Shown: positions 1 to 64,000 of the stretch, piece by piece
Layout: each line of letters starts with the position of its first letter
Position numbering within the stretch: position 1 is the stretch's first letter
Source: an uncultured delta proteobacterium
GTDB taxonomy: Bacteria; Myxococcota_A; Polyangia; Haliangiales; Haliangiaceae
Direction: 5' to 3'
DNA length: 64,000 nucleotides
Assembly (NCBI GenBank): GCA_963848295.1
Contig: CAWKDB010000010.1
Coordinates: forward strand, 4,160,001 to 4,224,000
Notes under the pieces: generated by a model
The model's database searches: none
Told to the model about the DNA's origin: nothing
The model's input: the letters and a program-made list of their open reading frames with translations, nothing else
Position numbers and translations under genes: made by a program

Positions 1-3000
1 GCACTGCTCCGCGAGCTCCGCACCAGCGGACTCGACGCGCGCGGTTGGTGGCGGTTGGCCCGCGAGCTCGTGCGTCCGTTCGCGGTGATTCGCGACGTTC
101 ATCCCGTGCCGGAGCTCGTCGGGCTATTCTTCGACGGCCGCGCCGAGATCATGACTGCGCTCGACCTGGTGTTTGCCGAGGGTGGCTCGGCCATCGCACC
201 CAATCGCGAGGTCGCCGAGGCCGCGCTCGCGCGGATCGTGCCGATGGTCGGCGTCGCGCTGCGCACGCTCCGCAGGTTCGACGACTATCGCCTCGTCGTC
301 CCGATGCGCGCGCGTGCTCAGCTGTGGGTCGGCGTTCGCCGGCGAGACCGACTGGTCGTGGATCTCGGCCGCCAGCTCGAACGCCCTGCGCTCGTCGGAC
401 GCGAGAACACGATCGTGGTGGACCTCGGCGACGTGGTGACGGTCGCCGAGCCTGCTCCTGGCGCGCCACGCGAGCTGTTCTTCCTCGACGGCCCTGGTCG
501 CAGCGGCGCTCGGTTTCGCGCGATCCGTCGGAGCTCGAGCACGACGTGGCCGGGACATGGGAGCGGATGGGCATCGCGGCGGACGCGGGAAGCGACGACG
601 GGCGGGCCGAGGTCGAGTCGCCGTACATGGGACTCTCGACGTTCACCGAGAAGCAGTCCGCGTTGTTCTTCGGGCGCGAACGCGAGCTCGAAGAGATGCT
701 CAATCGGCTGCAAACGCAAGCGTTCCTCTGCGTCGTCGGTCCTTCGGGCGCGGGCAAGAGCTCGTTCGTGCAAGCGGGTCTGTTCCCGGCGCTCGGCGCC
801 GAGTGGCGGACAATCGTGCTCCGGCCCGGCCCGTTGCCGGTGACGAACCTCGCGGCGCAGATCGCGGCGGCAACCGGCCGGCCGTTGTCGCCGGACCAGC
901 TGCGAGAACACCCGAGCACGCTCGTCGCGCATCTCGAGCCGTTGCTCGCGCGCTCGCACGTGCTCCTGTTCGTCGACCAGTTCGAGGAGCTGTTCACCCT
1001 GTCGGCCGATCCAGCTGGGCAGGAGGCGTTCGCGTCGGCACTGATGGAGACCGCGTCGGCCAACGATCGACTCCGCGTGGTCGTGACGTTGCGCGACGAT
1101 TTTCTCGTTCGCGCGGCGCAACTGGCGGCGCTGCGCGCGATCGGCGCATCTCTCCAGATCCTGTCGACGCCAATGCCCGACAACCTGATGCGCATCCTGG
1201 TCGAACCCGCGCGACGCGGCGGCTACGCATTCGAGGACGACGAGTTCCCCACCGAGATCGTGTCCGAGGTCTCGGGGCAGCCCGGCGCGCTCGCGCTATT
1301 GTCGTTCACCGCGTCGAGGCTATGGGAGCTGCGCGATCGCCAGGCCAAACAACTCACGCGCCGCGCCTATCGCGGCCTCGGCGGTGTCGGAGGTGCGCTA
1401 GCGCAGCACGCCGAATCCGTGCTGGGCGGCATGCCGGACGCACAGCAACGCGTGGTGCGCGAGCTGTTCCGTCACCTCGTGACAGCGGAAGGCACCCGCG
1501 CGGTGCTCAGCCGCGACGAGTTGCTCCAAGTCGGCGGCGGGCCCGTGGCGAACCCGGTCGTGGAGGCGCTGATCAACGAGCGCCTGTTGACGGCGATGGA
1601 GAGCCCCGGCGGCGAGAGCATCGAGGTCGTCCACGAGACGCTTATCATCAGCTGGCCTCGGCTCGTCCAATGGCGATCGCAAGATGCCGAGAACGCGCGG
1701 CTTCGCGACCAGCTGCGGGCAGCCGCACGGCAATGGGACGACCGCGGACGGTCGCGCGGGATGTTGTGGCGCGCGGATGCTGTTACCGAGTATCGGCTGT
1801 GGCGCAATCGCTATCCAGGCTCGCTAACTGCCGTCGAGGAGGCCTTCGGGGCGGCGAGCATCGCCGACACGAATCGCGGGCGACGGGTGCGGCGCGGGCT
1901 GTTGATCGCCGGCGTGGCTGCGCTCATCGTGGCTCTGATCGTGTTCGCGGGGCTGCGCAGCGCGGCGCAAAGCAGCCGAGCGCGCGCGCAAGAGCAATTG
2001 ATCGAGTCGTACTTAGATCAAGCCGAGCGCGAGCTCGCGATCGGCGACTCGTTCGGCGGGTTGACGTTCCTCGACGGTGCAATGCATCTCGGCGCCGACT
2101 CGAGCGAGCTGCGCTTCATGCTCGCACGAGCCCTCGAGGCGGTCACGCCGGAGCTCGTCACCCTGCATGGTCACGACGGCGCGGTCGCGCACCTCGCGTT
2201 CGGCGCCGACGGCTCTCTCGTCACCGTCGGACGAGATGGGACGCTGCGCCGGTGGTCGGCGGCGGGCGCGCAACTCTGGAGCGTGCAAGCGCATCCGAAA
2301 CGGTCCTTCCCGCTCGTCGCGGTAGATCCAAAAGGCAAATGGATCGCCTCGGCTACCGAGGGGGCGATCTCGTTGTGGACCTACGACGGCCGGTTGGTGC
2401 GTCACCTTGAAGGCCATGTTGGCCCGCTCGTCCAGCTCGCGTTCACCGCAGACGGTCAGGATCTCGTGTCCGGGGGATTCGACGGAACCGTCCGAGTCTG
2501 GGATCTCTCGTCTTCGACCGTCCGCGTGCTCGACACGAAGACCGCAGGACGCACGTCGTTCGCGTGGGCGGGTGATCGGCTGGTCATCGCGGCGTCGACG
2601 CCGGACGGCCGCGACTCGATGTTCGGTACGTGGACGCGCGGCGACGCGGCTGGTTTGCAGTCGACGCTCATCGCGGGCCCTGGCGCCTCGGGGTCGGACA
2701 ACACGCCGATGACGGCCGCGGTCTCGGCAGATGGTCGAAAGGTCGCCGTCGGCATGCTCTCCGGCGGGATCGAGCTTTGGGACACGGTGTCGCGCACGAG
2801 GCTGTTCAGGCTTTCCGGCCACGAGGGCATGATCACGTTCGTGGTATTTCGCGCCGATGGCGCGCTCGTGTCGGGAAGCAGCGACGCCACCATCCGCGTC
2901 TGGGACACCGGGACGGGGGCGCTGCTCCGCACGCTGCGGGGCCATCACGATGTGATCGTGAGGGGCCTGCTCGATGTCTCGGGCCATCTCGTCACGAGCT

Positions 3001-4212
3001 CGGCTGATGGAACGGCGAAGATCTGGGACACCTACTCCGGCACGTTGCTCAAGACGTTCGCACACGGCGGCCTCGTCGACGTCGCGGTCTCGAGTGACGG
3101 CGAGCGGATCGCGACCGCGAGCCCGTTCGGAACGACCAAGATTTGGCGGACCACGGGTCCCGAGGGCGTGGAGATCCTCTCCGGCCCGAGGCGAGATTCC
3201 ACCTACACCGCACCGTGGTTATCGGACGACGGCAGTCGATTGCTGCGAACGGGAACCGGCGGCGGAGAGCTCTGGGACCTGCGGAAGCGAAGACTCCTCG
3301 TTCGGATTGGCGGACCGACCACGATCATCGCCGGCGGCGGCGACCGAGCCTACTTTGCCGACGGCAGCTCTATCACCGTGTCACGGCTGAGCGACGGAAC
3401 CGCGATTCGCACGATCACCGCGCCGTTCGAGATCGCCGCGATGTGCGTCGACCCGAGCTCGGGTTCGCTCGTGGTCGCGAGCGGGGCGCCCGCTCGTCTC
3501 GCGATCGTCGGCGCGGACCGATTGACGGTCGTGGATTCGAACGTCGATGGGAATATTGTCTTGGCATGCGAGCCGCGCGGTGTCGCGGCGTTCGGCACGA
3601 ACGTGGCGTTCTTCGCGCTGCCCGAGCTTCGACGGCTGCACGAGGAGCGACTACCGGAATAGACGGTGTCCGAGTTGGTGCCGAGGGCTCGGCATCGCGG
3701 GCCAGTCGGCAACCGCGGACCTCGCGCTGTGGACGTTGGGCACTCGCGTCGCGACTCTGCCAGGTTCGTGGGATGTGGAGTCGGTCGCTGCCAATCCCGA
3801 CACCGTGGTCGTCGGCCACGCCGATGGGACCATGGTCGAATGGGATCGTCACTCGTGGACCGCGACTGCCGAAGTCCACGCCGATCACTCGGGGATCTTC
3901 GGGCTGGCTGCCACCTCGAAGATGATCGCCTCGTTGTCCTTGAGCTCACTCAAGCTGTGGCGCGTCGGTGCGAAGCGCCCGATGTTCGAGACTGGCACGC
4001 TTCGGGATGCGTACTGGACGCGCTTTGCAGGCGACTCCGTGATCGTGACCGATGGCAACTACGTCGCGCTTCGGTCGATTCGCGAGAGCGCGCTGACACC
4101 GCACGAGCTCGCGGTCCTGGTCGCATGCAAGGTCCCGGATAGTATCCGTGAACAGCTAGGTGGTCCGCCGCCATCGGCGACGTGCCCCGAACCAGTCAGC
4201 AACCCGAAATAG
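1..4212 (+). CDS. STAND NTPase (nSTAND1-like)-TM-WD40 repeat protein; 5' partial, two apparent frameshifts (~525, ~3655-3690)
   Basis: Frame 1 is open from base 1 and shifts to ORF 45..3662, which has SPYMGL, Walker A GPSGAGKSS, Walker B LLFVDQFEELF, a TM helix and GH..WD repeats. It then shifts to ORF 3547..4212 with further WD40-like blades. Confidence 0.8.
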
Positions 4213-5718
4213 TCAGCGTCGCGTGCGCATCCCTTGCAGGGGGTGCAGACCGACCACCGGCACTCGTTCGGCCAGTGCCGCGAGTGATGCCATCCAGGCT
4301 CTGACCTCGTTGTCTTGCGGATGCGCGCGCTCGATGTCTTGTCGATACGCAGCAAATCGTCGGCCGTGGTCCGAGCTCGAGCTCAGGTCGACGGTAGGTC
4401 GCTTCACGCCGGCCCAGACAAACGCCGCGATCGGGATGAATGCTTTGGGTTTGAGCATGCTGATCCAGCGCGCCGCGTCTCGCGCGGTGGGGTGATATCG
4501 GATGAGCTCTGGGCGATGCAGCAGCTCGTTGGAAAACTTGCGGTACCAGCCCGCCATCGCCGGGGGGGACCAACACAGTCCCGATGAGCCACAGGCGAAG
4601 TAGTCGATGCCCCGCTTCGCGATCCGATCGTTGGTTTCGTCCATCCCTGTGGTCTCGTCGTTACAGGCGTCACCGGAGCTATAGAGCTTTCGCCCGCCGA
4701 ACTCCGCGATGACACCAAACGCATCGAAGCGCGAGTCGATACCGAACGGTTCGCCGTAAGACGGAGCAAACGTCAGCGCGACGTCGCCTACCTCGACGCG
4801 ATCCCACGGATCGACCTCACGAACGTTCGTGAAACCCCACAGCTTCAGATACGCGCGCAGGGGCGGGTTCGCGAACGTGCCGTGGCGGCAACGCGGGACA
4901 TAGATGCGCTTGTCTCGTGCTATCCGTAGCAGCGTCGATGGGTTCGTGTGGTCCCAATGGTGATGAGTGAGGAGCACCGCATCGGCGGATCCGACGAGCG
5001 CGAACGAGCGAGGGTCGAATCTGCCTCGCTCGGTCGCGCTTAGCGCCGGATCGATCACGATCGAGCTCGTCTTCCCACGCACGAACATCGCTGAGTGCCC
5101 CAAGAAGACGAAGTCGGGAGCTCGATCGATCGCGCGGACTTGTCGCTTCACCGGTCTGAGACAGCCATTGGCGAGAAACAGCTCGAACAATGTCTCTTGC
5201 GGCCCGCAGCCGACGATCGCGGCACGAATCTCGGCTTCGGTGTGGGTTCCGTTGAGCCACGGTAGCAGCTGCATCGCCGTCGATACCGAGGATCCCGGCA
5301 CACGCGCGACAAAACCATCCTCGACACACAGATACCAGTCGTCATCTTCGAGCGCGGAAGATCTGAATGTCGCGGGCGCTCGAGTCTCGATACTCCAGAT
5401 CCCCTTTGCACTGGAGAACGAGTACATCGAGCGAGCTTTGCAGGCGCGATAGAGGCGACGCGCTTGCGCGGTCGACGGGAACGGCGTGTCGAGCGTCTTG
5501 AGCTCGGCTATGATACGGCTCGCGACCGAGATCGTACCTCGAGGAAAAAAAATGCCGGAAGGCGCTGTCGCACGGTGAAACCACAGCCGGAGCTGTGCGA
5601 AGTCGGCGTTGCCGGCGCGATTCGCGTAGCGCTGGAATGCACGAAAATCGTTTCCTTTGACGAGCAGGATGTTGGCCGGCTCGACGATTCCCAATGCGAG
5701 GAACAGCGGGTCGGCCAT
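4213..5718 (-). CDS. MBL-fold metallo-hydrolase with N-terminal extension containing a wHTH/RRE-like segment
   Basis: FLGHS, IDP and THHHWDH (HxHxDH) motifs. ATG at 5718 overlaps the JmjC stop codon (TGATG). Confidence 0.75.
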   Translation of the reverse strand: MADPLFLALGIVEPANILLVKGNDFRAFQRYANRAGNADFAQLRLWFHRATAPSGIFFPRGTISVASRIIAELKTLDTPFPSTAQARRLYRACKARSMYSFSSAKGIWSIETRAPATFRSSALEDDDWYLCVEDGFVARVPGSSVSTAMQLLPWLNGTHTEAEIRAAIVGCGPQETLFELFLANGCLRPVKRQVRAIDRAPDFVFLGHSAMFVRGKTSSIVIDPALSATERGRFDPRSFALVGSADAVLLTHHHWDHTNPSTLLRIARDKRIYVPRCRHGTFANPPLRAYLKLWGFTNVREVDPWDRVEVGDVALTFAPSYGEPFGIDSRFDAFGVIAEFGGRKLYSSGDACNDETTGMDETNDRIAKRGIDYFACGSSGLCWSPPAMAGWYRKFSNELLHRPELIRYHPTARDAARWISMLKPKAFIPIAAFVWAGVKRPTVDLSSSSDHGRRFAAYRQDIERAHPQDNEVRAWMASLAALAERVPVVGLHPLQGMRTRR

Positions 5719-6911
5719 CACGTATCCGACCGAGCGACGAGGTAACCCGTATCTAACAGGAGTCCGATCACGTGCTCGATCAGGCGAACACGAACGCGCG
5801 GAAATCGCGTCCTGACGTCCTGTGTGGTGAAGCCGCGCCGGCGCGCCGCGATCCATTCGAGCGGACGGACGAGCTCGGCGCTGACGTCGAACACGTTGTT
5901 GGTCTCGAGCGAGCGGCGATGGATGCGCGTCGTGACCACGGCTCGACTGCCGAGCTCCTTCACGATGAGCGTGGCCAGCGGGTTGCGACGCGCTTCTACG
6001 TCAAGTCGTGGCTTGTCGACTCGCAGCTCGGGTGCGATCTCGTCGATCGTCAGGCCACGCACCTGGTCGGCGAGCCCGTCCAAGAGCCCGGTGAGCTCGC
6101 GCCGCGCCGCGTGCCTGAACGCGCGATTTGACCACGAGGCGGTCACGTTCTTGCGCCACTCCGGTTCGCAGCCGAGCCGCGCAGCAAGCGCGCCACCCAC
6201 GAACTCCGCCCACGACATCAGCTGGAACCCCACGAACGCGGAGAGCGAATCCTGTCCTGTCTCCGTCGCGTGCCAGTAGCCGCGGGGAATGTAGAGCACG
6301 TCTCCGGGCCGGAGGTCGACGACGTACGCGGGCTCGCGGATGGACTTCGGAAGGGTGCGGTGCGCGTGCAGCTGAAGCTCGGGAGGCACGACGTCTCCGG
6401 CGAACCAGTTCTCCATCGGGTTGATCACGTGGCGGTTCGGCGCGAGATGCCAGCGCTTGTGGCCGCGAAGCTGAATCGTGAAGTTCTCGAGCGCATCGAA
6501 GTGGTAGCTCGTGCCGGCCGACCGCCGGCTCGCGAACAGACTGAACTTCGTCTTGGTTTCGGGATGACCGAGCTCCAGCGCGAGTCGCGTTTGCCACTGA
6601 TTCAAGCGCTCGGTGCCGGCGTCCTTGAGGTAGAGCGTCAGTCCGGCGTCGTATAGCGCCAAGCTCTCGTCGGGCGAAGGTGGAGTCGTGATCTCCGAGC
6701 GCCGCTCGATCGTCTCGAACCACGCCTGGGTCTTATCGCCGTTTCTAGCGACGAGTTGTCGGACATCGAAATCGAGCAGCTCGCGTTCGAACAGCCGCAT
6801 CGTGCCGCGCGCTACCTTGCCGCGCGCGTGCGTGTGCCCCCAGTGCTTGGACGCAAATGTCTTCGCCGCTGCTCGCCCGACGAGCGATTCGACGATCGAC
6901 CCCCGCGACAT
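5718..6911 (-). CDS. JmjC/Cupin_4 2OG-Fe(II) oxygenase (RoxA/YcfD-like) with C-terminal wHTH
   Basis: YHFD..NFTIQLRGHKRW and LRPGDVLYIPRGYWH give the HxD...H triad. Start chosen at MSRGS. Confidence 0.85.
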   Translation of the reverse strand: MSRGSIVESLVGRAAAKTFASKHWGHTHARGKVARGTMRLFERELLDFDVRQLVARNGDKTQAWFETIERRSEITTPPSPDESLALYDAGLTLYLKDAGTERLNQWQTRLALELGHPETKTKFSLFASRRSAGTSYHFDALENFTIQLRGHKRWHLAPNRHVINPMENWFAGDVVPPELQLHAHRTLPKSIREPAYVVDLRPGDVLYIPRGYWHATETGQDSLSAFVGFQLMSWAEFVGGALAARLGCEPEWRKNVTASWSNRAFRHAARRELTGLLDGLADQVRGLTIDEIAPELRVDKPRLDVEARRNPLATLIVKELGSRAVVTTRIHRRSLETNNVFDVSAELVRPLEWIAARRRGFTTQDVRTRFPRVRVRLIEHVIGLLLDTGYLVARSDT

Positions 6912-6997
6912 CACAGTAACGTACCCGATCTGATGTGCGGGGGATCCCCAGCGCCTCAGGTCGATCCGCATCTTGTGCGCCCGGACGCGATGCTGGC

Positions 6998-7915
6998 TCA
7001 CATGGCGCTCGAGATCGCGCCGTCCTTGGCCTTGCCGTTCGCGGCGAGCGCCGCGGTCATCGTGGTGACCTCTGCGAGCCCGCCGAGTTGCATGGTCTCG
7101 AGAGCGCTGCTCGGCACGAGCACGATCGTCGCGTTCTGCTTGAGGCCCTCGTACAACATGTTCATCGCGCGCAAGTGCAGCGCGACCGGATCGTGCGCGT
7201 ACGTCTTCGCCGCCTCGCCGAACTTCTCGGCGACCTGGCGCTCCGAGTCGCCGAGGATCACGCGGGCCTGGCGCTCGCGCTCGGCTTGGGCCTGCATCGA
7301 CATCGCGTTCTCGAGAGATGCCGGGATGAGGACGTCGCGAACTTCGACCGAGATCACGTTGACGCCCCATGGCTCGGTGCGCTGATCGATGACCTTCTGG
7401 AGCTGCGCGCTGATCTTGTCTCGGCCCTCGAGCATCTCGGCGAGCATGGTCTTGCCGATGATGTCGCGAAGCGCGGTCTGCGACGCCCAGCTGATCGCAC
7501 TGGAATAATCGGCGACGGCGAGCGCGGCCTTCTCCGGATCGATCACCTTCCAGAACAGCACGGCATCGACATCGACAGGCACCGTATCCTTGGTCAGCGT
7601 CTTCTCCGCTTTGAACCCGGTGGTGATCACGCGGGTATCGAGCCAGTAGGCGACGGCATCGACGATCGGGATGATGAAGAACACGCCCGGTCCGTACAAC
7701 GCTCGAAACCGACCGAGACGCAAGACCACCGCGCGATCCCACGCGGCCGCGACCTTGACCGAGAGCGCGATGATCCCGCCGATCACGAACGCCAGGCACG
7801 CGACGGCGACCGCGGCGGCTGGATGGACAGGGTCATAGACCGCGCCCGCCAGCGCCACACCTGCGGCGAGGATCAAGACGAACAACAGCGATGGAAACGC
7901 ACTGGTTCTGATCAT
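6998..7915 (-). CDS. SPFH/stomatin (slipin) family membrane protein
   Basis: AVVLRLGRF, GPGVFFIIPIVD, LTKDTVPVDVDAV, WGVNVISVEVRDV and QAQAERERQA motifs. Confidence 0.92.
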   Translation of the reverse strand: MIRTSAFPSLLFVLILAAGVALAGAVYDPVHPAAAVAVACLAFVIGGIIALSVKVAAAWDRAVVLRLGRFRALYGPGVFFIIPIVDAVAYWLDTRVITTGFKAEKTLTKDTVPVDVDAVLFWKVIDPEKAALAVADYSSAISWASQTALRDIIGKTMLAEMLEGRDKISAQLQKVIDQRTEPWGVNVISVEVRDVLIPASLENAMSMQAQAERERQARVILGDSERQVAEKFGEAAKTYAHDPVALHLRAMNMLYEGLKQNATIVLVPSSALETMQLGGLAEVTTMTAALAANGKAKDGAISSAM

Positions 7916-8234
7916 TTGTCTGGTCGTGTATGCAAGGTCGAGACTCGGGACACATTCGCGCGGGTTGCGCCGATCGACGACCAAGCTCGGGCGCAACGCG
8001 CTGCACAGCACACCGAGCGCGAACGCAACAACATCGGCGGACTCACTTGCCGAGCTGATCGGTCTCGTTCGTTGCAGGCGGCGACCTGGTGTGGCGTCTC
8101 GAAGATCGGTACCGGTCGCGTAGACCATCGCGTCGGTTTCACCCCGCTTGTCGCCACGCGGTCACGATCGAGCGGGGCGCGCGGGGAGTTTCGTGCGCTT
8201 GGCGGTGGCATGTGCGCTGCACGTCGCGGCGACG

Positions 8235-9104
8235 ATGCGAAACCTCGCCGCTCTAGTCATTGTTACAGCATGTAACTCGTCGACCAATCCCGGCGCGCCC
8301 GTCGACGCGCATCCCGACTCCCACGCGCATGCAGATGCCCGCGAGCCGGCTGACGGTCCGCGCACGATCGACGCGTCGATCATGATCGACGCGCCGTTCA
8401 GCTCCACCGAAGTCGGCTTTGCGGTCGTCACGATGAACGACGCGACCGACTTCAACGACCTCACGATCAATGCGGCTGTCGGGTTCGGCCAGGAACATGA
8501 GAACGCCTGCCAGGGCACGGCGATCAACGGCTGCTGCGTGATCTCGACGATCGGGTTCGCGATTGTCGGCGCGTCGATCGGCCCGATCGAGATCGACGAC
8601 GGAGCCGCGCTCGCGACGCTGCAACCGCTAGACAGCTATCCGACGTACTTCTCCGAATCGGGCCGGAGGTGGACCGCCGGCGACAGCGTCGCGGTGTGGG
8701 CGCCGGGCGGCAGCCTCTCGGCGTTCAGCGACACGATCCCCGCGCCCGGACCGGTGACCGGGCTCGTGCCGCCGATTCCGGTTGGCAACCCGACGTTCGA
8801 TCAGTCGGTGGCTCAGAACCTCACGATCCGATGGACTCCCGACGCTTATTCGGCCGACTTCACGATCCAGATCAGCTCGGGCGGCAGCAACATCGTCGAG
8901 TGTCACGAGCCGCAGGCGCAGGGCAGCGTCGTCGTCGATCACTCGCTCTATAGCGGTGCCGGCCTGCTCGCGGGCCGGATGGCATCGGTGACGGCGATAA
9001 ACAGTACGACGCACACACTCGCGCTCTCCGGCTCGAGCTCGCCGGTCACGATCTCCGCGCAGTCGCAGATCGGCGGCAACGAGACGATCAACTTCGTGCC
9101 GTGA
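8235..9104 (+). CDS. hypothetical lipoprotein
   Basis: Lipobox VTAC and a beta-rich sequence. Confidence 0.7.
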   Translation: MRNLAALVIVTACNSSTNPGAPVDAHPDSHAHADAREPADGPRTIDASIMIDAPFSSTEVGFAVVTMNDATDFNDLTINAAVGFGQEHENACQGTAINGCCVISTIGFAIVGASIGPIEIDDGAALATLQPLDSYPTYFSESGRRWTAGDSVAVWAPGGSLSAFSDTIPAPGPVTGLVPPIPVGNPTFDQSVAQNLTIRWTPDAYSADFTIQISSGGSNIVECHEPQAQGSVVVDHSLYSGAGLLAGRMASVTAINSTTHTLALSGSSSPVTISAQSQIGGNETINFVP

Positions 9105-9186
9105 TGTGCAAGCGCGGCGCACCCATCGCTCGCGCGGCGGTTGACGAATCGCATCGCCGCGTATCCATCGTGATACCCTGGAGGTG

Positions 9187-10434
9187 ATGCGGGTATGGTG
9201 CGCCACGCTGGCGCTGACCGTCGGTTGCTACCACCCCGTCGTGGCGTTCGACGTGCCGTGTTCCTCGACCGGCCTATGCCCGGGTGATCAAGTCTGCGAC
9301 CAGAGCCAAGCGCCGCCGACCTGCGTCGCGGCGATCAGCGACGCCCGACGACTGAGTGATCGCAGCGGCGACGGCCCGGTCAAGCCACCGGCGTGCCCGG
9401 ACCTCCGGTTCTCGACCGTGCAGCTCCACGCGGCGGGCGCGGCGCCGCGCGCGGTCGCGATCGGCGACATCGACGGCGATGGGGTCAACGACGTGATCGT
9501 CACGAACGGCAACGCGACGACCGCGAGCGTGTTGTTCGGCAACGGCGACGGGACGTTCCAGAGCCAGATCACCGCGCCCACCGGCAACGCGCCGTACTCG
9601 GTCGCGGTCGGCGACCTCGATGGTGACGGCCGCGCCGACCTCGTCGTGGGCAACTACTCCGACAACACCGTGACCGTCGATCTCAGTGCGGGGCGGTCGT
9701 TCGTCCCGAAGGTCAACTACTCGACCGGAACGAACCCACAGTCGGTCGCGATCGGGGATGTCGACGGCGACGGCCGGCCCGACATCGTCGTCTCGAACTA
9801 CGGCGCCGGCACGATCACCGTGCTGCACAACACCGGCGGCGGCAAGTTCGTGGGAGCATCAGGCTTGCCGCCGGCGACCGGCGCGATGCCGTACCAGGTC
9901 GCGATCGGCGACGTCGACGGCGATGGAACGCCGGATCTCGTGTCCGCCGACACGGGAGGCTTGTCGGCGAGCGTGCTGCGCGGTCAAGGCACCGGCGCGT
10001 TCGCGGCCCCGGTCGAGTTCTCTGCGGGTATGCAGCCGTGGTCGGTCGGGCTGGGCGATGTCGATGGCGATGGCCGCGCCGACGTCGCGATCGCGGATAA
10101 CTTCGGCGACTCGACCGTGACCGTGTTGTTCGGGGCGTACCCGTCGTGGAAAACCACCGTCGTCCCGAGCGGCGCCGAGCCGTGGTGGGTCGACGTCGTC
10201 GATATGAACGGCGACGGCAACGGCGATCTCGTCGTCGCCGAGGCGATGGACGACGGGATCGATCTGGTCGTCGGCAACGGCGATGGCACGTTCGCCGCCC
10301 GCCAGACGTTCTCGACTTGCGCGGCACCACTCGAGCTCGCGGTCGGCGATCTCGACGGGGACGGCCGGCCCGACATCGCGGTGGCGTGCTCGACGAGCGA
10401 CGCTGTCGGCATCCTGTTCGCGGTGTGCCCGTAG
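9187..10434 (+). CDS. FG-GAP/VCBS repeat beta-propeller lipoprotein
   Basis: Lipobox TVGC and seven GDxDGDG-type repeats. Confidence 0.9.
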   Translation: MRVWCATLALTVGCYHPVVAFDVPCSSTGLCPGDQVCDQSQAPPTCVAAISDARRLSDRSGDGPVKPPACPDLRFSTVQLHAAGAAPRAVAIGDIDGDGVNDVIVTNGNATTASVLFGNGDGTFQSQITAPTGNAPYSVAVGDLDGDGRADLVVGNYSDNTVTVDLSAGRSFVPKVNYSTGTNPQSVAIGDVDGDGRPDIVVSNYGAGTITVLHNTGGGKFVGASGLPPATGAMPYQVAIGDVDGDGTPDLVSADTGGLSASVLRGQGTGAFAAPVEFSAGMQPWSVGLGDVDGDGRADVAIADNFGDSTVTVLFGAYPSWKTTVVPSGAEPWWVDVVDMNGDGNGDLVVAEAMDDGIDLVVGNGDGTFAARQTFSTCAAPLELAVGDLDGDGRPDIAVACSTSDAVGILFAVCP

Positions 10435-10484
10435 AGTGCGGTGCGGTGATGGCCCTGCGTTGGCCGACCAGTTATGATCCGGCC

Positions 10485-11366
10485 ATGCATCGCCTCGCGA
10501 TCGTCTTCGTGATCGTGCTCGCCAGTCCCGCGCGCGCGGACGGCGTGTTCGACGTGTGCAAGGGCGAATCGAAGACCGTGGTCCCGGGCACCGGGCAGAT
10601 GTCGATCGCGGTCATCTACCCCGACGACTTTCCGGGGCGCACGACGCGCCAGGTGCTCTATCCGATCGGCGCGCGTCTCGCGGTCGCGGAGCATGCCAAG
10701 ATCCTGCTCGGCGCGGAGGTCGACGCCGCGCTCGAGCTGGTCGCCGAGCGCCATTGGAGCGCCGCCGGCAACGCGTGCAGCACGGCGCCGTCGCTCGAGG
10801 CGGTGCTGGGTCAGAAGCACTCCAACCTCTCGACCGCGCGGGCGTCGATCGCGTGCGACGCCGCGGGCGCGTGCGAGCTCCATCTCGATCTCGAGCGCCA
10901 CGGCCGGCCGTCCGCCGAGCGCTTCGTGCGCTACGCGGCGCCGCTCGTCGGTAGCAAGGACAGCCTCGCGGCGATCGCCGCGGCGGCTCCGAAGCTCGTC
11001 GCGAAGGGCCCGCCGCCGGACGCGCCGAAGGCCGGCCTCGCGGTCGCCGAGCTGGCGCCGGGGATCGTGACCGCGCGCAGCGACGCCGACGGCGCGCTCG
11101 AGCTCGATCGCGCGATGGACGCGAGCCCCGCGTTCGCCGCGTGTGCTCCGAAGGGCCGCAAGCCGCATGACGTTCGCGGTTACTGGGCGGAGTGGAAGCT
11201 GTCCGCACTCGGCACCGCGATGGAGGTGTTCGTCAAGCCGTTCGGCGGTGTCGACCCGGCCGACGCGCGAGCCGCGGACTGCTTGCGCAAGGCGCTGCAG
11301 CACATCCAGCTCACCTGTCCACGCGACGGCAAGGTAGCGGCCGTGCGCACCGCGATCTGCCTGTAG
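10485..11366 (+). CDS. secreted hypothetical protein, possible AgmX/TonB-C-like C-terminal domain
   Basis: Signal peptide ending PARA-D. The C-terminal FAAC...ADCLRKAL pattern suggests the domain (tentative). Confidence 0.65.
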   Translation: MHRLAIVFVIVLASPARADGVFDVCKGESKTVVPGTGQMSIAVIYPDDFPGRTTRQVLYPIGARLAVAEHAKILLGAEVDAALELVAERHWSAAGNACSTAPSLEAVLGQKHSNLSTARASIACDAAGACELHLDLERHGRPSAERFVRYAAPLVGSKDSLAAIAAAAPKLVAKGPPPDAPKAGLAVAELAPGIVTARSDADGALELDRAMDASPAFAACAPKGRKPHDVRGYWAEWKLSALGTAMEVFVKPFGGVDPADARAADCLRKALQHIQLTCPRDGKVAAVRTAICL

Positions 11367-11375
11367 CGCCGCGCG

Positions 11376-12059
11376 TCACGGCGTCGTCGCGATCACCGTC
11401 GTTCGTTGCTGGGCCGCCGTGATCGACCCGCCCTGGCCATAGGCCTGATCGAGCGAACCGGTGCGAGTGCGCGTCATCGTCAGCGACAGCTGGCAGGCCT
11501 CGGTCGTCGAGCTCAGCGCGTTGGCGTCGAGCGTCGCCGAGCCGGTGTCGGCGAGCGGGCCGAGCTTCGCGTCACCACAGCCGTCGAACTGCAGCGCGAT
11601 CGCGTCGGACGATCCCGACGGCGTCCAGGTGATCGTCAACGGCTGCGCCCGCGACGTCGTGGCCGGCGCGGTCAGGTCGAACGGATCCGGCAGGGTGACG
11701 GTCGAGCTCGCGCTGTCGCCCGACGCGCGGTCGAGCACCGTGGTGAAGCTCTGGCCCGGCGCCGCGGTCGCGAACGACGCGGCATAGCGATACTCCGCGA
11801 CGAGATAAGCCTCTTGCATCGCGACCGAGTCGCCGGCCGACGTCGCGGTGAGTTGGTCACCGTCGACGAGCTGGATCGAGTCCTCGTTGAGCGGCGGCGC
11901 CCCGTCCGGGTGGTTCCACAGCCACGCGTAGACGTCGGCGGTTCCCGAACCATCGGCGACCACGGTGATGTCTGCTTGAAGCTCGCTCATCGGCACGGTG
12001 TCGGAGTCGGCCAGGTTGCAGGCGGGGACGACGAGCAGCACGAGGAACAAACGCGTCAT
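11376..12059 (-). CDS. hypothetical lipoprotein
   Basis: Lipobox VPAC. The LTITWTP segment resembles LTIRWTP in 8235..9104. Confidence 0.75.
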   Translation of the reverse strand: MTRLFLVLLVVPACNLADSDTVPMSELQADITVVADGSGTADVYAWLWNHPDGAPPLNEDSIQLVDGDQLTATSAGDSVAMQEAYLVAEYRYAASFATAAPGQSFTTVLDRASGDSASSTVTLPDPFDLTAPATTSRAQPLTITWTPSGSSDAIALQFDGCGDAKLGPLADTGSATLDANALSSTTEACQLSLTMTRTRTGSLDQAYGQGGSITAAQQRTTVIATTP

Positions 12060-12131
12060 GCGTGAGTGAGTGGCGCGAGCGCGCCGGGATTATCAAGAAT
12101 TCTTGCGACCCCCGCGATGGTAGATACGGGG

Positions 12132-13055
12132 ATGCTCGCACTGGTGCTCGCGACCGCGGCGCAGCTCGGCCATCACGCAGCGCTGCGCTGGTCCGTGCGC
12201 GACGATGCCGGGACGTGCATCGCCGCCGACGAGCTCGCGGCGGCCGTGAGCGCGCGCCTCGGAGGCTTCGAGCCGAGCACGGCGCAGCCGATCCGGCTCA
12301 CGATCGACGGCGAGATCGCGCCACGCGCCGGCGGCAACGGCTGGCGCGCGACGATCGACACCCGCGACGAGCGCGGCGCGCTGATCGGTCATCGCGAGCT
12401 CGACGACAAGGCCGCCGACTGTCGCGCGATCGACGACGAGCTCGTGCTCGTGCTCGCGCTGATCATCGATCCCGACTTGCTCGACCGGCCCTCACCCGCA
12501 CCGCCGCCGAAACCGCTCCCCGTGGTGTCACCCAGCACGCGTGCGCCGCACCAGCGGTGGCAGCTCGCCGCGCGCGCGGCCGGCTTCGTGACCTGGGGGC
12601 TGCTGCCCGGCATCGCCGCGGGCACGACGGTGGGCGCCTCGCTCGAGGCTGGCCCGTGGTCGATCGAGGTCTCCGGATCACTGTTGCCATACGATCGCGC
12701 GTTCGCCACGCCCGGCGGAGCGAAGCTCACGCAGTGGACCGCCGGCGCAGCGCTGTGTCCGCACCTCACGAGCTGGGCGTCGCTGTGCGGCGGCGTGCAG
12801 GCGGGCGAGATCATCGCGACCGGCTTCGGGTTTGACGTCGACGAGCACCGCCGCGATCCGATCGCGGATGCCACCGCCGAGCTCCGGCTCGAGTGGCGCG
12901 TGACCCGCGCGATCGGGATCGTGCTCGGTGCTGGTGCGTGGATCCCGCTGTTGCGCCCTCGCTTCGTGTTCGCGCAGGACGGCGTCGAGGTCCCGGTGTA
13001 TCAACCGGCTTCGGTCGCGGCCGTGACCCAGGTCGCTCTGCAGCTGCGCTTTTGA
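12132..13055 (+). CDS. putative outer-membrane protein associated with the ECF module
   Basis: N-terminal domain, Pro linker and amphipathic beta strands ending LQLRF (terminal Phe). Confidence 0.65.
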   Translation: MLALVLATAAQLGHHAALRWSVRDDAGTCIAADELAAAVSARLGGFEPSTAQPIRLTIDGEIAPRAGGNGWRATIDTRDERGALIGHRELDDKAADCRAIDDELVLVLALIIDPDLLDRPSPAPPPKPLPVVSPSTRAPHQRWQLAARAAGFVTWGLLPGIAAGTTVGASLEAGPWSIEVSGSLLPYDRAFATPGGAKLTQWTAGAALCPHLTSWASLCGGVQAGEIIATGFGFDVDEHRRDPIADATAELRLEWRVTRAIGIVLGAGAWIPLLRPRFVFAQDGVEVPVYQPASVAAVTQVALQLRF

Positions 13056-13083
13056 TCATAAAACGTCGCGTCTCCCTACACTC

Positions 13084-13647
13084 ATGGAACGAGCCTTGGA
13101 ACCGAACTCGATCTCCACCGAGCACCCCGCCGCGACCGGGGCGGACGCGCTCGGGTTCGCGGCCGTCTACGATGCCCACGCGCGGTTCGTCTGGCGCGTG
13201 CTCGCGCGGCTCGGCGTGGCGCGCGAAGACGTCGAGGACGTCAGCCAGGAGGTGTTCATCGTGGTGCATCGCCGGCTTGCCGACTTCGAAGGCCGATCGT
13301 CCCTGCGCACGTGGATCTATGGCATCGCGCAGCGCTGCGCGTCGGAGTACCGGCGGCGCCGCGCGCGGCCGGCCGGCGAGCCAGCCGACGAGCTCGCGAT
13401 CGATCCCGCCCAGGTCGCGCAGCTCGCCATGCGCGATGCGCGTGCGCTGCTCGATCGCTTGCTCGACTTGCTCGACGCCGACAAGCGCGAAGTCTTCGTG
13501 CTATTCGAGCTCGAGGATCTGTCGATGGCGGAGGTCGTTGCGATCGTCGGTTGTCCACTGCAGACGGGCTATTCGCGCTTGCACGCCGCGCGCGCGGTGT
13601 TGGCGGCGGCGGCGACACGGATTCATGGCGAGGAGCGCCGATCATGA
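13084..13647 (+). CDS. ECF RNA polymerase sigma factor
   Basis: Region 2 DVEDVSQEVF, LRTWIYGIA, and region 4 GCPLQTGYSRLHAAR. Confidence 0.93.
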   Translation: MERALEPNSISTEHPAATGADALGFAAVYDAHARFVWRVLARLGVAREDVEDVSQEVFIVVHRRLADFEGRSSLRTWIYGIAQRCASEYRRRRARPAGEPADELAIDPAQVAQLAMRDARALLDRLLDLLDADKREVFVLFELEDLSMAEVVAIVGCPLQTGYSRLHAARAVLAAAATRIHGEERRS

Positions 13648-14426
13648 GCGAGCACGATGAAGTGACGCCGTGGTCGGCGGACGCCGAGGCTCCGGCGTCG
13701 ATGCGCGCGCTGTTGCGCGCGGTCGCCGACGACGGCCCGACTCCGGAGGAGCTCGCGAGCCTGCGCCGCCGCGTCGCTCCGCTGCTCGCCTCGCCGCACG
13801 TGCCGGCGCCGGCCGGGCGCGTGCCCTTGGCCGTGGTCGGCGCGATCGTCGTCGGTCTTGCCGGCTACGCGCTGCACCGATGGTACGCCGCGTCGGACGA
13901 CACGCGCGCGCATGACGACGTCGCGTCCGTGCCGTCACCGCCGGCCGCGCCCATGCCGGCCGTACTGCCACCGGCCGCACCGACACCGCCGGCCGCACCG
14001 ACATCGCCGGCTGCGACGCTGCCTGCCGTATCGCCACCCGCGCGGTCGCCGACGCACGTGCCGTCACGTCCGCTGCCGCCGACGATCGCACCGGCCGCCG
14101 TGCCACACGCAGCGCCGCGTGCGATCACACCGCCTGCGATCACGCCGCCCTCGGCGCCGTCGGAAGTCGAGATGCTCGAGCAGGCGCGCGCGTTACTCCG
14201 CGACGGTGATGCCGAACGCGCGCTCGCCAGCACGGCGGAGCACGAACGTCTGTTCCCAGACGGCTCGCTCGTCGAGGAGCGCGAAGCGCTCGCGATCGAA
14301 GCGCTCGTCAAGCTCGGTCGCCTAGGCGACGCGCGCACCCGGTGGTCAAAGTTTGCCACCGCATATCCGCGTTCGAACTATCGCGCGCGCTTGCAGCACC
14401 TGATGGAGCCTCAAGCCTCGCCGTGA
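13644..14426 (+). CDS. putative anti-sigma factor (TM, Pro-rich linker, C-terminal TPR-like domain)
   Basis: ATGA overlap with the ECF gene. One TM helix, PPAAPT repeats and FPDGSLVEEREAL. Confidence 0.8.
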   Translation: MSEHDEVTPWSADAEAPASMRALLRAVADDGPTPEELASLRRRVAPLLASPHVPAPAGRVPLAVVGAIVVGLAGYALHRWYAASDDTRAHDDVASVPSPPAAPMPAVLPPAAPTPPAAPTSPAATLPAVSPPARSPTHVPSRPLPPTIAPAAVPHAAPRAITPPAITPPSAPSEVEMLEQARALLRDGDAERALASTAEHERLFPDGSLVEEREALAIEALVKLGRLGDARTRWSKFATAYPRSNYRARLQHLMEPQASP

Positions 14427-14472
14427 TGCGTTCGGATCATAATCGCGGTGCGGCACCGCCACTCACACCGAC

Positions 14473-14928
14473 ATGAAGCACGCATGGTTCCTGGTGATGA
14501 TCGGATGCTTCGGCTGCCAATCGGTGTCCGAGGTCGGAATGCAGCACGAATCGGTGAACGGACCCGACGCGGGCTCGGCGAGCAGTGCCGGGCTGGTCGC
14601 ATGCGGCGCAGCAGAGTGCGAGCTCGCGCAGGACCAGGCGTGCTGCCTGGGGGTCGCTAGTGGCGACGTCGAATGCAGCGCGATGGCGTGCGCGGCCGGG
14701 TCGTCGACGTTGAGCTGCGATGGCCCCGAAGACTGCAATGGCGGTGCGTGTTGCGGCAACCTCACGCAGGGCTACGCCTGCACCGCGGACTCGTCATGCA
14801 GCGCCGGGCTGCAGCTGTGCCATAGCGATGCGGACTGCCCGGGCGCGCAGCCCACGTGCTGCTCGTTCTCGTACGGCGACGAGGACCTACGCGGGTGCAC
14901 GACCGCGCCGCAGGGCAGCTGCTCGTGA
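14473..14928 (+). CDS. Cys-rich lipoprotein
   Basis: Signal peptide/lipobox and CDGPEDC..ACC plus LCHSDADCP motifs. Confidence 0.75.
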   Translation: MKHAWFLVMIGCFGCQSVSEVGMQHESVNGPDAGSASSAGLVACGAAECELAQDQACCLGVASGDVECSAMACAAGSSTLSCDGPEDCNGGACCGNLTQGYACTADSSCSAGLQLCHSDADCPGAQPTCCSFSYGDEDLRGCTTAPQGSCS

Positions 14929-14945
14929 GCGGAAGACGGCACCGC

Positions 14946-15272
14946 ATGCGCTCGTTCTGTCTGGCCATCTTCACCACCGCGCTCTTCGCATGTGCCGACA
15001 ACACGCACGACTCGCGCGACCTGTCACGCCAATGTAGCATCGCTGTGGATCCATCCGGGCCGTGTGGTTCCGACGGTACGTGTGGCTCGGGGGCGGCATG
15101 CATCTCCGGCTATTGCTTCGCTTGCGACGACGGCGATTGTTCGGGGTGCCCGATGACGTGCGAGCGTTCGCAAGATCCGATCGGCCAGTGCAACGCGAAC
15201 ATCGACTGCACCGGCGGCGGAACCTGCATCAACGGCAATTGCTTCGGGTGCGGCGCGGCATCCGAACCATGA
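14946..15272 (+). CDS. Cys-rich lipoprotein
   Basis: Lipobox LFAC and two similar Cys-rich units (CISGYCFAC / CINGNCFGC). Confidence 0.7.
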   Translation: MRSFCLAIFTTALFACADNTHDSRDLSRQCSIAVDPSGPCGSDGTCGSGAACISGYCFACDDGDCSGCPMTCERSQDPIGQCNANIDCTGGGTCINGNCFGCGAASEP

Positions 15273-15563
15273 TCTACCGCGCGCGCGTGCAGCGACTGAT
15301 CGACTCCAGATCGCCGATGAGCAATTTCTTGATAATGGATGGGAACGACCGCCACTCACCGAGTCTGACTGCGGGGCCGGCGAGTGCTGCGTGCCGTCCA
15401 CGTACGAAGGTGTCTCCTTCGCGGCATGCGGCTCGGCACCTGGTTGTTAGCCGAGGATCGATTCGTTGATCGCGTCTGCACCGATCGTCAACCGCCGCGC
15501 CGTGCCGCGCGGTGCCATGTCCGCGGATCGATCGTGACCACGCGCGCGCTACTCTCGTGGCAG

Positions 15564-15950
15564 ATGCGAGCCACCTGGTTCTTGATCGCCGCGATCGGCG
15601 GCAGCGTTGCTGCGTGCGGCGATCAGTGCCATGACGGCGAGTGGCACTGCGACGGCAACGACCTGATCGAGTGCACCACGCGAAACGACAATACGTTCGC
15701 GTTCCGGGACGACGGATCCTGCTCGCCCGCCCTGTGCGTCGAGGCCGAGTCCGACGGCGAGCCTGTTGCCGCCTGCAGCACAACCGGAGCTCCGGATCCG
15801 CAGTGCAACCAACCTCACGACACGCTCGGGTATTACGCATGCGCCGATCCCTCGACCCTCGTCTACTGCGTCTACGGCTACTCGAGGTTCGCCGAGACTT
15901 GTGACAGCGGTGCCTGCGTCGAATCGACGACGGGTGGTACGTGCCCCTAG
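15564..15950 (+). CDS. Cys-rich lipoprotein
   Basis: Lipobox VAAC and many Cys. The TAG stop lies within the IS target site. Confidence 0.7.
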   Translation: MRATWFLIAAIGGSVAACGDQCHDGEWHCDGNDLIECTTRNDNTFAFRDDGSCSPALCVEAESDGEPVAACSTTGAPDPQCNQPHDTLGYYACADPSTLVYCVYGYSRFAETCDSGACVESTTGGTCP

Positions 15951-17587
15951 CCCGGATCATTCGTGATGGCTCCAGCTGACCGGCGCTTGGCGGCGGAGCC
16001 GCCTCGCGCACGGTCAGGGTACGTCGCGAGCTCGCATCGTTGCCGCGGCGCCACGCCGCAACGGTCGGCGATCCGGGAGGCGGCGCACTGGTTGTCAAAG
16101 AATCGCCGACTACGTGACGCCGAGGTCGCGCGCCACGGCGAAGAAGATGTGGGCGAGCGGGAAGGCTCGCGGCAGGCGGACGAGGACGCGGCGGACGGAT
16201 GCCGTGACGTGAGCCGCGACCTTGAGTAGCCGCAAGCGAAGAGTGTCCATCTGGGCGGTTGCGAGCCGAACGCGATCGGTGGAGACATACTCGGTGGCAG
16301 GGGCGACGCGCGCGACGGTGGCACGCAACGCATGCATCAAGCGGTAGGCGATGGCGTGCAGCAAGAGACGGAAGGCGTTGGCGACGAAGCGGTGACACGA
16401 CAGACGATCGGCGTGGAGCGCGTTCTTGAGGTCCTTGATGAAGTTCTCCGACTGCCCGCGTGCGCAGTAGGCGACGTCATAGATGAGACCTGGGGAGAAC
16501 TCGTCGAGCGTGGTCACCACGAATCGCGGATTCTCGCCGCGCTCGCTGTGCTCGACCTTGCAGATCACGTGACGCTCGGCGGGCCAGGACTTCGAGGCGT
16601 ACGACAGCCAAGTGAAGCGGCGAACGAATCGCTTGCCGTCGAGGAATTCCTCCTCGACGGAGGACCGCAGCGGCTTGGCAAACTCCAGCAGCCGCGAATT
16701 CTTCGCGACACCGATCACGTACTCGACGTCGCCGAGCTCGGCGTCAAGCTGCTCGAGGCGATCGAGGAGCTTGGGCATCGCAAACGCGGAGTCACCGCGC
16801 ACCAGGATGCTTGCGTGGGGGCACCGTCGGCGAATGGCTCGAATCAGCCGCGTGAGGATCGTGATCGCACCCTTGGCGGCGTGCGCACGCCCGGGCCGGA
16901 GCAAGGCGGTGATCAGCTGCCCACTCAGGGCGTCGAACACGAGCAGCGGGTGAAGCATGTGCTGGTCGTAGAAGCCGTGGAAACACATGAGCTCCTGGTT
17001 GCCGTGGGTCTGGTCATCGGTGGAGTCGATGTCCAGAACGATCAGGTCGGTCGTCGATACGAGTTCGTCGACGTAGACCTGCTCGTAGGCGCGAGTCAGC
17101 CGATTGAGCTCGCGACCGGTGATCGCGTTTTCGAACCGCGACAGCGTCGGCTGCGATGACATCGCGTGATCTTCGGCGTCGCACGCCAGGCGAAGTGCCG
17201 GATCGTGGCGCAACCAGTCCGCATCGTTGCAGTCCTCGTAGCCGAGGCAGATCTGATAGACGCGCTGCCGGACTTGCTCGAGGCGCGAATGCCGAACTCG
17301 AGCTGAGTCGCGCCGATCGCCGAGTAACGCTGTCAGACGCGTCGTCAGCTCCAACCGCTCGTCGAGCTTGCGCAGCAGCACGACGCCGCCATCGGAGGAC
17401 ACCTGTTCGGCGTCAGCGCTCAGAATCGCGCGGCGGCGCTGGAACTGAAGCTCGATCGGTGGAATACACGGTGTCGTCGGTGCGTGGGCAAATTCGTTTG
17501 TCTTCACAAACAGCGAAACCTGCGTACCGGCACCGAAATTCCGGCGATGCGCTCCTCGCGGCGCGCTCCCTTCGCGAATGATCCGGG
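15951..17587 (-). mobile_element. IS1380-family insertion sequence (1637 bp)
   Basis: IRs CCCGGATCATTCGTGA (15951-15966) and reverse complement of 17572-17587 CCCGGATCATTCGCGA match 15/16. CTAG direct repeats lie at 15947-15950 and 17588-17591. Confidence 0.93.
16110..17507 (-). CDS. IS1380-family DDE transposase
   Basis: SSDGG, GYEDCNDAD.LRHDP, SQPTLSRFEN, LDIDSTDD..HG.QE, RGDSAF and RGQSENFIKDLK motifs. Confidence 0.95.
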   Translation of the reverse strand: MKTNEFAHAPTTPCIPPIELQFQRRRAILSADAEQVSSDGGVVLLRKLDERLELTTRLTALLGDRRDSARVRHSRLEQVRQRVYQICLGYEDCNDADWLRHDPALRLACDAEDHAMSSQPTLSRFENAITGRELNRLTRAYEQVYVDELVSTTDLIVLDIDSTDDQTHGNQELMCFHGFYDQHMLHPLLVFDALSGQLITALLRPGRAHAAKGAITILTRLIRAIRRRCPHASILVRGDSAFAMPKLLDRLEQLDAELGDVEYVIGVAKNSRLLEFAKPLRSSVEEEFLDGKRFVRRFTWLSYASKSWPAERHVICKVEHSERGENPRFVVTTLDEFSPGLIYDVAYCARGQSENFIKDLKNALHADRLSCHRFVANAFRLLLHAIAYRLMHALRATVARVAPATEYVSTDRVRLATAQMDTLRLRLLKVAAHVTASVRRVLVRLPRAFPLAHIFFAVARDLGVT

Positions 17588-17645
17588 CTAGCTCGACGCG
17601 ATCGGCCGGACGTTATCAACCATCGGATGTGCGGCAGGCGCTCGC

Positions 17646-18908
17646 TCAGATCCACGCCAGCGGGACGAGGCCGAGTAAGGCGAGCGCGACGAGCAAGACG
17701 AAAGCTCGTCGCCCCGTCGCTCTGTCGGCAAAGCTGTACGCGTAGATGGCCTTGATGATGTTGTTGCTCGCTGCGGCGATCGCGATCGCTGCGGCTGCGA
17801 GCGGCAGCGGGGTCGCCGACGCACCCTGGGCGAGCCCGAGGATAAACGGGTCGACGTCGGTGACGCCCATGATCGCGGCCAACGAAAACAGGCCGGCGCG
17901 ACCCAGATACTCACGTGCGAGGTTCGTGAGCACCAAGATCACGATGAAGACGACTGCGAACAGGAACGCGGCTCTAAGCTCGAGAGGGTTCTTCGGGTCA
18001 CGGTGCTGCGAGGCGGCTGTGGGGGTGCCATCCTCTCTTCGAGATTCGAGCCATCCGGCGATGCCGCCGATCACGCCGAGCCCGACAAAGGCAGGGGCGA
18101 GCTTGGCAGCCAGGCCGAGATCGAACAGCGCGAGCAGGATCACCAACCGCACGTACATCACGCCGGACGCGATGAGGATGCTGCCGCTGAACAGCCGCGG
18201 TCGCTGCTCTTGCTTCGCCTGTCGCGCGAGGACGACGGTCGTCACCGTCGAGGAATACGCGCCTCCGAGGATCGCGGACAGCACGATACCGCCGCGCCCC
18301 TTGAGCAGGCGTTGCAGTACGTAGCTCGCGAACGACACGCCGCTCACCGCGACAACGACGAGCCAAGTCTTGAACGGATCGAGATGAAATCGAGTCAGCT
18401 CGCGATCGGGAACGATCGGCAAGATCACCACCGCGAGCATCAAGAACTTCGCGAACGTGATGATCTCGTTCGAGGCGATATACGTGGTCAGTTGCTCGAG
18501 GCCCTTCTTGAGCTGGAGCAACAGTACGCTGAGCACCGCGATCGTGGTCGCGATCCAGTAATAGTCGTGCTGGACCAGCCCGCCCATCACGTATGTCGCG
18601 AGCGCGGAGATCTCGGTCACGACGCCGGCCGGCGGTTCGCCGGAGAGCTTGTGATAGTAGGACAGCAGCATGAAGCCACCGACCACCGCGAAGCCGATCA
18701 TCCAAGGCACGAGGTCGGGGGTGGCGATCAGTGCGAGCCCGTAACTGACGAGTCCTATCAGCGGGAAGGTCGTGATTCCACCGAACGCATACCCCGCATC
18801 GCGCTGCTTGTGCTCCTCTCGCTCGAGTCCGACAAAAAGCGAGAGCGCGAGCAGGAGCGCGATGTTGAGCGCGTCGACCGGCACCATCGGGAGCAGGTCC
18901 CTGAGCAT
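17646..18908 (-). CDS. MgtC/SapB family (DUF4010) membrane protein
   Basis: VGLERE, FGGITTFPLI, GGAYSSTVTT and GVTDVDPF motifs with many TMs. Confidence 0.88.
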   Translation of the reverse strand: MLRDLLPMVPVDALNIALLLALSLFVGLEREEHKQRDAGYAFGGITTFPLIGLVSYGLALIATPDLVPWMIGFAVVGGFMLLSYYHKLSGEPPAGVVTEISALATYVMGGLVQHDYYWIATTIAVLSVLLLQLKKGLEQLTTYIASNEIITFAKFLMLAVVILPIVPDRELTRFHLDPFKTWLVVVAVSGVSFASYVLQRLLKGRGGIVLSAILGGAYSSTVTTVVLARQAKQEQRPRLFSGSILIASGVMYVRLVILLALFDLGLAAKLAPAFVGLGVIGGIAGWLESRREDGTPTAASQHRDPKNPLELRAAFLFAVVFIVILVLTNLAREYLGRAGLFSLAAIMGVTDVDPFILGLAQGASATPLPLAAAAIAIAAASNNIIKAIYAYSFADRATGRRAFVLLVALALLGLVPLAWI

Positions 18909-19091
18909 CGTCCGAGATTACATGTCGGATCGCACAGACTCTCGCAAGATGGGCGCCGAACATCGGTCCGGCACGCTGTGCTCGTCGCAGCTCCCGAGCT
19001 CGCGCGGCGCGATCGAGGAAGGGACCACGACTTGCACGGCGATCGCGGCATGGAGCCTCGTACGACTGGGGATGGACGGCGATCGCGGACG

Positions 19092-20192
19092 ATGGTCGCG
19101 GCGTGCGTGATCGCCGCAATGGCCGCGGCGTGTTCGCGCGAGCGCGATCGCTCACCGCCGCCGCCGGTCGCCGATCGCGTCGGTTCGCTGCGCAAAGCCG
19201 CACCTACCACCGATGTCGACCTGCACCGGCTCGCCACGGCGCTCGTGTCTGCAAGAGCTTGCGAGCAGCTCCGAGGCCGATGGACAGGGATCCGCGACGC
19301 CGAGCGACCGACCGTCACCGGTACGTTGTGGATCCGCGGATGCGATGTCTTCATCGACGGAGACATCGTCAGCTTCGTCGTGCGCGGTGCGGGGTGGCAG
19401 TGGGGAGACTTCACGCGGCAGCGATCGCGTGTCGTCCGCGAAACGCAGCGGTTCGACTTGACCGCCACGGTGAAAGGCACGCTCGCGATCCGCTACGACG
19501 ATTCCAGGCGCATCATGGGCATCGCGTTCCACCCGACGAGCGTCCCACTGTGGGCGCTGATACCGCTCGATACGGACCTGGGCAGACCGGAACACGAGCA
19601 ACGGCTTCGTGCCGTCGTCTTGAGTGCGATCCTGGGCGCAGTCGTGCGTCGACGGACCCCGGAGGTTCTCGATCTCGAGGCCTGGGCGAATCCAACAAAC
19701 GTCACGGTCTCCATGACGGCGTGGCTGTGTACCGGCCTGTGGTGGCTCTCCGTCGGATCGAGCCTCACGCCCCGAGAGCCCGACGCGTGGCCGGCGCCGA
19801 TCGATCTCGGGCCCGGCGGTCTCGCGATCTACGGGCCGCTCCCGGCAACCCAAGCCGTCACTGTCGTGGCCGAGCCTCGCGACGGGACGCCTCGAGTGTC
19901 GTTGATGTGCGAATCCGACGCACGACGACTCGCAGTCGCGTTCCTCGCGGGGCGAAGCCTCCCGGCCGTTACCGCGCTGGCGACCAACGTGCTGACCCGC
20001 GAGGCGAGCCTCCGGGCTACGCAGCCACGCTGTCCGGTCGTGCTCGTGGCGTCGTCTCCGCCGGGTCGCCCGTCGCGACTCGCGTGGCGCAGCGGAGTGG
20101 ACGCTCAGCTGTTGACCGAGCCGGCTGTGAATTGCCCGCGTCCCGCCGATCAGCCCGCGCCCGAACGCTTGGCGCCCGGTCCGCCGAGCTGA
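19092..20192 (+). CDS. hypothetical lipoprotein (alternative start 19050)
   Basis: 3' part of ORF 18003..20192 with lipobox AAAC. Confidence 0.55.
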   Translation: MVAACVIAAMAAACSRERDRSPPPPVADRVGSLRKAAPTTDVDLHRLATALVSARACEQLRGRWTGIRDAERPTVTGTLWIRGCDVFIDGDIVSFVVRGAGWQWGDFTRQRSRVVRETQRFDLTATVKGTLAIRYDDSRRIMGIAFHPTSVPLWALIPLDTDLGRPEHEQRLRAVVLSAILGAVVRRRTPEVLDLEAWANPTNVTVSMTAWLCTGLWWLSVGSSLTPREPDAWPAPIDLGPGGLAIYGPLPATQAVTVVAEPRDGTPRVSLMCESDARRLAVAFLAGRSLPAVTALATNVLTREASLRATQPRCPVVLVASSPPGRPSRLAWRSGVDAQLLTEPAVNCPRPADQPAPERLAPGPPS

Positions 20193-20230
20193 CACGCTCG
20201 AGCCTCGCGCGACGCCCGCACGCTTCCCGG

Positions 20231-20593
20231 TCAGGGGATGTCACACTGGCCACGCGCCATGTAAGCCGCCCGCTTGTGGATGAGCGCGCGCAACGTCGCG
20301 AGGCGGTCGGGCGTCGCTGGTGTCAGCATGATCAGGGCACCATCGTCGACGTCCTCGGCGCCGGCGGCGATCCCGGTGCGAACGTACGTGGCGGCCAGCA
20401 TGCGCACATCCTTTCGCAGCCGCACGGCGTCGCCGGTCGTGACAAACGTCAGCGCAACACCGTCGGCGGTATCCTCGGCCGCAACACTCGTCCCGCGCAC
20501 CCGCATGGGGCACTCGGCGGGCGGATCCGCCGCGGTCTGCGCCGGGTCGCATCCCGATACCGCGAACGCAACGAGGGCAACGGCGCATCGCAT
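20231..20593 (-). CDS. hypothetical lipoprotein
   Basis: Lipobox VSGC and an internal duplication (EDTADGVALT / EDVDDGALIM). Confidence 0.7.
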   Translation of the reverse strand: MRCAVALVAFAVSGCDPAQTAADPPAECPMRVRGTSVAAEDTADGVALTFVTTGDAVRLRKDVRMLAATYVRTGIAAGAEDVDDGALIMLTPATPDRLATLRALIHKRAAYMARGQCDIP

Positions 20594-20609
20594 ATCGCAG
20601 ACGAGATCA

Positions 20610-20624
20610 GCAATCGCCGTGCCC
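20610..20624 (-). promoter_or_regulatory. sigma54 promoter
   Basis: GGGCACGGCGATTGC upstream of ATG 20593. Confidence 0.6.
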
Positions 20625-20708
20625 ACGCTCTCGAATCCACCGCGGTGCACGCGCTCGGCCCGCGAGCGCGCATGAAGTTGCCTGGTCGCGAACGACCGCG
20701 TCAGCGGG

Positions 20709-22292
20709 TCAGCCAGTCACCGAATGAATGCCGGTGGCGCCGTCGGGATGCGGCGGCTCCGACCGGATCGCTTGAAGCGCACCGGTGCCGTCGTAGGCGC
20801 GTACGCGAAACACGTGGCGACCCGGCCGAGACGGCCACGCGTAGCGCCACAGCACCCAACACAGCGGACCGAGCGGCGGCGCGACGAGCTCTGCCGGCGC
20901 CCACGGCGCGTCGTCGACTTGCACCTCGACCCGAGAGATCCCGCGCGCGCCGGCGTACGCGATGCCGCCGATCGCGGTCCCCGCTACCGTGTCGATCACC
21001 GACGTGGTGTGCGGGATCGCCGTGCGACTCCAGCCGCGATCGACCCAGTACCCCGGTCCGAGACGATCGCTCGCGCGCAGCCGGGTGAGCCATTTCGGCT
21101 GCTTCATGCCGTGGCGGTTCGGGATGTAGATGCGCAGCGGAAACCCGTGGCGCTCGGGCAGGGGCTCGCGGTTCATGTCGTAAACGAGCAGCGTGCGCGG
21201 ATCGTCCGCATCGGCGAGTGCGACGCTTTCGTAGAACCCGTCCGCGGCGGTGAGATCGATCGCCGCGGCGGAATCGCGCACCCCGGCGCGTGCGAGCACG
21301 TCGCGTAGCCGCACACCGGTCCACAGACTCGTGCCGATCAGATCACCGCCGAGCGGATTCGAGATGCACTCGAGCGTGATCACCTGCGACACGCTCGGCA
21401 GCCGGCGCAGCTCGGCGAGCGACAGCGCGAGCGGGTGATCGACCAATCCGTCGACGACGAGCCGCCACGCCACGGGATCGATGTGCGGCGGCTCGAGGTT
21501 GATGTCGACGCGATAGAAGTCGGCGTTCGAGGTCAGCTCGGGCCGCGTGCCCGGCACCGGCGCGATCCTGCGCGCGAGCACGTCCGAGGGCGGCGATGCG
21601 GCCGGGCCCTCGGTCGCGCCGAGCTCGAGCGGGGTCGGTCGGCGCACGAGGCTCGCGAGCCGGCGCCCGGTTCGCCGCAGCAAGCTCGATATCCCGAACA
21701 GGCCGGCCGCGAGTGCGAGCGTGCCGCCGACCGCGACGATGACGAACCGGCGGCGCGCCGAGATCTGATCGGGCTCGGCATCGAGCGCGGCGCGCCGGCC
21801 CACGAGCTCGCCTAGACCGGCGCCCCACCCGAGCATCACGATCGCGACCGCGCACGTGCCGACCGCGGTGAACCGGCCCAGCTCCACGCGCGCGACGACA
21901 TCGATCGCGAGCCACGTCGCGCCGGCAGTGAGGCCGATCGCGATCGCGCGGTGGCGAGATCGGCGCCCCAGCGCTGTCGCGATCGCGCCCGCGATCGCGC
22001 ACCCCGCGATGAACCCGCCGAGCGCCATCCCCTGTTCGGCGAGCTTTGCCGCCACACCGATCGGATGGATCCCGAGCGCGCTGATCGCCGAGATCATCGC
22101 GTCGATGCTGCGAGTGAGCACACCGCCCGGCAGCGCACGGGTCAGCCATTCGAACAGGTCGAACGGCACGAACGGCACGTTCGCTATCGCGTTGCCGAGC
22201 TCGAGCACGGCGAGCGCGAGCACGCTGGTGAGAGCGCCCAGGAACGAGCCCGACCAGGACGAAGCGCGGTGCACGGCTCGGATCGAGTGCAA
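20709..22292 (-). CDS. membrane-anchored molybdopterin oxidoreductase (sulfite oxidase/MsrP family)
   Basis: FYRVD, LECISN (Mo-ligand Cys), WTGVRL, HGFPLR and KWL motifs. N-terminal TMs. Start uncertain. Confidence 0.88.
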   Translation of the reverse strand: MHSIRAVHRASSWSGSFLGALTSVLALAVLELGNAIANVPFVPFDLFEWLTRALPGGVLTRSIDAMISAISALGIHPIGVAAKLAEQGMALGGFIAGCAIAGAIATALGRRSRHRAIAIGLTAGATWLAIDVVARVELGRFTAVGTCAVAIVMLGWGAGLGELVGRRAALDAEPDQISARRRFVIVAVGGTLALAAGLFGISSLLRRTGRRLASLVRRPTPLELGATEGPAASPPSDVLARRIAPVPGTRPELTSNADFYRVDINLEPPHIDPVAWRLVVDGLVDHPLALSLAELRRLPSVSQVITLECISNPLGGDLIGTSLWTGVRLRDVLARAGVRDSAAAIDLTAADGFYESVALADADDPRTLLVYDMNREPLPERHGFPLRIYIPNRHGMKQPKWLTRLRASDRLGPGYWVDRGWSRTAIPHTTSVIDTVAGTAIGGIAYAGARGISRVEVQVDDAPWAPAELVAPPLGPLCWVLWRYAWPSRPGRHVFRVRAYDGTGALQAIRSEPPHPDGATGIHSVTG

Positions 22293-22337
22293 GGCGCTCG
22301 CCGTCTCGTGCCGCGCGATGAATCTTCGCTTGCGGCG

Positions 22338-23309
22338 CTACGGCACAGCTCTCCGCACCGGCGGCTTGTCCGCTCGATCGCGGGCGCCGGTTAACACCGC
22401 GATGGGCTTCATCACCGGCCGCGGGATGCCCGATGGATGGCTGACGACCTCGAACACCGAGTCCCAGTCGGCGGTGGTGAACGGCTGGCTCTCGCCCGGC
22501 GCATCTCTGACCGCCTCGATCGCGGCCATTCGGTCCTCTCCGCTCGCACGCGTGCGCGGATGCGCCTCGAAGTAGAGCACGCCGTGATCCCATGCGGCCA
22601 GGTCGTGCTCGTCGATGATCCGCACCGGCGTCCCGAGCGTGACGCGCGCGAACAGCGCCTGGATGTCCGCCGGGTACAGTCGAATGCACCCGTGCGTCAG
22701 CTGCATGCCGATGCCGAAGTGCTTGTTCGTGCCGTGGATCAGGTAGCCCTCGAACCCGAGGCGCAGCGCGTAGTGTCCGAGGGGATTGGTCGGGCCCGGT
22801 TCGACGACCGCCGGAAGCGGATGTCCGTCGAGCGCGTGCTCGTCGAGAATCGACGGTGGTACCTGCCAGACCGGATCGCGTTCCTTCGCGATCACCGTGG
22901 TCGTCCCGACCGGAGTGGGCCAATGCTCGCGGCCGATCGCGATGGGATAGGTCATCACGATCGAGTCGCGTTCGGTCGAGGCAGGCGGAAAGTAGAACAA
23001 CCGCATCGCGGCGACGTTGACGACGATCCCGACGCGCGGAACGTTCGGGAGGATGTATCGCGTGGGCAGCTCGACCTGCGCGCCTTCGGTGGGCAACCAC
23101 GGATCGACTGACGGGTTCGCCGCGACGAGCTCCTCGTAGCCGAGGTCGAACCGGCGCGCGAGGTCCATCAGGGTCTCTCCGGCATGGACGGTGACCACGT
23201 GCATCTCACCGACGATCGTGGTCTTCGCGCCTACGCTGAACGTCTCGGCGGACGCCGTGGGTGCGGCGCAAGTGCACGCCGCGATCGCGCATGCGAGATG
23301 GCGCAGCAC
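22338..23309 (-). CDS. L,D-transpeptidase (ErfK/YbiS/YcfS family)
   Basis: ANPSVDPWLP, GPTNPLG, YLIHGTN and catalytic HGCIRL motifs. Confidence 0.93.
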   Translation of the reverse strand: MLRHLACAIAACTCAAPTASAETFSVGAKTTIVGEMHVVTVHAGETLMDLARRFDLGYEELVAANPSVDPWLPTEGAQVELPTRYILPNVPRVGIVVNVAAMRLFYFPPASTERDSIVMTYPIAIGREHWPTPVGTTTVIAKERDPVWQVPPSILDEHALDGHPLPAVVEPGPTNPLGHYALRLGFEGYLIHGTNKHFGIGMQLTHGCIRLYPADIQALFARVTLGTPVRIIDEHDLAAWDHGVLYFEAHPRTRASGEDRMAAIEAVRDAPGESQPFTTADWDSVFEVVSHPSGIPRPVMKPIAVLTGARDRADKPPVRRAVP

Positions 23310-23327
23310 GGCGGCACCGGATCGGAT

Positions 23328-23642
23328 CTACTTCTCCATCGCCTTGGTCATCATGCGCTTGGCCTTTTCAGCGTCTGCTTTGGCAAGCGCCTTCGCGTCG
23401 TTCGCGGCTTGCAGCGCTTGATCGGCGACCGGGGCGATTCCGTTCGCGCTTGCCTCGGCCTGGTCGGCCCGCTTCAGCGCCTCGTTGGCAGTGCGTTGCG
23501 CCTGATCGGCCTTGGTCGACGCCGCGTCTGCGCTGTCTTGGACGTGCGCGAGTTGCGCCGGGGTCACCGTGTGCGCGCACCCTGCAGCGACGACAACCAA
23601 CATGCCCAGCATTGCCTTGATGACGCGTCTTGACTCTCGCAT
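23328..23642 (-). CDS. Lpp/OprI-like alanine-zipper lipoprotein
   Basis: Lipobox AAGC, Ala-rich coiled coil, C-terminal KAMEK and RBS AAAGGAG. Confidence 0.85.
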   Translation of the reverse strand: MRESRRVIKAMLGMLVVVAAGCAHTVTPAQLAHVQDSADAASTKADQAQRTANEALKRADQAEASANGIAPVADQALQAANDAKALAKADAEKAKRMMTKAMEK

Positions 23643-23781
23643 AGCAATCTCCTTTCGCGCGCATCTGGTGCATCACGCGGACCAAGCGGCGCTTGAACCG
23701 AAGTGCCTCACTGCACGGATACGGCGAGCGTGAGCGAGCGCTCCAGACCTCGAGGTCTCGTTCTTGCAATTTCACTGGGCG

Positions 23782-24888
23782 ATGACCGTCGTCGCCGCGA
23801 TCGTCGTGCGCGAGCGCACGGCGTATGTCCGTCTGCACGACGTACTGGTGATCCCGACGATCGGCCCGCTCGACGAGGCGCTGCTCGCGTTGGCGGCGAG
23901 GCGCGACCTCGAGGAGATCCGACTCGACTTCGCAGAGGTGTCTCGCGCGGATTCGTCGGCGGTCGCGGTCGTCGAGCTCGCGCGCCAGTCGACCGCCGCG
24001 CGGATCGCGCTCGACCGCATGCCTGCGCCGGTGCAGGCGGTGTTCGACTCGCTGGGCGAGCGCCCGCTCGTTCCGTTGACCGAGCTGCCGCGCGCGCCGG
24101 TGCTCGAGCGACTCGGTGGGCGGATCTATGGTATCGCGCGCGCGATTCGCGCGTTCGGCGGATTGATCGCGAGCGCCACCCGGCTGTCGGGCGCGGCGGC
24201 GCTGCACCGCGCTCGGTTGCCGTCGGCCTCGGTTGGCGGCCAAGTCGCGACGATGGGCGCAGCGGCGGTCGGGATCGTCTCTCTGCTCGGCTTCCTGCTC
24301 GGGGTCTCGGTCGCGTTTCAGGGCGCGCTCCAGCTCCGCCGGCTCGGCGCGGCCGAGTACGTCGCCGGCCTGGTCGGGCTGTCGATGGTGCGCGAGCTCG
24401 CGCCGCTGATGACCGCGATCGTGGTCACCGGAAGATCCGGCGCCGCGATCGCCGCCGAGCTGGGAACGATGCGGGCGCGCGCGGAGATCGACGCGCTCGC
24501 TACGATGGGGATCAATCCGGTGCGCTACCTCGTGGTGCCGCGGCTGATCGCGCTCACGATCGTGATGCCCGTGCTCACGCTGGCCGGTACGTTCGCCGGG
24601 CTCGCCGGCGGCACCGTCGTGTGCGACCTCGTGCTGCGGATGTCGCCGCAGGCTTACTGGTGGCACATCAGCTCGGCGCTCGACGTCGCCGACTTCGCAC
24701 GCGGCGTCGCCAAGAGCATCGCGTTCGCATGGATCATCGGCCTGTCGGGCGCCCACCTCGGCATGCGCGCGCGCCGGGACGCCGGAGGCGTCGGGTTCGC
24801 GACCACCCGCGCGGTGGTCACGGCGGTGTTCTGGATCATCGTGTTCGACGCGGCGTTCGAGTCGATCGCCACGCTGGTGTCGGCATGA
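23782..24888 (+). CDS. mlaE: MlaE-family ABC permease with N-terminal STAS-like domain
   Basis: RELAPLMTAIVVTGRSGAAIAAELGTM. The N-terminus has LDFAEVSRADSS (STAS-like). Confidence 0.9.
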   Translation: MTVVAAIVVRERTAYVRLHDVLVIPTIGPLDEALLALAARRDLEEIRLDFAEVSRADSSAVAVVELARQSTAARIALDRMPAPVQAVFDSLGERPLVPLTELPRAPVLERLGGRIYGIARAIRAFGGLIASATRLSGAAALHRARLPSASVGGQVATMGAAAVGIVSLLGFLLGVSVAFQGALQLRRLGAAEYVAGLVGLSMVRELAPLMTAIVVTGRSGAAIAAELGTMRARAEIDALATMGINPVRYLVVPRLIALTIVMPVLTLAGTFAGLAGGTVVCDLVLRMSPQAYWWHISSALDVADFARGVAKSIAFAWIIGLSGAHLGMRARRDAGGVGFATTRAVVTAVFWIIVFDAAFESIATLVSA

Positions 24889-25622
24889 CCGACGTCGTGC
24901 TCGAGTGCGACGGCGTGACCTGCGGCTACGACGAGCCCGTGCTCGAGCGGGTCGAGCTCGCCGTCGAGCGAGGAGAGGTGGTCGTGATCCTCGGACGCTC
25001 GGGCAGCGGCAAGTCGACGCTGCTCCGCACGATGGTCGGACTGTTGCCGCCGCTCGCCGGAGAGGTCCGGCTATTCGGGCGATCGCTGTACGCCGAGACC
25101 GACGACGCGCGCCGCCAGCTGCTGCGGCGGGTCGGGGTCGTGTTCCAGCAGGACGCGCTGTTCGGCTCGCTCCCGGTCGAGGCCAACGTCGCGTTGCCGC
25201 TGCACGAGCTGACCTCGCTGCGCGGGCCCGTGATCGAGGAGATGACGCGGCTGCAGCTCGCGCTGGTCGGGCTAAGCGGGCTCGAGCGCCGAGCGCCGGC
25301 CGAGCTGTCTGGAGGCCAGCGCAAGCGCGTCGCGATCGCGCGCGCGTCGGTCCTCAGCCCCGAGCTGCTGTGCTGCGACGAGCCGACCGCGGGGCTCGAT
25401 CCGATCGCTGCGGCCGGGATCGACGAGCTGTTGATCCGCTATCGCCGCGTGCTCGGGACCACGGTGGTCGCGGTCAGCCACGAGCTCGCGAGCATCCGCG
25501 CGACCGCGACGCGCGCGGTCATGCTCGACCGCGGCGCGATCCGTGCGATCGGCACGTTCGACGAGCTCGCTCACAGCCACGACCAGCAGGTGTTCGAGTT
25601 CTTTCACGCGAGGCCGGAGTGA
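24885..25622 (+). CDS. mlaF: MlaF-family ABC ATPase
   Basis: GRSGSGKS, LSGGQRKRVAIAR and DEPTAGLDP motifs. ATGA overlap with mlaE. Confidence 0.92.
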   Translation: MTDVVLECDGVTCGYDEPVLERVELAVERGEVVVILGRSGSGKSTLLRTMVGLLPPLAGEVRLFGRSLYAETDDARRQLLRRVGVVFQQDALFGSLPVEANVALPLHELTSLRGPVIEEMTRLQLALVGLSGLERRAPAELSGGQRKRVAIARASVLSPELLCCDEPTAGLDPIAAAGIDELLIRYRRVLGTTVVAVSHELASIRATATRAVMLDRGAIRAIGTFDELAHSHDQQVFEFFHARPE

Positions 25623-26494
25623 CCGAGCCCAGGCGCCAGGCGCGGGTCGCGCTGTTCGCGCTGCTCGGGGTCGGGCTCGCGGTGCTGGTGCTGGTCGGGT
25701 TCGGCGCGCGCGCGTGGCTGCGCCGGACTCACTACGCGATCGCGTTCCCAGATACGGTCTACGGGCTCGAGCGCGGCGGCGACGTGTACTACGAGGGCGT
25801 GCACGTCGGCACGGTGACAGCGATGGAGCTCGCGCCGACCGACGTCGGCGGTGTGGAGGTCAGCATCGAGGTCGATCGCGACACCCCGATCCTCGCGACG
25901 ACCCGCGCCTACTTGCTGTACGCCGGCGTCACAGGCGTCAAGGAGATCGATCTGCGCACCGGCCCGGGGCCGTCACCGCGGCTGGCGGCCGGCGCGACGA
26001 TCCCGGTCGGCGAGAGCGAGCTCGACCGCCTCGAGCGCTCGGCCGATCACGTCGTGGCGCGGTCCGGAGATGTGCTGGATCGGCTCGACCAGACGGCGTC
26101 CAACCTCGCCGAGCTGACCGGCCGGCCCGAGCTCGGGGAGATCCTCGAGCGCGGGCGCGCGGCGGTCGACGATCTCGCGGGCGCGAGTCGCGGCCTTCGC
26201 GCGCTAGTCAGCGAGAGCCGGGCGCCATTGCATCGCACCCTCGCTGCGGTCGATCGCGCGGCGGGAGAGGCCGCGGACTTGTTAGGTGACAAGGCGAGCG
26301 CGGTGGTCGCGCGCGCCAACGATCTGACGATCAGGCTCGATCAGATGGTGCGCGAGAGCGCCGGTCCGTTCCACGCCGCGGTAACCGAGCTGCACGAGGC
26401 CTCGCGCTCGCTCGCCGCGTTGCTGCGCGAGTTGCGCGAGTCGCCGTCGCTGCTCCTGTTATCGCGGCCCCCCGCCGCGCGGAGGGAGCGGTGA
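25619..26494 (+). CDS. mlaD: MCE/MlaD family protein
   Basis: TM followed by YGLERGGDVYYEGVHVGTV and a helical tail. GTGA overlap with mlaF. Confidence 0.88.
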   Translation: MTEPRRQARVALFALLGVGLAVLVLVGFGARAWLRRTHYAIAFPDTVYGLERGGDVYYEGVHVGTVTAMELAPTDVGGVEVSIEVDRDTPILATTRAYLLYAGVTGVKEIDLRTGPGPSPRLAAGATIPVGESELDRLERSADHVVARSGDVLDRLDQTASNLAELTGRPELGEILERGRAAVDDLAGASRGLRALVSESRAPLHRTLAAVDRAAGEAADLLGDKASAVVARANDLTIRLDQMVRESAGPFHAAVTELHEASRSLAALLRELRESPSLLLLSRPPAARRER

Positions 26495-27117
26495 GGCGCG
26501 CCGCGCTCGGGTTCGCGTTCGCCGCCGCGGCCGGTTGTCGCGCGACCGTGCCGCCCACCGATTACTACTCGCTCGCGCCGCCGCCCGCTGCCGCGGCCGC
26601 GCGCGGCACCAACGCGGTCGTCGCGATCGACGCGCTCGACGCGGATCCACCGTACGACGATCCGCGGATCGCCTATCGGATCGGGCCGGTCCAGCTCGAC
26701 TACTACAACTATCAGCGGTGGGCGGCGCCACCGGGCGCGCTGATCGCCGACTACCTGGCCGACGCGTTCGCCGCGAGCGGCCGGTTCGGCGCGGTCGTGC
26801 GCGACGGGGGCAGCTCCGCCGCACTGACGCTCGGCGGGCGCGTGCTCGCCCTCGAGGAGGTCGACGTGACGCCGACGCGCTGGGTCGGACGGCTCGCGGT
26901 CGAGCTCGATGCGACGGACCCGGAGTCGGGACAGCTCCGGTGGAGCGAGCGGTTCGACGACACCGAACCCGTAGCGATCCGATCACCCGCCGGGCTCGCG
27001 CGCGCGATCACGATCGCGGCGCAGCGGATCGCGGCGCGTGCGATCGATCGCGTCGCACACCTGATCGCGGCAGCGCCGCACGCGAGCGCACCTGCCGCGA
27101 TCGTACCGCCTCGTTGA
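26491..27117 (+). CDS. PqiC-like ABC transport auxiliary lipoprotein
   Basis: Lipobox AAGC, YYSL, IAYR and YQRWAAPP motifs. Confidence 0.85.
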   Translation: MRRAALGFAFAAAAGCRATVPPTDYYSLAPPPAAAAARGTNAVVAIDALDADPPYDDPRIAYRIGPVQLDYYNYQRWAAPPGALIADYLADAFAASGRFGAVVRDGGSSAALTLGGRVLALEEVDVTPTRWVGRLAVELDATDPESGQLRWSERFDDTEPVAIRSPAGLARAITIAAQRIAARAIDRVAHLIAAAPHASAPAAIVPPR

Positions 27118-27235
27118 GGTACGCGCGTTGCACCGAGCCCTACAAGCATGTGCACACGGTCTTCGCGGTCACGGCCGCGCTGCGGCGTTCGCGGCGGCAC
27201 CTCCCTGAGTGCGCGAGAGAGCGCTGGTCGGTGAT

Positions 27236-28582
27236 GTGACAAGCGCGCTCGCCGTGCTCGTGATCGTCGCCGGTTCGGCCGCGGCCGATTCGGCGGTCGC
27301 GCCATTGCCCGGCCACGAGAGCGGACGCACCGACCGCGGCGATCACGGAGCGTCGCTCGGGCGAGAGCTCGCACGCGGCGCTCTGTTCTTGCCGAAGGTG
27401 TTGGTCGAGATCGTGCTCGCGCCGGTTCGGGCCGCGGTCTGGGCCGACGAGCGGTTCGCGCTGACCGACCGCTACTACCACCTGCTCTACAGCGCCGATC
27501 GCAAGATCGGGCTCGTCCCGACCGCGACGTACCAGACCGGGTTCGGGATCACCTTCGGCGCGCGGTTCTTCGATCGCGAGCTCGGCAGCGCGGGCGAGCA
27601 TGTGCTGGTCCAGGCGACGTACGGCGGGCACTACCTCGACAGCGCCTCGGTGTGGCTCGGCACCGGGCATCGGCTCGGTCGGCTCGAGCTCGGCGTCGGC
27701 GGTAACGTCGATCGCCGGCCGGACGATCCGTTCTACGGCATCGGCAACGGCGACCTCGTCTCCGCCGTCGCCGCGCCGGTCGACCCGCGCAGCTCCGACG
27801 TCGCGGCGCAGACCGCGCTGCGCTACGCGGAGAACCGAGCGGCCGCGTCGGCGGATCTCCGCATCGGCGGCGGCCTGCACGTGATCGGGCGCGGAGAGCT
27901 CACCGAGCTGAGCGTGTCGGGCAGCAGCTACGGCACGCCGATCGGCGCGGTCTACGACGTCGATGATGTCGTCGGGTTCGGCCACCCGGTGCGCCACTTC
28001 TACGGGGAGCTCGAGCTGCGCTGGGATACGCGCCGGCGCGCGTCGCCGTGGGAGGCGTCGTCTACCCACTCGACCGGCGGGCTCGCGAGCGTGTTCGCAG
28101 GCCCCGTGGCCGGGCTCGACGGCGCGGCGTCGTTCTGGCACTACGGCGGCGAGCTTCAGCGCTACGTTCACCTCGGCAGCGGACCGCGCGTGCTCGCGCT
28201 GCGGATGCGCGCGGAGGGTGTCACCGGCGGCCTCGACCAAGTCCCGGTAAGCGAGCTGCCCGCCCTCGGCGGCGACCTGCTGCGCGGCTACCCCTACGGG
28301 CGGTTTCGCGATCGGCTCGCGGTGTTCGGCAGCGTGCAGTACGAGTGGAACGTCTCGCACTACCTCGAGGCCTTCGCGTTCGTCGACGCGGGCCGGGTGT
28401 ACCGCTCGCCGGACGCGATCACGCTCGACGGCCTGCGCGTCGGCTACGGCGTCGGCGTCGCGGTCAACGACGACGCCGGCGGGTTCCTCGCGGAGGGCAG
28501 CATCGCGTCCTCGATCGACGGCGGTCTGATCCTGACGGCGGCGTTCAGCCCGGTGTTCGACGAGCGCCCGAGGTGGCGATGA
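27236..28582 (+). CDS. Omp85 (BamA/TamA-like) beta-barrel protein without obvious POTRA domains
   Basis: LGGDLLRGY..GRFRDR, FVDAGRV and GYGVGV motifs. Confidence 0.85.
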   Translation: MTSALAVLVIVAGSAAADSAVAPLPGHESGRTDRGDHGASLGRELARGALFLPKVLVEIVLAPVRAAVWADERFALTDRYYHLLYSADRKIGLVPTATYQTGFGITFGARFFDRELGSAGEHVLVQATYGGHYLDSASVWLGTGHRLGRLELGVGGNVDRRPDDPFYGIGNGDLVSAVAAPVDPRSSDVAAQTALRYAENRAAASADLRIGGGLHVIGRGELTELSVSGSSYGTPIGAVYDVDDVVGFGHPVRHFYGELELRWDTRRRASPWEASSTHSTGGLASVFAGPVAGLDGAASFWHYGGELQRYVHLGSGPRVLALRMRAEGVTGGLDQVPVSELPALGGDLLRGYPYGRFRDRLAVFGSVQYEWNVSHYLEAFAFVDAGRVYRSPDAITLDGLRVGYGVGVAVNDDAGGFLAEGSIASSIDGGLILTAAFSPVFDERPRWR

Positions 28583-30261
28583 GCGCCCGCCGGTGGTTCG
28601 CGGCGACTGCGGCGGCGATCGCGGCGAGCTGCACCGCTCCGTCGCCGTTTCCGTCGGCGAGGTTCGCCAATGCGCCGATCGCGTGGGCCGTCGACGACCA
28701 CCGCGATGTCGCGGTGCGGCCGCCGGTGTGGCCCGATCTCCAGGACCTCGACAGCTTCGACGCCATGATCGAGCGCCCGATCACCCGCGCGCTCGAGCTG
28801 CCGCGCGCCCGCCGGGCGCTGGGGGTCAACGCCGTCGACGAAGTTCCGGACTCGACCTGGTTCACGAACCGCATCGGCGTGCACGACCTGAGTCCGCAAG
28901 AGATCACGCGGGGCCCGCTCGTCGGACCGGGCCCCGAAGCGTTTCGGCCGTGGCGGGTCACCGGCACGAAGCCCGGCGGCGTGGCGACTGGCCTGATCGT
29001 CACCGACACGCGGGGCGTCAAGTACGAGCTCAAGTTCGACGATCCGGGATTGCCCGAGCTCGAGAGCGCGACCCACACGATCGTCAACCGATTGTTGTGG
29101 GCATGCGGCTACGCCGTCCCGCAGGACGAGGTCGTGTTGTTCACGGGCGACGATCTCGTGGTCGCGCCGGGCGCGAAGATCCGGACCCGCGCCGGGCTCG
29201 TCACCGGGCCGCTGACCAGCGCGGCGCTCGCGGCGGGACTCGCGGCGGTTCCGCACGCGCTCGACGGCCGAGTCCGCGCGCTCGCGTCTCGCTGGGTCCC
29301 GGGCGAGCCGATCGGCGGACCGACCCACGAGGGCGTACGTCGCGAGGATCCGAACGATCGGATCCCGCACGAGCTGCGCCGTGATCAACGCGGCGAGTAT
29401 CCGATCTTCGCGTGGCTCGACCGCGTCGACGTGTCGCGCGGCAACTCCATCGACACCTGGGTCGCCAATCCCGGTGACCCGCGTCGCCATTACATCGAGC
29501 ACTACCAGATCGACTTCGGCCGCGCGCTCGGCGTGATGGGATTGGTGCGCGCCAGCCTGCGGTTCGGCTACACGTACGAGATCGACTACGGCGATATCGC
29601 GCGCTCGATCGCGACGCTCGGGTTCGGTGATCACGTTTGGGAGCACGACCGCGCGCCGGATCGGCGAGGCGTGTCGCCGCTGTTCGTCGCGAGTAGCTTC
29701 GATCCAGGCGCGTGGCAGCCCGACCTCCCGTACGCCGCGTTCCTCACCGCCGATCGGTTCGACAAGTTCTGGGGCGCGGCGCTGATGGCGCGGTTCTCAC
29801 CCGAGCAGATCCGCGCGGCGGTCGAGGCTGGACAGCTGTCGGATCCGCGCGCGGCCGCGTACCTCACCGCCACGCTCGTCGCGAGGCAACGGGCGACGCT
29901 CGCCTACTGGTTCGCGCGGGTGGCGCCGATCGTTCGGGTCACCGCGGACGCGAACGGCGCCGGTGCGATGGTGTGCTTCGACGATCTCGCGATCACCGCG
30001 GGCCTGGCTACGCCCGCTGCGACGCACTACACGATCACCGGCCACACGCCGGACGCGCGACCGTCAGGCACGTCGTTCCAGGTCGCGGCGTCGCCGAACG
30101 GCCGGACTTGCGCCGCGCTGTCCCTCGCGCCAACTCGCGATGGCTACACGATCTTCGAGCTGGTGACGCAGCGCGCCGGTGTCCACGGCGAGACCTTCCT
30201 CTACGTGGCCCGCGATCCCGCGACCGGCGCGCCGCGCGTGGTCGGTCTGTGGCGAACCTGA
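28579..30261 (+). CDS. lipoprotein with protein-kinase-like motifs
   Basis: Lipobox AASC, KPGG, YELKFD, ELES, D-xxxx-N (DVSRGN) and IDFG. ATGA overlap with the Omp85 gene. Confidence 0.7.
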   Translation: MSARRWFAATAAAIAASCTAPSPFPSARFANAPIAWAVDDHRDVAVRPPVWPDLQDLDSFDAMIERPITRALELPRARRALGVNAVDEVPDSTWFTNRIGVHDLSPQEITRGPLVGPGPEAFRPWRVTGTKPGGVATGLIVTDTRGVKYELKFDDPGLPELESATHTIVNRLLWACGYAVPQDEVVLFTGDDLVVAPGAKIRTRAGLVTGPLTSAALAAGLAAVPHALDGRVRALASRWVPGEPIGGPTHEGVRREDPNDRIPHELRRDQRGEYPIFAWLDRVDVSRGNSIDTWVANPGDPRRHYIEHYQIDFGRALGVMGLVRASLRFGYTYEIDYGDIARSIATLGFGDHVWEHDRAPDRRGVSPLFVASSFDPGAWQPDLPYAAFLTADRFDKFWGAALMARFSPEQIRAAVEAGQLSDPRAAAYLTATLVARQRATLAYWFARVAPIVRVTADANGAGAMVCFDDLAITAGLATPAATHYTITGHTPDARPSGTSFQVAASPNGRTCAALSLAPTRDGYTIFELVTQRAGVHGETFLYVARDPATGAPRVVGLWRT

Positions 30262-30328
30262 GCCTGAGAAAATCACCGACGAAAAAACGGCTTGCCGACT
30301 CGCGCCGCGTCGACCAGCTTGCATCCCA

Positions 30329-31297
30329 ATGCAGTACAACTCGTCTCGCGCGATCGCGCTCTCGCTACTCGGCGCCGTCGCGGGATGCGTGAACAAGTCC
30401 GGCAATACCGACGTCACGTGCGCTCCGCTCTCCGCCGCCGCCGCGCAACGACCCGCGGGGTGGGGCGGCACGGTGTTCACGATCGTGATGGAGAACAAGA
30501 ACCGGACGGACATCGTCGGAAAATCGTCCGCGCCGTACATCAACAGCCTGATCGCCGGCAACTCGCTCGCCGCCGGTTATCACGATGCGTATGTTCACCC
30601 GAGCGAGCCGAACTATCTCTGGATGGTCGCCGGCCAGAACTTCGGCGTGCTCGATGACGACGATCCAGCCTCGCACCCGATCGACTCGACGTCGCACATC
30701 GCCGACCAGATCGAGCTCGCGGGGCTGACGTGGAAGACCTATCAAGAGGGCATGGGCGCGCCGTGCGGGCTGACCTCGCACGACCGCTACGCGGCCAAGC
30801 ACGATCCGTTCGTGTTCTTCGATGACATCAACGGCTGGGACGGCACCACGTTCCAGACCTCGCAACGCTGCATCGATCACGTCGTCGACTACTCGCAGTT
30901 CGATGTCGACCTCGCGGCCGGGGCGCTACCCGACTACGTGTTCATCACGCCAAACCTCGATCACGACATGCACGACGGCACGATCGCCCAGGGCGACGCG
31001 TGGCTCGCGAACGAGGTGCCGAAGATCCTCGGCAGCGCCGCATTCCAGAACGGCGGCGTCCTGTTCTTGCTGTGGGACGAGGGTAGCGGCACGCTCGGCC
31101 CGGGCGATGACCCGCCGTTCATCGCGATCTCGCCCAACGCCAAGCCGGGGTTTTCGTCGACCACCGACTACGACACCAGCTCTTACTTGCTGACCGTGCA
31201 GAAGATCCTCGGCATCGCTCCGCTCCCGTGCTCGGCGGATCCGGCGTCGGTGCCGAGCATGGACGATCTGTTCACGATGCCGCTACCCGCGAGTTGA
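30329..31297 (+). CDS. phosphoesterase (AcpA/phospholipase C-like) lipoprotein
   Basis: Lipobox VAGC, IVMENK, HPSEPNY, YAAKHDPF, DMHDG and LWDE motifs. Confidence 0.88.
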   Translation: MQYNSSRAIALSLLGAVAGCVNKSGNTDVTCAPLSAAAAQRPAGWGGTVFTIVMENKNRTDIVGKSSAPYINSLIAGNSLAAGYHDAYVHPSEPNYLWMVAGQNFGVLDDDDPASHPIDSTSHIADQIELAGLTWKTYQEGMGAPCGLTSHDRYAAKHDPFVFFDDINGWDGTTFQTSQRCIDHVVDYSQFDVDLAAGALPDYVFITPNLDHDMHDGTIAQGDAWLANEVPKILGSAAFQNGGVLFLLWDEGSGTLGPGDDPPFIAISPNAKPGFSSTTDYDTSSYLLTVQKILGIAPLPCSADPASVPSMDDLFTMPLPAS

Positions 31298-31325
31298 GCC
31301 CGCGGATCGCGACGAGCCATCGGTG

Positions 31326-31757
31326 TCACGTCGCGCGCTGCGAGCGGCCACGCTGCCGCCTACGCGACCGCGGAGCGGGGCGGCTTGCGATTCTCGTCGG
31401 TGGCGGCACGGTGCGAAACGCGTCGAGGATCGCGGCGCGCACGTCCTTGGCACGCGCCTGCCGCAGCGCGATCAGGACTGCGGGGTACCCCTGAAAGTGG
31501 GCGATCGTGAAGAAGCCGGGCGGCGCGATCGCGAGCAGGGCGTCCTTGGCGTCGAGGCTCTCGACCCGCACCGCGAGGATCTCGCCCGCCGGTGGCGTGG
31601 CGTCGCCGAATCGCTTGAGATCGGCCTTGCTCAACGGCCGGTGCCAGGCAAAGCCCTTGCCTTCCACCATCCACGTGCGATTCCGCCACTTCACGCCGAC
31701 GGTCACGCCGGGCAAGCTCGTCGCGTACGCATCGACATCGTCGTAGGTCAGAGCCAT
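31326..31757 (-). CDS. MmcQ/YjbR-like protein
   Basis: SLPGV and FFTIAHFQGYPAVLIAL motifs. Confidence 0.8.
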   Translation of the reverse strand: MALTYDDVDAYATSLPGVTVGVKWRNRTWMVEGKGFAWHRPLSKADLKRFGDATPPAGEILAVRVESLDAKDALLAIAPPGFFTIAHFQGYPAVLIALRQARAKDVRAAILDAFRTVPPPTRIASRPAPRSRRRQRGRSQRAT

Positions 31758-31919
31758 GGATCGCACCCGAGCATAGACGAAACTCGCGGAGGCGTTAGCT
31801 AGGCGAGCTAGCGCTGGTTCGAACAGACTGTCTCGCGTTCGAGGGGAGCATCGAGCTTGATGCGTGCACCGAGCTCGTACCTGGTTTTCTTTGTCCTCGC
31901 GAAGCGCATACTCGCGCCC

Positions 31920-32753
31920 ATGGAAGAGGCAAAGGCGAGCGCGCCGCTCCTTCGCCCGGTCTCCAGCGTCGCGGCGTTCAAGCGCAGCTCGACCGGCGTC
32001 TACCTCATCCGGCGCTCGTTCATGGTCTTCGCATCGGCGCATCAGCACTTCTCCGGCATCGTTTTTTGGGGCGAGCCCGAGGAGTCCGACATCCTGCTCG
32101 CCACACCGACCTTCGAGGCGCGGCTCGTCGGACCTCCGCATCCATCGCTCGTCGACGCACGCTACATCACGCGCGTCGACCCGCTCGCCTTCGGCCTGTT
32201 TGCCGCCTTCGCCACCCGGCACGAGCGGGCGCTGTCACCGTTGATCACGAGACTCGCGGTGCTGCACGGCGATGGTGTCGTCGGCGCGGTCGCCGCCGGC
32301 TTCGCCGCTTCGCTCGCGCTGCCTTTCCCCGTTCGCGCGTTCCGCGCCGCGTCCGAGGCGCTCGATTGGCTCGCGCCGCCCATCGAGGCCCGCGCCGTCG
32401 AGGTGTTCGAGGAGGTCGAGCGCGTGGTCGGGCGATCGCGCGGAGGCGCGCCATTGCTCGCCGAGCTCGCCGGACTGCTCGAGGCGAAGCCGAGCCTCGA
32501 TCTCGCGGGGGCCGCGGCCGAGCTCGCACTGTCGACGCGCAGTCTGCAGCGCAAGCTCCGCGAGCTCGACACGTCATTCCAGAACGAGATCGACGCCGCG
32601 CGCATACGGGTCGCGCGGCGCCTCCTCGCCGACAGCCACGCGAACGTGACGCGGGTGGCACTGGCGGTGGGCATGCGCTCGCCCCGCGCGCTCGCGAGAG
32701 TGTTCCGTCGTGTGACCGGGCAGGCACCCGCGGCTCTTCGAGACCGGACGTAG
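31920..32753 (+). CDS. AraC-family regulator with SpoIIAA/STAS-like N-terminal domain
   Basis: HTH LSTRSLQRKL...FRRVTGQAP. The N-terminal domain ends RAFRAASEALDWL. Confidence 0.85.
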   Translation: MEEAKASAPLLRPVSSVAAFKRSSTGVYLIRRSFMVFASAHQHFSGIVFWGEPEESDILLATPTFEARLVGPPHPSLVDARYITRVDPLAFGLFAAFATRHERALSPLITRLAVLHGDGVVGAVAAGFAASLALPFPVRAFRAASEALDWLAPPIEARAVEVFEEVERVVGRSRGGAPLLAELAGLLEAKPSLDLAGAAAELALSTRSLQRKLRELDTSFQNEIDAARIRVARRLLADSHANVTRVALAVGMRSPRALARVFRRVTGQAPAALRDRT

Positions 32754-32920
32754 CACGCGCAGTCCGACCACTGAGCGAGGCTCGTGCGTGCGGACATCGC
32801 GCGGCGCGCTGTTTGGCGCGATCGGTCCTTCGATTGGCGCGCGACCGGAAGATCACCGCTCCTAGAGTGCCGTCGCCGCGGGGCGTTGTCCCCGCTCGAT
32901 TTCAATCCACGGAGGACATC

Positions 32921-33436
32921 ATGAAGAAGTCGTTTTTCTCGAGTGCTGTGATCGCGGTTGTCGGTGCCTTGGTGTGCAGCTGCGCGGGTCTTGATTCATC
33001 GGCGGACCCTGACGGATCCAGCGAGCTCACGACGTCGCAATACGTCGTGACCAGCGACGGTTCGGCCGACGCGATTCACACGACGGTGGTCGACGCTTCG
33101 GATGGCGCACCGGTCGCGACCCTCGACTGGTCCGCCGATACCGGCGAGGCGACCTATGCGTCCACGAGGGGCTGGTCGTTCACGACCGCAGAAGCTACGG
33201 AGGCTCCCACGCTCGACTCGCAGAACGCGTTCGCCGCCGCGCTGAGCGGAGATGGCAAGGCGGATCCTGCCGGCGAGACCGAGCAGCATGGCCGCGACCG
33301 GCGTGCCGGCGGGTGCTCGGTCTACGAGTACGCGAGCGCAGACAACGACACGTTCCTGTCGTGCAGCAGCATCGGTTGCAAGTGCTACGGCGTCTGCGAC
33401 CAGATCGAGCTCCTCAGCTACGTGGGTTGCGTCTGA
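32921..33436 (+). CDS. hypothetical lipoprotein
   Basis: RBS GGAGGA, signal peptide with VCSC, and a Cys-rich C-terminus. Confidence 0.75.
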   Translation: MKKSFFSSAVIAVVGALVCSCAGLDSSADPDGSSELTTSQYVVTSDGSADAIHTTVVDASDGAPVATLDWSADTGEATYASTRGWSFTTAEATEAPTLDSQNAFAAALSGDGKADPAGETEQHGRDRRAGGCSVYEYASADNDTFLSCSSIGCKCYGVCDQIELLSYVGCV

Positions 33437-33727
33437 GCTAGGCGAACGAGCTCGGATCCGGCTGCGCCGCGTCAGGCCGAACGCAGCGCAGCCGGTGATC
33501 TGTGTGCTGCGAGGCTCGGTCATAGCTTGCGCCCGTTCGCTGCGCCGACGACGCCCGAGCCGTGGCGCCGCTCCCAGCGGCGTATGGTAACTCCGAACCG
33601 AGGGTCGTTGGCGCGAAAAATAACCGTCGCCGATCAGCGGAATCCCACGCTAATTCAATATCTTGAGTCGGTTGGCCGAAAGTTGATTTCCATGTGTACG
33701 ACAACACCACCCCTGTACGATGGAGTA

Positions 33728-34582
33728 ATGCGATCGCTCACCGTCGTTGTAGGCCTAGTAATCGGACTGACCCTCATTGCGTGCGGCCGAAACACCGACG
33801 CGGGCGCCGATGCCGCCGGGAACGGCTGCGTCGAGGCCGCGAAGTTCGTTTACGTCGTCGACGTCACGAACAGGTTTTCGCAGTTCGATCCGATGACGGG
33901 TCAGTTTACCGAGCTCGGCGTGCTCGCGTGCGAGCCGCAGATCGGCGCGGCGCCGTTCTCCATGAGCATCGATCGCGACGCGTACGCGTGGGTCGTCTAT
34001 ACCGACGGCGCGCTCTATAAGGTCGACATTCAAAATGGGCTGACCTGCACGAAGACCGCGTGGGCATCGCCGAATAGCTTGTTCGAGTTCGGGATGGGCT
34101 TCTCGAGCGATACGTCCGGCGGAACGAGCGACACCCTCTACGTCGCCAGCGCGTCGAACGCGACCGGCATGGGCAGCGTCGCGAAGCTGGCGAGGGTCGA
34201 CACCGGGACGCTCGACGCGACCGTGATCGGCACGATCGCGGGTGCGCCCGAGCTTACGGGCACCGATTCGGCGGAGCTGTGGGCGTGGATCCCCGACGCA
34301 GAGCGGCCGACGGTCGAACAGCTCGACAAGACGACCGGCGAGCAGCTCACGACGTTCCAGTCGACGCTCGCCGACCTCGCGGGTACACCGATGAACTGGG
34401 CGTTCGCGTTTTGGGGCGGCGACTTTTGGGTGTTCCTCAAACGCTCGCAGCCGCAGGACGAGACGACGGTGATCTATCAGATCGACGGCGGCAACGGCGC
34501 GATCAAGAGCACGACCCCCACTCGCGATGCCTCGATCGTCGGCGCGGGTGTGTCGACCTGCGCGCCGGTCGTGCTTCTCTAG
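33728..34582 (+). CDS. hypothetical lipoprotein (beta-propeller-like)
   Basis: RBS GGAG, lipobox LIAC, WAFAFWGGDFW and IVGAGVSTCAP. Confidence 0.8.
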   Translation: MRSLTVVVGLVIGLTLIACGRNTDAGADAAGNGCVEAAKFVYVVDVTNRFSQFDPMTGQFTELGVLACEPQIGAAPFSMSIDRDAYAWVVYTDGALYKVDIQNGLTCTKTAWASPNSLFEFGMGFSSDTSGGTSDTLYVASASNATGMGSVAKLARVDTGTLDATVIGTIAGAPELTGTDSAELWAWIPDAERPTVEQLDKTTGEQLTTFQSTLADLAGTPMNWAFAFWGGDFWVFLKRSQPQDETTVIYQIDGGNGAIKSTTPTRDASIVGAGVSTCAPVVLL

Positions 34583-34725
34583 CCGTTGGGATCGCGCTCC
34601 ACCATCCGCGACGCCGGTGCGGTCGCTCTTCGATGGTGCGTTCCCACGATCGCGCAAGAAGTGCGCGAATGGCGAGTGCCGTCGCAGCCGCTTCGCGAAC
34701 GATGTCCGCCGCACGCCACTATCGC

Positions 34726-34740
34726 TGGCACGACCTGCGC
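34726..34740 (+). promoter_or_regulatory. sigma54 promoter
   Basis: TGGCACGACCTGCGC upstream of ATG 34754. Confidence 0.5.
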
Positions 34741-34753
34741 AGTGTGCCGAGGT

Positions 34754-34939
34754 ATGGCCGCTGTACTCGCACTCGTCATGCTTCCTGTCATCGCCGCGAT
34801 CGGCTGCTTCCTCGGAACGCTGCATGGTGGCGCCTCTCTATCGTCGGTGCTTGCCGCCGTCGCGTTCGTCGCGCTTGCCCTCGGCGTGCTCGGTGGGGCG
34901 TTGCGCTTCCAGCGATCGCTCGATGGCCCCGAGGATTAA
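34754..34939 (+). CDS. small two-TM membrane protein
   Basis: RBS GAGG, two hydrophobic helices and a sigma54-like motif upstream. Confidence 0.55.
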   Translation: MAAVLALVMLPVIAAIGCFLGTLHGGASLSSVLAAVAFVALALGVLGGALRFQRSLDGPED

Positions 34940-34975
34940 CCCACGAAAATGCGCCACGGCGTGGCGTGTGCCGAC

Positions 34976-35401
34976 TCAGCCGCCGCCTTCGACGACGATG
35001 ACGTCGTCGCGCAACACTTTCGATGACAGGAAGTAGCGCTCTTCGGTCGATAGATGTTCGCGCAAACGCTGGAGCGCTAACCGCAACTCGGCGGTGACTC
35101 CGTCGGCTAGCGTCTTGTGAACGAGGCGATGTTCTTCGAAGTGATCGGTCACCATTTGCTCGATCCGGACCTCGGCAAAGGCGCCGCTATCGATCAGCAG
35201 TGGCCGCAGGAACTGCTCTTCGTGTCGGTTGTGTACCTTGAACGCGACGCGGAGCCGCGCGACCTCGGAGGTCAAGGCGGCGGGTTCGGCGCGACCGGCA
35301 TCGAGGTCGTCCGAAAGCTGTTCGCATCGATCGATCATCTCGCGCAACGCTTCGTGCTCGAGCAGCAGCTCGGCGAGGACCCTCGAGGGCGCGGTGCTCA
35401 T
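34976..35401 (-). CDS. hemerythrin (HHE) domain protein
   Basis: EH, HNRHEE, DH..EH and HLSTEE motifs. Confidence 0.8.
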   Translation of the reverse strand: MSTAPSRVLAELLLEHEALREMIDRCEQLSDDLDAGRAEPAALTSEVARLRVAFKVHNRHEEQFLRPLLIDSGAFAEVRIEQMVTDHFEEHRLVHKTLADGVTAELRLALQRLREHLSTEERYFLSSKVLRDDVIVVEGGG

Positions 35402-35568
35402 GCCGGCTCTCCGCCGATGTTTTGCGACCTCGTTTGGTTCTCGAACATGCACTTGTTCCCTGCATCGGCCATTCCAGCCGATACGACGGTGGCGCCGCGC
35501 CAAGACTCGCAAGACATGCGTCTCGGCGTCGGTGCCGCGCAATGCTTGCGTGTCGTTGTGACGCGAGT

Positions 35569-35583
35569 TGGCATCGCGGTTGC
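35569..35583 (+). promoter_or_regulatory. sigma54 -24/-12 promoter
   Basis: TGGCATCGCGGTTGC just upstream of ATG 35597. Confidence 0.7.
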
Positions 35584-35596
35584 TCGTCGTATAGAC

Positions 35597-35833
35597 ATGG
35601 CGCGAATCACCTGCAACGAGCTCCTCGATCGCGGCGACCTGGCGGCGACAACTGGCGACCGATCGACGCTCTCACGCGTAGCGTCGCTGCTTGCCAGTCG
35701 AGTCGGAGACCCGATCTCGGCCCGATTGCGCGGGCTCGCACGAGCGTGTCGTAGCGATGTTGAAGATGTGCGCACGACGTGGACGTCATTGCGAACAGAA
35801 GTCGTCACGCGCATCGCCACCGCAGGCACCTGA
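35597..35833 (+). CDS. small hypothetical protein
   Basis: Helical 78-aa ORF just downstream of a good sigma54 motif. Confidence 0.5.
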   Translation: MARITCNELLDRGDLAATTGDRSTLSRVASLLASRVGDPISARLRGLARACRSDVEDVRTTWTSLRTEVVTRIATAGT

Positions 35834-35852
35834 TTCCGTCCGGTACACGGCG

Positions 35853-36611
35853 TCAAGTGTGCGGTCGACGCGGCGTGACCGACCTGGCAAGCGCTGGCGT
35901 CTCGAGCCCAGCATCCACCGTGAGCTCTGACTGTAAGATCGACAGCGCCGTCGCCGGATCGTCGACAAAGCGGAACAACGACAGGTCCTCGCGCGCGATG
36001 ACGCCGTGGCGAACGAGGGCGTCGAAGTTGATGATCTCGTTCCAGTAGCTCGACCCGTACAGCAGGATCGTGATCTTGCGATCGAGCTTGCGGGTCTGCG
36101 CCAGCGTCAGCATCTCGGTCAGCTCGTCGAGCGTGCCGAACCCACCAGGAAACGCGACCATCGCGCGCGCGAGATACGTGAACCACAGCTTACGCATGAA
36201 GAAGTAGTGGAACTCGAACGACAGCTCGCGCGTGATGTACGGATTCGGGCGCTGCTCGTGCGGCAGGCCGATGTTGAGCCCGATCGTCCGACCGCCGGCG
36301 TCGGACGCGCCGCGATTCGCCGCCTCCATGATCCCGCCGCCGCCTCCGCTACAGACGATGAACCGTTGAGCGCCAGGCGGAAGTGACTTCGACCAGGCCG
36401 TGCACAGGCGGGCGAGCTCGCGCGCCTCGGTGTAGTACCGGCCGAGCGGACCGTCTTCGCGGGTACGCGCGGAGCCGAAGAATACGATCGTGTCCTGGAT
36501 CCGCTGGCGCTGGAATGCGCGCATCGGCTGGACATACTCGGCGAGGATGCGCAGCGGGCGCGCCTCGTCGCTGTCGAGGAAGTCTTCATCGTGATACGCG
36601 AGCGCAGTCAT
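35853..36611 (-). CDS. LOG family (TIGR00730-like) protein
   Basis: FFGSAR, GGGGGIMEAAN, YFFMRK and PGGFGTLDE motifs. Confidence 0.92.
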   Translation of the reverse strand: MTALAYHDEDFLDSDEARPLRILAEYVQPMRAFQRQRIQDTIVFFGSARTREDGPLGRYYTEARELARLCTAWSKSLPPGAQRFIVCSGGGGGIMEAANRGASDAGGRTIGLNIGLPHEQRPNPYITRELSFEFHYFFMRKLWFTYLARAMVAFPGGFGTLDELTEMLTLAQTRKLDRKITILLYGSSYWNEIINFDALVRHGVIAREDLSLFRFVDDPATALSILQSELTVDAGLETPALARSVTPRRPHT

Positions 36612-37351
36612 TACTTGGCGCCGGCCCAGGCGATCGCGCCTTCGACGTCGTCGTATGCGAACGTCCTGATCTCCGCTGCGATGAAATGCTCGGCGAGTTT
36701 CGGTGCGAGGCTCGCGAGCTTGGTATCCGCCGCGAGCGCGATCCGCTTGACCTTCCGATGGTGGTCGCGCACGAACCTCAGGTGTCGAACGAGCGCGGGC
36801 AGGTTCTCCCAGCCGGGGAACGCCCGCGTGTGGATAACGAGCCCGGGTAGATCGCCGTGCGCCTCGATCCAGTGGTCCGCGGTGAAGGCCAAGGCGTCGA
36901 AGTCTTGCGCTCGCAAAGGTCGAGAGATGTCCACGACGAGCACGCCGGTCTGCGGCACGAGCCGATGCGTCACGGCCACGGTCTCCGGCAGCGACGCGAG
37001 CCATTCGATCGCACGAGTGCGCTCGGCGCTGGTGAAGGCGTTGATCGGATACGGCATGAAGAATGCGGCGAGCCGCGTGGCTTCACGCATCCACGCGACA
37101 TCTGTAACGATGGCGATGCCGTCGAACCGCCGGATCGATCCGATGCCGAGCTTCACGTCCTCCCATGCGCCACTCGGCGTTACACCGTCGAAGCTGAGCG
37201 CGATCTCGCACAGCACGCGGAGCCGCTTTCCATCGCGCCTGGCCTCGTCGAGCAGAGGCACGACGCTCCGTTCATAGTCCTGTTTCGAGATCCGGCCATC
37301 TGCACTCAGACCAGAGATCCCGGGTGGAAGATTTGCGATTCGTTCGATCAT
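36611..37351 (-). CDS. tandem SpoIIAA-like (STAS/SEC14) protein
   Basis: Two SpoIIAA-like domains, ending AIEWL and AIAWA. Confidence 0.85.
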   Translation of the reverse strand: MIERIANLPPGISGLSADGRISKQDYERSVVPLLDEARRDGKRLRVLCEIALSFDGVTPSGAWEDVKLGIGSIRRFDGIAIVTDVAWMREATRLAAFFMPYPINAFTSAERTRAIEWLASLPETVAVTHRLVPQTGVLVVDISRPLRAQDFDALAFTADHWIEAHGDLPGLVIHTRAFPGWENLPALVRHLRFVRDHHRKVKRIALAADTKLASLAPKLAEHFIAAEIRTFAYDDVEGAIAWAGAK

Positions 37352-37902
37352 CGGTGTGCTCCATGCGCGGCATCAGTGCCGCTGATCTGTGCCTGACCCT
37401 CGTGCTCGGCCAGCAGCCCTCGTGCGCATTCGACCTCGGCCGGAGGTACGCTCGCGATCAACAAGAATCGGTCCGCCCCTAGCTCCCGCTCGAGCTGGAT
37501 CACCGTGTCCTTAGGGACGCCGAGTCCGAATAGAGCTGCGGCGAACGCGCTCGTCCCGCCGAGTACGGCGGCGCCGACCGCACCACCTTCGATGGCGCCC
37601 AGCAACATCGAGCCGACGATCCCACGCGTCACGATCGGGCCGATTCCCGGAATCCAGAGCGACGCCGGTGCGAGGACAATCCCGAACAGGGCGCCCCAGA
37701 AGGCGCCGTGGCGACCCCAGTACTTGACGCGATCGGCCGCACGGTAGAAGCCGACGGCATGTCCCTCGGCGTGACGACCGCGCCCGATGATCGAGAGCTT
37801 GTTCGTGTCGAAGCTGGCATGCTCCAGTGCGCGGAGCGCGCGCTCGGCGTCTCGATGGTGACCGAACACGGCGACACAGTGGCTGTCTGTAGTCGTCTTC
37901 AT
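37348..37902 (-). CDS. general stress protein (DUF1269/YflT-like)
   Basis: KLSIIGR, GAFWG, IPGIGP and a Gly-zipper. Confidence 0.75.
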   Translation of the reverse strand: MKTTTDSHCVAVFGHHRDAERALRALEHASFDTNKLSIIGRGRHAEGHAVGFYRAADRVKYWGRHGAFWGALFGIVLAPASLWIPGIGPIVTRGIVGSMLLGAIEGGAVGAAVLGGTSAFAAALFGLGVPKDTVIQLERELGADRFLLIASVPPAEVECARGLLAEHEGQAQISGTDAAHGAHR

Positions 37903-37920
37903 GTCTACCCGTACACCACT

Positions 37921-37935
37921 GCATCAGAAGTGCCC
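37921..37935 (-). promoter_or_regulatory. sigma54 promoter of the stress protein/STAS/LOG operon
   Basis: GGGCACTTCTGATGC upstream of ATG 37902. Confidence 0.55.
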
Positions 37936-38025
37936 GCGATCGAGTGGGACCACGCGCCTGTCGCGTCGGGGGTGTGCGCAGACGGTGCGGTGCGTTCTGC
38001 GACAGGCGCAAACCCTGCGTTCCGG

Positions 38026-39678
38026 TCACTCGCGCGGCGGCTTTATGATTCGCCCGCCTCCAAACGGATGGCAGCCGGCGCAGCTCACTGCGGTCGGCTC
38101 GTGTTGCACGCGATCGCGATGGCAGGTCAAGCAGGTCGCGCGGTCGCTGCGGCCGGTCGCTGCGTGGGCCGAATGGCAAGCCGTGCAGGTTGCCTGGTGC
38201 TGTGCGACGCGATGCAAGCCCGGGAGCTGTGCTTTCGCGTGGCAGCTCTCGCACGCCGGTGGAGCGGCGGGTCCGCTCGGGCCGTGCGGGCGATGACAGC
38301 TCGCACACGCGAGCGCGACCCCGTGGCCGACCTTGATCTTTTCGGCGTGACACGTCGCGCACGCCGCCGTCGCTTGTTTAGGATCGTGCGGGTTGTGGCA
38401 ACCGTCGCAGCGTTGATGACCGGCCGGCGCGGACGCAGCCTCCGGACGATGGCAGCTCGCACACGCGGTCGTCGGCGCCTTTGGAGCGTGCGTCGCATTC
38501 GTGTGGCAGCTCGCGCACTCCGCGTGGCCGGTGCCGCTCGTCGTGTGCGCGTGATCCGCATGACAGCGCGCACACAACGCCGTGGTCGCGTTCGGCTTCG
38601 GGCCGTGCGCGGTATGGCAGAGCGCGCAAGCCGCGTGCCCGGTGTTTGCGGCCGAGTGGGAACGATCGGTATGGCACCTGCCGCATGTTGCAGCGTCGTT
38701 CGCGGGCTTTCCATCGTGCGCGACGTGACAGTCGAGACAGGGCGTATCCGCATGGTGCTCGGTCGCGTGACAGGTCGTGCAGGCGACCGCCTTCGTCCCC
38801 GACGCGACGAGCGCGCCCGAATGCACGGGGTGGCAGCCGGTACATGTTTGGCCGGCCGCGCTCGCCGGGTGAGAGACCAGCTGCTGGTGACACGTCGTGC
38901 ATGCGCGCGGCGTGTCGTCGTGCGGCGAGTGGCACATCGTGCATTGCTTGTGTGCCGCCGAGGCGAGCACGGGTTGATCGCGATGACACGTGGTGCATGC
39001 CGCGACCTCGGTCTTGCCAAACTCGTGCGGCTGGTGGCAGCCGGTGCACTGCGGGTGGCCAGCGGTCGTCGCGCGTGCGGTGATGTGAAGCGCGGCCGGC
39101 TGCGTCGCGTGACAGCTCGCGCACGCTCGATCCGCGAGGTGCTTGTCCTCGTGCACGCGGTGACAATCGAGACAGCCGTGCAGCCCGGCGTGCTGCGTCT
39201 TCTGCGCGGCATGACATGTCGTGCATGGCCTCGGATCGAGCGATGGTGTCTTGTGCGCATGGTGGCAGCTGCCACATGGTTGATCCGAGTGCGCGCCGAC
39301 CGCATGCTTGCCGTCCTGCGGTCGAGCGTGACAGCTCATGCACGGTGATCGCGGCTTGGCACCGGCTGCGGCGATGTCCGATTCGGTTCGCGGCTTGGCG
39401 CCGAACACGTGGCAGTCCCGGCAGGTCGGCACGTTGGCCACCGCCGGATGCAGCGGCGTGATCACGCCGGCGTGGCATCGCGCGCAGATTTCCGCTGGCG
39501 GCGGCGCGAACCCGGTATCGCCATGGCACGCGGCGCAAGCGACCTTGCCGACGTGAGCGATGTGGCCCGCGCTTCGAGCGACGTCGTGATACGTCGCCGG
39601 CACCTGCTCGGGGACTCGCTCGTCGGCGCCGCCACCGCAGCTGGCGATGACGACCGCGATCACGAGCGCGCGGATCAA
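38026..39678 (-). CDS. 27-heme c-type cytochrome lipoprotein
   Basis: 27 CXXCH motifs counted in 550 aa. Lipobox IASC. TTG start overlaps the upstream stop (TTGA). Confidence 0.9.
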   Translation of the reverse strand: MIRALVIAVVIASCGGGADERVPEQVPATYHDVARSAGHIAHVGKVACAACHGDTGFAPPPAEICARCHAGVITPLHPAVANVPTCRDCHVFGAKPRTESDIAAAGAKPRSPCMSCHARPQDGKHAVGAHSDQPCGSCHHAHKTPSLDPRPCTTCHAAQKTQHAGLHGCLDCHRVHEDKHLADRACASCHATQPAALHITARATTAGHPQCTGCHQPHEFGKTEVAACTTCHRDQPVLASAAHKQCTMCHSPHDDTPRACTTCHQQLVSHPASAAGQTCTGCHPVHSGALVASGTKAVACTTCHATEHHADTPCLDCHVAHDGKPANDAATCGRCHTDRSHSAANTGHAACALCHTAHGPKPNATTALCARCHADHAHTTSGTGHAECASCHTNATHAPKAPTTACASCHRPEAASAPAGHQRCDGCHNPHDPKQATAACATCHAEKIKVGHGVALACASCHRPHGPSGPAAPPACESCHAKAQLPGLHRVAQHQATCTACHSAHAATGRSDRATCLTCHRDRVQHEPTAVSCAGCHPFGGGRIIKPPRE

Positions 39679-40712
39679 GGCCGCGATCCGATCGGATGAC
39701 ACAGCCGACACGGCATCGACGAGACCGGCACGCGGCTCGACCACCCCGGCGGATGAACCGTGCCACCGACCCCGCCGACCTTGTGACAACCGACGCACAG
39801 CATCTGACCGGCGCCGTCGTGACAGCTCGCGCACGAGGTCGGATCGCGGCGAGCCTCACGCCCGTGCTCGTTATCGGCGGCGGCTGGCCCGACCCAGCCC
39901 GGCGGATGCGGGCTGATCCGGCCGTTGCCCGCGATCCCGCGCTCGAGGTGGCAGCTCGCGCAGCGATCCGGCGAATGACACGTGGTGCACGCGCCCGGCT
40001 CGGCGCGCGCTTCGAGCGCGTGGCGCGCGACAAACCCGGCGCGATGCACGCTCGGCGCGAACGGATCGGAGAAGTGCAGCGTCGCGGGCAGCGCGGCGAC
40101 GGTCTTGCCATGGCACTCCGCGCAGAACTGTTCGCGGTGGCACGACTGACAGACGTCACCCGACGATGCGGCGCGCGTCCCGTGCTCGCGGAGCCAATCG
40201 CCATCGTGTGCGAGGTGGCTCTGCGGCAGCGTCGTCGTGTCTTCGAGGTCGCGGTGGCACGCGTCGCATTTGCGTGCATCCTGGGCGGCGTCGTGGTCAT
40301 GGCACTTGAAGCACGTCGCCATCGGCGGCTGCATGTGCTGGCCACCCTCGGTGACGCCGACGTGGCACCGCACGCAATCGCCGTTGGTCGGCCCGGCGTG
40401 CTTGCGATGATCGAACACGAGATGGTCTCGCGTCTCCGCGAGCTCGGCGAGCGCGTTCGCCTCGGCATGACAGCCGAGACACGGATGCGTGTCATGCGGC
40501 TTGGCGTGGCAGGTCGTGCACGTCGCGTCATCCGGGATGTGCAGCTCGGTCCCACTTCCCGCGTTGATGCCGACATGACAGCGCGTGCACGCGACGCCCG
40601 CCAGCGCGTGCTTGAGGTGCGGGAACGGTTGCGGCCCGCTGCCGGTCAGCCCGAGCACGCCGGCGCATGCGGCGAATGCCACGCACGCGATCACCGCGAC
40701 GAGCCGCTTCAC
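39675..40712 (-). CDS. 13-heme cytochrome c (c3/c7-like repeats), probable lipoprotein
   Basis: 13 CXXCH motifs, FPHLKH/FDHRKH c7-like segments and lipobox FAAC. GTGA overlap with the porin gene. Confidence 0.9.
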   Translation of the reverse strand: MKRLVAVIACVAFAACAGVLGLTGSGPQPFPHLKHALAGVACTRCHVGINAGSGTELHIPDDATCTTCHAKPHDTHPCLGCHAEANALAELAETRDHLVFDHRKHAGPTNGDCVRCHVGVTEGGQHMQPPMATCFKCHDHDAAQDARKCDACHRDLEDTTTLPQSHLAHDGDWLREHGTRAASSGDVCQSCHREQFCAECHGKTVAALPATLHFSDPFAPSVHRAGFVARHALEARAEPGACTTCHSPDRCASCHLERGIAGNGRISPHPPGWVGPAAADNEHGREARRDPTSCASCHDGAGQMLCVGCHKVGGVGGTVHPPGWSSRVPVSSMPCRLCHPIGSRP

Positions 40713-41924
40713 GACTTCCCCCAACGCCGCCCGAGTTGTGCGAGCACGTCGAGACGTCGCAGCGATTCGGGTGACGACGACGCTTCGCCGGCGACCGCCG
40801 CGTGCCACGTGCCGTTGTCCCAACCGAGCGCGACCAGTCCCCACGGCCACACGGCGCCGAGCCCCGTGTTGTGATCCGGGATCACGAGCTCGAGCTCGGT
40901 GCTCGTGTACAGCCGGTAAGGTAGAGCGATCCGCGCGGCGCCGCGTGCGCCGGTCCACTCGTCGACGCCGACGCCGTCGCGCCGGAGCTCGCCGGACAAC
41001 GAGCTCACCCCGCGTTCGTCGAGCCGCAGCTTGGCGCGAACGACGATCTCGGGCGCCGTGTCGCCGTCGGCGTGACGCACGCCGAGGTCGCCGCTCACGT
41101 CGAGGCGCGGCGCGGCGCGCCAGGTCAGCGTCGTGCCAGCGCGCTCGGCGGGCATGTCGCCGAGCACCGAGAACAGCGAGGTCGCCGGCAAGATGTGCGA
41201 CGCGGCGACGTAGCTCGAATACACGTCCACCCGGAGCTTCTTGAAGCGGTGAGCTGGCGATCAGCGACGCCTCGGCGAGGCCGGGGTTTGCGAGGTCGTA
41301 GGCGACCTTCGCGCCGATATCATCGCGCTTGCCGAGGGACGCACCGCCGTCGACGCCGACCTCCTCGGTCGCGAGCTCGCCGTCGTCGCGTTGCTCGACG
41401 TAGGCGACGCCGATCGAGTCCCATGTCGCCGATCCGGCGCGAGACGCGGCCGCCGGCGATCCAGTCCCACGAGCGCCCGAGCGCGAGCGACGCGAACGGC
41501 GCGGTCTGCGGGCCGGCGTCTTGCGTCGTGAGGACCGGCGCGACCGGGACACCGCTGAACAGCCTCGACGTCGAGCCGATACGGCAAGCGAAGTCGGCCG
41601 GCAGCGCCATCGATCTGGACGGGCCGCAACGCGCCGAGCGATTCGACGAAGCGGCCGATGTGCGCGGAGGCACGGCCATCGGCGGTGCGCGCCCGCAGCG
41701 CGACCACGAGCACATCGGCGTGCGACTCGTCGCCGATCGTCCCACTCCCCGTCCAGACGACCGCTTCCGCCGACAAGCCCGGTCCTGCATCGCCGTCGGC
41801 GGAGACCGTGACGAGCCCCGCCGGCGCGGCCGTCGTCGCGAGCGCATCGGCGCGCAAGACGATCGGATCCGCGAGTGCGCGCGACGCTCGCGCAGATCGC
41901 GACCGCGAAGATCGGCGCCTTCAT
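40709..41924 (-). CDS. putative outer-membrane porin of a porin-cytochrome complex; four apparent +1 frameshifts
   Basis: Joined from five frame segments (junctions ~41877, ~41560, ~41424, ~41252). Removing 4 nt gives a 403-aa protein with a signal peptide and alternating beta strands. Confidence 0.7.
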
Positions 41925-42181
41925 TTCTTGCCGTACTCCCGGCGCAGCTGGCGCACGACGACGAAGAGATAGAGTCCGAACGCCGTCGTCCCGACCACTT
42001 GGCCGACGGTCATAGCGAGCATCACGGGGAGCGGCGTCGGCTGGAGCATCGACCACACCATCAGGGCGAGCCCGATCAGGGTCAGCACCGCGGCCAGACG
42101 CAACGCGAGCGTCGCGCGGCGGCTCAGACCGCCGGCGTCTGCGGGCTGCTCCGGCTCGGCAGCTGTGGTCTCGTCGGTCAT
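41921..42181 (-). CDS. small two-TM membrane protein
   Basis: 86 aa with two TMs and ATGA overlaps on both sides. Confidence 0.75.
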   Translation of the reverse strand: MTDETTAAEPEQPADAGGLSRRATLALRLAAVLTLIGLALMVWSMLQPTPLPVMLAMTVGQVVGTTAFGLYLFVVVRQLRREYGKK

Positions 42182-42817
42182 GGGATCGGTCCATTCGACT
42201 TGGAGAACGGGTGCGCCGGACCGTGGCAACCCGCGCTCGCGCAGCTCACCGAGCCATCGCGTACCCGATCGAGCAGGCTCTCGTGCTCCTTGACCTGGTT
42301 CCAGATCGGATCTGTCGGTGGAGTGGCACTGCATGCACGTCGAGTTCTGGAACGGCTCGCGGATGTGGATCTTCGCGCGCGCCTCCTCGAGCGACATGTT
42401 GCGGTAGTGCAGCGTGTACTCGTAGACGTGGCGCAGCCCGCCCATCTTCGTGACGATCGTGCCGAACATCCCGTAGTTCGCGTGGCACGCGTAGCAGTTC
42501 TCGTCGCCGAACATCGGATTGCGCGCGTGACGCGCCGCCAGTGTCGTGCTGTTCGGATCTTCGGAGTCGGTGCGGTACGGCGTCATCACATGGCACGACC
42601 CGCAGAACGACCGCTGCTTCGTCGCTTCGAAGCCTGCGACGTTGCCGGTCGTCGCGGTCGCGATCGGCAAGACGCCGATCCCGAGGAGCAGCACCAGCTT
42701 CGTGGCGTGTGACAGGGCGGGCCGGCGCACGAGGTACCACAGCACCAGCAGCGCGGACCCCGTCGCGCACATGAGCGCCATCGAGAGGAACGGATGACTA
42801 AAGATCCACGACGCCAT
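42178..42817 (-). CDS. napC: NapC/NirT/CymA-family tetraheme quinol dehydrogenase; one apparent +1 frameshift (~42312)
   Basis: N-terminal TMs, FCGSCHVM, CYACH and CMQCH. After the shift it reads DPIWNQVKEH...CASAGCHGPAHPF. Confidence 0.85.
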
Positions 42818-43985
42818 TGATGTGCTCGCTCGTGCCGTTGGTGACGATGATGTTGCCGAACGCATCGACCGTGCCGGAATGGCAGGCCGCGCAGCTCGTC
42901 AACGTCATCGTCGGTGTGTGCGGTGCGTCGCTCGGCGGAATTCCGTGGCAGCTGCCGCAGGTGACCTCACCCGTCGATGTCCAGACCGGCAGCGAGGGCC
43001 CATGGCAATACGAGCTCGCGCAGGTCTGCGCGTCGCGATCCCAGGCGAGGCTCGCGTTCACGATCGCGGGGCCCGCGTGATCGATGTGACCCGGCGAGTC
43101 GATCGTGGTCGGCACGACGTGGCACGTCGCGCACGGGATCGGCGCGGAGATGTGCGACGACGCCTGGAGGTGCGCTTGATGCGCGCCCACGCCGATCGCG
43201 GTCGTGAACGTGTTGCCCGAGAGGTCGACCGGCGGCGCGGGCGACGCGGCGCTGCCGTGACACCCGCTGCACCCGGGCTCGCGCCCGACCTGGACGATGC
43301 CGTCGATGTGCGGCGCCGACGGCGGATGGCACGTCGCGCAATCGTTGCGCGCGTGGCTCGGCGGTGGATTGCCGTGACAGCGGTCGCAACCGCCCGTCGG
43401 CGTCGGGTCGTTCCAGCGTATCGCGGTCGCCGTGCCGCCACCGTTGCCGAGCACGGCGCCGTGACAGTAGACGTTCGTGCAGGTCGCGCCGTCCCACGTC
43501 GGAGGGGCGGCGCGATTCGCCGGATCGCCGAGAGAGGCGCGCGCGCCGAACGTCACCGCCGCCGGCGCCGTGATCGCGACGCCGTTGTGGAGGATGTGGC
43601 CGTCTTGGTCCCAGCTCGTCGGCACGACGTGACACTCGGCGCAGCTCACCGTGGTCAGCGTCGTGTTCGCGTGGTCGGGGTGCGCGTTGCTGGTCGGCCC
43701 GTTGCCGTGACACGTCACGCATGCGGTCGGTCCCGCGGCATGGCAGCTCAAGCACGACACGCCCGACGTGCCGCCGCTGAAATCGGAGCCGTGGCAGCTC
43801 GCGCACAACGCGAAGTTCCAGTTCTGGCTTTCGAGCAGCGCACCGTGAAAGCTCGGGCTGGTCGGATCGAGAATCCCGGGCGGGTGAATGGTCGCGCCGC
43901 AATCGGTCGTGCATGCGCCACCGAGCGTGCGCGGATCGTCGCAGCCCGCACCGCACAGCACGAGCACGATGGCCACCCGCCACAT
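42798..43985 (-). CDS. multiheme cytochrome c lipoprotein with Geobacter-type CX4CH...CXXCH domains (12 motifs)
   Basis: Lipobox GAGC, 10 CXXCH motifs, plus CTNVYCH and CASSYCH. Confidence 0.9.
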   Translation of the reverse strand: MWRVAIVLVLCGAGCDDPRTLGGACTTDCGATIHPPGILDPTSPSFHGALLESQNWNFALCASCHGSDFSGGTSGVSCLSCHAAGPTACVTCHGNGPTSNAHPDHANTTLTTVSCAECHVVPTSWDQDGHILHNGVAITAPAAVTFGARASLGDPANRAAPPTWDGATCTNVYCHGAVLGNGGGTATAIRWNDPTPTGGCDRCHGNPPPSHARNDCATCHPPSAPHIDGIVQVGREPGCSGCHGSAASPAPPVDLSGNTFTTAIGVGAHQAHLQASSHISAPIPCATCHVVPTTIDSPGHIDHAGPAIVNASLAWDRDAQTCASSYCHGPSLPVWTSTGEVTCGSCHGIPPSDAPHTPTMTLTSCAACHSGTVDAFGNIIVTNGTSEHINGVVDL

Positions 43986-43989
43986 CACG

Positions 43990-46203
43990 TCACGGCGTGC
44001 CGTGGAAGAGCGAGACGTCCTCGACCATCCCGGGGCCGTGGCACGTCGCGCACGCCTCGACACCGCCGACGGTCGTGTTGAGCTGCGCGTGGGCCAGCGT
44101 ATAAGGCGCGTCGTGACAGCTCGTGCATGCGGAGGTCTGCGGCTGGAGCTGTATCGTCGACGTCACCGTCCAGAACGGGCTGTCGCAGTAGCTCGCGGTG
44201 CTGACGACGGTCTCCGAGCAGCCCATCAGCGACACCGTGCTCGGGGCGTACGCGGGCGACGCGGTCAGCGGCAGCGTCCAGTTCTTGCTCGTGTGGCACG
44301 CACCGCAACTCGTGAGCGGCGCCGGATAGCGATCGGCACCGAAGTTGTTTTGGGTCCCGCCCGGGTTCGCCACGGAGGGCAGCGGAAAGCCGCCGATCAG
44401 GTAGGGCTCGCTGAGCTGATCGCCGGCGTGGACCTTGTGAATGAAGTGACGGAAGTCGATCGTGTCGGCGAGCACGTTGCTCGAGCCCTGGAAGCGCGGC
44501 GCGCCGGCGGTGTCCGATGCCGCGGGGTTATGACAGAACACGCAGTACTGTGGGTTCGTACGAGCGCCGCCATGTGCGGCGAGGCCGTGGTGACAGCTGT
44601 TGCAGTTATCGAGCGCCACGATCGTTCGCCGTGGCTGCGGCGTGGCGTCGGTGACCGCGAACGTGAGCACCGGGTTCACCGTCGCGTAGCGCGGATCGCT
44701 CGACGTTGGCTGCAGGTAGCCTTCGAGTCCGACCGAGTAGCTGCCGGTCGCCGTCGGCGGGATCGCGGCGCTCGCCGGGAAGACGTAGCGATACGTCCCG
44801 GTCCCGGCGTCGACCAGGCTCAACGCGCCGACCGCACCGCTGCCCTGTACCTTGGCCTGCCATTCGGTCGCGTAGTCGGTGGTCGGGCCCGCGATCGTCG
44901 CGGTGATCGCGGTGAGCGGCGACCCGATCAGATTCGCCGGCGCGCCGTCGACCATCGCCGTGAACGTCAGCGTCGGCGTCTGGCCAGGCCCGGTGTTCGT
45001 CATCGACTGGATCGCGAGCGCGACGGTGGTCGCCGTCGGTGACAACAGGCCAACGAAGTGGAAGTCGGCGATGCCGGCGATGCTGCCGCTCGCGGGATGG
45101 CATACCGCACACGGCGCGTCGTCGGGCTGTACGCCGCCGCCGTGGAGGACCATTCCAGTCGGGACCGGCAGGCTGAACGAGATGTTGTCGTGACACGACG
45201 TGCACGCAGTCTTCGCGGGCGAGGTCTCCCAGCGATCGCCATCGGTGCCGGCGTGGCACGCGGTGCAGCGCTGTGTGCCCGACGCGGCGATCCCCGATGG
45301 ACCGGCGGTCGGGATCGGCACCGCCTCGGGGAACACCACGGTCGAGAAGTCGTTGACCGATCCCATGTATCCGACGATCTGGTACGGGGTTCCGGAGGCC
45401 ACGCTCGGCAGGCCAGCGCCGTCGTGGATCTTGTGAATCATCACCTTGAAGTCGAGCGTGTTGCCGGTGCTCGGATCGCTCGACTGCGGCTGATGACAAA
45501 GGATGCACTGCGCCGTCGAGGTCCACCGGCCGCCGTGCATCGACAGGTCTTTGTGGCAGCTGTTGCACGTCGTGTCGGTGACCTCCTGCCTGGAGATCGG
45601 AGTCCCGCCGTCGGGGCGCGCAGAGAACGTGGCGTTGCCGATCGACTCGGATGCGCCGATCGTGCGCACGGCGAGCGCGCCGACCGTCTGCGTGAGCGAC
45701 GACATGATGCCGGTCGTAGGGGCGGCGAACGCATACGTGTACTCGCCCTTTGCAAGGTCGACGACATCGAGCGTGCCACTCGATTCGGCCTGCGCCTGCG
45801 TCGCCATCGCGCCCGAGCCGCTCGTCGCTTGCTGCGTCGTGTACGCGGTGTACTGTGCAGCTGAACCATCGGTGTTCTTCGCGAGCTGCGCGAGCACGAA
45901 GCTGGTCGCGACCTTGCCGTCGGTCAGCCGGCCGCTGATATCGAGCGGTGCACCGGTGCCATCCGTGACGGTAAAGCTGACCGTCGCCGAGTCGCTGCCG
46001 AACGCGAGACCGGTGACTTCGATCGACACCGCGGACTGCGTCAGCCACGGTCCGATGCCGGCCTCGCCGGGCGGTCCGGCATCGCCGGTCGGGCCGGTTG
46101 GCCCGGTTGGCCCGGCATCTCCAGTGGCACCGGCCGGACCTTGGGGACCGGCCGGGCCGTCGCACGCAGTGACGAACAACAACGACATGAGGATCCAGCG
46201 CAT
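43990..46203 (-). CDS. mtrC: OmcA/MtrC-family decaheme outer-surface lipoprotein
   Basis: Lipobox VTAC and 10 CXXCH in two groups of five, each after a beta domain. HGG-R and DFK.MIHKIH / DFRHFIHKVH motifs. Confidence 0.92.
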   Translation of the reverse strand: MRWILMSLLFVTACDGPAGPQGPAGATGDAGPTGPTGPTGDAGPPGEAGIGPWLTQSAVSIEVTGLAFGSDSATVSFTVTDGTGAPLDISGRLTDGKVATSFVLAQLAKNTDGSAAQYTAYTTQQATSGSGAMATQAQAESSGTLDVVDLAKGEYTYAFAAPTTGIMSSLTQTVGALAVRTIGASESIGNATFSARPDGGTPISRQEVTDTTCNSCHKDLSMHGGRWTSTAQCILCHQPQSSDPSTGNTLDFKVMIHKIHDGAGLPSVASGTPYQIVGYMGSVNDFSTVVFPEAVPIPTAGPSGIAASGTQRCTACHAGTDGDRWETSPAKTACTSCHDNISFSLPVPTGMVLHGGGVQPDDAPCAVCHPASGSIAGIADFHFVGLLSPTATTVALAIQSMTNTGPGQTPTLTFTAMVDGAPANLIGSPLTAITATIAGPTTDYATEWQAKVQGSGAVGALSLVDAGTGTYRYVFPASAAIPPTATGSYSVGLEGYLQPTSSDPRYATVNPVLTFAVTDATPQPRRTIVALDNCNSCHHGLAAHGGARTNPQYCVFCHNPAASDTAGAPRFQGSSNVLADTIDFRHFIHKVHAGDQLSEPYLIGGFPLPSVANPGGTQNNFGADRYPAPLTSCGACHTSKNWTLPLTASPAYAPSTVSLMGCSETVVSTASYCDSPFWTVTSTIQLQPQTSACTSCHDAPYTLAHAQLNTTVGGVEACATCHGPGMVEDVSLFHGTP

Positions 46204-46218
46204 TGCGGCCTTGCTCTA

Positions 46219-46233
46219 TCACGTCGCGTGCCA
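46219..46233 (-). promoter_or_regulatory. possible sigma54 promoter of the cytochrome operon
   Basis: TGGCACGCGACGTGA. The -24 box is perfect, but the -12 box has GA instead of GC. Confidence 0.4.
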
Positions 46234-46442
46234 TCACAAGAAGTTCGCGACCTCGCTGGTCATCCGAGGCATTCGGCCTCGAACCGCGAGGCGGTCGGCT
46301 CGGGAGCGCGCATCGCGGGACGCTCGTGAGCGCGACCGCTCGCTCGGTCGGACCGCAGCGAAGAGATGCACAGGGTTGCGTGGCGGACGGAAAGCGCAAG
46401 CCGTGCGTGCAGGCGCGACCGGCGCGCATGATCTGCGCGTTC

Positions 46443-47024
46443 TCAATAGAGCGGCCACTCGTCGGGGCGGAGCGTCGCGCAGTGCTGATCGTAGGTGTAC
46501 CGGTGCGGCGGGACGTAGTGATGCGTCGCCTCGACGGTCTTCATGTCCAGGAGCTCGACGTAGTCGTAGGTCTTGGGCCGCGCGACCTCGACCGTACAAC
46601 CGGCCTCGCGCACGACGCGCTCGGACACCGAGCCGAGCACGAACCGTTCGACCCCGACGAGGCCCTTGCTTCCCACGATGATCAGATCCGCGCCGACTTC
46701 ACGGGCGAGCATCAGGATCTCGTCGGCGGGATGGCCGATGCGCGCGTGGACGAAGAAGTGAACGCGATCGGTGATCGCCGCCGCGCCGAGCTCCTCGGCG
46801 ATCGACTGGGTCATCGCCTGCTGCACGCGCTCGGTGTAATCGTAATCGACGTGCCCGTGCCGAGGCAGTGGTGCGACAGAGCCATGCGGCTCGACCACGC
46901 AGACGAAGTGCAGCGTGTGAAACGGTGCGCGCTTCGCGAGCGCGATGGCGCGGTACATCGCGTCGCGGCTGCTCTTGCTGAAGTCATAACCAACGACGAC
47001 CTGGGTATGGTTGGTGTTGCTCAT
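46443..47024 (-). CDS. universal stress protein
   Basis: VVGYDFS, ADLIIVGSKG and LGSVSERVVR motifs. Confidence 0.92.
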   Translation of the reverse strand: MSNTNHTQVVVGYDFSKSSRDAMYRAIALAKRAPFHTLHFVCVVEPHGSVAPLPRHGHVDYDYTERVQQAMTQSIAEELGAAAITDRVHFFVHARIGHPADEILMLAREVGADLIIVGSKGLVGVERFVLGSVSERVVREAGCTVEVARPKTYDYVELLDMKTVEATHHYVPPHRYTYDQHCATLRPDEWPLY

Positions 47025-47038
47025 GCTCGGCCTTGAAG

Positions 47039-47053
47039 GCAACTGACGTGCCA
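47039..47053 (-). promoter_or_regulatory. sigma54 -24/-12 promoter of the USP gene
   Basis: TGGCACGTCAGTTGC, a perfect TGGCAC-N5-TTGC match. Confidence 0.8.
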
Positions 47054-47055
47054 GG

Positions 47056-47469
47056 TCACGCACGCGCGTGTTTGACGCCGATGTCGATGCCCGAGAGCGC
47101 GCGGTACGCAATATCGACGAAGTCGGTGCTCGTGATAATGCCGATCGGATGTTCGGCGTCGTCGACGACAGGGACTGCGCTGTACTTGCCGCGGATCAAG
47201 CGCTCGGCGGCGTACGCGGCCGGTGTGCCTGGCCCGACGGTGATCACGCTGCGCGACATGACCGACCCTATGGTCGCAGCTCGATCCGCCGTGCGCAGCA
47301 GGTCGCGATCGGAGACCACCCCGACCAGCTTCCCCGAGATATCGACGACGAGCAGGTGCCGGATCTCGTCGTGCGCCATCTCGTTCGCTGCAAGCGCGAC
47401 GTCGTCGTCGTCCTCGAAAATCGTTCGCAGGTTGACCTTCATGATGTCGGCACACGAGAGGTTCGGCAT
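47056..47469 (-). CDS. CBS domain protein
   Basis: IRHLLVVD..LVGVVSDRD and VPVVD..IGIITSTD motifs. Confidence 0.88.
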   Translation of the reverse strand: MPNLSCADIMKVNLRTIFEDDDDVALAANEMAHDEIRHLLVVDISGKLVGVVSDRDLLRTADRAATIGSVMSRSVITVGPGTPAAYAAERLIRGKYSAVPVVDDAEHPIGIITSTDFVDIAYRALSGIDIGVKHARA

Positions 47470-47589
47470 GGTTGCGATCACTTCACGTGTCGTGCCGGGC
47501 CTCGCGCTGCTTTTCCGGCAAGCGATGCGGAACGGACAGGCGGCGCCGCCGACTTTGCGCGAATCCAAGATCGATCGGCCGAGTTGCCG

Positions 47590-47604
47590 TGGCGCGCGGC
47601 TTGC
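47590..47604 (+). promoter_or_regulatory. sigma54 promoter of the CBS gene
   Basis: TGGCGCGCGGCTTGC (GG-N10-GC). Confidence 0.6.
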
Positions 47605-47627
47605 TGCTCCTCGGGTGGGAGGTACCT

Positions 47628-48167
47628 ATGCCGGCGACCAATACATCCACGCAGCACGTGTATCGGGGCCACGGCGACCACTCCGTGCGCGAGCCGGTCT
47701 GCGACGACGCCCGGTCGAGCGACACGCGCGTCCCGACGATCGCGGACTCCGTTCCGGTGAGCCGTATCATGAGCCGCGACGTCGTATGTGCGCGTGACAA
47801 CCTCGACACCGCCGTGTTGATCGACTTGATGGTGCGCAAGCGAGTCGGTTGTGTCCCGGTCGTCGATCATGACGGCTGTCCGATCGGCATGGTCACCAAA
47901 CAGGATCTGGTCGAGCTCCTGCTTGGCGGGCGTGGACCGGACGCCGCACCAGGTCTTACCACCGGGCAGATCATGATGCCGCTCGCTTTCACCCTCGACG
48001 AGCACGCCACGATCGACCACGTGGCCGCGATGATGAGCATCGAGGACGTCCATCATGTGCCGATCGTCGCCGAGAGCGGCTGCCTGATCGGCATCGTGTC
48101 CTCGCTCGACATCGTGCGCTGGCTTGCGACCAACGACGGCTTGGTCGACGCTTCATCGCGGGGATGA
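47628..48167 (+). CDS. CBS domain protein
   Basis: RBS GGAGG, VPVVD..IGMVTKQD and VPIV..IGIVSSLD motifs. Confidence 0.88.
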   Translation: MPATNTSTQHVYRGHGDHSVREPVCDDARSSDTRVPTIADSVPVSRIMSRDVVCARDNLDTAVLIDLMVRKRVGCVPVVDHDGCPIGMVTKQDLVELLLGGRGPDAAPGLTTGQIMMPLAFTLDEHATIDHVAAMMSIEDVHHVPIVAESGCLIGIVSSLDIVRWLATNDGLVDASSRG

Positions 48168-48329
48168 GGCGCGATCCGACGGGGCCCGCCGCGCGCGACC
48201 AGCGACCGATAACGCGGAGTAATCGCAGGCTCGGGCTTGCGTTCCGTAGGGTCGTCGTCGAAGCTTACGGCGGGAAAATTTGGGTCGAGCAGGCCGACCC
48301 GGGTCCCGCATTCGTGATCAGGATCTACA

Positions 48330-50267
48330 ATGCTCGTTGACTGGAACGTCCCATTCCGAGCGTTGATCGACGCCGCGCCGGACGGCCTCGTCGTAGTCGA
48401 CACGCACGGCACGATCGCGCTCGTCAACGCCGAGGCCGAGCGGATGTTCGGATATTCCCACGATCACCTGCTGAACCAGCCGATCGACATGCTCGTCCCC
48501 GATTCGGTCCGCCCGCGGCACGCGGGTCACCTGGCCGGCTACGTGTCCGCACCCAAGCTCCGCCCGATGGGCTCGAACCTCGATCTGCGCGGCCGGCGCA
48601 AAGACGGCACGGAGTTCCCGGTCGAGATCAGCTTGGCGCCGATCACGACCGATCGCGGCACGCTGATCATCGCCGGGATCCGCGATGTCACCGATCGGCG
48701 CCAGCTCGAGCGACAGCATCGCCGCGCGAGCGCGTACCTGGTCTCCGCGGTCGACGCCGTGCAGGACGCCTTCACGTTGTTCGACGAGCAGGATCGCGTG
48801 ATGATGGTGAACAGCGCCGCGCGCCAACTATTGGGGGGCCCGAGCGGCGAGGCGATCGTCGGCCGTCGCTTCGACGAGCTCCTCCGCGACGCGCTCGCGA
48901 GCGGCGTGTTCGATTTCAGCGACGAGACGCGCGAGTCACTGCAGCGGCGCTGGCTCGACTACCATCGAGCGCCGTCGGGCACGCTCGAGGTTCGCACGGG
49001 AACCGGCCGTTATCTGCGCGTGACCGAGCGCAAGACCGCCGATCACGGCACGGTCTCGACGATCGCGGATGTGACCGACGATGTCGCGCGCGCCGAGGAG
49101 CTGGGGCGTGCACGCGAGATCGCCGAAGCGGCGAGCGCGGCCAAGAGCGAGTTCCTGTCCTCGATGAGCCACGAGCTGCGGACGCCACTCAACGCGGTCC
49201 TGGGGTTCGCCCAGCTGCTCGAGCGCGACCGCAAGCAGCCGCTCAGCGATCGCCAGCTCGAACGGCTCGGTCACGTGATGCGCGGCGGCGAGCACCTCCT
49301 GCGGCTGATCGACGACGTCTTGGACCTCTCGCGGATCGAAGCCGGCCGTGTCGCGATCTCGTCCGAGCCCGTCGAGGTCGGCGAGGTGCTCGGGGAAGTC
49401 GTTCATACACTCGAGCCGATGGCGCACCGTGCGCAGATCGGGCTCGCGGTGCAGCCGACACCGGTGGTGTTGCCCTGTGTCCTCGCCGATCGCACGCGGC
49501 TGTCGCAGATCCTCATGAACTTCGGCTCGAACGCGATCAAGTACGGCAAGCCCAACGGCCACGTCACATTTCGCACCGCCACGATCGGCGATGCGGTGCG
49601 CATCACCGTGGAAGACGACGGCATCGGGATTCCTGACGACAAGCGCGACAAGATCTTCGAGCCGTTTCAGCGCGCGGGCCAGGAAGCGGGGCCGATCGAG
49701 GGGACGGGCATCGGCCTCACGATCAGCAAGCGGCTCGCCGAGATGATGCGGGCGAGCGTCGGGTTCTCCAGCGACGTTGGTCGCGGCTCCGAGTTCTGGA
49801 TCGATCTCGCGATTCACCGCGCGCAGAGCGGCGAGACCCCCACCGCAGTCGCGTCGCCATGGACCGGTTCGCGTCTCGCGGCGGCACCGGGCCGACACCT
49901 GGTGGTTTACGTCGAAGACAACCCATCGAACATCGCGTTCATGCGCCATCTCGTCGAAGAGCTCGCCACGGTGGAGCTCATGACCGCGCCTACCGCGGAG
50001 ATCGGCATCGAGCTGATCCGCGCGCACCGTCCGAAGGTCGTCATCATGGACATCAACCTCCCGGGCATGAGCGGCCTCGAAGCGGTCAAGCGTCTGCGCG
50101 AACTGCCCGAGACGCGCGAAATCCCAGTGATCGGTCTGTCGGCCGCGGCCCTGGTCAAGGATACGTCCCGCGCGAAGGACGCTGGGTTCTATCGTTACCT
50201 CACCAAGCCGGTGAAGGTCGCCGAGCTCACGCAAGCGCTCGAAGAGCTGCTCGTCGGTCCGGTCTAG
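48330..50267 (+). CDS. PAS-PAS hybrid histidine kinase/response regulator
   Basis: PAS GRRKDGTEFPVEISL, H-box MSHELRTPLN, N/G boxes and receiver YVEDN...MDINLP...KP. Confidence 0.93.
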   Translation: MLVDWNVPFRALIDAAPDGLVVVDTHGTIALVNAEAERMFGYSHDHLLNQPIDMLVPDSVRPRHAGHLAGYVSAPKLRPMGSNLDLRGRRKDGTEFPVEISLAPITTDRGTLIIAGIRDVTDRRQLERQHRRASAYLVSAVDAVQDAFTLFDEQDRVMMVNSAARQLLGGPSGEAIVGRRFDELLRDALASGVFDFSDETRESLQRRWLDYHRAPSGTLEVRTGTGRYLRVTERKTADHGTVSTIADVTDDVARAEELGRAREIAEAASAAKSEFLSSMSHELRTPLNAVLGFAQLLERDRKQPLSDRQLERLGHVMRGGEHLLRLIDDVLDLSRIEAGRVAISSEPVEVGEVLGEVVHTLEPMAHRAQIGLAVQPTPVVLPCVLADRTRLSQILMNFGSNAIKYGKPNGHVTFRTATIGDAVRITVEDDGIGIPDDKRDKIFEPFQRAGQEAGPIEGTGIGLTISKRLAEMMRASVGFSSDVGRGSEFWIDLAIHRAQSGETPTAVASPWTGSRLAAAPGRHLVVYVEDNPSNIAFMRHLVEELATVELMTAPTAEIGIELIRAHRPKVVIMDINLPGMSGLEAVKRLRELPETREIPVIGLSAAALVKDTSRAKDAGFYRYLTKPVKVAELTQALEELLVGPV

Positions 50268-50369
50268 CCGCCGGAACTACGGGCGCGGTGGACCGCACCG
50301 CAACATCTGCGCGATCGCTGCCCCGTTCGCAGCAGTTTGCTGGCCTGGTTCGTGAAACAGCACCTGGCC

Positions 50370-50813
50370 ATGGTTCCGAAGACGATCCTGGTCCCCACCG
50401 ACTTCAGCGCGAACGCCGAAGAGGCGCTCGATTACGCCGTGGCGCTTGCCGGCAAGCTCGATGCGCGAGTCTACGTGCTCAATGTAATCGCGATGCAGAT
50501 GTTCGGTGCCGAGTACGGCGTCGCGGTCACCCAGGCGATGGTCGAAGACGTCACGCGGGGCAACCAAGCGGCCCTCGACAAGCTGATCGCCGCACGCACC
50601 GGGAGATCCGCGTTTGGTCCCGCTCAGCTGGAGTACGGCGATGCTCGCGCGGTGATCGAGGCGGTCGCTCGGAAGCTCGGCGCGGACTTGATCGTGATGG
50701 GCACGCACGGGCGGCGCGGGCTCAAGCGCCTGCTGCTCGGCAGTGTCGCCGAGTCTGTCATTCGCACCGCGCCGTGTCCTGTCTTGTTGGTCCGTGCGAC
50801 CGAGGTCAGTTGA
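50370..50813 (+). CDS. universal stress protein
   Basis: ILVPTDFS, DLIVMGTHGR and LGSVAESVIR.APCPVL motifs. Confidence 0.93.
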   Translation: MVPKTILVPTDFSANAEEALDYAVALAGKLDARVYVLNVIAMQMFGAEYGVAVTQAMVEDVTRGNQAALDKLIAARTGRSAFGPAQLEYGDARAVIEAVARKLGADLIVMGTHGRRGLKRLLLGSVAESVIRTAPCPVLLVRATEVS

Positions 50814-50967
50814 CGAAAGCGGAGCGACGGATGTTGCAACTGCAGAGCGACAACTGCGCGGATCTCGCACGGCGCGAATGCCGCGACGCAGAACCAGCAG
50901 ATCCTGCGGGCGCTGGCCCTGGGCCGCAAATCTTGCGCGGATCTTTCCGGAACTAGCTAACCAAGCG

Positions 50968-50982
50968 TGGCACGCTCCTCGC
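50968..50982 (+). promoter_or_regulatory. sigma54 promoter of the NtrC-like/globin kinase operon
   Basis: TGGCACGCTCCTCGC (GG-N10-GC). Confidence 0.6.
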
Positions 50983-51005
50983 TACATTGGCCGCGAGAGG
51001 TCAGC

Positions 51006-52398
<1,393 letters not shown>

Positions 52399-52415
<17 letters not shown>

Positions 52416-53589
52416 CTCGGTCCTCGCCGAGATTTTGACTTCGGTAGCGCTCGACGAGGCCGATCGCGCGCGGCTCGTCGCTCTGCGCGCGCGGTTAGCG
52501 TCGCAGTTTCCGGAGATCGCCGATCGATTCTACGACAGGGTGCGCGCGAACCCCGCGACCGCTCAGCTGATATCCGACCCCGAGCAAGTCGCGAGGCTAC
52601 ACGCGACGCTCATCGAGTGGATGTCGAGCGGCTTGCTCGGCCCCTACGACGAGGCGTTCTCCGCCAAGCGCTCGCGGATCGGCCGGCGCCACGTCGAGAT
52701 CGGCTTGCCGCAGCACTACATGTTCACCGCGATGAGCACGATCCGCGGCGAGTACGACGATCGGATCTCCGCACTCTACGATCCCGCGGAGGCGAGGTTG
52801 GTGTCGAAGTCGGTCGACAAGTTGCTCGACGTCGAGCTCGCGTTGATGCTGCGCCACTACCAGCTCGACTCCGAGGCCAAGCTCGTCGAGAGCGAGCGAC
52901 GCGTGCACTCCGACCGCGTGATCGCGATCCAGACGCTATCCGCCGGACTCGCGCACGAGGTCCGCAACCCGCTGAACTCGGCCAAGCTCCAGCTCGAGTT
53001 GCTCGAGCGGCGCCTCAAGCGTGAGGGCGGCGACCCCAAGCTCGTCGATCCCGTCGACCTCGCTAACGAAGAGATCGAGCGGCTCACTCGGCTGCTCAAC
53101 GAGTTCCTCGCGTTCGCGCGTCCGCCGGATCTCGCGCTCGGCGATCACGATGTCGTCGCGATCGCGCGCAACGTCGTGACGAGCGACCGGATGCTATGCA
53201 CGCAGCGCGGAGCGGCCCTGGAGCTCGAGCCCCACGAACCGCTGGTCGCGCGCATCGACGCGACGAAGCTCGAGCAGATCGTCCACAACCTCGTCCGCAA
53301 CTCGATCGAGGCTGTGTCCGCGGGTGGGCACGTCAGGGTCGCCGTTCGCGGCGACGATTCGCACGTTAACGTGTGCGTCGAAGACGACGGTCCCGGCATC
53401 CCGGCCGCGATTCAAGCGCGGATCTACGAGCCGTTCTTCACGACCAAGGACAGCGGCACCGGCCTCGGCATGTCGATCGTCCACAGCATGGTCACCCTGC
53501 ACGGCGGCACCATCGCGATCGAATCGAGCTCGAACGGCACGCGGTTCGACGTCGCGATCCCGCGTCAGCCCCCAGGCCGCAGCCGCTGA
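52399..53589 (+). CDS. globin-coupled histidine kinase
   Basis: Sensor globin (FYD with B10 Tyr; IGRRHVEIGL with F8 His), AHEVRNPL and a HATPase domain. Confidence 0.9.
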
Positions 53590-53820
53590 CCAGCGACGAT
53601 CGAGCTCACCCCTCTCTCCAGGTCGGCGATCGACGGCGCCGTGAACAACGCGTCGAGCTCGTCGAGCGACGGTCGCGATATCGGTGCGCCACGGTGAGGT
53701 GATCTCCAGGGTTCTCCGCCCATGGCCGAGCTCTATACAGGTTGCACGTGGGCATCGAACCCACCGCAAGTCCTCCGGCCCGGGTCCGTCAGGTTGACAA
53801 AGCTCTTCGCAGGCCGTCGC

Positions 53821-54777
53821 TTACGCTCGTCGCCGACGTTGCAAAGTTCGAAGGCTGACGCCCAAACGTTTCGCTGCGTGGGTGAGATTTCCATGCTCCG
53901 CGGCGACGACTCGGTCGATCACGCGGTCCACGATCTCGCCGAGTGAACGAGTGAGGTCAACCTCGAACGCACTCCCGGATGGTTCCATTCTAGCGGCGCC
54001 TTCGAATCCGGGGGGCAGGTCCTTGATGTGGACGGTTCGGCCGGAGCGCAAGATCGTCACGAATTCGATCACGTTTCGCAGCTGTCGAACGTTGCCAGGC
54101 CACTCGTGCGCGACGAAGGCTGCCCGGGTGTTGCGCGTCAGCTTTGGTGGCTCGCAGCCGTGGATCGCCGACAGCTGGGCGACGAACGCGTCGATCAGCG
54201 CGGGGATATCGCGCCGCCGCTCGCGCAGCGGCGGGACGTTCAACGTGATGCCCTCGATCCGATAGTACAGGTCGGCACGAAACCGGCCTGCACGAACTTC
54301 CTCGCCAAGCGGCCTGAGCGTGGCGAGCACGACGCGCGCGTTGACTTCGAGCTTCTTCGTGCCCCCGACGCGCATGAAGCGGTGGGTCTCGAGGAACCGC
54401 AACAGCTTCGGCTGGAGCGCCAGCGGCATCTCCGCGACCTCGTCGAGGAACAGCGTGCCCCCGCTCGCCATCTCGACTTTACCGAGTCCGCGGTCGGTCG
54501 CGCCGGTGAACGCTCCGCGCTCGTGACCGAAGAGCTCGCTCTCGAACAGCGCCTCCGGGATCGCCGCGCAATTGATCGGCACGAATGGCCCGGTGCGACA
54601 GGCGGACAGATCGTGGAGGCGACGCGCCATCACTTCCTTGCCGGCCCCGCTCTCTCCTACGAAGGTGACCGTGACGTTCTTACTCGCGACCGCTCGTAGG
54701 ATGCGATCGAACGTCCGCATGACCGGCGAAGCCATCATCGGCTCGAGCACGACGACCGGAGAAGCCTTGCGGGTCAT
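53821..54777 (-). CDS. sigma54 enhancer-binding protein lacking a sensory domain
   Basis: [27 protein letters not shown] and an HTH, with only a short N-terminal extension. Confidence 0.9.
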
Positions 54778-54847
54778 TGCAGCTCGCGACACTACGACAC
54801 TTTGCCACGGCGCGCCCGATGCGCGAAAGCGGCGCAGTCGAAGCCGA

Positions 54848-55213
54848 TCACGCGCGATGCGGCTCGTTCGCGCGCAGGGCGTCCACCAAGTCCCAACCGA
54901 ATGACGGCGCTGGGAGCACACGAAGCCGCTCGCCGTAGCTCGCGACCAGCTCGGTCAGGGCCGTTGGCTTGGACGTCACGATGACGACCCGCTTGGTCTT
55001 GCCGAGCTTCATCCAGAAACGAACGCTCGCCACCAGCTCGCTGCTAGACGCAACCTGGGGGCTGATCACGACCAACGCCGCGAACGCGCTCGATACCTCG
55101 AGCTCCTCGCATTCGTGAACCTCGAAGCCTGCGCTCCGCAGATAACTCGCGAGCGCGCCCCGCGTCTCGCCAGCGGGCGCGATCAGAGCGACGGGTTGTT
55201 TGGTCGCTATCAA
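54848..55213 (-). CDS. degenerate receiver-like protein
   Basis: CheY-like beta/alpha pattern ([18 protein letters not shown]) with no acidic pocket. TTGA overlap with the upstream gene. Confidence 0.55.
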
Positions 55214-56004
55214 AGCCCGTCCCCCTCGGCAAGAACCTTACGGGCTTGGCCGAGCAGTCCGATCAACCCCTCGAGGATCGTGAATGGGTGTGGCGGACAG
55301 CCGGGCACGTAGAGGTCGACAGGAACCGTCGAGTCCGCGCCGTCGTTCGCCTCGGCGTGGCCGATGTACGGCCCTCCGGAGATCGCGCAGGCTCCGACCG
55401 CGACGACGATCTTCGGCTCCGGAATGGCGTCGTACGTCTTCCGCAACGCGTCCCGCATGTTGCTCGTGACCGGGCCGGTGATGAGGAGGCCGTCCGCATG
55501 CCGCGGCGACGCGACGAACTGGATCCCGAATCTCCCGAGATCGAAGACGACGGTGCCGAGGACGTTCACGTCCGACTCGCACCCGTTGCATCCTCCGGCG
55601 CTGACGACGCGCAGCTTGAGCGACCGGCCGAGCATTCGACGGAGGCTACCGGTGAGCTCGAGCTGGCGTTTCTCGCCCGGTTCCGACGGCGAACGGACGA
55701 TCAGTCGCGCTTTCACACGTTCGGCCAGACGGAACTCGGGCGAAAAAGCGATCGCGTCTGCCGGGCACGCGTCGACGCAGTCCGCACAAAACAGGCAGCG
55801 CGCCATATCGAGCGCGAGCGCGCCCGCGGTAGCGTCGAGCGCGTGGGTCGGGCAACTCTCGATGCACGCGCGGCAGCCATCCGCGCAACGCGACGCATCG
55901 AGCGACGGCCGGCCGCGAAACCGGGGCGGCAGGCTCGGTTCCTCGTCGGGGAACCGATGGGTGCGGGTTCCTTGATGTAGACGGGCGCGGAGGATGTTCA
56001 GCAT
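55210..56004 (-). CDS. hyfI: Ehr/Hyf small subunit: 2[4Fe-4S] ferredoxin fused to a NuoB/HyfI-like domain
   Basis: CADGCRACIESCP, CLFCADCVDACP, GGCNGCE, SPRHAD, GACA and PGCPP motifs. Confidence 0.88.
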   Translation of the reverse strand: MLNILRARLHQGTRTHRFPDEEPSLPPRFRGRPSLDASRCADGCRACIESCPTHALDATAGALALDMARCLFCADCVDACPADAIAFSPEFRLAERVKARLIVRSPSEPGEKRQLELTGSLRRMLGRSLKLRVVSAGGCNGCESDVNVLGTVVFDLGRFGIQFVASPRHADGLLITGPVTSNMRDALRKTYDAIPEPKIVVAVGACAISGGPYIGHAEANDGADSTVPVDLYVPGCPPHPFTILEGLIGLLGQARKVLAEGDGL

Positions 56005-56013
56005 TCCATCACC

Positions 56014-57549
56014 TCAGAGGTCGTGACCGCAGTACGAGAGGTTGAAGCTCTTGTTGCAGAGCGGGAAGTCGGAGACCTGCTGACCGCGCAGCGCGATCGC
56101 GAGAACCATCCAGTTGTGAAATGACGGATCGACGACCTTGTACGTCGCGAACCGGCCGGCGGAATCGGTGACCGCGACGTGGCAGATCTCGCCGCGCCAG
56201 CCTTCGACAAGCGAGACCGTCACGTGGTCGGGTCTCAGAGCGGGGACTCCGACGATCGTTCGTCCCCCGGGCATCATGCGGAGCTCGCGCTTGATGAATT
56301 CGACGGACCGTCGCACCTCGAGGAACCGGACGAACGCACGCGCGAACACGTCGCCGCTCGAGAGGGTCGTGATCGGAACGTGCGCGAAACGATAATAGCC
56401 GCTGGGATGAGTCGTTCGGATGTCGCGATGCAGCCCGGATGCGCGCGCGACGAGGCCCACCGCGCCGAGCTGACCGGCAAGCGCGCGCGTGACGCGGCCG
56501 GTCTCTTCGAAGCGCGACTGGACCGATCCGGCATCCCACAACAAGTGAACGGCTTGCTCGGTCTCGCCGAGCGCGCGCTCCAGTCGGATGATGACGCTCT
56601 CGACCAGGTCCGGCGTCAAATCGAACCGGGTCCCACCGGGGCGGACCATGCCCCGCCCGAACCGGCTGCCGCATAGCTCGGCGGTGAGATTGAGGTAGTC
56701 GCCGCGGAGCCGCCCGCAGAATGCGGCGGTCGGCGAGAACCCGATATCGCCGGAGAGTGCGCCGAGGTCGCCGACGTGGTTCGCGAGGCGCTCGAGCTCG
56801 AGGGCGATCGCGCGAAGCGCGAGCCCGCGCGCCGCAGCGGAGATGTCTGCGAGCGCTTCGACCGCTTGGCAGTATGCGGTAGCGTGCCCGATGGTGGTGT
56901 CGCCGGCGAGCGTCTCCGCGTAGTGGATGGTCCGCGCGTCGGGCCCGCCGACGAGTGCCCGTTCGACGCCGCGATGTTGATAGCCGAGCGAGATCTCGAG
57001 ATGCAGCACGTTCTCGCCGTAGCACTGGAATCGGAAATGCCCGGGCTCGATCACCCCGGCGTGCACCGGCCCCACGGCCACCTCATGGACTTCGCCGCCT
57101 TCGATCGCGTAGAAGCTCGTCGGACCGCTCGTCAGCTGATCGCCGGTCACTGCCCGGTGGGGTGGCGGATGGCGGACCGGCTTCAACCACGGATGGCCGT
57201 GCGGGGTCACGCCCCACTGCTCGGCGAGCTCGCGCTCGAACAGATGAACCTCGGGACAATCCGCGGTCATCGAGGGGAAGCCAGCGGCGCCGATCTCCGT
57301 GCGTGCGAGCTCGAGTAGGCCCTCGTCGTCGCGCGCGAGGACGACGATCATCTCGAGTTGGCCGTTGGTCGGACGTCCGAACAATGCGCAGACGCGCCGG
57401 CCACGTTCGCGCGCGCCGACCACGAGATGACGAAACTCGGCGAGCTCGCACCGTGGAATCGCGGCCAGCGGTCTGGCGGAGCCGTTCTGCATCGCGAGCA
57501 CGGAGGCCACGCCCGCCGACGGTGGGACGATGCGCACGATCGCGCTCAT
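56014..57549 (-). CDS. hyfG: Ehr large subunit (NuoCD/HyfG-like) lacking NiFe CxxC motifs
   Basis: VGPVHAGVIEPGHFRF, GYQHRGVE and EGWRGE motifs. L1 site reads ETLAGDTTIGH and the C-terminus reads NKSFNLSYCGHDL. Confidence 0.9.
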   Translation of the reverse strand: MSAIVRIVPPSAGVASVLAMQNGSARPLAAIPRCELAEFRHLVVGARERGRRVCALFGRPTNGQLEMIVVLARDDEGLLELARTEIGAAGFPSMTADCPEVHLFERELAEQWGVTPHGHPWLKPVRHPPPHRAVTGDQLTSGPTSFYAIEGGEVHEVAVGPVHAGVIEPGHFRFQCYGENVLHLEISLGYQHRGVERALVGGPDARTIHYAETLAGDTTIGHATAYCQAVEALADISAAARGLALRAIALELERLANHVGDLGALSGDIGFSPTAAFCGRLRGDYLNLTAELCGSRFGRGMVRPGGTRFDLTPDLVESVIIRLERALGETEQAVHLLWDAGSVQSRFEETGRVTRALAGQLGAVGLVARASGLHRDIRTTHPSGYYRFAHVPITTLSSGDVFARAFVRFLEVRRSVEFIKRELRMMPGGRTIVGVPALRPDHVTVSLVEGWRGEICHVAVTDSAGRFATYKVVDPSFHNWMVLAIALRGQQVSDFPLCNKSFNLSYCGHDL

Positions 57550-58973
57550 GATCGCATCTCCACGAACGCGGCTGCATCGCGAAGGAGTGAGTCGAGCCAC
57601 GATGGAACGTAGATCCCGAGGACCAGCACGACGGCGAGACAACAGGCAGCAGGAAGGACTGTCATGACCGGTTCGCGCACGCGCCGAGTGTTGTCAGGCG
57701 CGGCACCCAGGACGACGCGGATGACGACCGCGGCCATTCCAATGAACACGATCGCGAGCAGTCCGAGGAACAATCCGCCGGCCCAGTACTCCCCAGCTCG
57801 AAATGATGCTCGCACGATCGCGAGCTCGCTGATGAACAGCCCGAACGGCGGCGAGCCAGCGATCGCGAAGAATCCGAGCAGGAACAGGCCGGCCGTCGCC
57901 GGGACGCGTTGCAGCGCGCCGGAGACCTCGGCGGTGAGCTTGCTCCCATAGGTGTGATGCAGGTTCCCGGCGGTCATGAACAGCACGCCCTTGCCGAAGC
58001 TGTTGTTGAGGATGTGGAGAAGAGCGCCGTAGGTCCCGAGCCCACCCATGCCGAGTCCGAACGCGACGATGCCCATGTGCTCGACGCTCGAGTAGGCGAG
58101 CATTCGCTTGTAGTCGCGTTGACGGATCATGAACGCGGCCGCGACGCCGATCGAGATCAAGCCGAACGCCAGTAGGAGTGAGCGCGCCAGGCCTCCGTCG
58201 CCCGCGGCGTTCATGATCTGGACGAAGCGAAGCAGCGCGCAGAACGCACAGGTCGTGAGCCCACCGGCGAGCAAAGCGCCCACGATGCCGGGCGCTTCGC
58301 CGTAGACGTCCGGCTTCCACGTGTGCATCGGCGCGAGCCCGATCTTGGTCCCGTAACCGATCAGCAGGATCACGAACGCGGCGTGGAGCCAGGGCTTGGA
58401 CAACCGCGTCGCTTCCTGGACGAGATCCTCGAATAACAGCGACGTGTGCAAGCCGCTGTGAAAGGCCGAAGACGCCAGGAAGAACGACCCGAACAACGCG
58501 AACGCGATACCGACCGAGCCGATCAGCAGGTACTTCCAGGTCGCCTCGAGGGAACGCGAGGTCCGATGAAAGTACACGAGCGGAGCCGTCGCGAGCGTGG
58601 AGGTCTCGATCCCGACCCACATGAGCCCGAGATGGTGAGACAGCGCGACCAGCGACATCGTTCCGATCAGCGCGATCAACGATGCGCAGAAGACTCGGTT
58701 CGGACGCTCGGGCCGGGCCGCGAGATAGGAAGGAACGTAGAACGAGCACACGAGATACTGGGCGCTGAGGATCGGCAGGATCAGCCGTCCGAGGGTGCCG
58801 AGGGTCAACCACCGGTCGAACATCGCCGGCGGCGGCGTGATCACGACGACCGCGGTCAAGGCTGCATGAATCGTCGCTCCGATCGGAACGAGCCACGCGC
58901 GCGCGCGCGCCGACGGCACGACCATCGCGGCAGCGCCGAGCACGAGAGGAAGCACGATCAAGATCAGGAGCAC
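57546..58973 (-). CDS. hyfF: HyfF-like antiporter-type membrane subunit
   Basis: SLEATWKY, GYGTKIGLAPMHTWKPD and KRMLAYSSVEH motifs. Confidence 0.9.
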   Translation of the reverse strand: MLLILIVLPLVLGAAAMVVPSARARAWLVPIGATIHAALTAVVVITPPPAMFDRWLTLGTLGRLILPILSAQYLVCSFYVPSYLAARPERPNRVFCASLIALIGTMSLVALSHHLGLMWVGIETSTLATAPLVYFHRTSRSLEATWKYLLIGSVGIAFALFGSFFLASSAFHSGLHTSLLFEDLVQEATRLSKPWLHAAFVILLIGYGTKIGLAPMHTWKPDVYGEAPGIVGALLAGGLTTCAFCALLRFVQIMNAAGDGGLARSLLLAFGLISIGVAAAFMIRQRDYKRMLAYSSVEHMGIVAFGLGMGGLGTYGALLHILNNSFGKGVLFMTAGNLHHTYGSKLTAEVSGALQRVPATAGLFLLGFFAIAGSPPFGLFISELAIVRASFRAGEYWAGGLFLGLLAIVFIGMAAVVIRVVLGAAPDNTRRVREPVMTVLPAACCLAVVLVLGIYVPSWLDSLLRDAAAFVEMRS

Positions 58974-58977
58974 GCGA

Positions 58978-59619
58978 TCATTCCTTCAGCGAGGTGAGCT
59001 CGGCGGCATCGGCCGACCCGAAATCGCGGCCGACATGGTTGATGATGATCCCCATCACGAAGATCGCGACGAACAGGTCGAGCAGCACACCGATCTCGAC
59101 GAGGAACGGCATGGCGTCGAGCAACGCGAGGCCCATGATGAAGATGCCGTTCTCGAGGATCAGGTAGCCGACAACTTGAGTGATCGCCTTGCGTCGCGTG
59201 GTCAGGACGATGCAACCGGTGAGCACCGTGGCGAACGAGCTGGGCAGGATCAGGGACCCCTCCGATCCAGGCGCCAGTGGAAGGGTTCGAGCGAAGATCA
59301 CCGAGAACACGGTGCCCAACGCGCCGATCACGAGCGATGGGATCAAGCCGATCAGCGGCTCCACATCGCGAACGATCGCAGCGTCCCGCACCGCCTTATA
59401 GAGCAGACGTGGAATCACGAGTGCCTTGACCGCGATCGCGACGAGCGCCACCGCGACGACCTCGATAGTCACGTCGACGTGCGCGGTGACTGCGAGGATG
59501 CCGAGACAGACGCCCTGCCATGCGGTCGCTGCGATCACCGGGCGAAGCCGGCTCGCCCCGAGGACGAAGAGATTCAGCAATAAGACCGTGACGAGGAGTG
59601 GATCGAAGACCGCCGACAT
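58978..59619 (-). CDS. hyfE: HyfE-like membrane subunit
   Basis: QVVGYLILENGI and VEIGVLLD motifs. Confidence 0.88.
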   Translation of the reverse strand: MSAVFDPLLVTVLLLNLFVLGASRLRPVIAATAWQGVCLGILAVTAHVDVTIEVVAVALVAIAVKALVIPRLLYKAVRDAAIVRDVEPLIGLIPSLVIGALGTVFSVIFARTLPLAPGSEGSLILPSSFATVLTGCIVLTTRRKAITQVVGYLILENGIFIMGLALLDAMPFLVEIGVLLDLFVAIFVMGIIINHVGRDFGSADAAELTSLKE

Positions 59620-59622
59620 AGG

Positions 59623-60540
59623 TCACCGCACCAAGAGGACGAGGGCGAGCGCGCAGAACAGGCATCCGGACAGCAGCAGCGCCGGGACATAAGGCATGCG
59701 CAGCCGCGCGGTCACCGACTCGATCACGCCGACCGCGATCGCGATCGCGACCAGGCCCGCGACGAACACGACCCAGACGAGCCACGCAGGCTGGTCGAGC
59801 GGAATCGCGACCCGGACCAACAGCGAAGCGAACACGAACAGCTTGAGGGCTGCGCCGTACTGGATCACGCCGAGCAACGGCCCGCCATGGTCCAGGATCA
59901 TGACCTCGTGGACCATCGTGAGCTCGAGATGCGTGTTCGGATCGTCGATGGGGATGCGGCTGTTTTCGGCGAGGAGCACCACCAAGAGCCCTGCCGCGAC
60001 CAGCACCAGCGAAGCGCCGGCGACCGACCACACGTGGGCGATCGACGGGCCGAGAAATCCCGAGAGCGACAGCGATCCGGTGGCGCGGGCGACCGCGAGC
60101 AGTCCGAGGACGAATGCGGGCTCCGCGAGGCATGCGAACGTGGCTTCACGCGCGGCGCCCATGCCCTCGAACGACGAGCCGGTATCGAGCCCGGCGGCCA
60201 TCGTGAAGTACCGCGACAAGCCGAGGACGTAGGCGAGCACGATGAAGTCGCCGTCGAACGACCACAGCGCCGGACCCTGCCCGATCGGGACGAGCGAAGC
60301 CGCGACCAGCGCGCCTACGAGCGCGACGGCCGGACCGGCCAGGAACACCCAGCTCGTCGTCCGGCTGAGGACCGAGTCCTTCGCGACTAGCTTGATCAGA
60401 TCGTAGTACGGCTGTAGCAGCGGCGGTCCGACCCGCCCGGCAAACCGCGCCTTCGTCCGCGCGATCACGCCGAGCAGGAGCGGGGGGAAGCCCACGATCA
60501 GCCCGCCCTTGCCGATCACCCGCGCGACATCCGTCCACAT
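59623..60540 (-). CDS. hyfC: HyfC/NuoH-like membrane subunit
   Basis: GRVGPPLLQPYYDLIKL, DTGSSFEGMGAARE and HLELTMVHE motifs. Confidence 0.9.
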   Translation of the reverse strand: MWTDVARVIGKGGLIVGFPPLLLGVIARTKARFAGRVGPPLLQPYYDLIKLVAKDSVLSRTTSWVFLAGPAVALVGALVAASLVPIGQGPALWSFDGDFIVLAYVLGLSRYFTMAAGLDTGSSFEGMGAAREATFACLAEPAFVLGLLAVARATGSLSLSGFLGPSIAHVWSVAGASLVLVAAGLLVVLLAENSRIPIDDPNTHLELTMVHEVMILDHGGPLLGVIQYGAALKLFVFASLLVRVAIPLDQPAWLVWVVFVAGLVAIAIAVGVIESVTARLRMPYVPALLLSGCLFCALALVLLVR

Positions 60541-62516
60541 CACGGGAGCACCCAGTAGTCGCGAACGCTCACGATCGCGAGGGCGACGACGACCGCGGCG
60601 ACGATGTAGAGGATGTAGATGTGCAATAGCCCCTGCTGAACCCAGCGAAGCTGACCGAAGCGCCGAGCACCGCGATCGAGCAGCGGCTCGTACGCCGCGC
60701 GCGTGAACGGGTCGCGTCGATCCGCACTGGTCGTTGCTTCGGTCGGAAATAGCTCGGCGCTCGGCTGCGCGACGATGCGTGCGCGCAACGCGCGCGGCAG
60801 CAGGCGATGCAGGCCTTCGGCGAACGACGATCCGCTGTACTGCATGCGCGGTGTCTGCGCCGGATAACCGCAACCCCAGGTATCGACCAGACGGACGCGC
60901 CGCATGAGCCGCCGGATGATCACGACCGTCAGGGCGGTGCCGAGCCAGAGCACCGCACCTAGGATCGCGAGCGGCTCGAGTGCACTGCCTACGGCAGACA
61001 GGTCGAGCGAGGAACCGGTAACTTGTTCGATCACGGGGGCGAGTGCATCGACCAGCAGCGGCATCAGGAACGGCATCGCGATCGCCGCGACCGCAAGCAT
61101 GGCCATCGGACCGAGCATGCCGTTGCTCGACTCGTGCGCGTGCGCGGCAGCGGCAGTTCGCGGCTGTCCGAGCAGACCCACACCGACGATCCGCACGAAA
61201 CACAGTGCGGCGAGGACGCCGACCGTCGCCATCGCCCCGACCGCGAACAGGAGCAAGAGGCCCGATCCGGCACCCGCCTCGCTGCCGCCATGCGCGAGAC
61301 CGAGGTAGATCAGCCATTCGCTCGCGAAGCCACTCAACGGCGGCAGGGCGGCGATCGCGATGGCACCGAGGCTCACGAGCGCGACGGTCCGCGGCATGGT
61401 CTTGGCGAGACCGCCCATCGCTTCGAGATCGCGGGTGCCGGTCCCGTGCAAGAGGCTGCCGGCGCCCAGGAACATCAGTCCTTTCATGATCGCGTGATTC
61501 CACACGTGGAACAGCGCACCTGCGAGCCCGAGCGCCGCGACGGTGGGGTGGCCGTTCGCCGTCGCCCATAACCCGACGCCGAGGCCGATCAGGATGATCC
61601 CGATGTTCTCGACGCTCGAGTAAGCAAGCGCGCGCTTCAGGTCGCGCTGATAGATCGCGAGCGCGATGCCGACGAGAGCTCCGACGACTCCTACCGCCAG
61701 CAACACCGGCCCCCACGGCAGGGCCGGCCCCACGAACATGATCGTCCGGAGGATTCCGTAGAGTCCGAGCTTGATCATGATGCCGGACATCAAGGCCGAG
61801 ACGTGAGACGGACTAGCCGCGTGGGCCTCGGGAAGCCAGACATGGAGTGGAACGATGCCGGCCTTGACGCCGAAGCCCACGAGGCCGAGCAGCCCCGCGA
61901 CGATCGCGGTGGCGCCGCTTGGCGGAGCGGCGAGCATCTCGGCGAACCCGAAACCGTCGCGGCCGAGCAGCAGGAAGCTGCTCAGCACGCACGCGATTCC
62001 CAGGTGACAGGCGATCAAGTAGACCCACCCGGCGCGCCGCACGTCCGCTTGCGTGTGGTCGAAGACCACGAGGGCATAGCTCGCGAGCGTCATCAGCTCC
62101 CACGCGATGATGAAACCGATCGCGTCGCGCGAGATCAGGACGAGCAGCATCGCGGCGACGAGCACGTTGTAGAAGCACGCTGGAGCGGCCAACCAGCGAC
62201 GAGCCCGTTGCGCGTCGAGATAGAACGCGCCGTAGATTCCGCAGATCGCACCGAGGACGAGCAAGGGCGCGATGAAGAAGGCGGACAGCGGATCGAGCCC
62301 GAAGGAGAGGTGATCGATCGGCGCAGCCCAAGTCACGGTGATCTCGACCGGAGCCCCTCGCGTGAGCGACATGATCGCTGAAGGCAGCGCGCAAGCCGCC
62401 GCGACCACGGTACCAGCCGCGGCGATCACCGAGGGCGCGCGTGCATGCCGGCCGGCGGCGAGCGCGGCGACCGCCGATACTACCAACGCCGCGATGGCGA
62501 TCAGGCATCCGGTCAT
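60540..62516 (-). CDS. hyfB: HyfB-like antiporter-type membrane subunit
   Basis: WELM, KAGIVPLHVWLPEAH, KRALAYSSVENIG and WGCGY..RMQY motifs. Confidence 0.92.
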   Translation of the reverse strand: MTGCLIAIAALVVSAVAALAAGRHARAPSVIAAAGTVVAAACALPSAIMSLTRGAPVEITVTWAAPIDHLSFGLDPLSAFFIAPLLVLGAICGIYGAFYLDAQRARRWLAAPACFYNVLVAAMLLVLISRDAIGFIIAWELMTLASYALVVFDHTQADVRRAGWVYLIACHLGIACVLSSFLLLGRDGFGFAEMLAAPPSGATAIVAGLLGLVGFGVKAGIVPLHVWLPEAHAASPSHVSALMSGIMIKLGLYGILRTIMFVGPALPWGPVLLAVGVVGALVGIALAIYQRDLKRALAYSSVENIGIILIGLGVGLWATANGHPTVAALGLAGALFHVWNHAIMKGLMFLGAGSLLHGTGTRDLEAMGGLAKTMPRTVALVSLGAIAIAALPPLSGFASEWLIYLGLAHGGSEAGAGSGLLLLFAVGAMATVGVLAALCFVRIVGVGLLGQPRTAAAAHAHESSNGMLGPMAMLAVAAIAMPFLMPLLVDALAPVIEQVTGSSLDLSAVGSALEPLAILGAVLWLGTALTVVIIRRLMRRVRLVDTWGCGYPAQTPRMQYSGSSFAEGLHRLLPRALRARIVAQPSAELFPTEATTSADRRDPFTRAAYEPLLDRGARRFGQLRWVQQGLLHIYILYIVAAVVVALAIVSVRDYWVLP

Positions 62517-63163
62517 TGCGGCACGCGCTCGGGCTCGCGTCTCTGCTCCCACCGGCGCGCCTCCGCCAGAACCTGTCCGAAGTCATCGCGGGTCGCGGCG
62601 CGCCGTAATGCCTCGTCGTGCAGCGCGAGCGACAGTCGAGAGAGCAGCTGTAGATGCTGCTTTACGGTCGGAGCGATGATCACGAAGATCGCCTTCGTGG
62701 GGATCCCGTCGAGCACGAGGGCGTGAGGCTCGGCGCGCATCAGGAGCACCATCGCCGCAGCCTCGGCACGGATGATCGGGCTGCGCGCACGCGGGATCGC
62801 GATCCACGCCGCAGGCCGCGTGATGAATAGATCCGCGCCGCGGGCTGCAAGGATCGCGCGAGCCGCCTCGCGGTCGCAGCCGTGAAGGGGCAACTCGGCG
62901 ACTAGCGCGCGGAGATCTCCGTCGAAGACGCGAGCACCACCGCGCTCGAGCGCCCGGCTGAACGGTTGCTCCTCACTGCCGCCGTATAGATCGACGCCGA
63001 CCGGGAGCTCTCGCTCGATCGCCCATTCGAGCAACTCGACCCGGTGAAACGTCGGGCGGTGGTGGATCATGACGTACGGGATCTCGTCGTCATCGATCCA
63101 TCGGTAGATAGCGGTCTCCGCGACTCCGAGCATCGCCGCAGCGTCGCGGACCGTCAGCTTCAC
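62513..63163 (-). CDS. excisionase-type HTH fused to a degenerate PTS EIIA domain
   Basis: LTVRDAAAMLGVAETAIYRW HTH, IAIPRAR and HLQLLSRLS. GTGA/ATGA overlaps with both neighbours. Confidence 0.8.
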   Translation of the reverse strand: MKLTVRDAAAMLGVAETAIYRWIDDDEIPYVMIHHRPTFHRVELLEWAIERELPVGVDLYGGSEEQPFSRALERGGARVFDGDLRALVAELPLHGCDREAARAILAARGADLFITRPAAWIAIPRARSPIIRAEAAAMVLLMRAEPHALVLDGIPTKAIFVIIAPTVKQHLQLLSRLSLALHDEALRRAATRDDFGQVLAEARRWEQRREPERVPQ

Positions 63164-63801
63164 GACGGCACCGGAGCGCGCGCCGGTCGCGCGCGTTGGA
63201 CCCACAAGACGAGGTCGAGCCCCACGCTTGGAACGCGTTCCTGACAGGCGAGGTCGTAGCTTGCTGGCATGACGCCACCGAAGCCGTTGAACGTGACGAT
63301 GCGCGACCCTTCGCGCATGAGGCCGAGCCGCTCCTCGACCTGGCTGACTTGGGCGCGATACCCGAGCACGTGGTCCGGTCCGCTCGCATCCGGAGCCAGC
63401 GGTAACTCGAACGGGTTGTAGAGGTACAACGCGTCGAAGTCGGTCCAGTCGAGCGAGAACGCGTCGCCGTGAAAGAATCGCGTGCGGTCTCCGACACCGA
63501 GGCCACGCGCCAACCGCTCTGCCGTCATCGCGAGCAGCTCGTGTCGTTCGATGCCAAACCACGTGGCCAGCGACGAGAGTGCGCCGACCGAGCAGACTTT
63601 TCCGATCCCCGCGCCGATGTCGAGGATCCGGGTATCGCGACTAGGCGAAAGCAACTTGGACACGCGCAACACCACTTCGATCGGTGTCCAGTGGGTCGCC
63701 GAGAGGTGCCGTAGCTCGAGGGGAACGAGCGCGTCGAACGCGAAGTCGGTCGAGGACATCCCGATGGCGCAGCGCGTGGCGCGACGAAAACGCGTCGTCA
63801 C
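63160..63801 (-). CDS. class I SAM-dependent methyltransferase
   Basis: HWTP, ILDIGAGIGK and YLYNPF motifs. Confidence 0.85.
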   Translation of the reverse strand: MTTRFRRATRCAIGMSSTDFAFDALVPLELRHLSATHWTPIEVVLRVSKLLSPSRDTRILDIGAGIGKVCSVGALSSLATWFGIERHELLAMTAERLARGLGVGDRTRFFHGDAFSLDWTDFDALYLYNPFELPLAPDASGPDHVLGYRAQVSQVEERLGLMREGSRIVTFNGFGGVMPASYDLACQERVPSVGLDLVLWVQRARPARAPVPS

Positions 63802-64000
63802 GGTGCCGCCGTCTGGGCGATGCCCATCAACTCCGCGCAGCGAGCGACGGCCTCGGCGATCGCAGCGTGGAGTGCGCGGTCCAACGGGGACGGAACGAGC
63901 TCGCCGGGCTCGGCACGAGCCGCGATGGTTCGCGCTGCGGTCAGCATCATGGCGCTCGTGATCGTTCGAGCACGGGTGTCGATCGCGGCCCGCATCAGGC
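63798..64000 (-). CDS. NAD(P)-dependent malic enzyme, C-terminal fragment
   Basis: LMRAAIDTRARTITSAMMLTAARTIA...LVPSPLD...AIAEAV resembles the malic enzyme C-terminus. The gene runs off the window. Confidence 0.7.
   Translation of the reverse strand, partial: LMRAAIDTRARTITSAMMLTAARTIAARAEPGELVPSPLDRALHAAIAEAVARCAELMGIAQTAAP

Follow-up and report, generated by a model that had tools for sequence, protein, structure and literature searches.

A seven-gene operon of an uncultured myxobacterium that probably encodes a porin-cytochrome conduit with an MtrC-family decaheme cytochrome

A seven-gene operon (positions 38026..46203, minus strand) in the 64,000-nt stretch of DNA analyzed here, referred to as the window, probably encodes a porin-cytochrome conduit, through which menaquinol would likely donate electrons to acceptors outside the cell, such as Fe(III)/Mn(IV) oxides or humic quinones. 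On the best reading, it is a conduit of Pcc size that receives its electrons from a NapC-type quinol dehydrogenase, has an MtrC-family decaheme cytochrome as its cap, and lacks both MtrA and MtrB. The features of the operon, in the direction of transcription, are:

46219..46233, minus strand: promoter-like motif of the sigma54 type (-24/-12), 30 nt ahead of the first start codon
43990..46203, minus strand: MtrC/OmcA-family decaheme lipoprotein of 737 aa, whose lipobox is followed by a collagen-like linker (TIGR03507)
42798..43985, minus strand: 12-heme CX4CH/CX2CH lipoprotein cytochrome, 395 aa (TIGR01904, PF09698)
42178..42817, minus strand: predicted NapC/NirT-family tetraheme quinol dehydrogenase (PF03264), with an extra base at 42312
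41921..42181, minus strand: two-helix membrane (2-TM) protein of no family, 86 aa, directly behind the NapC gene
40709..41924, minus strand: predicted outer-membrane beta-barrel, ~390-410 aa (from intact orthologues and an AlphaFold2 model)
39675..40712, minus strand: 13-heme lipoprotein, 345 aa, with an N-terminal c7-type tandem (6 hemes) and a C-terminal 7-heme module
38026..39678, minus strand: 27-heme repeat lipoprotein cytochrome, 550 aa (27 CX2CH; c3/c7-type Pfam matches)

Operon Organization and Heme Content

All seven genes lie on one strand and are joined by one 4-nt gap, one 20-nt overlap, and four 4-nt start/stop overlaps. The motif count over the five cytochrome genes is 10 + 12 + 4 + 13 + 27 = 66, and coordinates and counts thus bear out the initial annotation, which had described seven tightly coupled minus-strand genes with 66 heme motifs. 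A chance cluster is excluded, because no other open reading frame (ORF) listed across the window holds more than one CX2CH motif and the operon is conserved in relatives. The GC profile of the window displays no island.

The lipobox cysteine is clear in the MtrC-like, 13-heme, and 27-heme proteins, while the GAGC box of the CX4CH protein failed a strict pattern, although its relatives carry LAGC or LAAC at the same place. Lipoboxes had been claimed for all four non-NapC cytochromes; by the strict pattern the claim holds for three of them, and for the fourth it holds in the relatives. The boxes of all four are conserved among relatives. All four soluble cytochromes are lipoproteins, and the side of the membrane on which each resides is not readable from the sequence.

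The MtrC-Type, CX4CH, and Repeat Cytochromes

The first gene product matches TIGR03507 over its full length with 377 bits (cut-off 209), which agrees with its original assignment to the MtrC/OmcA family, and its sequence matches in the PDB are MtrF, OmcA, UndA, and MtrC. Its ten CX2CH motifs are divided 5 + 5 between two pentaheme domains, and its lipobox (VTAC, residues 11-14) retains the cysteine in 12 of 15 aligned sequences. Shewanella MtrC contains a CX8C disulfide in domain III. The CX8C feature is missing here, since the alignment has no conserved cysteine between hemes 5 and 6; instead, an extra cysteine pair (662/673) is present in domain IV in 15/15 sequences.

The second protein has 10 CX2CH and 2 CX4CH motifs and scores 65.9 bits against TIGR01904 (cut-off 27) in two stretches, with PF09698 also above its cut-off; the suggested Geobacter-type CX4CH domain is therefore present. 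A sequence search of the PDB returned no relative of this protein. The motifs of the 27-heme protein are all CX2CH and occur about every 20 aa.

The Porin and the 13-Heme Lipoprotein

The porin was modeled with AlphaFold2 on the copy of a related locus (L007), which gave a barrel of 22 strands without a plug (pLDDT 74.9), in line with the earlier view of this protein as a barrel. In a fold search, the best matches were for the most part TonB-type barrels of 22 strands (Z 18.3, rmsd 5.4, 335 residues aligned), i.e., generic barrels and no specific relative, with MtrB at rank 28 (Z 14.6). A porin profile found only a chance match in the PDB, and a search of plasmids found none. Among 93 porin members, there was no consistent match in Pfam or NCBIfam, and as neither has a model for the family, annotation pipelines call the porin hypothetical. 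The protein had been described as much shorter than MtrB, and this is confirmed: the barrel has ~390 aa and 22 strands vs. ~650 aa and 26 strands in MtrB. At E 0.05, 0/93 porins match the MtrB family TIGR03509. A search for MtrB elsewhere in the host genome gave no match, and neither did the controls in the same search.

The 13 motifs of the neighboring lipoprotein are CX2CH. Its profile matches the GSU1996-like structure 3OV0 over positions 6-143. Modeled alone, the protein had low confidence in its C-terminal half (pLDDT 68), and its matches were confined to ActA-like chains (Z ~5). When the L007 porin and the L007 13-heme protein were modeled together, the complex scored 0.81, compared with 0.00 for the best of 3 controls. 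A mark of 0.81 is reached by 116/157 solved complexes and 2/215 mismatched pairs, a benchmark that is roughly applicable here, as our own alignments were used. The runs agree in at least 79% of contacts, with a partner pLDDT of at least 74, and the predicted interface consists of cytochrome residues 154-322 plus 3-5. The model thus predicts that the C-terminal 7 hemes are located inside the barrel. It was built on the proteins of a relative rather than on the window's copy, and since a comparable complex, MtrAB (6R2Q), has been solved, the high score may stem from resemblance to it and not from binding by this copy.

In distant relatives, a 7-heme protein that covers only profile positions ~148-327 follows the porin (6/9 loci of family f26 and 3/3 loci of family f42). 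These 7-heme-only homologues correspond to the predicted barrel-inserted module independently of the complex model.

The operon had been reported to have no recognizable MtrA, which is supported by scores of 15.8 bits (13-heme) and 27.2 bits (27-heme) against the MtrA family TIGR03508 (cut-off 192).

The NapC-Type Tetraheme and Its Neighbor

The third gene product scores 37.9 bits against PF03264 (cut-off 24.1), consistent with the proposed NapC/NirT family, while its 166-aa in-frame piece misses the NCBIfam equivalog and subfamily cut-offs (NrfH 34 vs. 134 bits; NapC/NirT 26 vs. 311 bits). Three of its motifs are CX2CH and in frame; the fourth is CX4CH and lies in another frame, past the break at 42312. 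It aligns to NrfH (2J7A), with which it shares the CXXCHXM first heme and the conserved lysine. A histidine is found where 2J7A has an aspartate at the aligned position; the first-heme motif and the lysine are invariant in 25/25 sequences, and a histidine is invariant as well. Further differences from NrfH/CymA are that the fourth motif is CX4CH, that the N-terminus has two hydrophobic segments (by inspection), and that the gene has a dedicated 2-TM neighbor.

This neighbor has no Pfam family and retains invariant L, W, Q, and G residues. Its gene follows NapC in 25 of the 27 NapC-bearing loci, including those where the pair is inverted away from the porin, and from this gene order it is likely a partner of the NapC-like protein. 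Five longer matches resembled NapC-2TM fusions, none of which serves as evidence for a real fusion: one is the window's own broken ORF, one of the other 4 candidates read is a NapC fusion without the end of heme motif 4, and the rest are not NapC fusions. In the host genome (85% complete), NapA was absent above cut-off and the NrfA-family match was weak and partial; hence, no usual periplasmic partner of NapC was found.

Frame Breaks in the Assembly

Neither an intact NapC ORF nor an intact porin ORF exists in the present assembly. NapC has a single break (one extra base at 42312), after which the ORF runs falsely into the 2-TM gene, and the porin has about four frame changes (~41895, ~41560, ~41420, and 41254). 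Since these five changes fall within ~1.1 kb and in two genes only, they could be real, such that the operon is decaying and the conduit no longer works in this genome. This is very improbable given several observations. The extra bases at 42312 and 41254 are absent from contigs of the public run X1, which may be the source sample (one contig each at a depth of ~3, covering 2 of the 5 breaks). The heme-copper oxidase subunit I genes of the same assembly are likewise split across frames in 3/4 cases, and the other five operon genes contain no in-frame stops. Each piece of the broken genes is 65-80% identical to intact orthologues, and all 9 related loci checked have intact porins of 385-415 aa and separate NapC and 2-TM genes. 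One X1 contig also differs from the assembly within the MtrC gene, by a base inserted at 44632.

Distribution and Conservation

By its named relatives, the host belongs to the Kofleriaceae (Myxococcota), in agreement with the myxobacterial lineage first suspected, and the operon is conserved across uncultured Kofleriaceae. All seven genes occur in window order in 15 loci, and a NapC orthologue is present in 47 of 76 same-genus genomes. Counts were made over 48 operon-type loci, after omission of L025 (a duplicate of L006), L093-L094 (below the cytochrome threshold), and L052-L064 and L078-L081 (other loci of the host genome). The porin adjoins the 13-heme gene in 47/48 loci (the sole miss is a contig end), the CX4CH gene is present in 41, the 27-heme gene in 33, NapC in 27, and MtrC in 22, with contig ends accounting for some of the losses of the last three. 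Judged by gene content, the porin and the 13-heme protein are the sole constant pair, with MtrC, NapC, and the 27-heme protein as accessories that vary between loci; these frequencies indicate that a fixed seven-part wire is not required. The initial annotation had read the operon as a complete quinol-to-surface wire. The families of its MtrC-, CX4CH-, and NapC-type parts are confirmed; the completeness of the wire is an inference, with only the one pair constant.

A distant two-gene form without accessory genes is widespread in the phylum: the cytochrome profile has matches in 182/401 Myxococcota genomes, and the porin adjoins the cytochrome in 23/26 loci, which suggests a general role. Together with the 66 hemes, the variation of the repeat cytochrome among relatives (23-34 hemes), and several further multiheme loci in the same genome, this would fit proteins that serve mainly as an electron capacitor or as a link between cells in swarms and biofilms. 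Electrons stored while oxygen is briefly absent would later be passed to O2 or to neighboring cells, without growth on minerals. We regard this as quite improbable, since storage alone needs neither a barrel-threading module nor an MtrC-family protein; it also overlaps with the export of electrons favored here and differs chiefly in the final acceptor.

Promoter, Host Equipment, and Direction of Flow

The operon is likely transcribed from the sigma54-type promoter. GGCAC is found at the promoter position in 11 of 16 operon starts and GGCAY in 15 of 16, against a background of 4.3%. Across the genome, the motif stands ahead of many genes, mostly at a distance of 28-30 nt, and 89/206 matches lie near a likely start. 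A specificity of the motif for low oxygen was considered and rejected as unsupported, as many unrelated genes are also preceded by it. No sigma70 promoters or terminators were found. Neighboring genes encode Usp, CBS, a protoglobin kinase, and sigma54 activators, among others.

The annotation had made its reading depend on cytochrome c maturation in the host, and CcmF/CcmC/CcmE-type genes are present above cut-off, as are MenD and two GspD (secretins of a type II secretion system). Futalosine genes were not found in the host genome; MenD was found instead. The host also has a CcoN-like and a qNor-like gene, both typed by their motifs, and the CcoN-like gene carries the same sigma54-type promoter motif.

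These two genes bear on the direction of flow. The same conduit could work inward: Fe(II), reduced humics, or other cells would be the electron donors, NapC would reduce menaquinone, and the menaquinone would in turn supply a cbb3-type oxidase or NO reductase. The low potential of menaquinone as an acceptor argues against this path, and a surface MtrC-type decaheme is reportedly lacking in known Fe(II)-oxidizing conduits, yet MtrC heads this operon. Other bacteria use equivalent components to oxidize Fe(II), and CymA-type proteins occur in Fe(II) oxidizers and have intrinsic quinone reductase activity (Zhong, 2018). Inward flow is considered unlikely.

For the preferred outward direction, the following path can be proposed. 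The NapC-type tetraheme, assigned by family, would oxidize menaquinol, probably together with the 2-TM protein, and either the 27-heme or the CX4CH 12-heme lipoprotein would bridge the periplasm. In the 13-heme lipoprotein, which would replace MtrA, the C-terminal 7 hemes are predicted to run through the 22-strand barrel, while the 6-heme c7 tandem would lie outside the barrel and probably be periplasmic. Finally, the MtrC-family decaheme would act as the surface reductase, likely exported by the type II secretion system.

Comparison with Known Systems

Pcc porins have 18-22 strands, and a cytochrome with 5-14 hemes is encoded next to them (Shi et al., 2014, PMC4245776). The present operon agrees in its 22 predicted strands, its 47/48 adjacency, and the presence of lipoprotein (outer-membrane) cytochrome genes, with four conserved lipoboxes and a putative surface location. 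The short porin had been singled out as unusual; at ~400 aa it is indeed shorter than MtrB, but such porins were already known from Pcc (Shi et al., 2014). The group IV Pcc of Anaeromyxobacter (Adeh_3391/Adeh_3392), in the same phylum, consists of two genes only, with a 12-heme cytochrome of the 338-344 aa class (Shi et al., 2014, PMC4245776). Compared by description rather than by sequence, it resembles the present pair in having a porin beside a cytochrome of near size (345 aa and 13 hemes here), whereas here the cytochrome is a lipoprotein and MtrC, NapC, 2-TM, CX4CH, and 27-heme genes are added. By that description, an identical operon is not the one characterized in Anaeromyxobacter.

As in MtrCAB with CymA, an MtrC/OmcA decaheme lipoprotein and a NapC/NirT tetraheme are encoded in one cluster, and a cytochrome is predicted inside the barrel; in contrast to MtrCAB, neither MtrA nor MtrB is matched. 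In most non-Shewanella groups, CymA homologues are found inside mtrCAB clusters (Baker et al., 2022, PMC8805035). Inclusion in that survey depended on the joint presence of mtrC, mtrA, and mtrB, and Myxococcota do not come up in its main text. Like the Geobacter CX4CH/CX2CH cytochromes, the second gene product exceeds the TIGR01904 cut-off with two repeats; it differs in being tied to a porin operon in Myxococcota. Both family types of the proposed Shewanella/Geobacter hybrid are therefore present, but the mixture is not new in kind: besides the clusters of Baker et al. (2022), one Desulfuromonas co-expresses Mtr and Pcc (Shaw, 2025). Myxococcota MAGs have already been noted as rich in MtrC- and ExtABC-like matches. 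For Labilithrix luteola, an MHCscan table lists four adjacent cytochromes (349 aa/13 hemes, 584/26, 514/11, and 438/6; Garber et al., 2024, PMC11475568, supplement 1), which by table values rather than sequence resemble rearranged variants of the operon in the class; the listing is a table row only, without porin or NapC, and the available part of the text does not mention it. CymA beside Mtr genes, short Pcc porins, and the two-gene Anaeromyxobacter Pcc are thus already published.

Implications for Myxococcota

Whether the Myxococcota have their own, unnamed conduit family, in which a 22-strand porin is threaded by a 7-heme module and which in Kofleriaceae is coupled to a NapC-type quinol dehydrogenase of two subunits and to a surface reductase of the MtrC family, is an even call. 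If so, MtrC would work without MtrAB, and abundant soil and wastewater myxobacteria outside Anaeromyxobacter would respire minerals, humics, or other cells once oxygen is gone. Haliangium-type myxobacteria have been reported from activated sludge as active predators, and within the phylum, Anaeromyxobacteraceae have been shown to respire extracellularly; electron export to minerals or humics is a capacity so far not established for the oxidase-equipped Kofleriaceae. The natural 7-heme and 13-heme versions would define a minimal two-gene conduit of ~0.65-0.75 thousand residues, which could be expressed in a Shewanella mtr deletion strain, making the docking of MtrC on a non-MtrAB conduit directly testable. 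With the operon marker in ~60% of one large Kofleriaceae genus and the porin family in about a quarter of the sampled Myxococcota genomes, a common group would be added to soil iron and humic redox cycling.

Operon Structure and Cytochrome Content

Six-frame translation of the window and a motif count confirmed the seven tightly coupled minus-strand genes and 66 heme motifs of the initial annotation.

46203 to 38026, minus strand: seven coupled genes with 10, 12, 4, 13, and 27 heme motifs per cytochrome gene

The 12 motifs of gene 2 comprise 10 CX2CH and 2 CX4CH, and the fourth motif of the NapC gene is a CX4CH located beyond a frame break. The cytochrome families proposed earlier also hold. 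By sequence, gene 1 falls in the MtrC/OmcA decaheme family (TIGR03507, 377 bits; PDB sequence matches to MtrF, OmcA, and UndA), gene 2 passes the TIGR01904 cut-off for its proposed CX4CH/CXXCH type, and gene 3, described as a NapC/CymA-type tetraheme, belongs to the NapC/NirT family. CXXCHXM, Lys119, and His125 are invariant in 25/25 gene 3 orthologs; against NrfH (2J7A), the conserved lysine pairs with a lysine, whereas the conserved histidine pairs with an aspartate. Gene 6 (13 hemes) has a c7-type N-terminal half and is not MtrA, in keeping with the earlier statement that no MtrA was recognizable, and gene 7 is a repeat protein with 27 hemes. The lipobox cysteines ascribed to the four non-NapC (soluble) cytochromes are kept in relatives. 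A second, divergent MtrC-like decaheme (24–27% identity) lies beside or in place of the usual one in three of the loci fetched for comparison (L004, L010, and L029).

Gene 4, the 2-TM protein, has no family match. Its gene is directly behind NapC in 25 of the 27 NapC loci, including those where the pair is inverted. In five loci from other families of the class (L042–L044, L048, and L049) the inverted pair is still together, either apart from the porin gene or head-to-head with it.

Frame Breaks in the Assembly

The NapC open reading frame of this assembly is falsely joined to that of the 2-TM gene, and approximately four frame changes break up the porin gene. We read these breaks as assembly errors. 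Two of the break sites, at 42312 and 41254, each lack one base in contigs of X1, a public sequencing run that may be the source sample, each observation coming from one low-depth contig (27 contigs aligned, 13 at ≥99%; three breaks lie outside contig cover). One X1 contig has an inserted base at 44632. Heme-copper oxidase subunit I genes are likewise split in 3/4 cases in the same genome.

The Porin and a Probable Minimal Conduit

Gene 5 has no consistent family match across 93 members. An intact ortholog is modeled as a barrel, as the initial annotation had supposed, with 22 predicted strands and no plug (pLDDT 74.9); its best fold matches are mostly 22-strand barrels (Z 18.3, rmsd 5.4, 335 aligned). 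It is a large family, with 803 clusters at 90% in a scored set of 8000 and 1702 at 50%, and its nearest atlas clusters occur most often in Myxococcota.

A modeled complex of the porin and 13-heme protein from an intact relative (L007) scored 0.81, compared with 0.00 for the best control; the score mark, roughly applicable here, is reached by 116/157 solved complexes vs. 2/215 mismatched pairs, and likeness to MtrAB, a solved complex of like kind, may contribute to the score. The runs share at least 79% of contacts, with a partner pLDDT of at least 74. In the predicted interface, cytochrome residues 154–322, the stretch with the seven C-terminal hemes, contact residues distributed around almost the entire barrel. 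In a separate line of evidence, the porin's neighbor in 6/9 loci of one family (f26) and 3/3 of another (f42) is a 7-heme protein whose match to the profile is confined to positions ~148–327. Because these two lines agree, porin plus seven hemes is likely the minimal conduit, with the c7 tandem as an extension that would face the periplasm. Judging from the families, NapC would be the entry point and MtrC would act at the surface, with a periplasmic bridge role also expected. Minimal porin plus 7-heme pairs, around which ~8 kb is free of further heme genes, occur at L065–L067, L069, L070, L073, and L092–L094.

Conservation and Distribution

Strong orthologs of the 13-heme protein (E <1e-120) are present in 15/24 same-genus genomes and NapC orthologs in 47/76, counts to which two unpublished genomes contribute, G466 with a match and G010 with no strong one; all other claims stand without them. 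A search of named genomes with the 13-heme protein returned 13 loci at 53–77% identity, labeled Kofleriaceae (8), Myxococcales (1), Deltaproteobacteria (2), Proteobacteria (1), and Acidobacteriota (1). Across the phylum, the porin profile matches 105/401 genomes, the window's own among them, and the cytochrome profile 182/401. In 48 loci with the operon-type 13-heme gene, which were picked by that one gene, are in part truncated at contig ends, and include related, non-independent loci, the porin accompanies it in 47, CX4CH in 41, 27-heme in 33, NapC in 27, 2-TM in 25, and MtrC in 22. In 15 loci the full set of seven genes is present in the same order as in the window (L006, L007, L009–L015, L024, L026–L028, L050, and L051).

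Among the remaining loci, 25/26 have the distant two-gene porin and cytochrome form without accessory genes. This form is widespread in the phylum, mostly with no obvious lipobox; the one copy in the window's own genome, a second porin plus 13-heme pair (L077, contig C2:271.5–274.4 kb), is frameshifted too.

Host Genome and Redox Background

The host genome (7.8 Mb, 85% complete) encodes CcmE and three cytochrome c assembly matches, so that cytochrome c maturation, a check named by the initial annotation, is present. MenD was found, as were two GspD (T2SS secretin) matches over cut-off and four COX1-family genes, two of which we take, from their motifs, to be CcoN-like and qNor-like. In this 85% complete genome NapA gave no match over cut-off and the NrfA family weak partial matches only. 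Several further multiheme loci are present. The large ones include L079 (G000:C10:439905-447645), L078, L080, and L081, among which 28-heme and 23+8-motif proteins flank a weak porin-like match. Two other features lie in the window:

55210-62552: predicted complex I / group 4 hydrogenase-type membrane complex (Oxidored_q6, 49-kDa subunit, two antiporter subunits)
16110-17507, minus strand: transposase-like ORF by appearance, in a lower-GC stretch

Regulation and Flanking Genes

In most operons a sigma54-type motif stands 28–30 nt ahead of the leading gene (11/16 have GGCAC, vs. 4.3% background); the Usp and CBS genes next to the operon are preceded by it too, as is the presumed CcoN-like gene. 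These occurrences, together with the protoglobin kinase and sigma54 activators nearby, suggest low-oxygen control of the operon; the motif marks a broad promoter class in the genome, so that such control is only suggested. The upstream cluster holds candidates for oxygen-sensing regulators of the operon.

46446-54921: cluster immediately upstream, with two genes each of the Usp and CBS-pair types, two sigma54 activators, a PAS-PAS hybrid kinase, and a protoglobin histidine kinase
52372-53589: protoglobin histidine kinase of this cluster
37920-37934: GG-N10-GC motif ahead of the gene after the operon
37348-37902: gene after the operon, followed by SpoIIAA-like and LOG-family genes

Genome-wide, many sigma54-type motifs lie 28–30 nt before starts, which implies that genes for a wide range of secreted proteins and lipoproteins are transcribed almost without a leader.

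Relationship to Known Systems

The closest known system is the Anaeromyxobacter porin-cytochrome conduit (Pcc), a two-gene unit of a porin and a 12-heme cytochrome of ~340 aa (Shi 2014, PMC4245776), which, compared by description, may be homologous; Pcc porins have 18–22 strands (Shi 2014, PMC4245776). The operon would function like Pcc, again as compared by description, and like MtrCAB, yet it is not an MtrCAB. CymA homologs lie within mtrCAB clusters in a survey whose main text is silent on Myxococcota (Baker 2022, PMC8805035), and likewise in Rhodoferax and Ferrimonas (Zhong 2018, PMC6295460), while Mtr, Omc, and Pcc occur together in Desulfuromonas (Shaw 2025, PMC12133095). In a boreal-lake preprint Myxococcota stood out as the group with the most novel multiheme clusters and also gave matches to MtrC and ExtABC (10.1101/2022.03.26.485925), a 2026 peat preprint described divergent conduits of a comparable sort from Acidobacteriota and Verrucomicrobiota (10.64898/2026.05.27.727921), and a rice-soil preprint reported omcS expression by Myxococcota (10.64898/2026.08.10.744021). 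Labilithrix luteola has a 13/26/11/6-heme neighborhood in a published listing that has no MtrC row for its three Anaeromyxobacter strains (Garber 2024, PMC11475568); the word "cytochrome" does not appear in Kurashita 2024 (PMC11821767). Literature searches on Kofleriaceae multihemes and on Myxococcota EET with MtrC and porins, covering mainly open-access papers, found no description of the operon; the supplements of the three preprints may list such loci.

The operon is real, conserved, and apparently undescribed in print. The novelty proposed for its mix of toolkits survives in part: the operon is apparently undescribed, but the conduit principle and the mixing of toolkits were already known. 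What is new here is the porin family, the 7-heme module, the occurrence of MtrC where MtrAB is absent, the partner of NapC, and the distribution of the system across Kofleriaceae.
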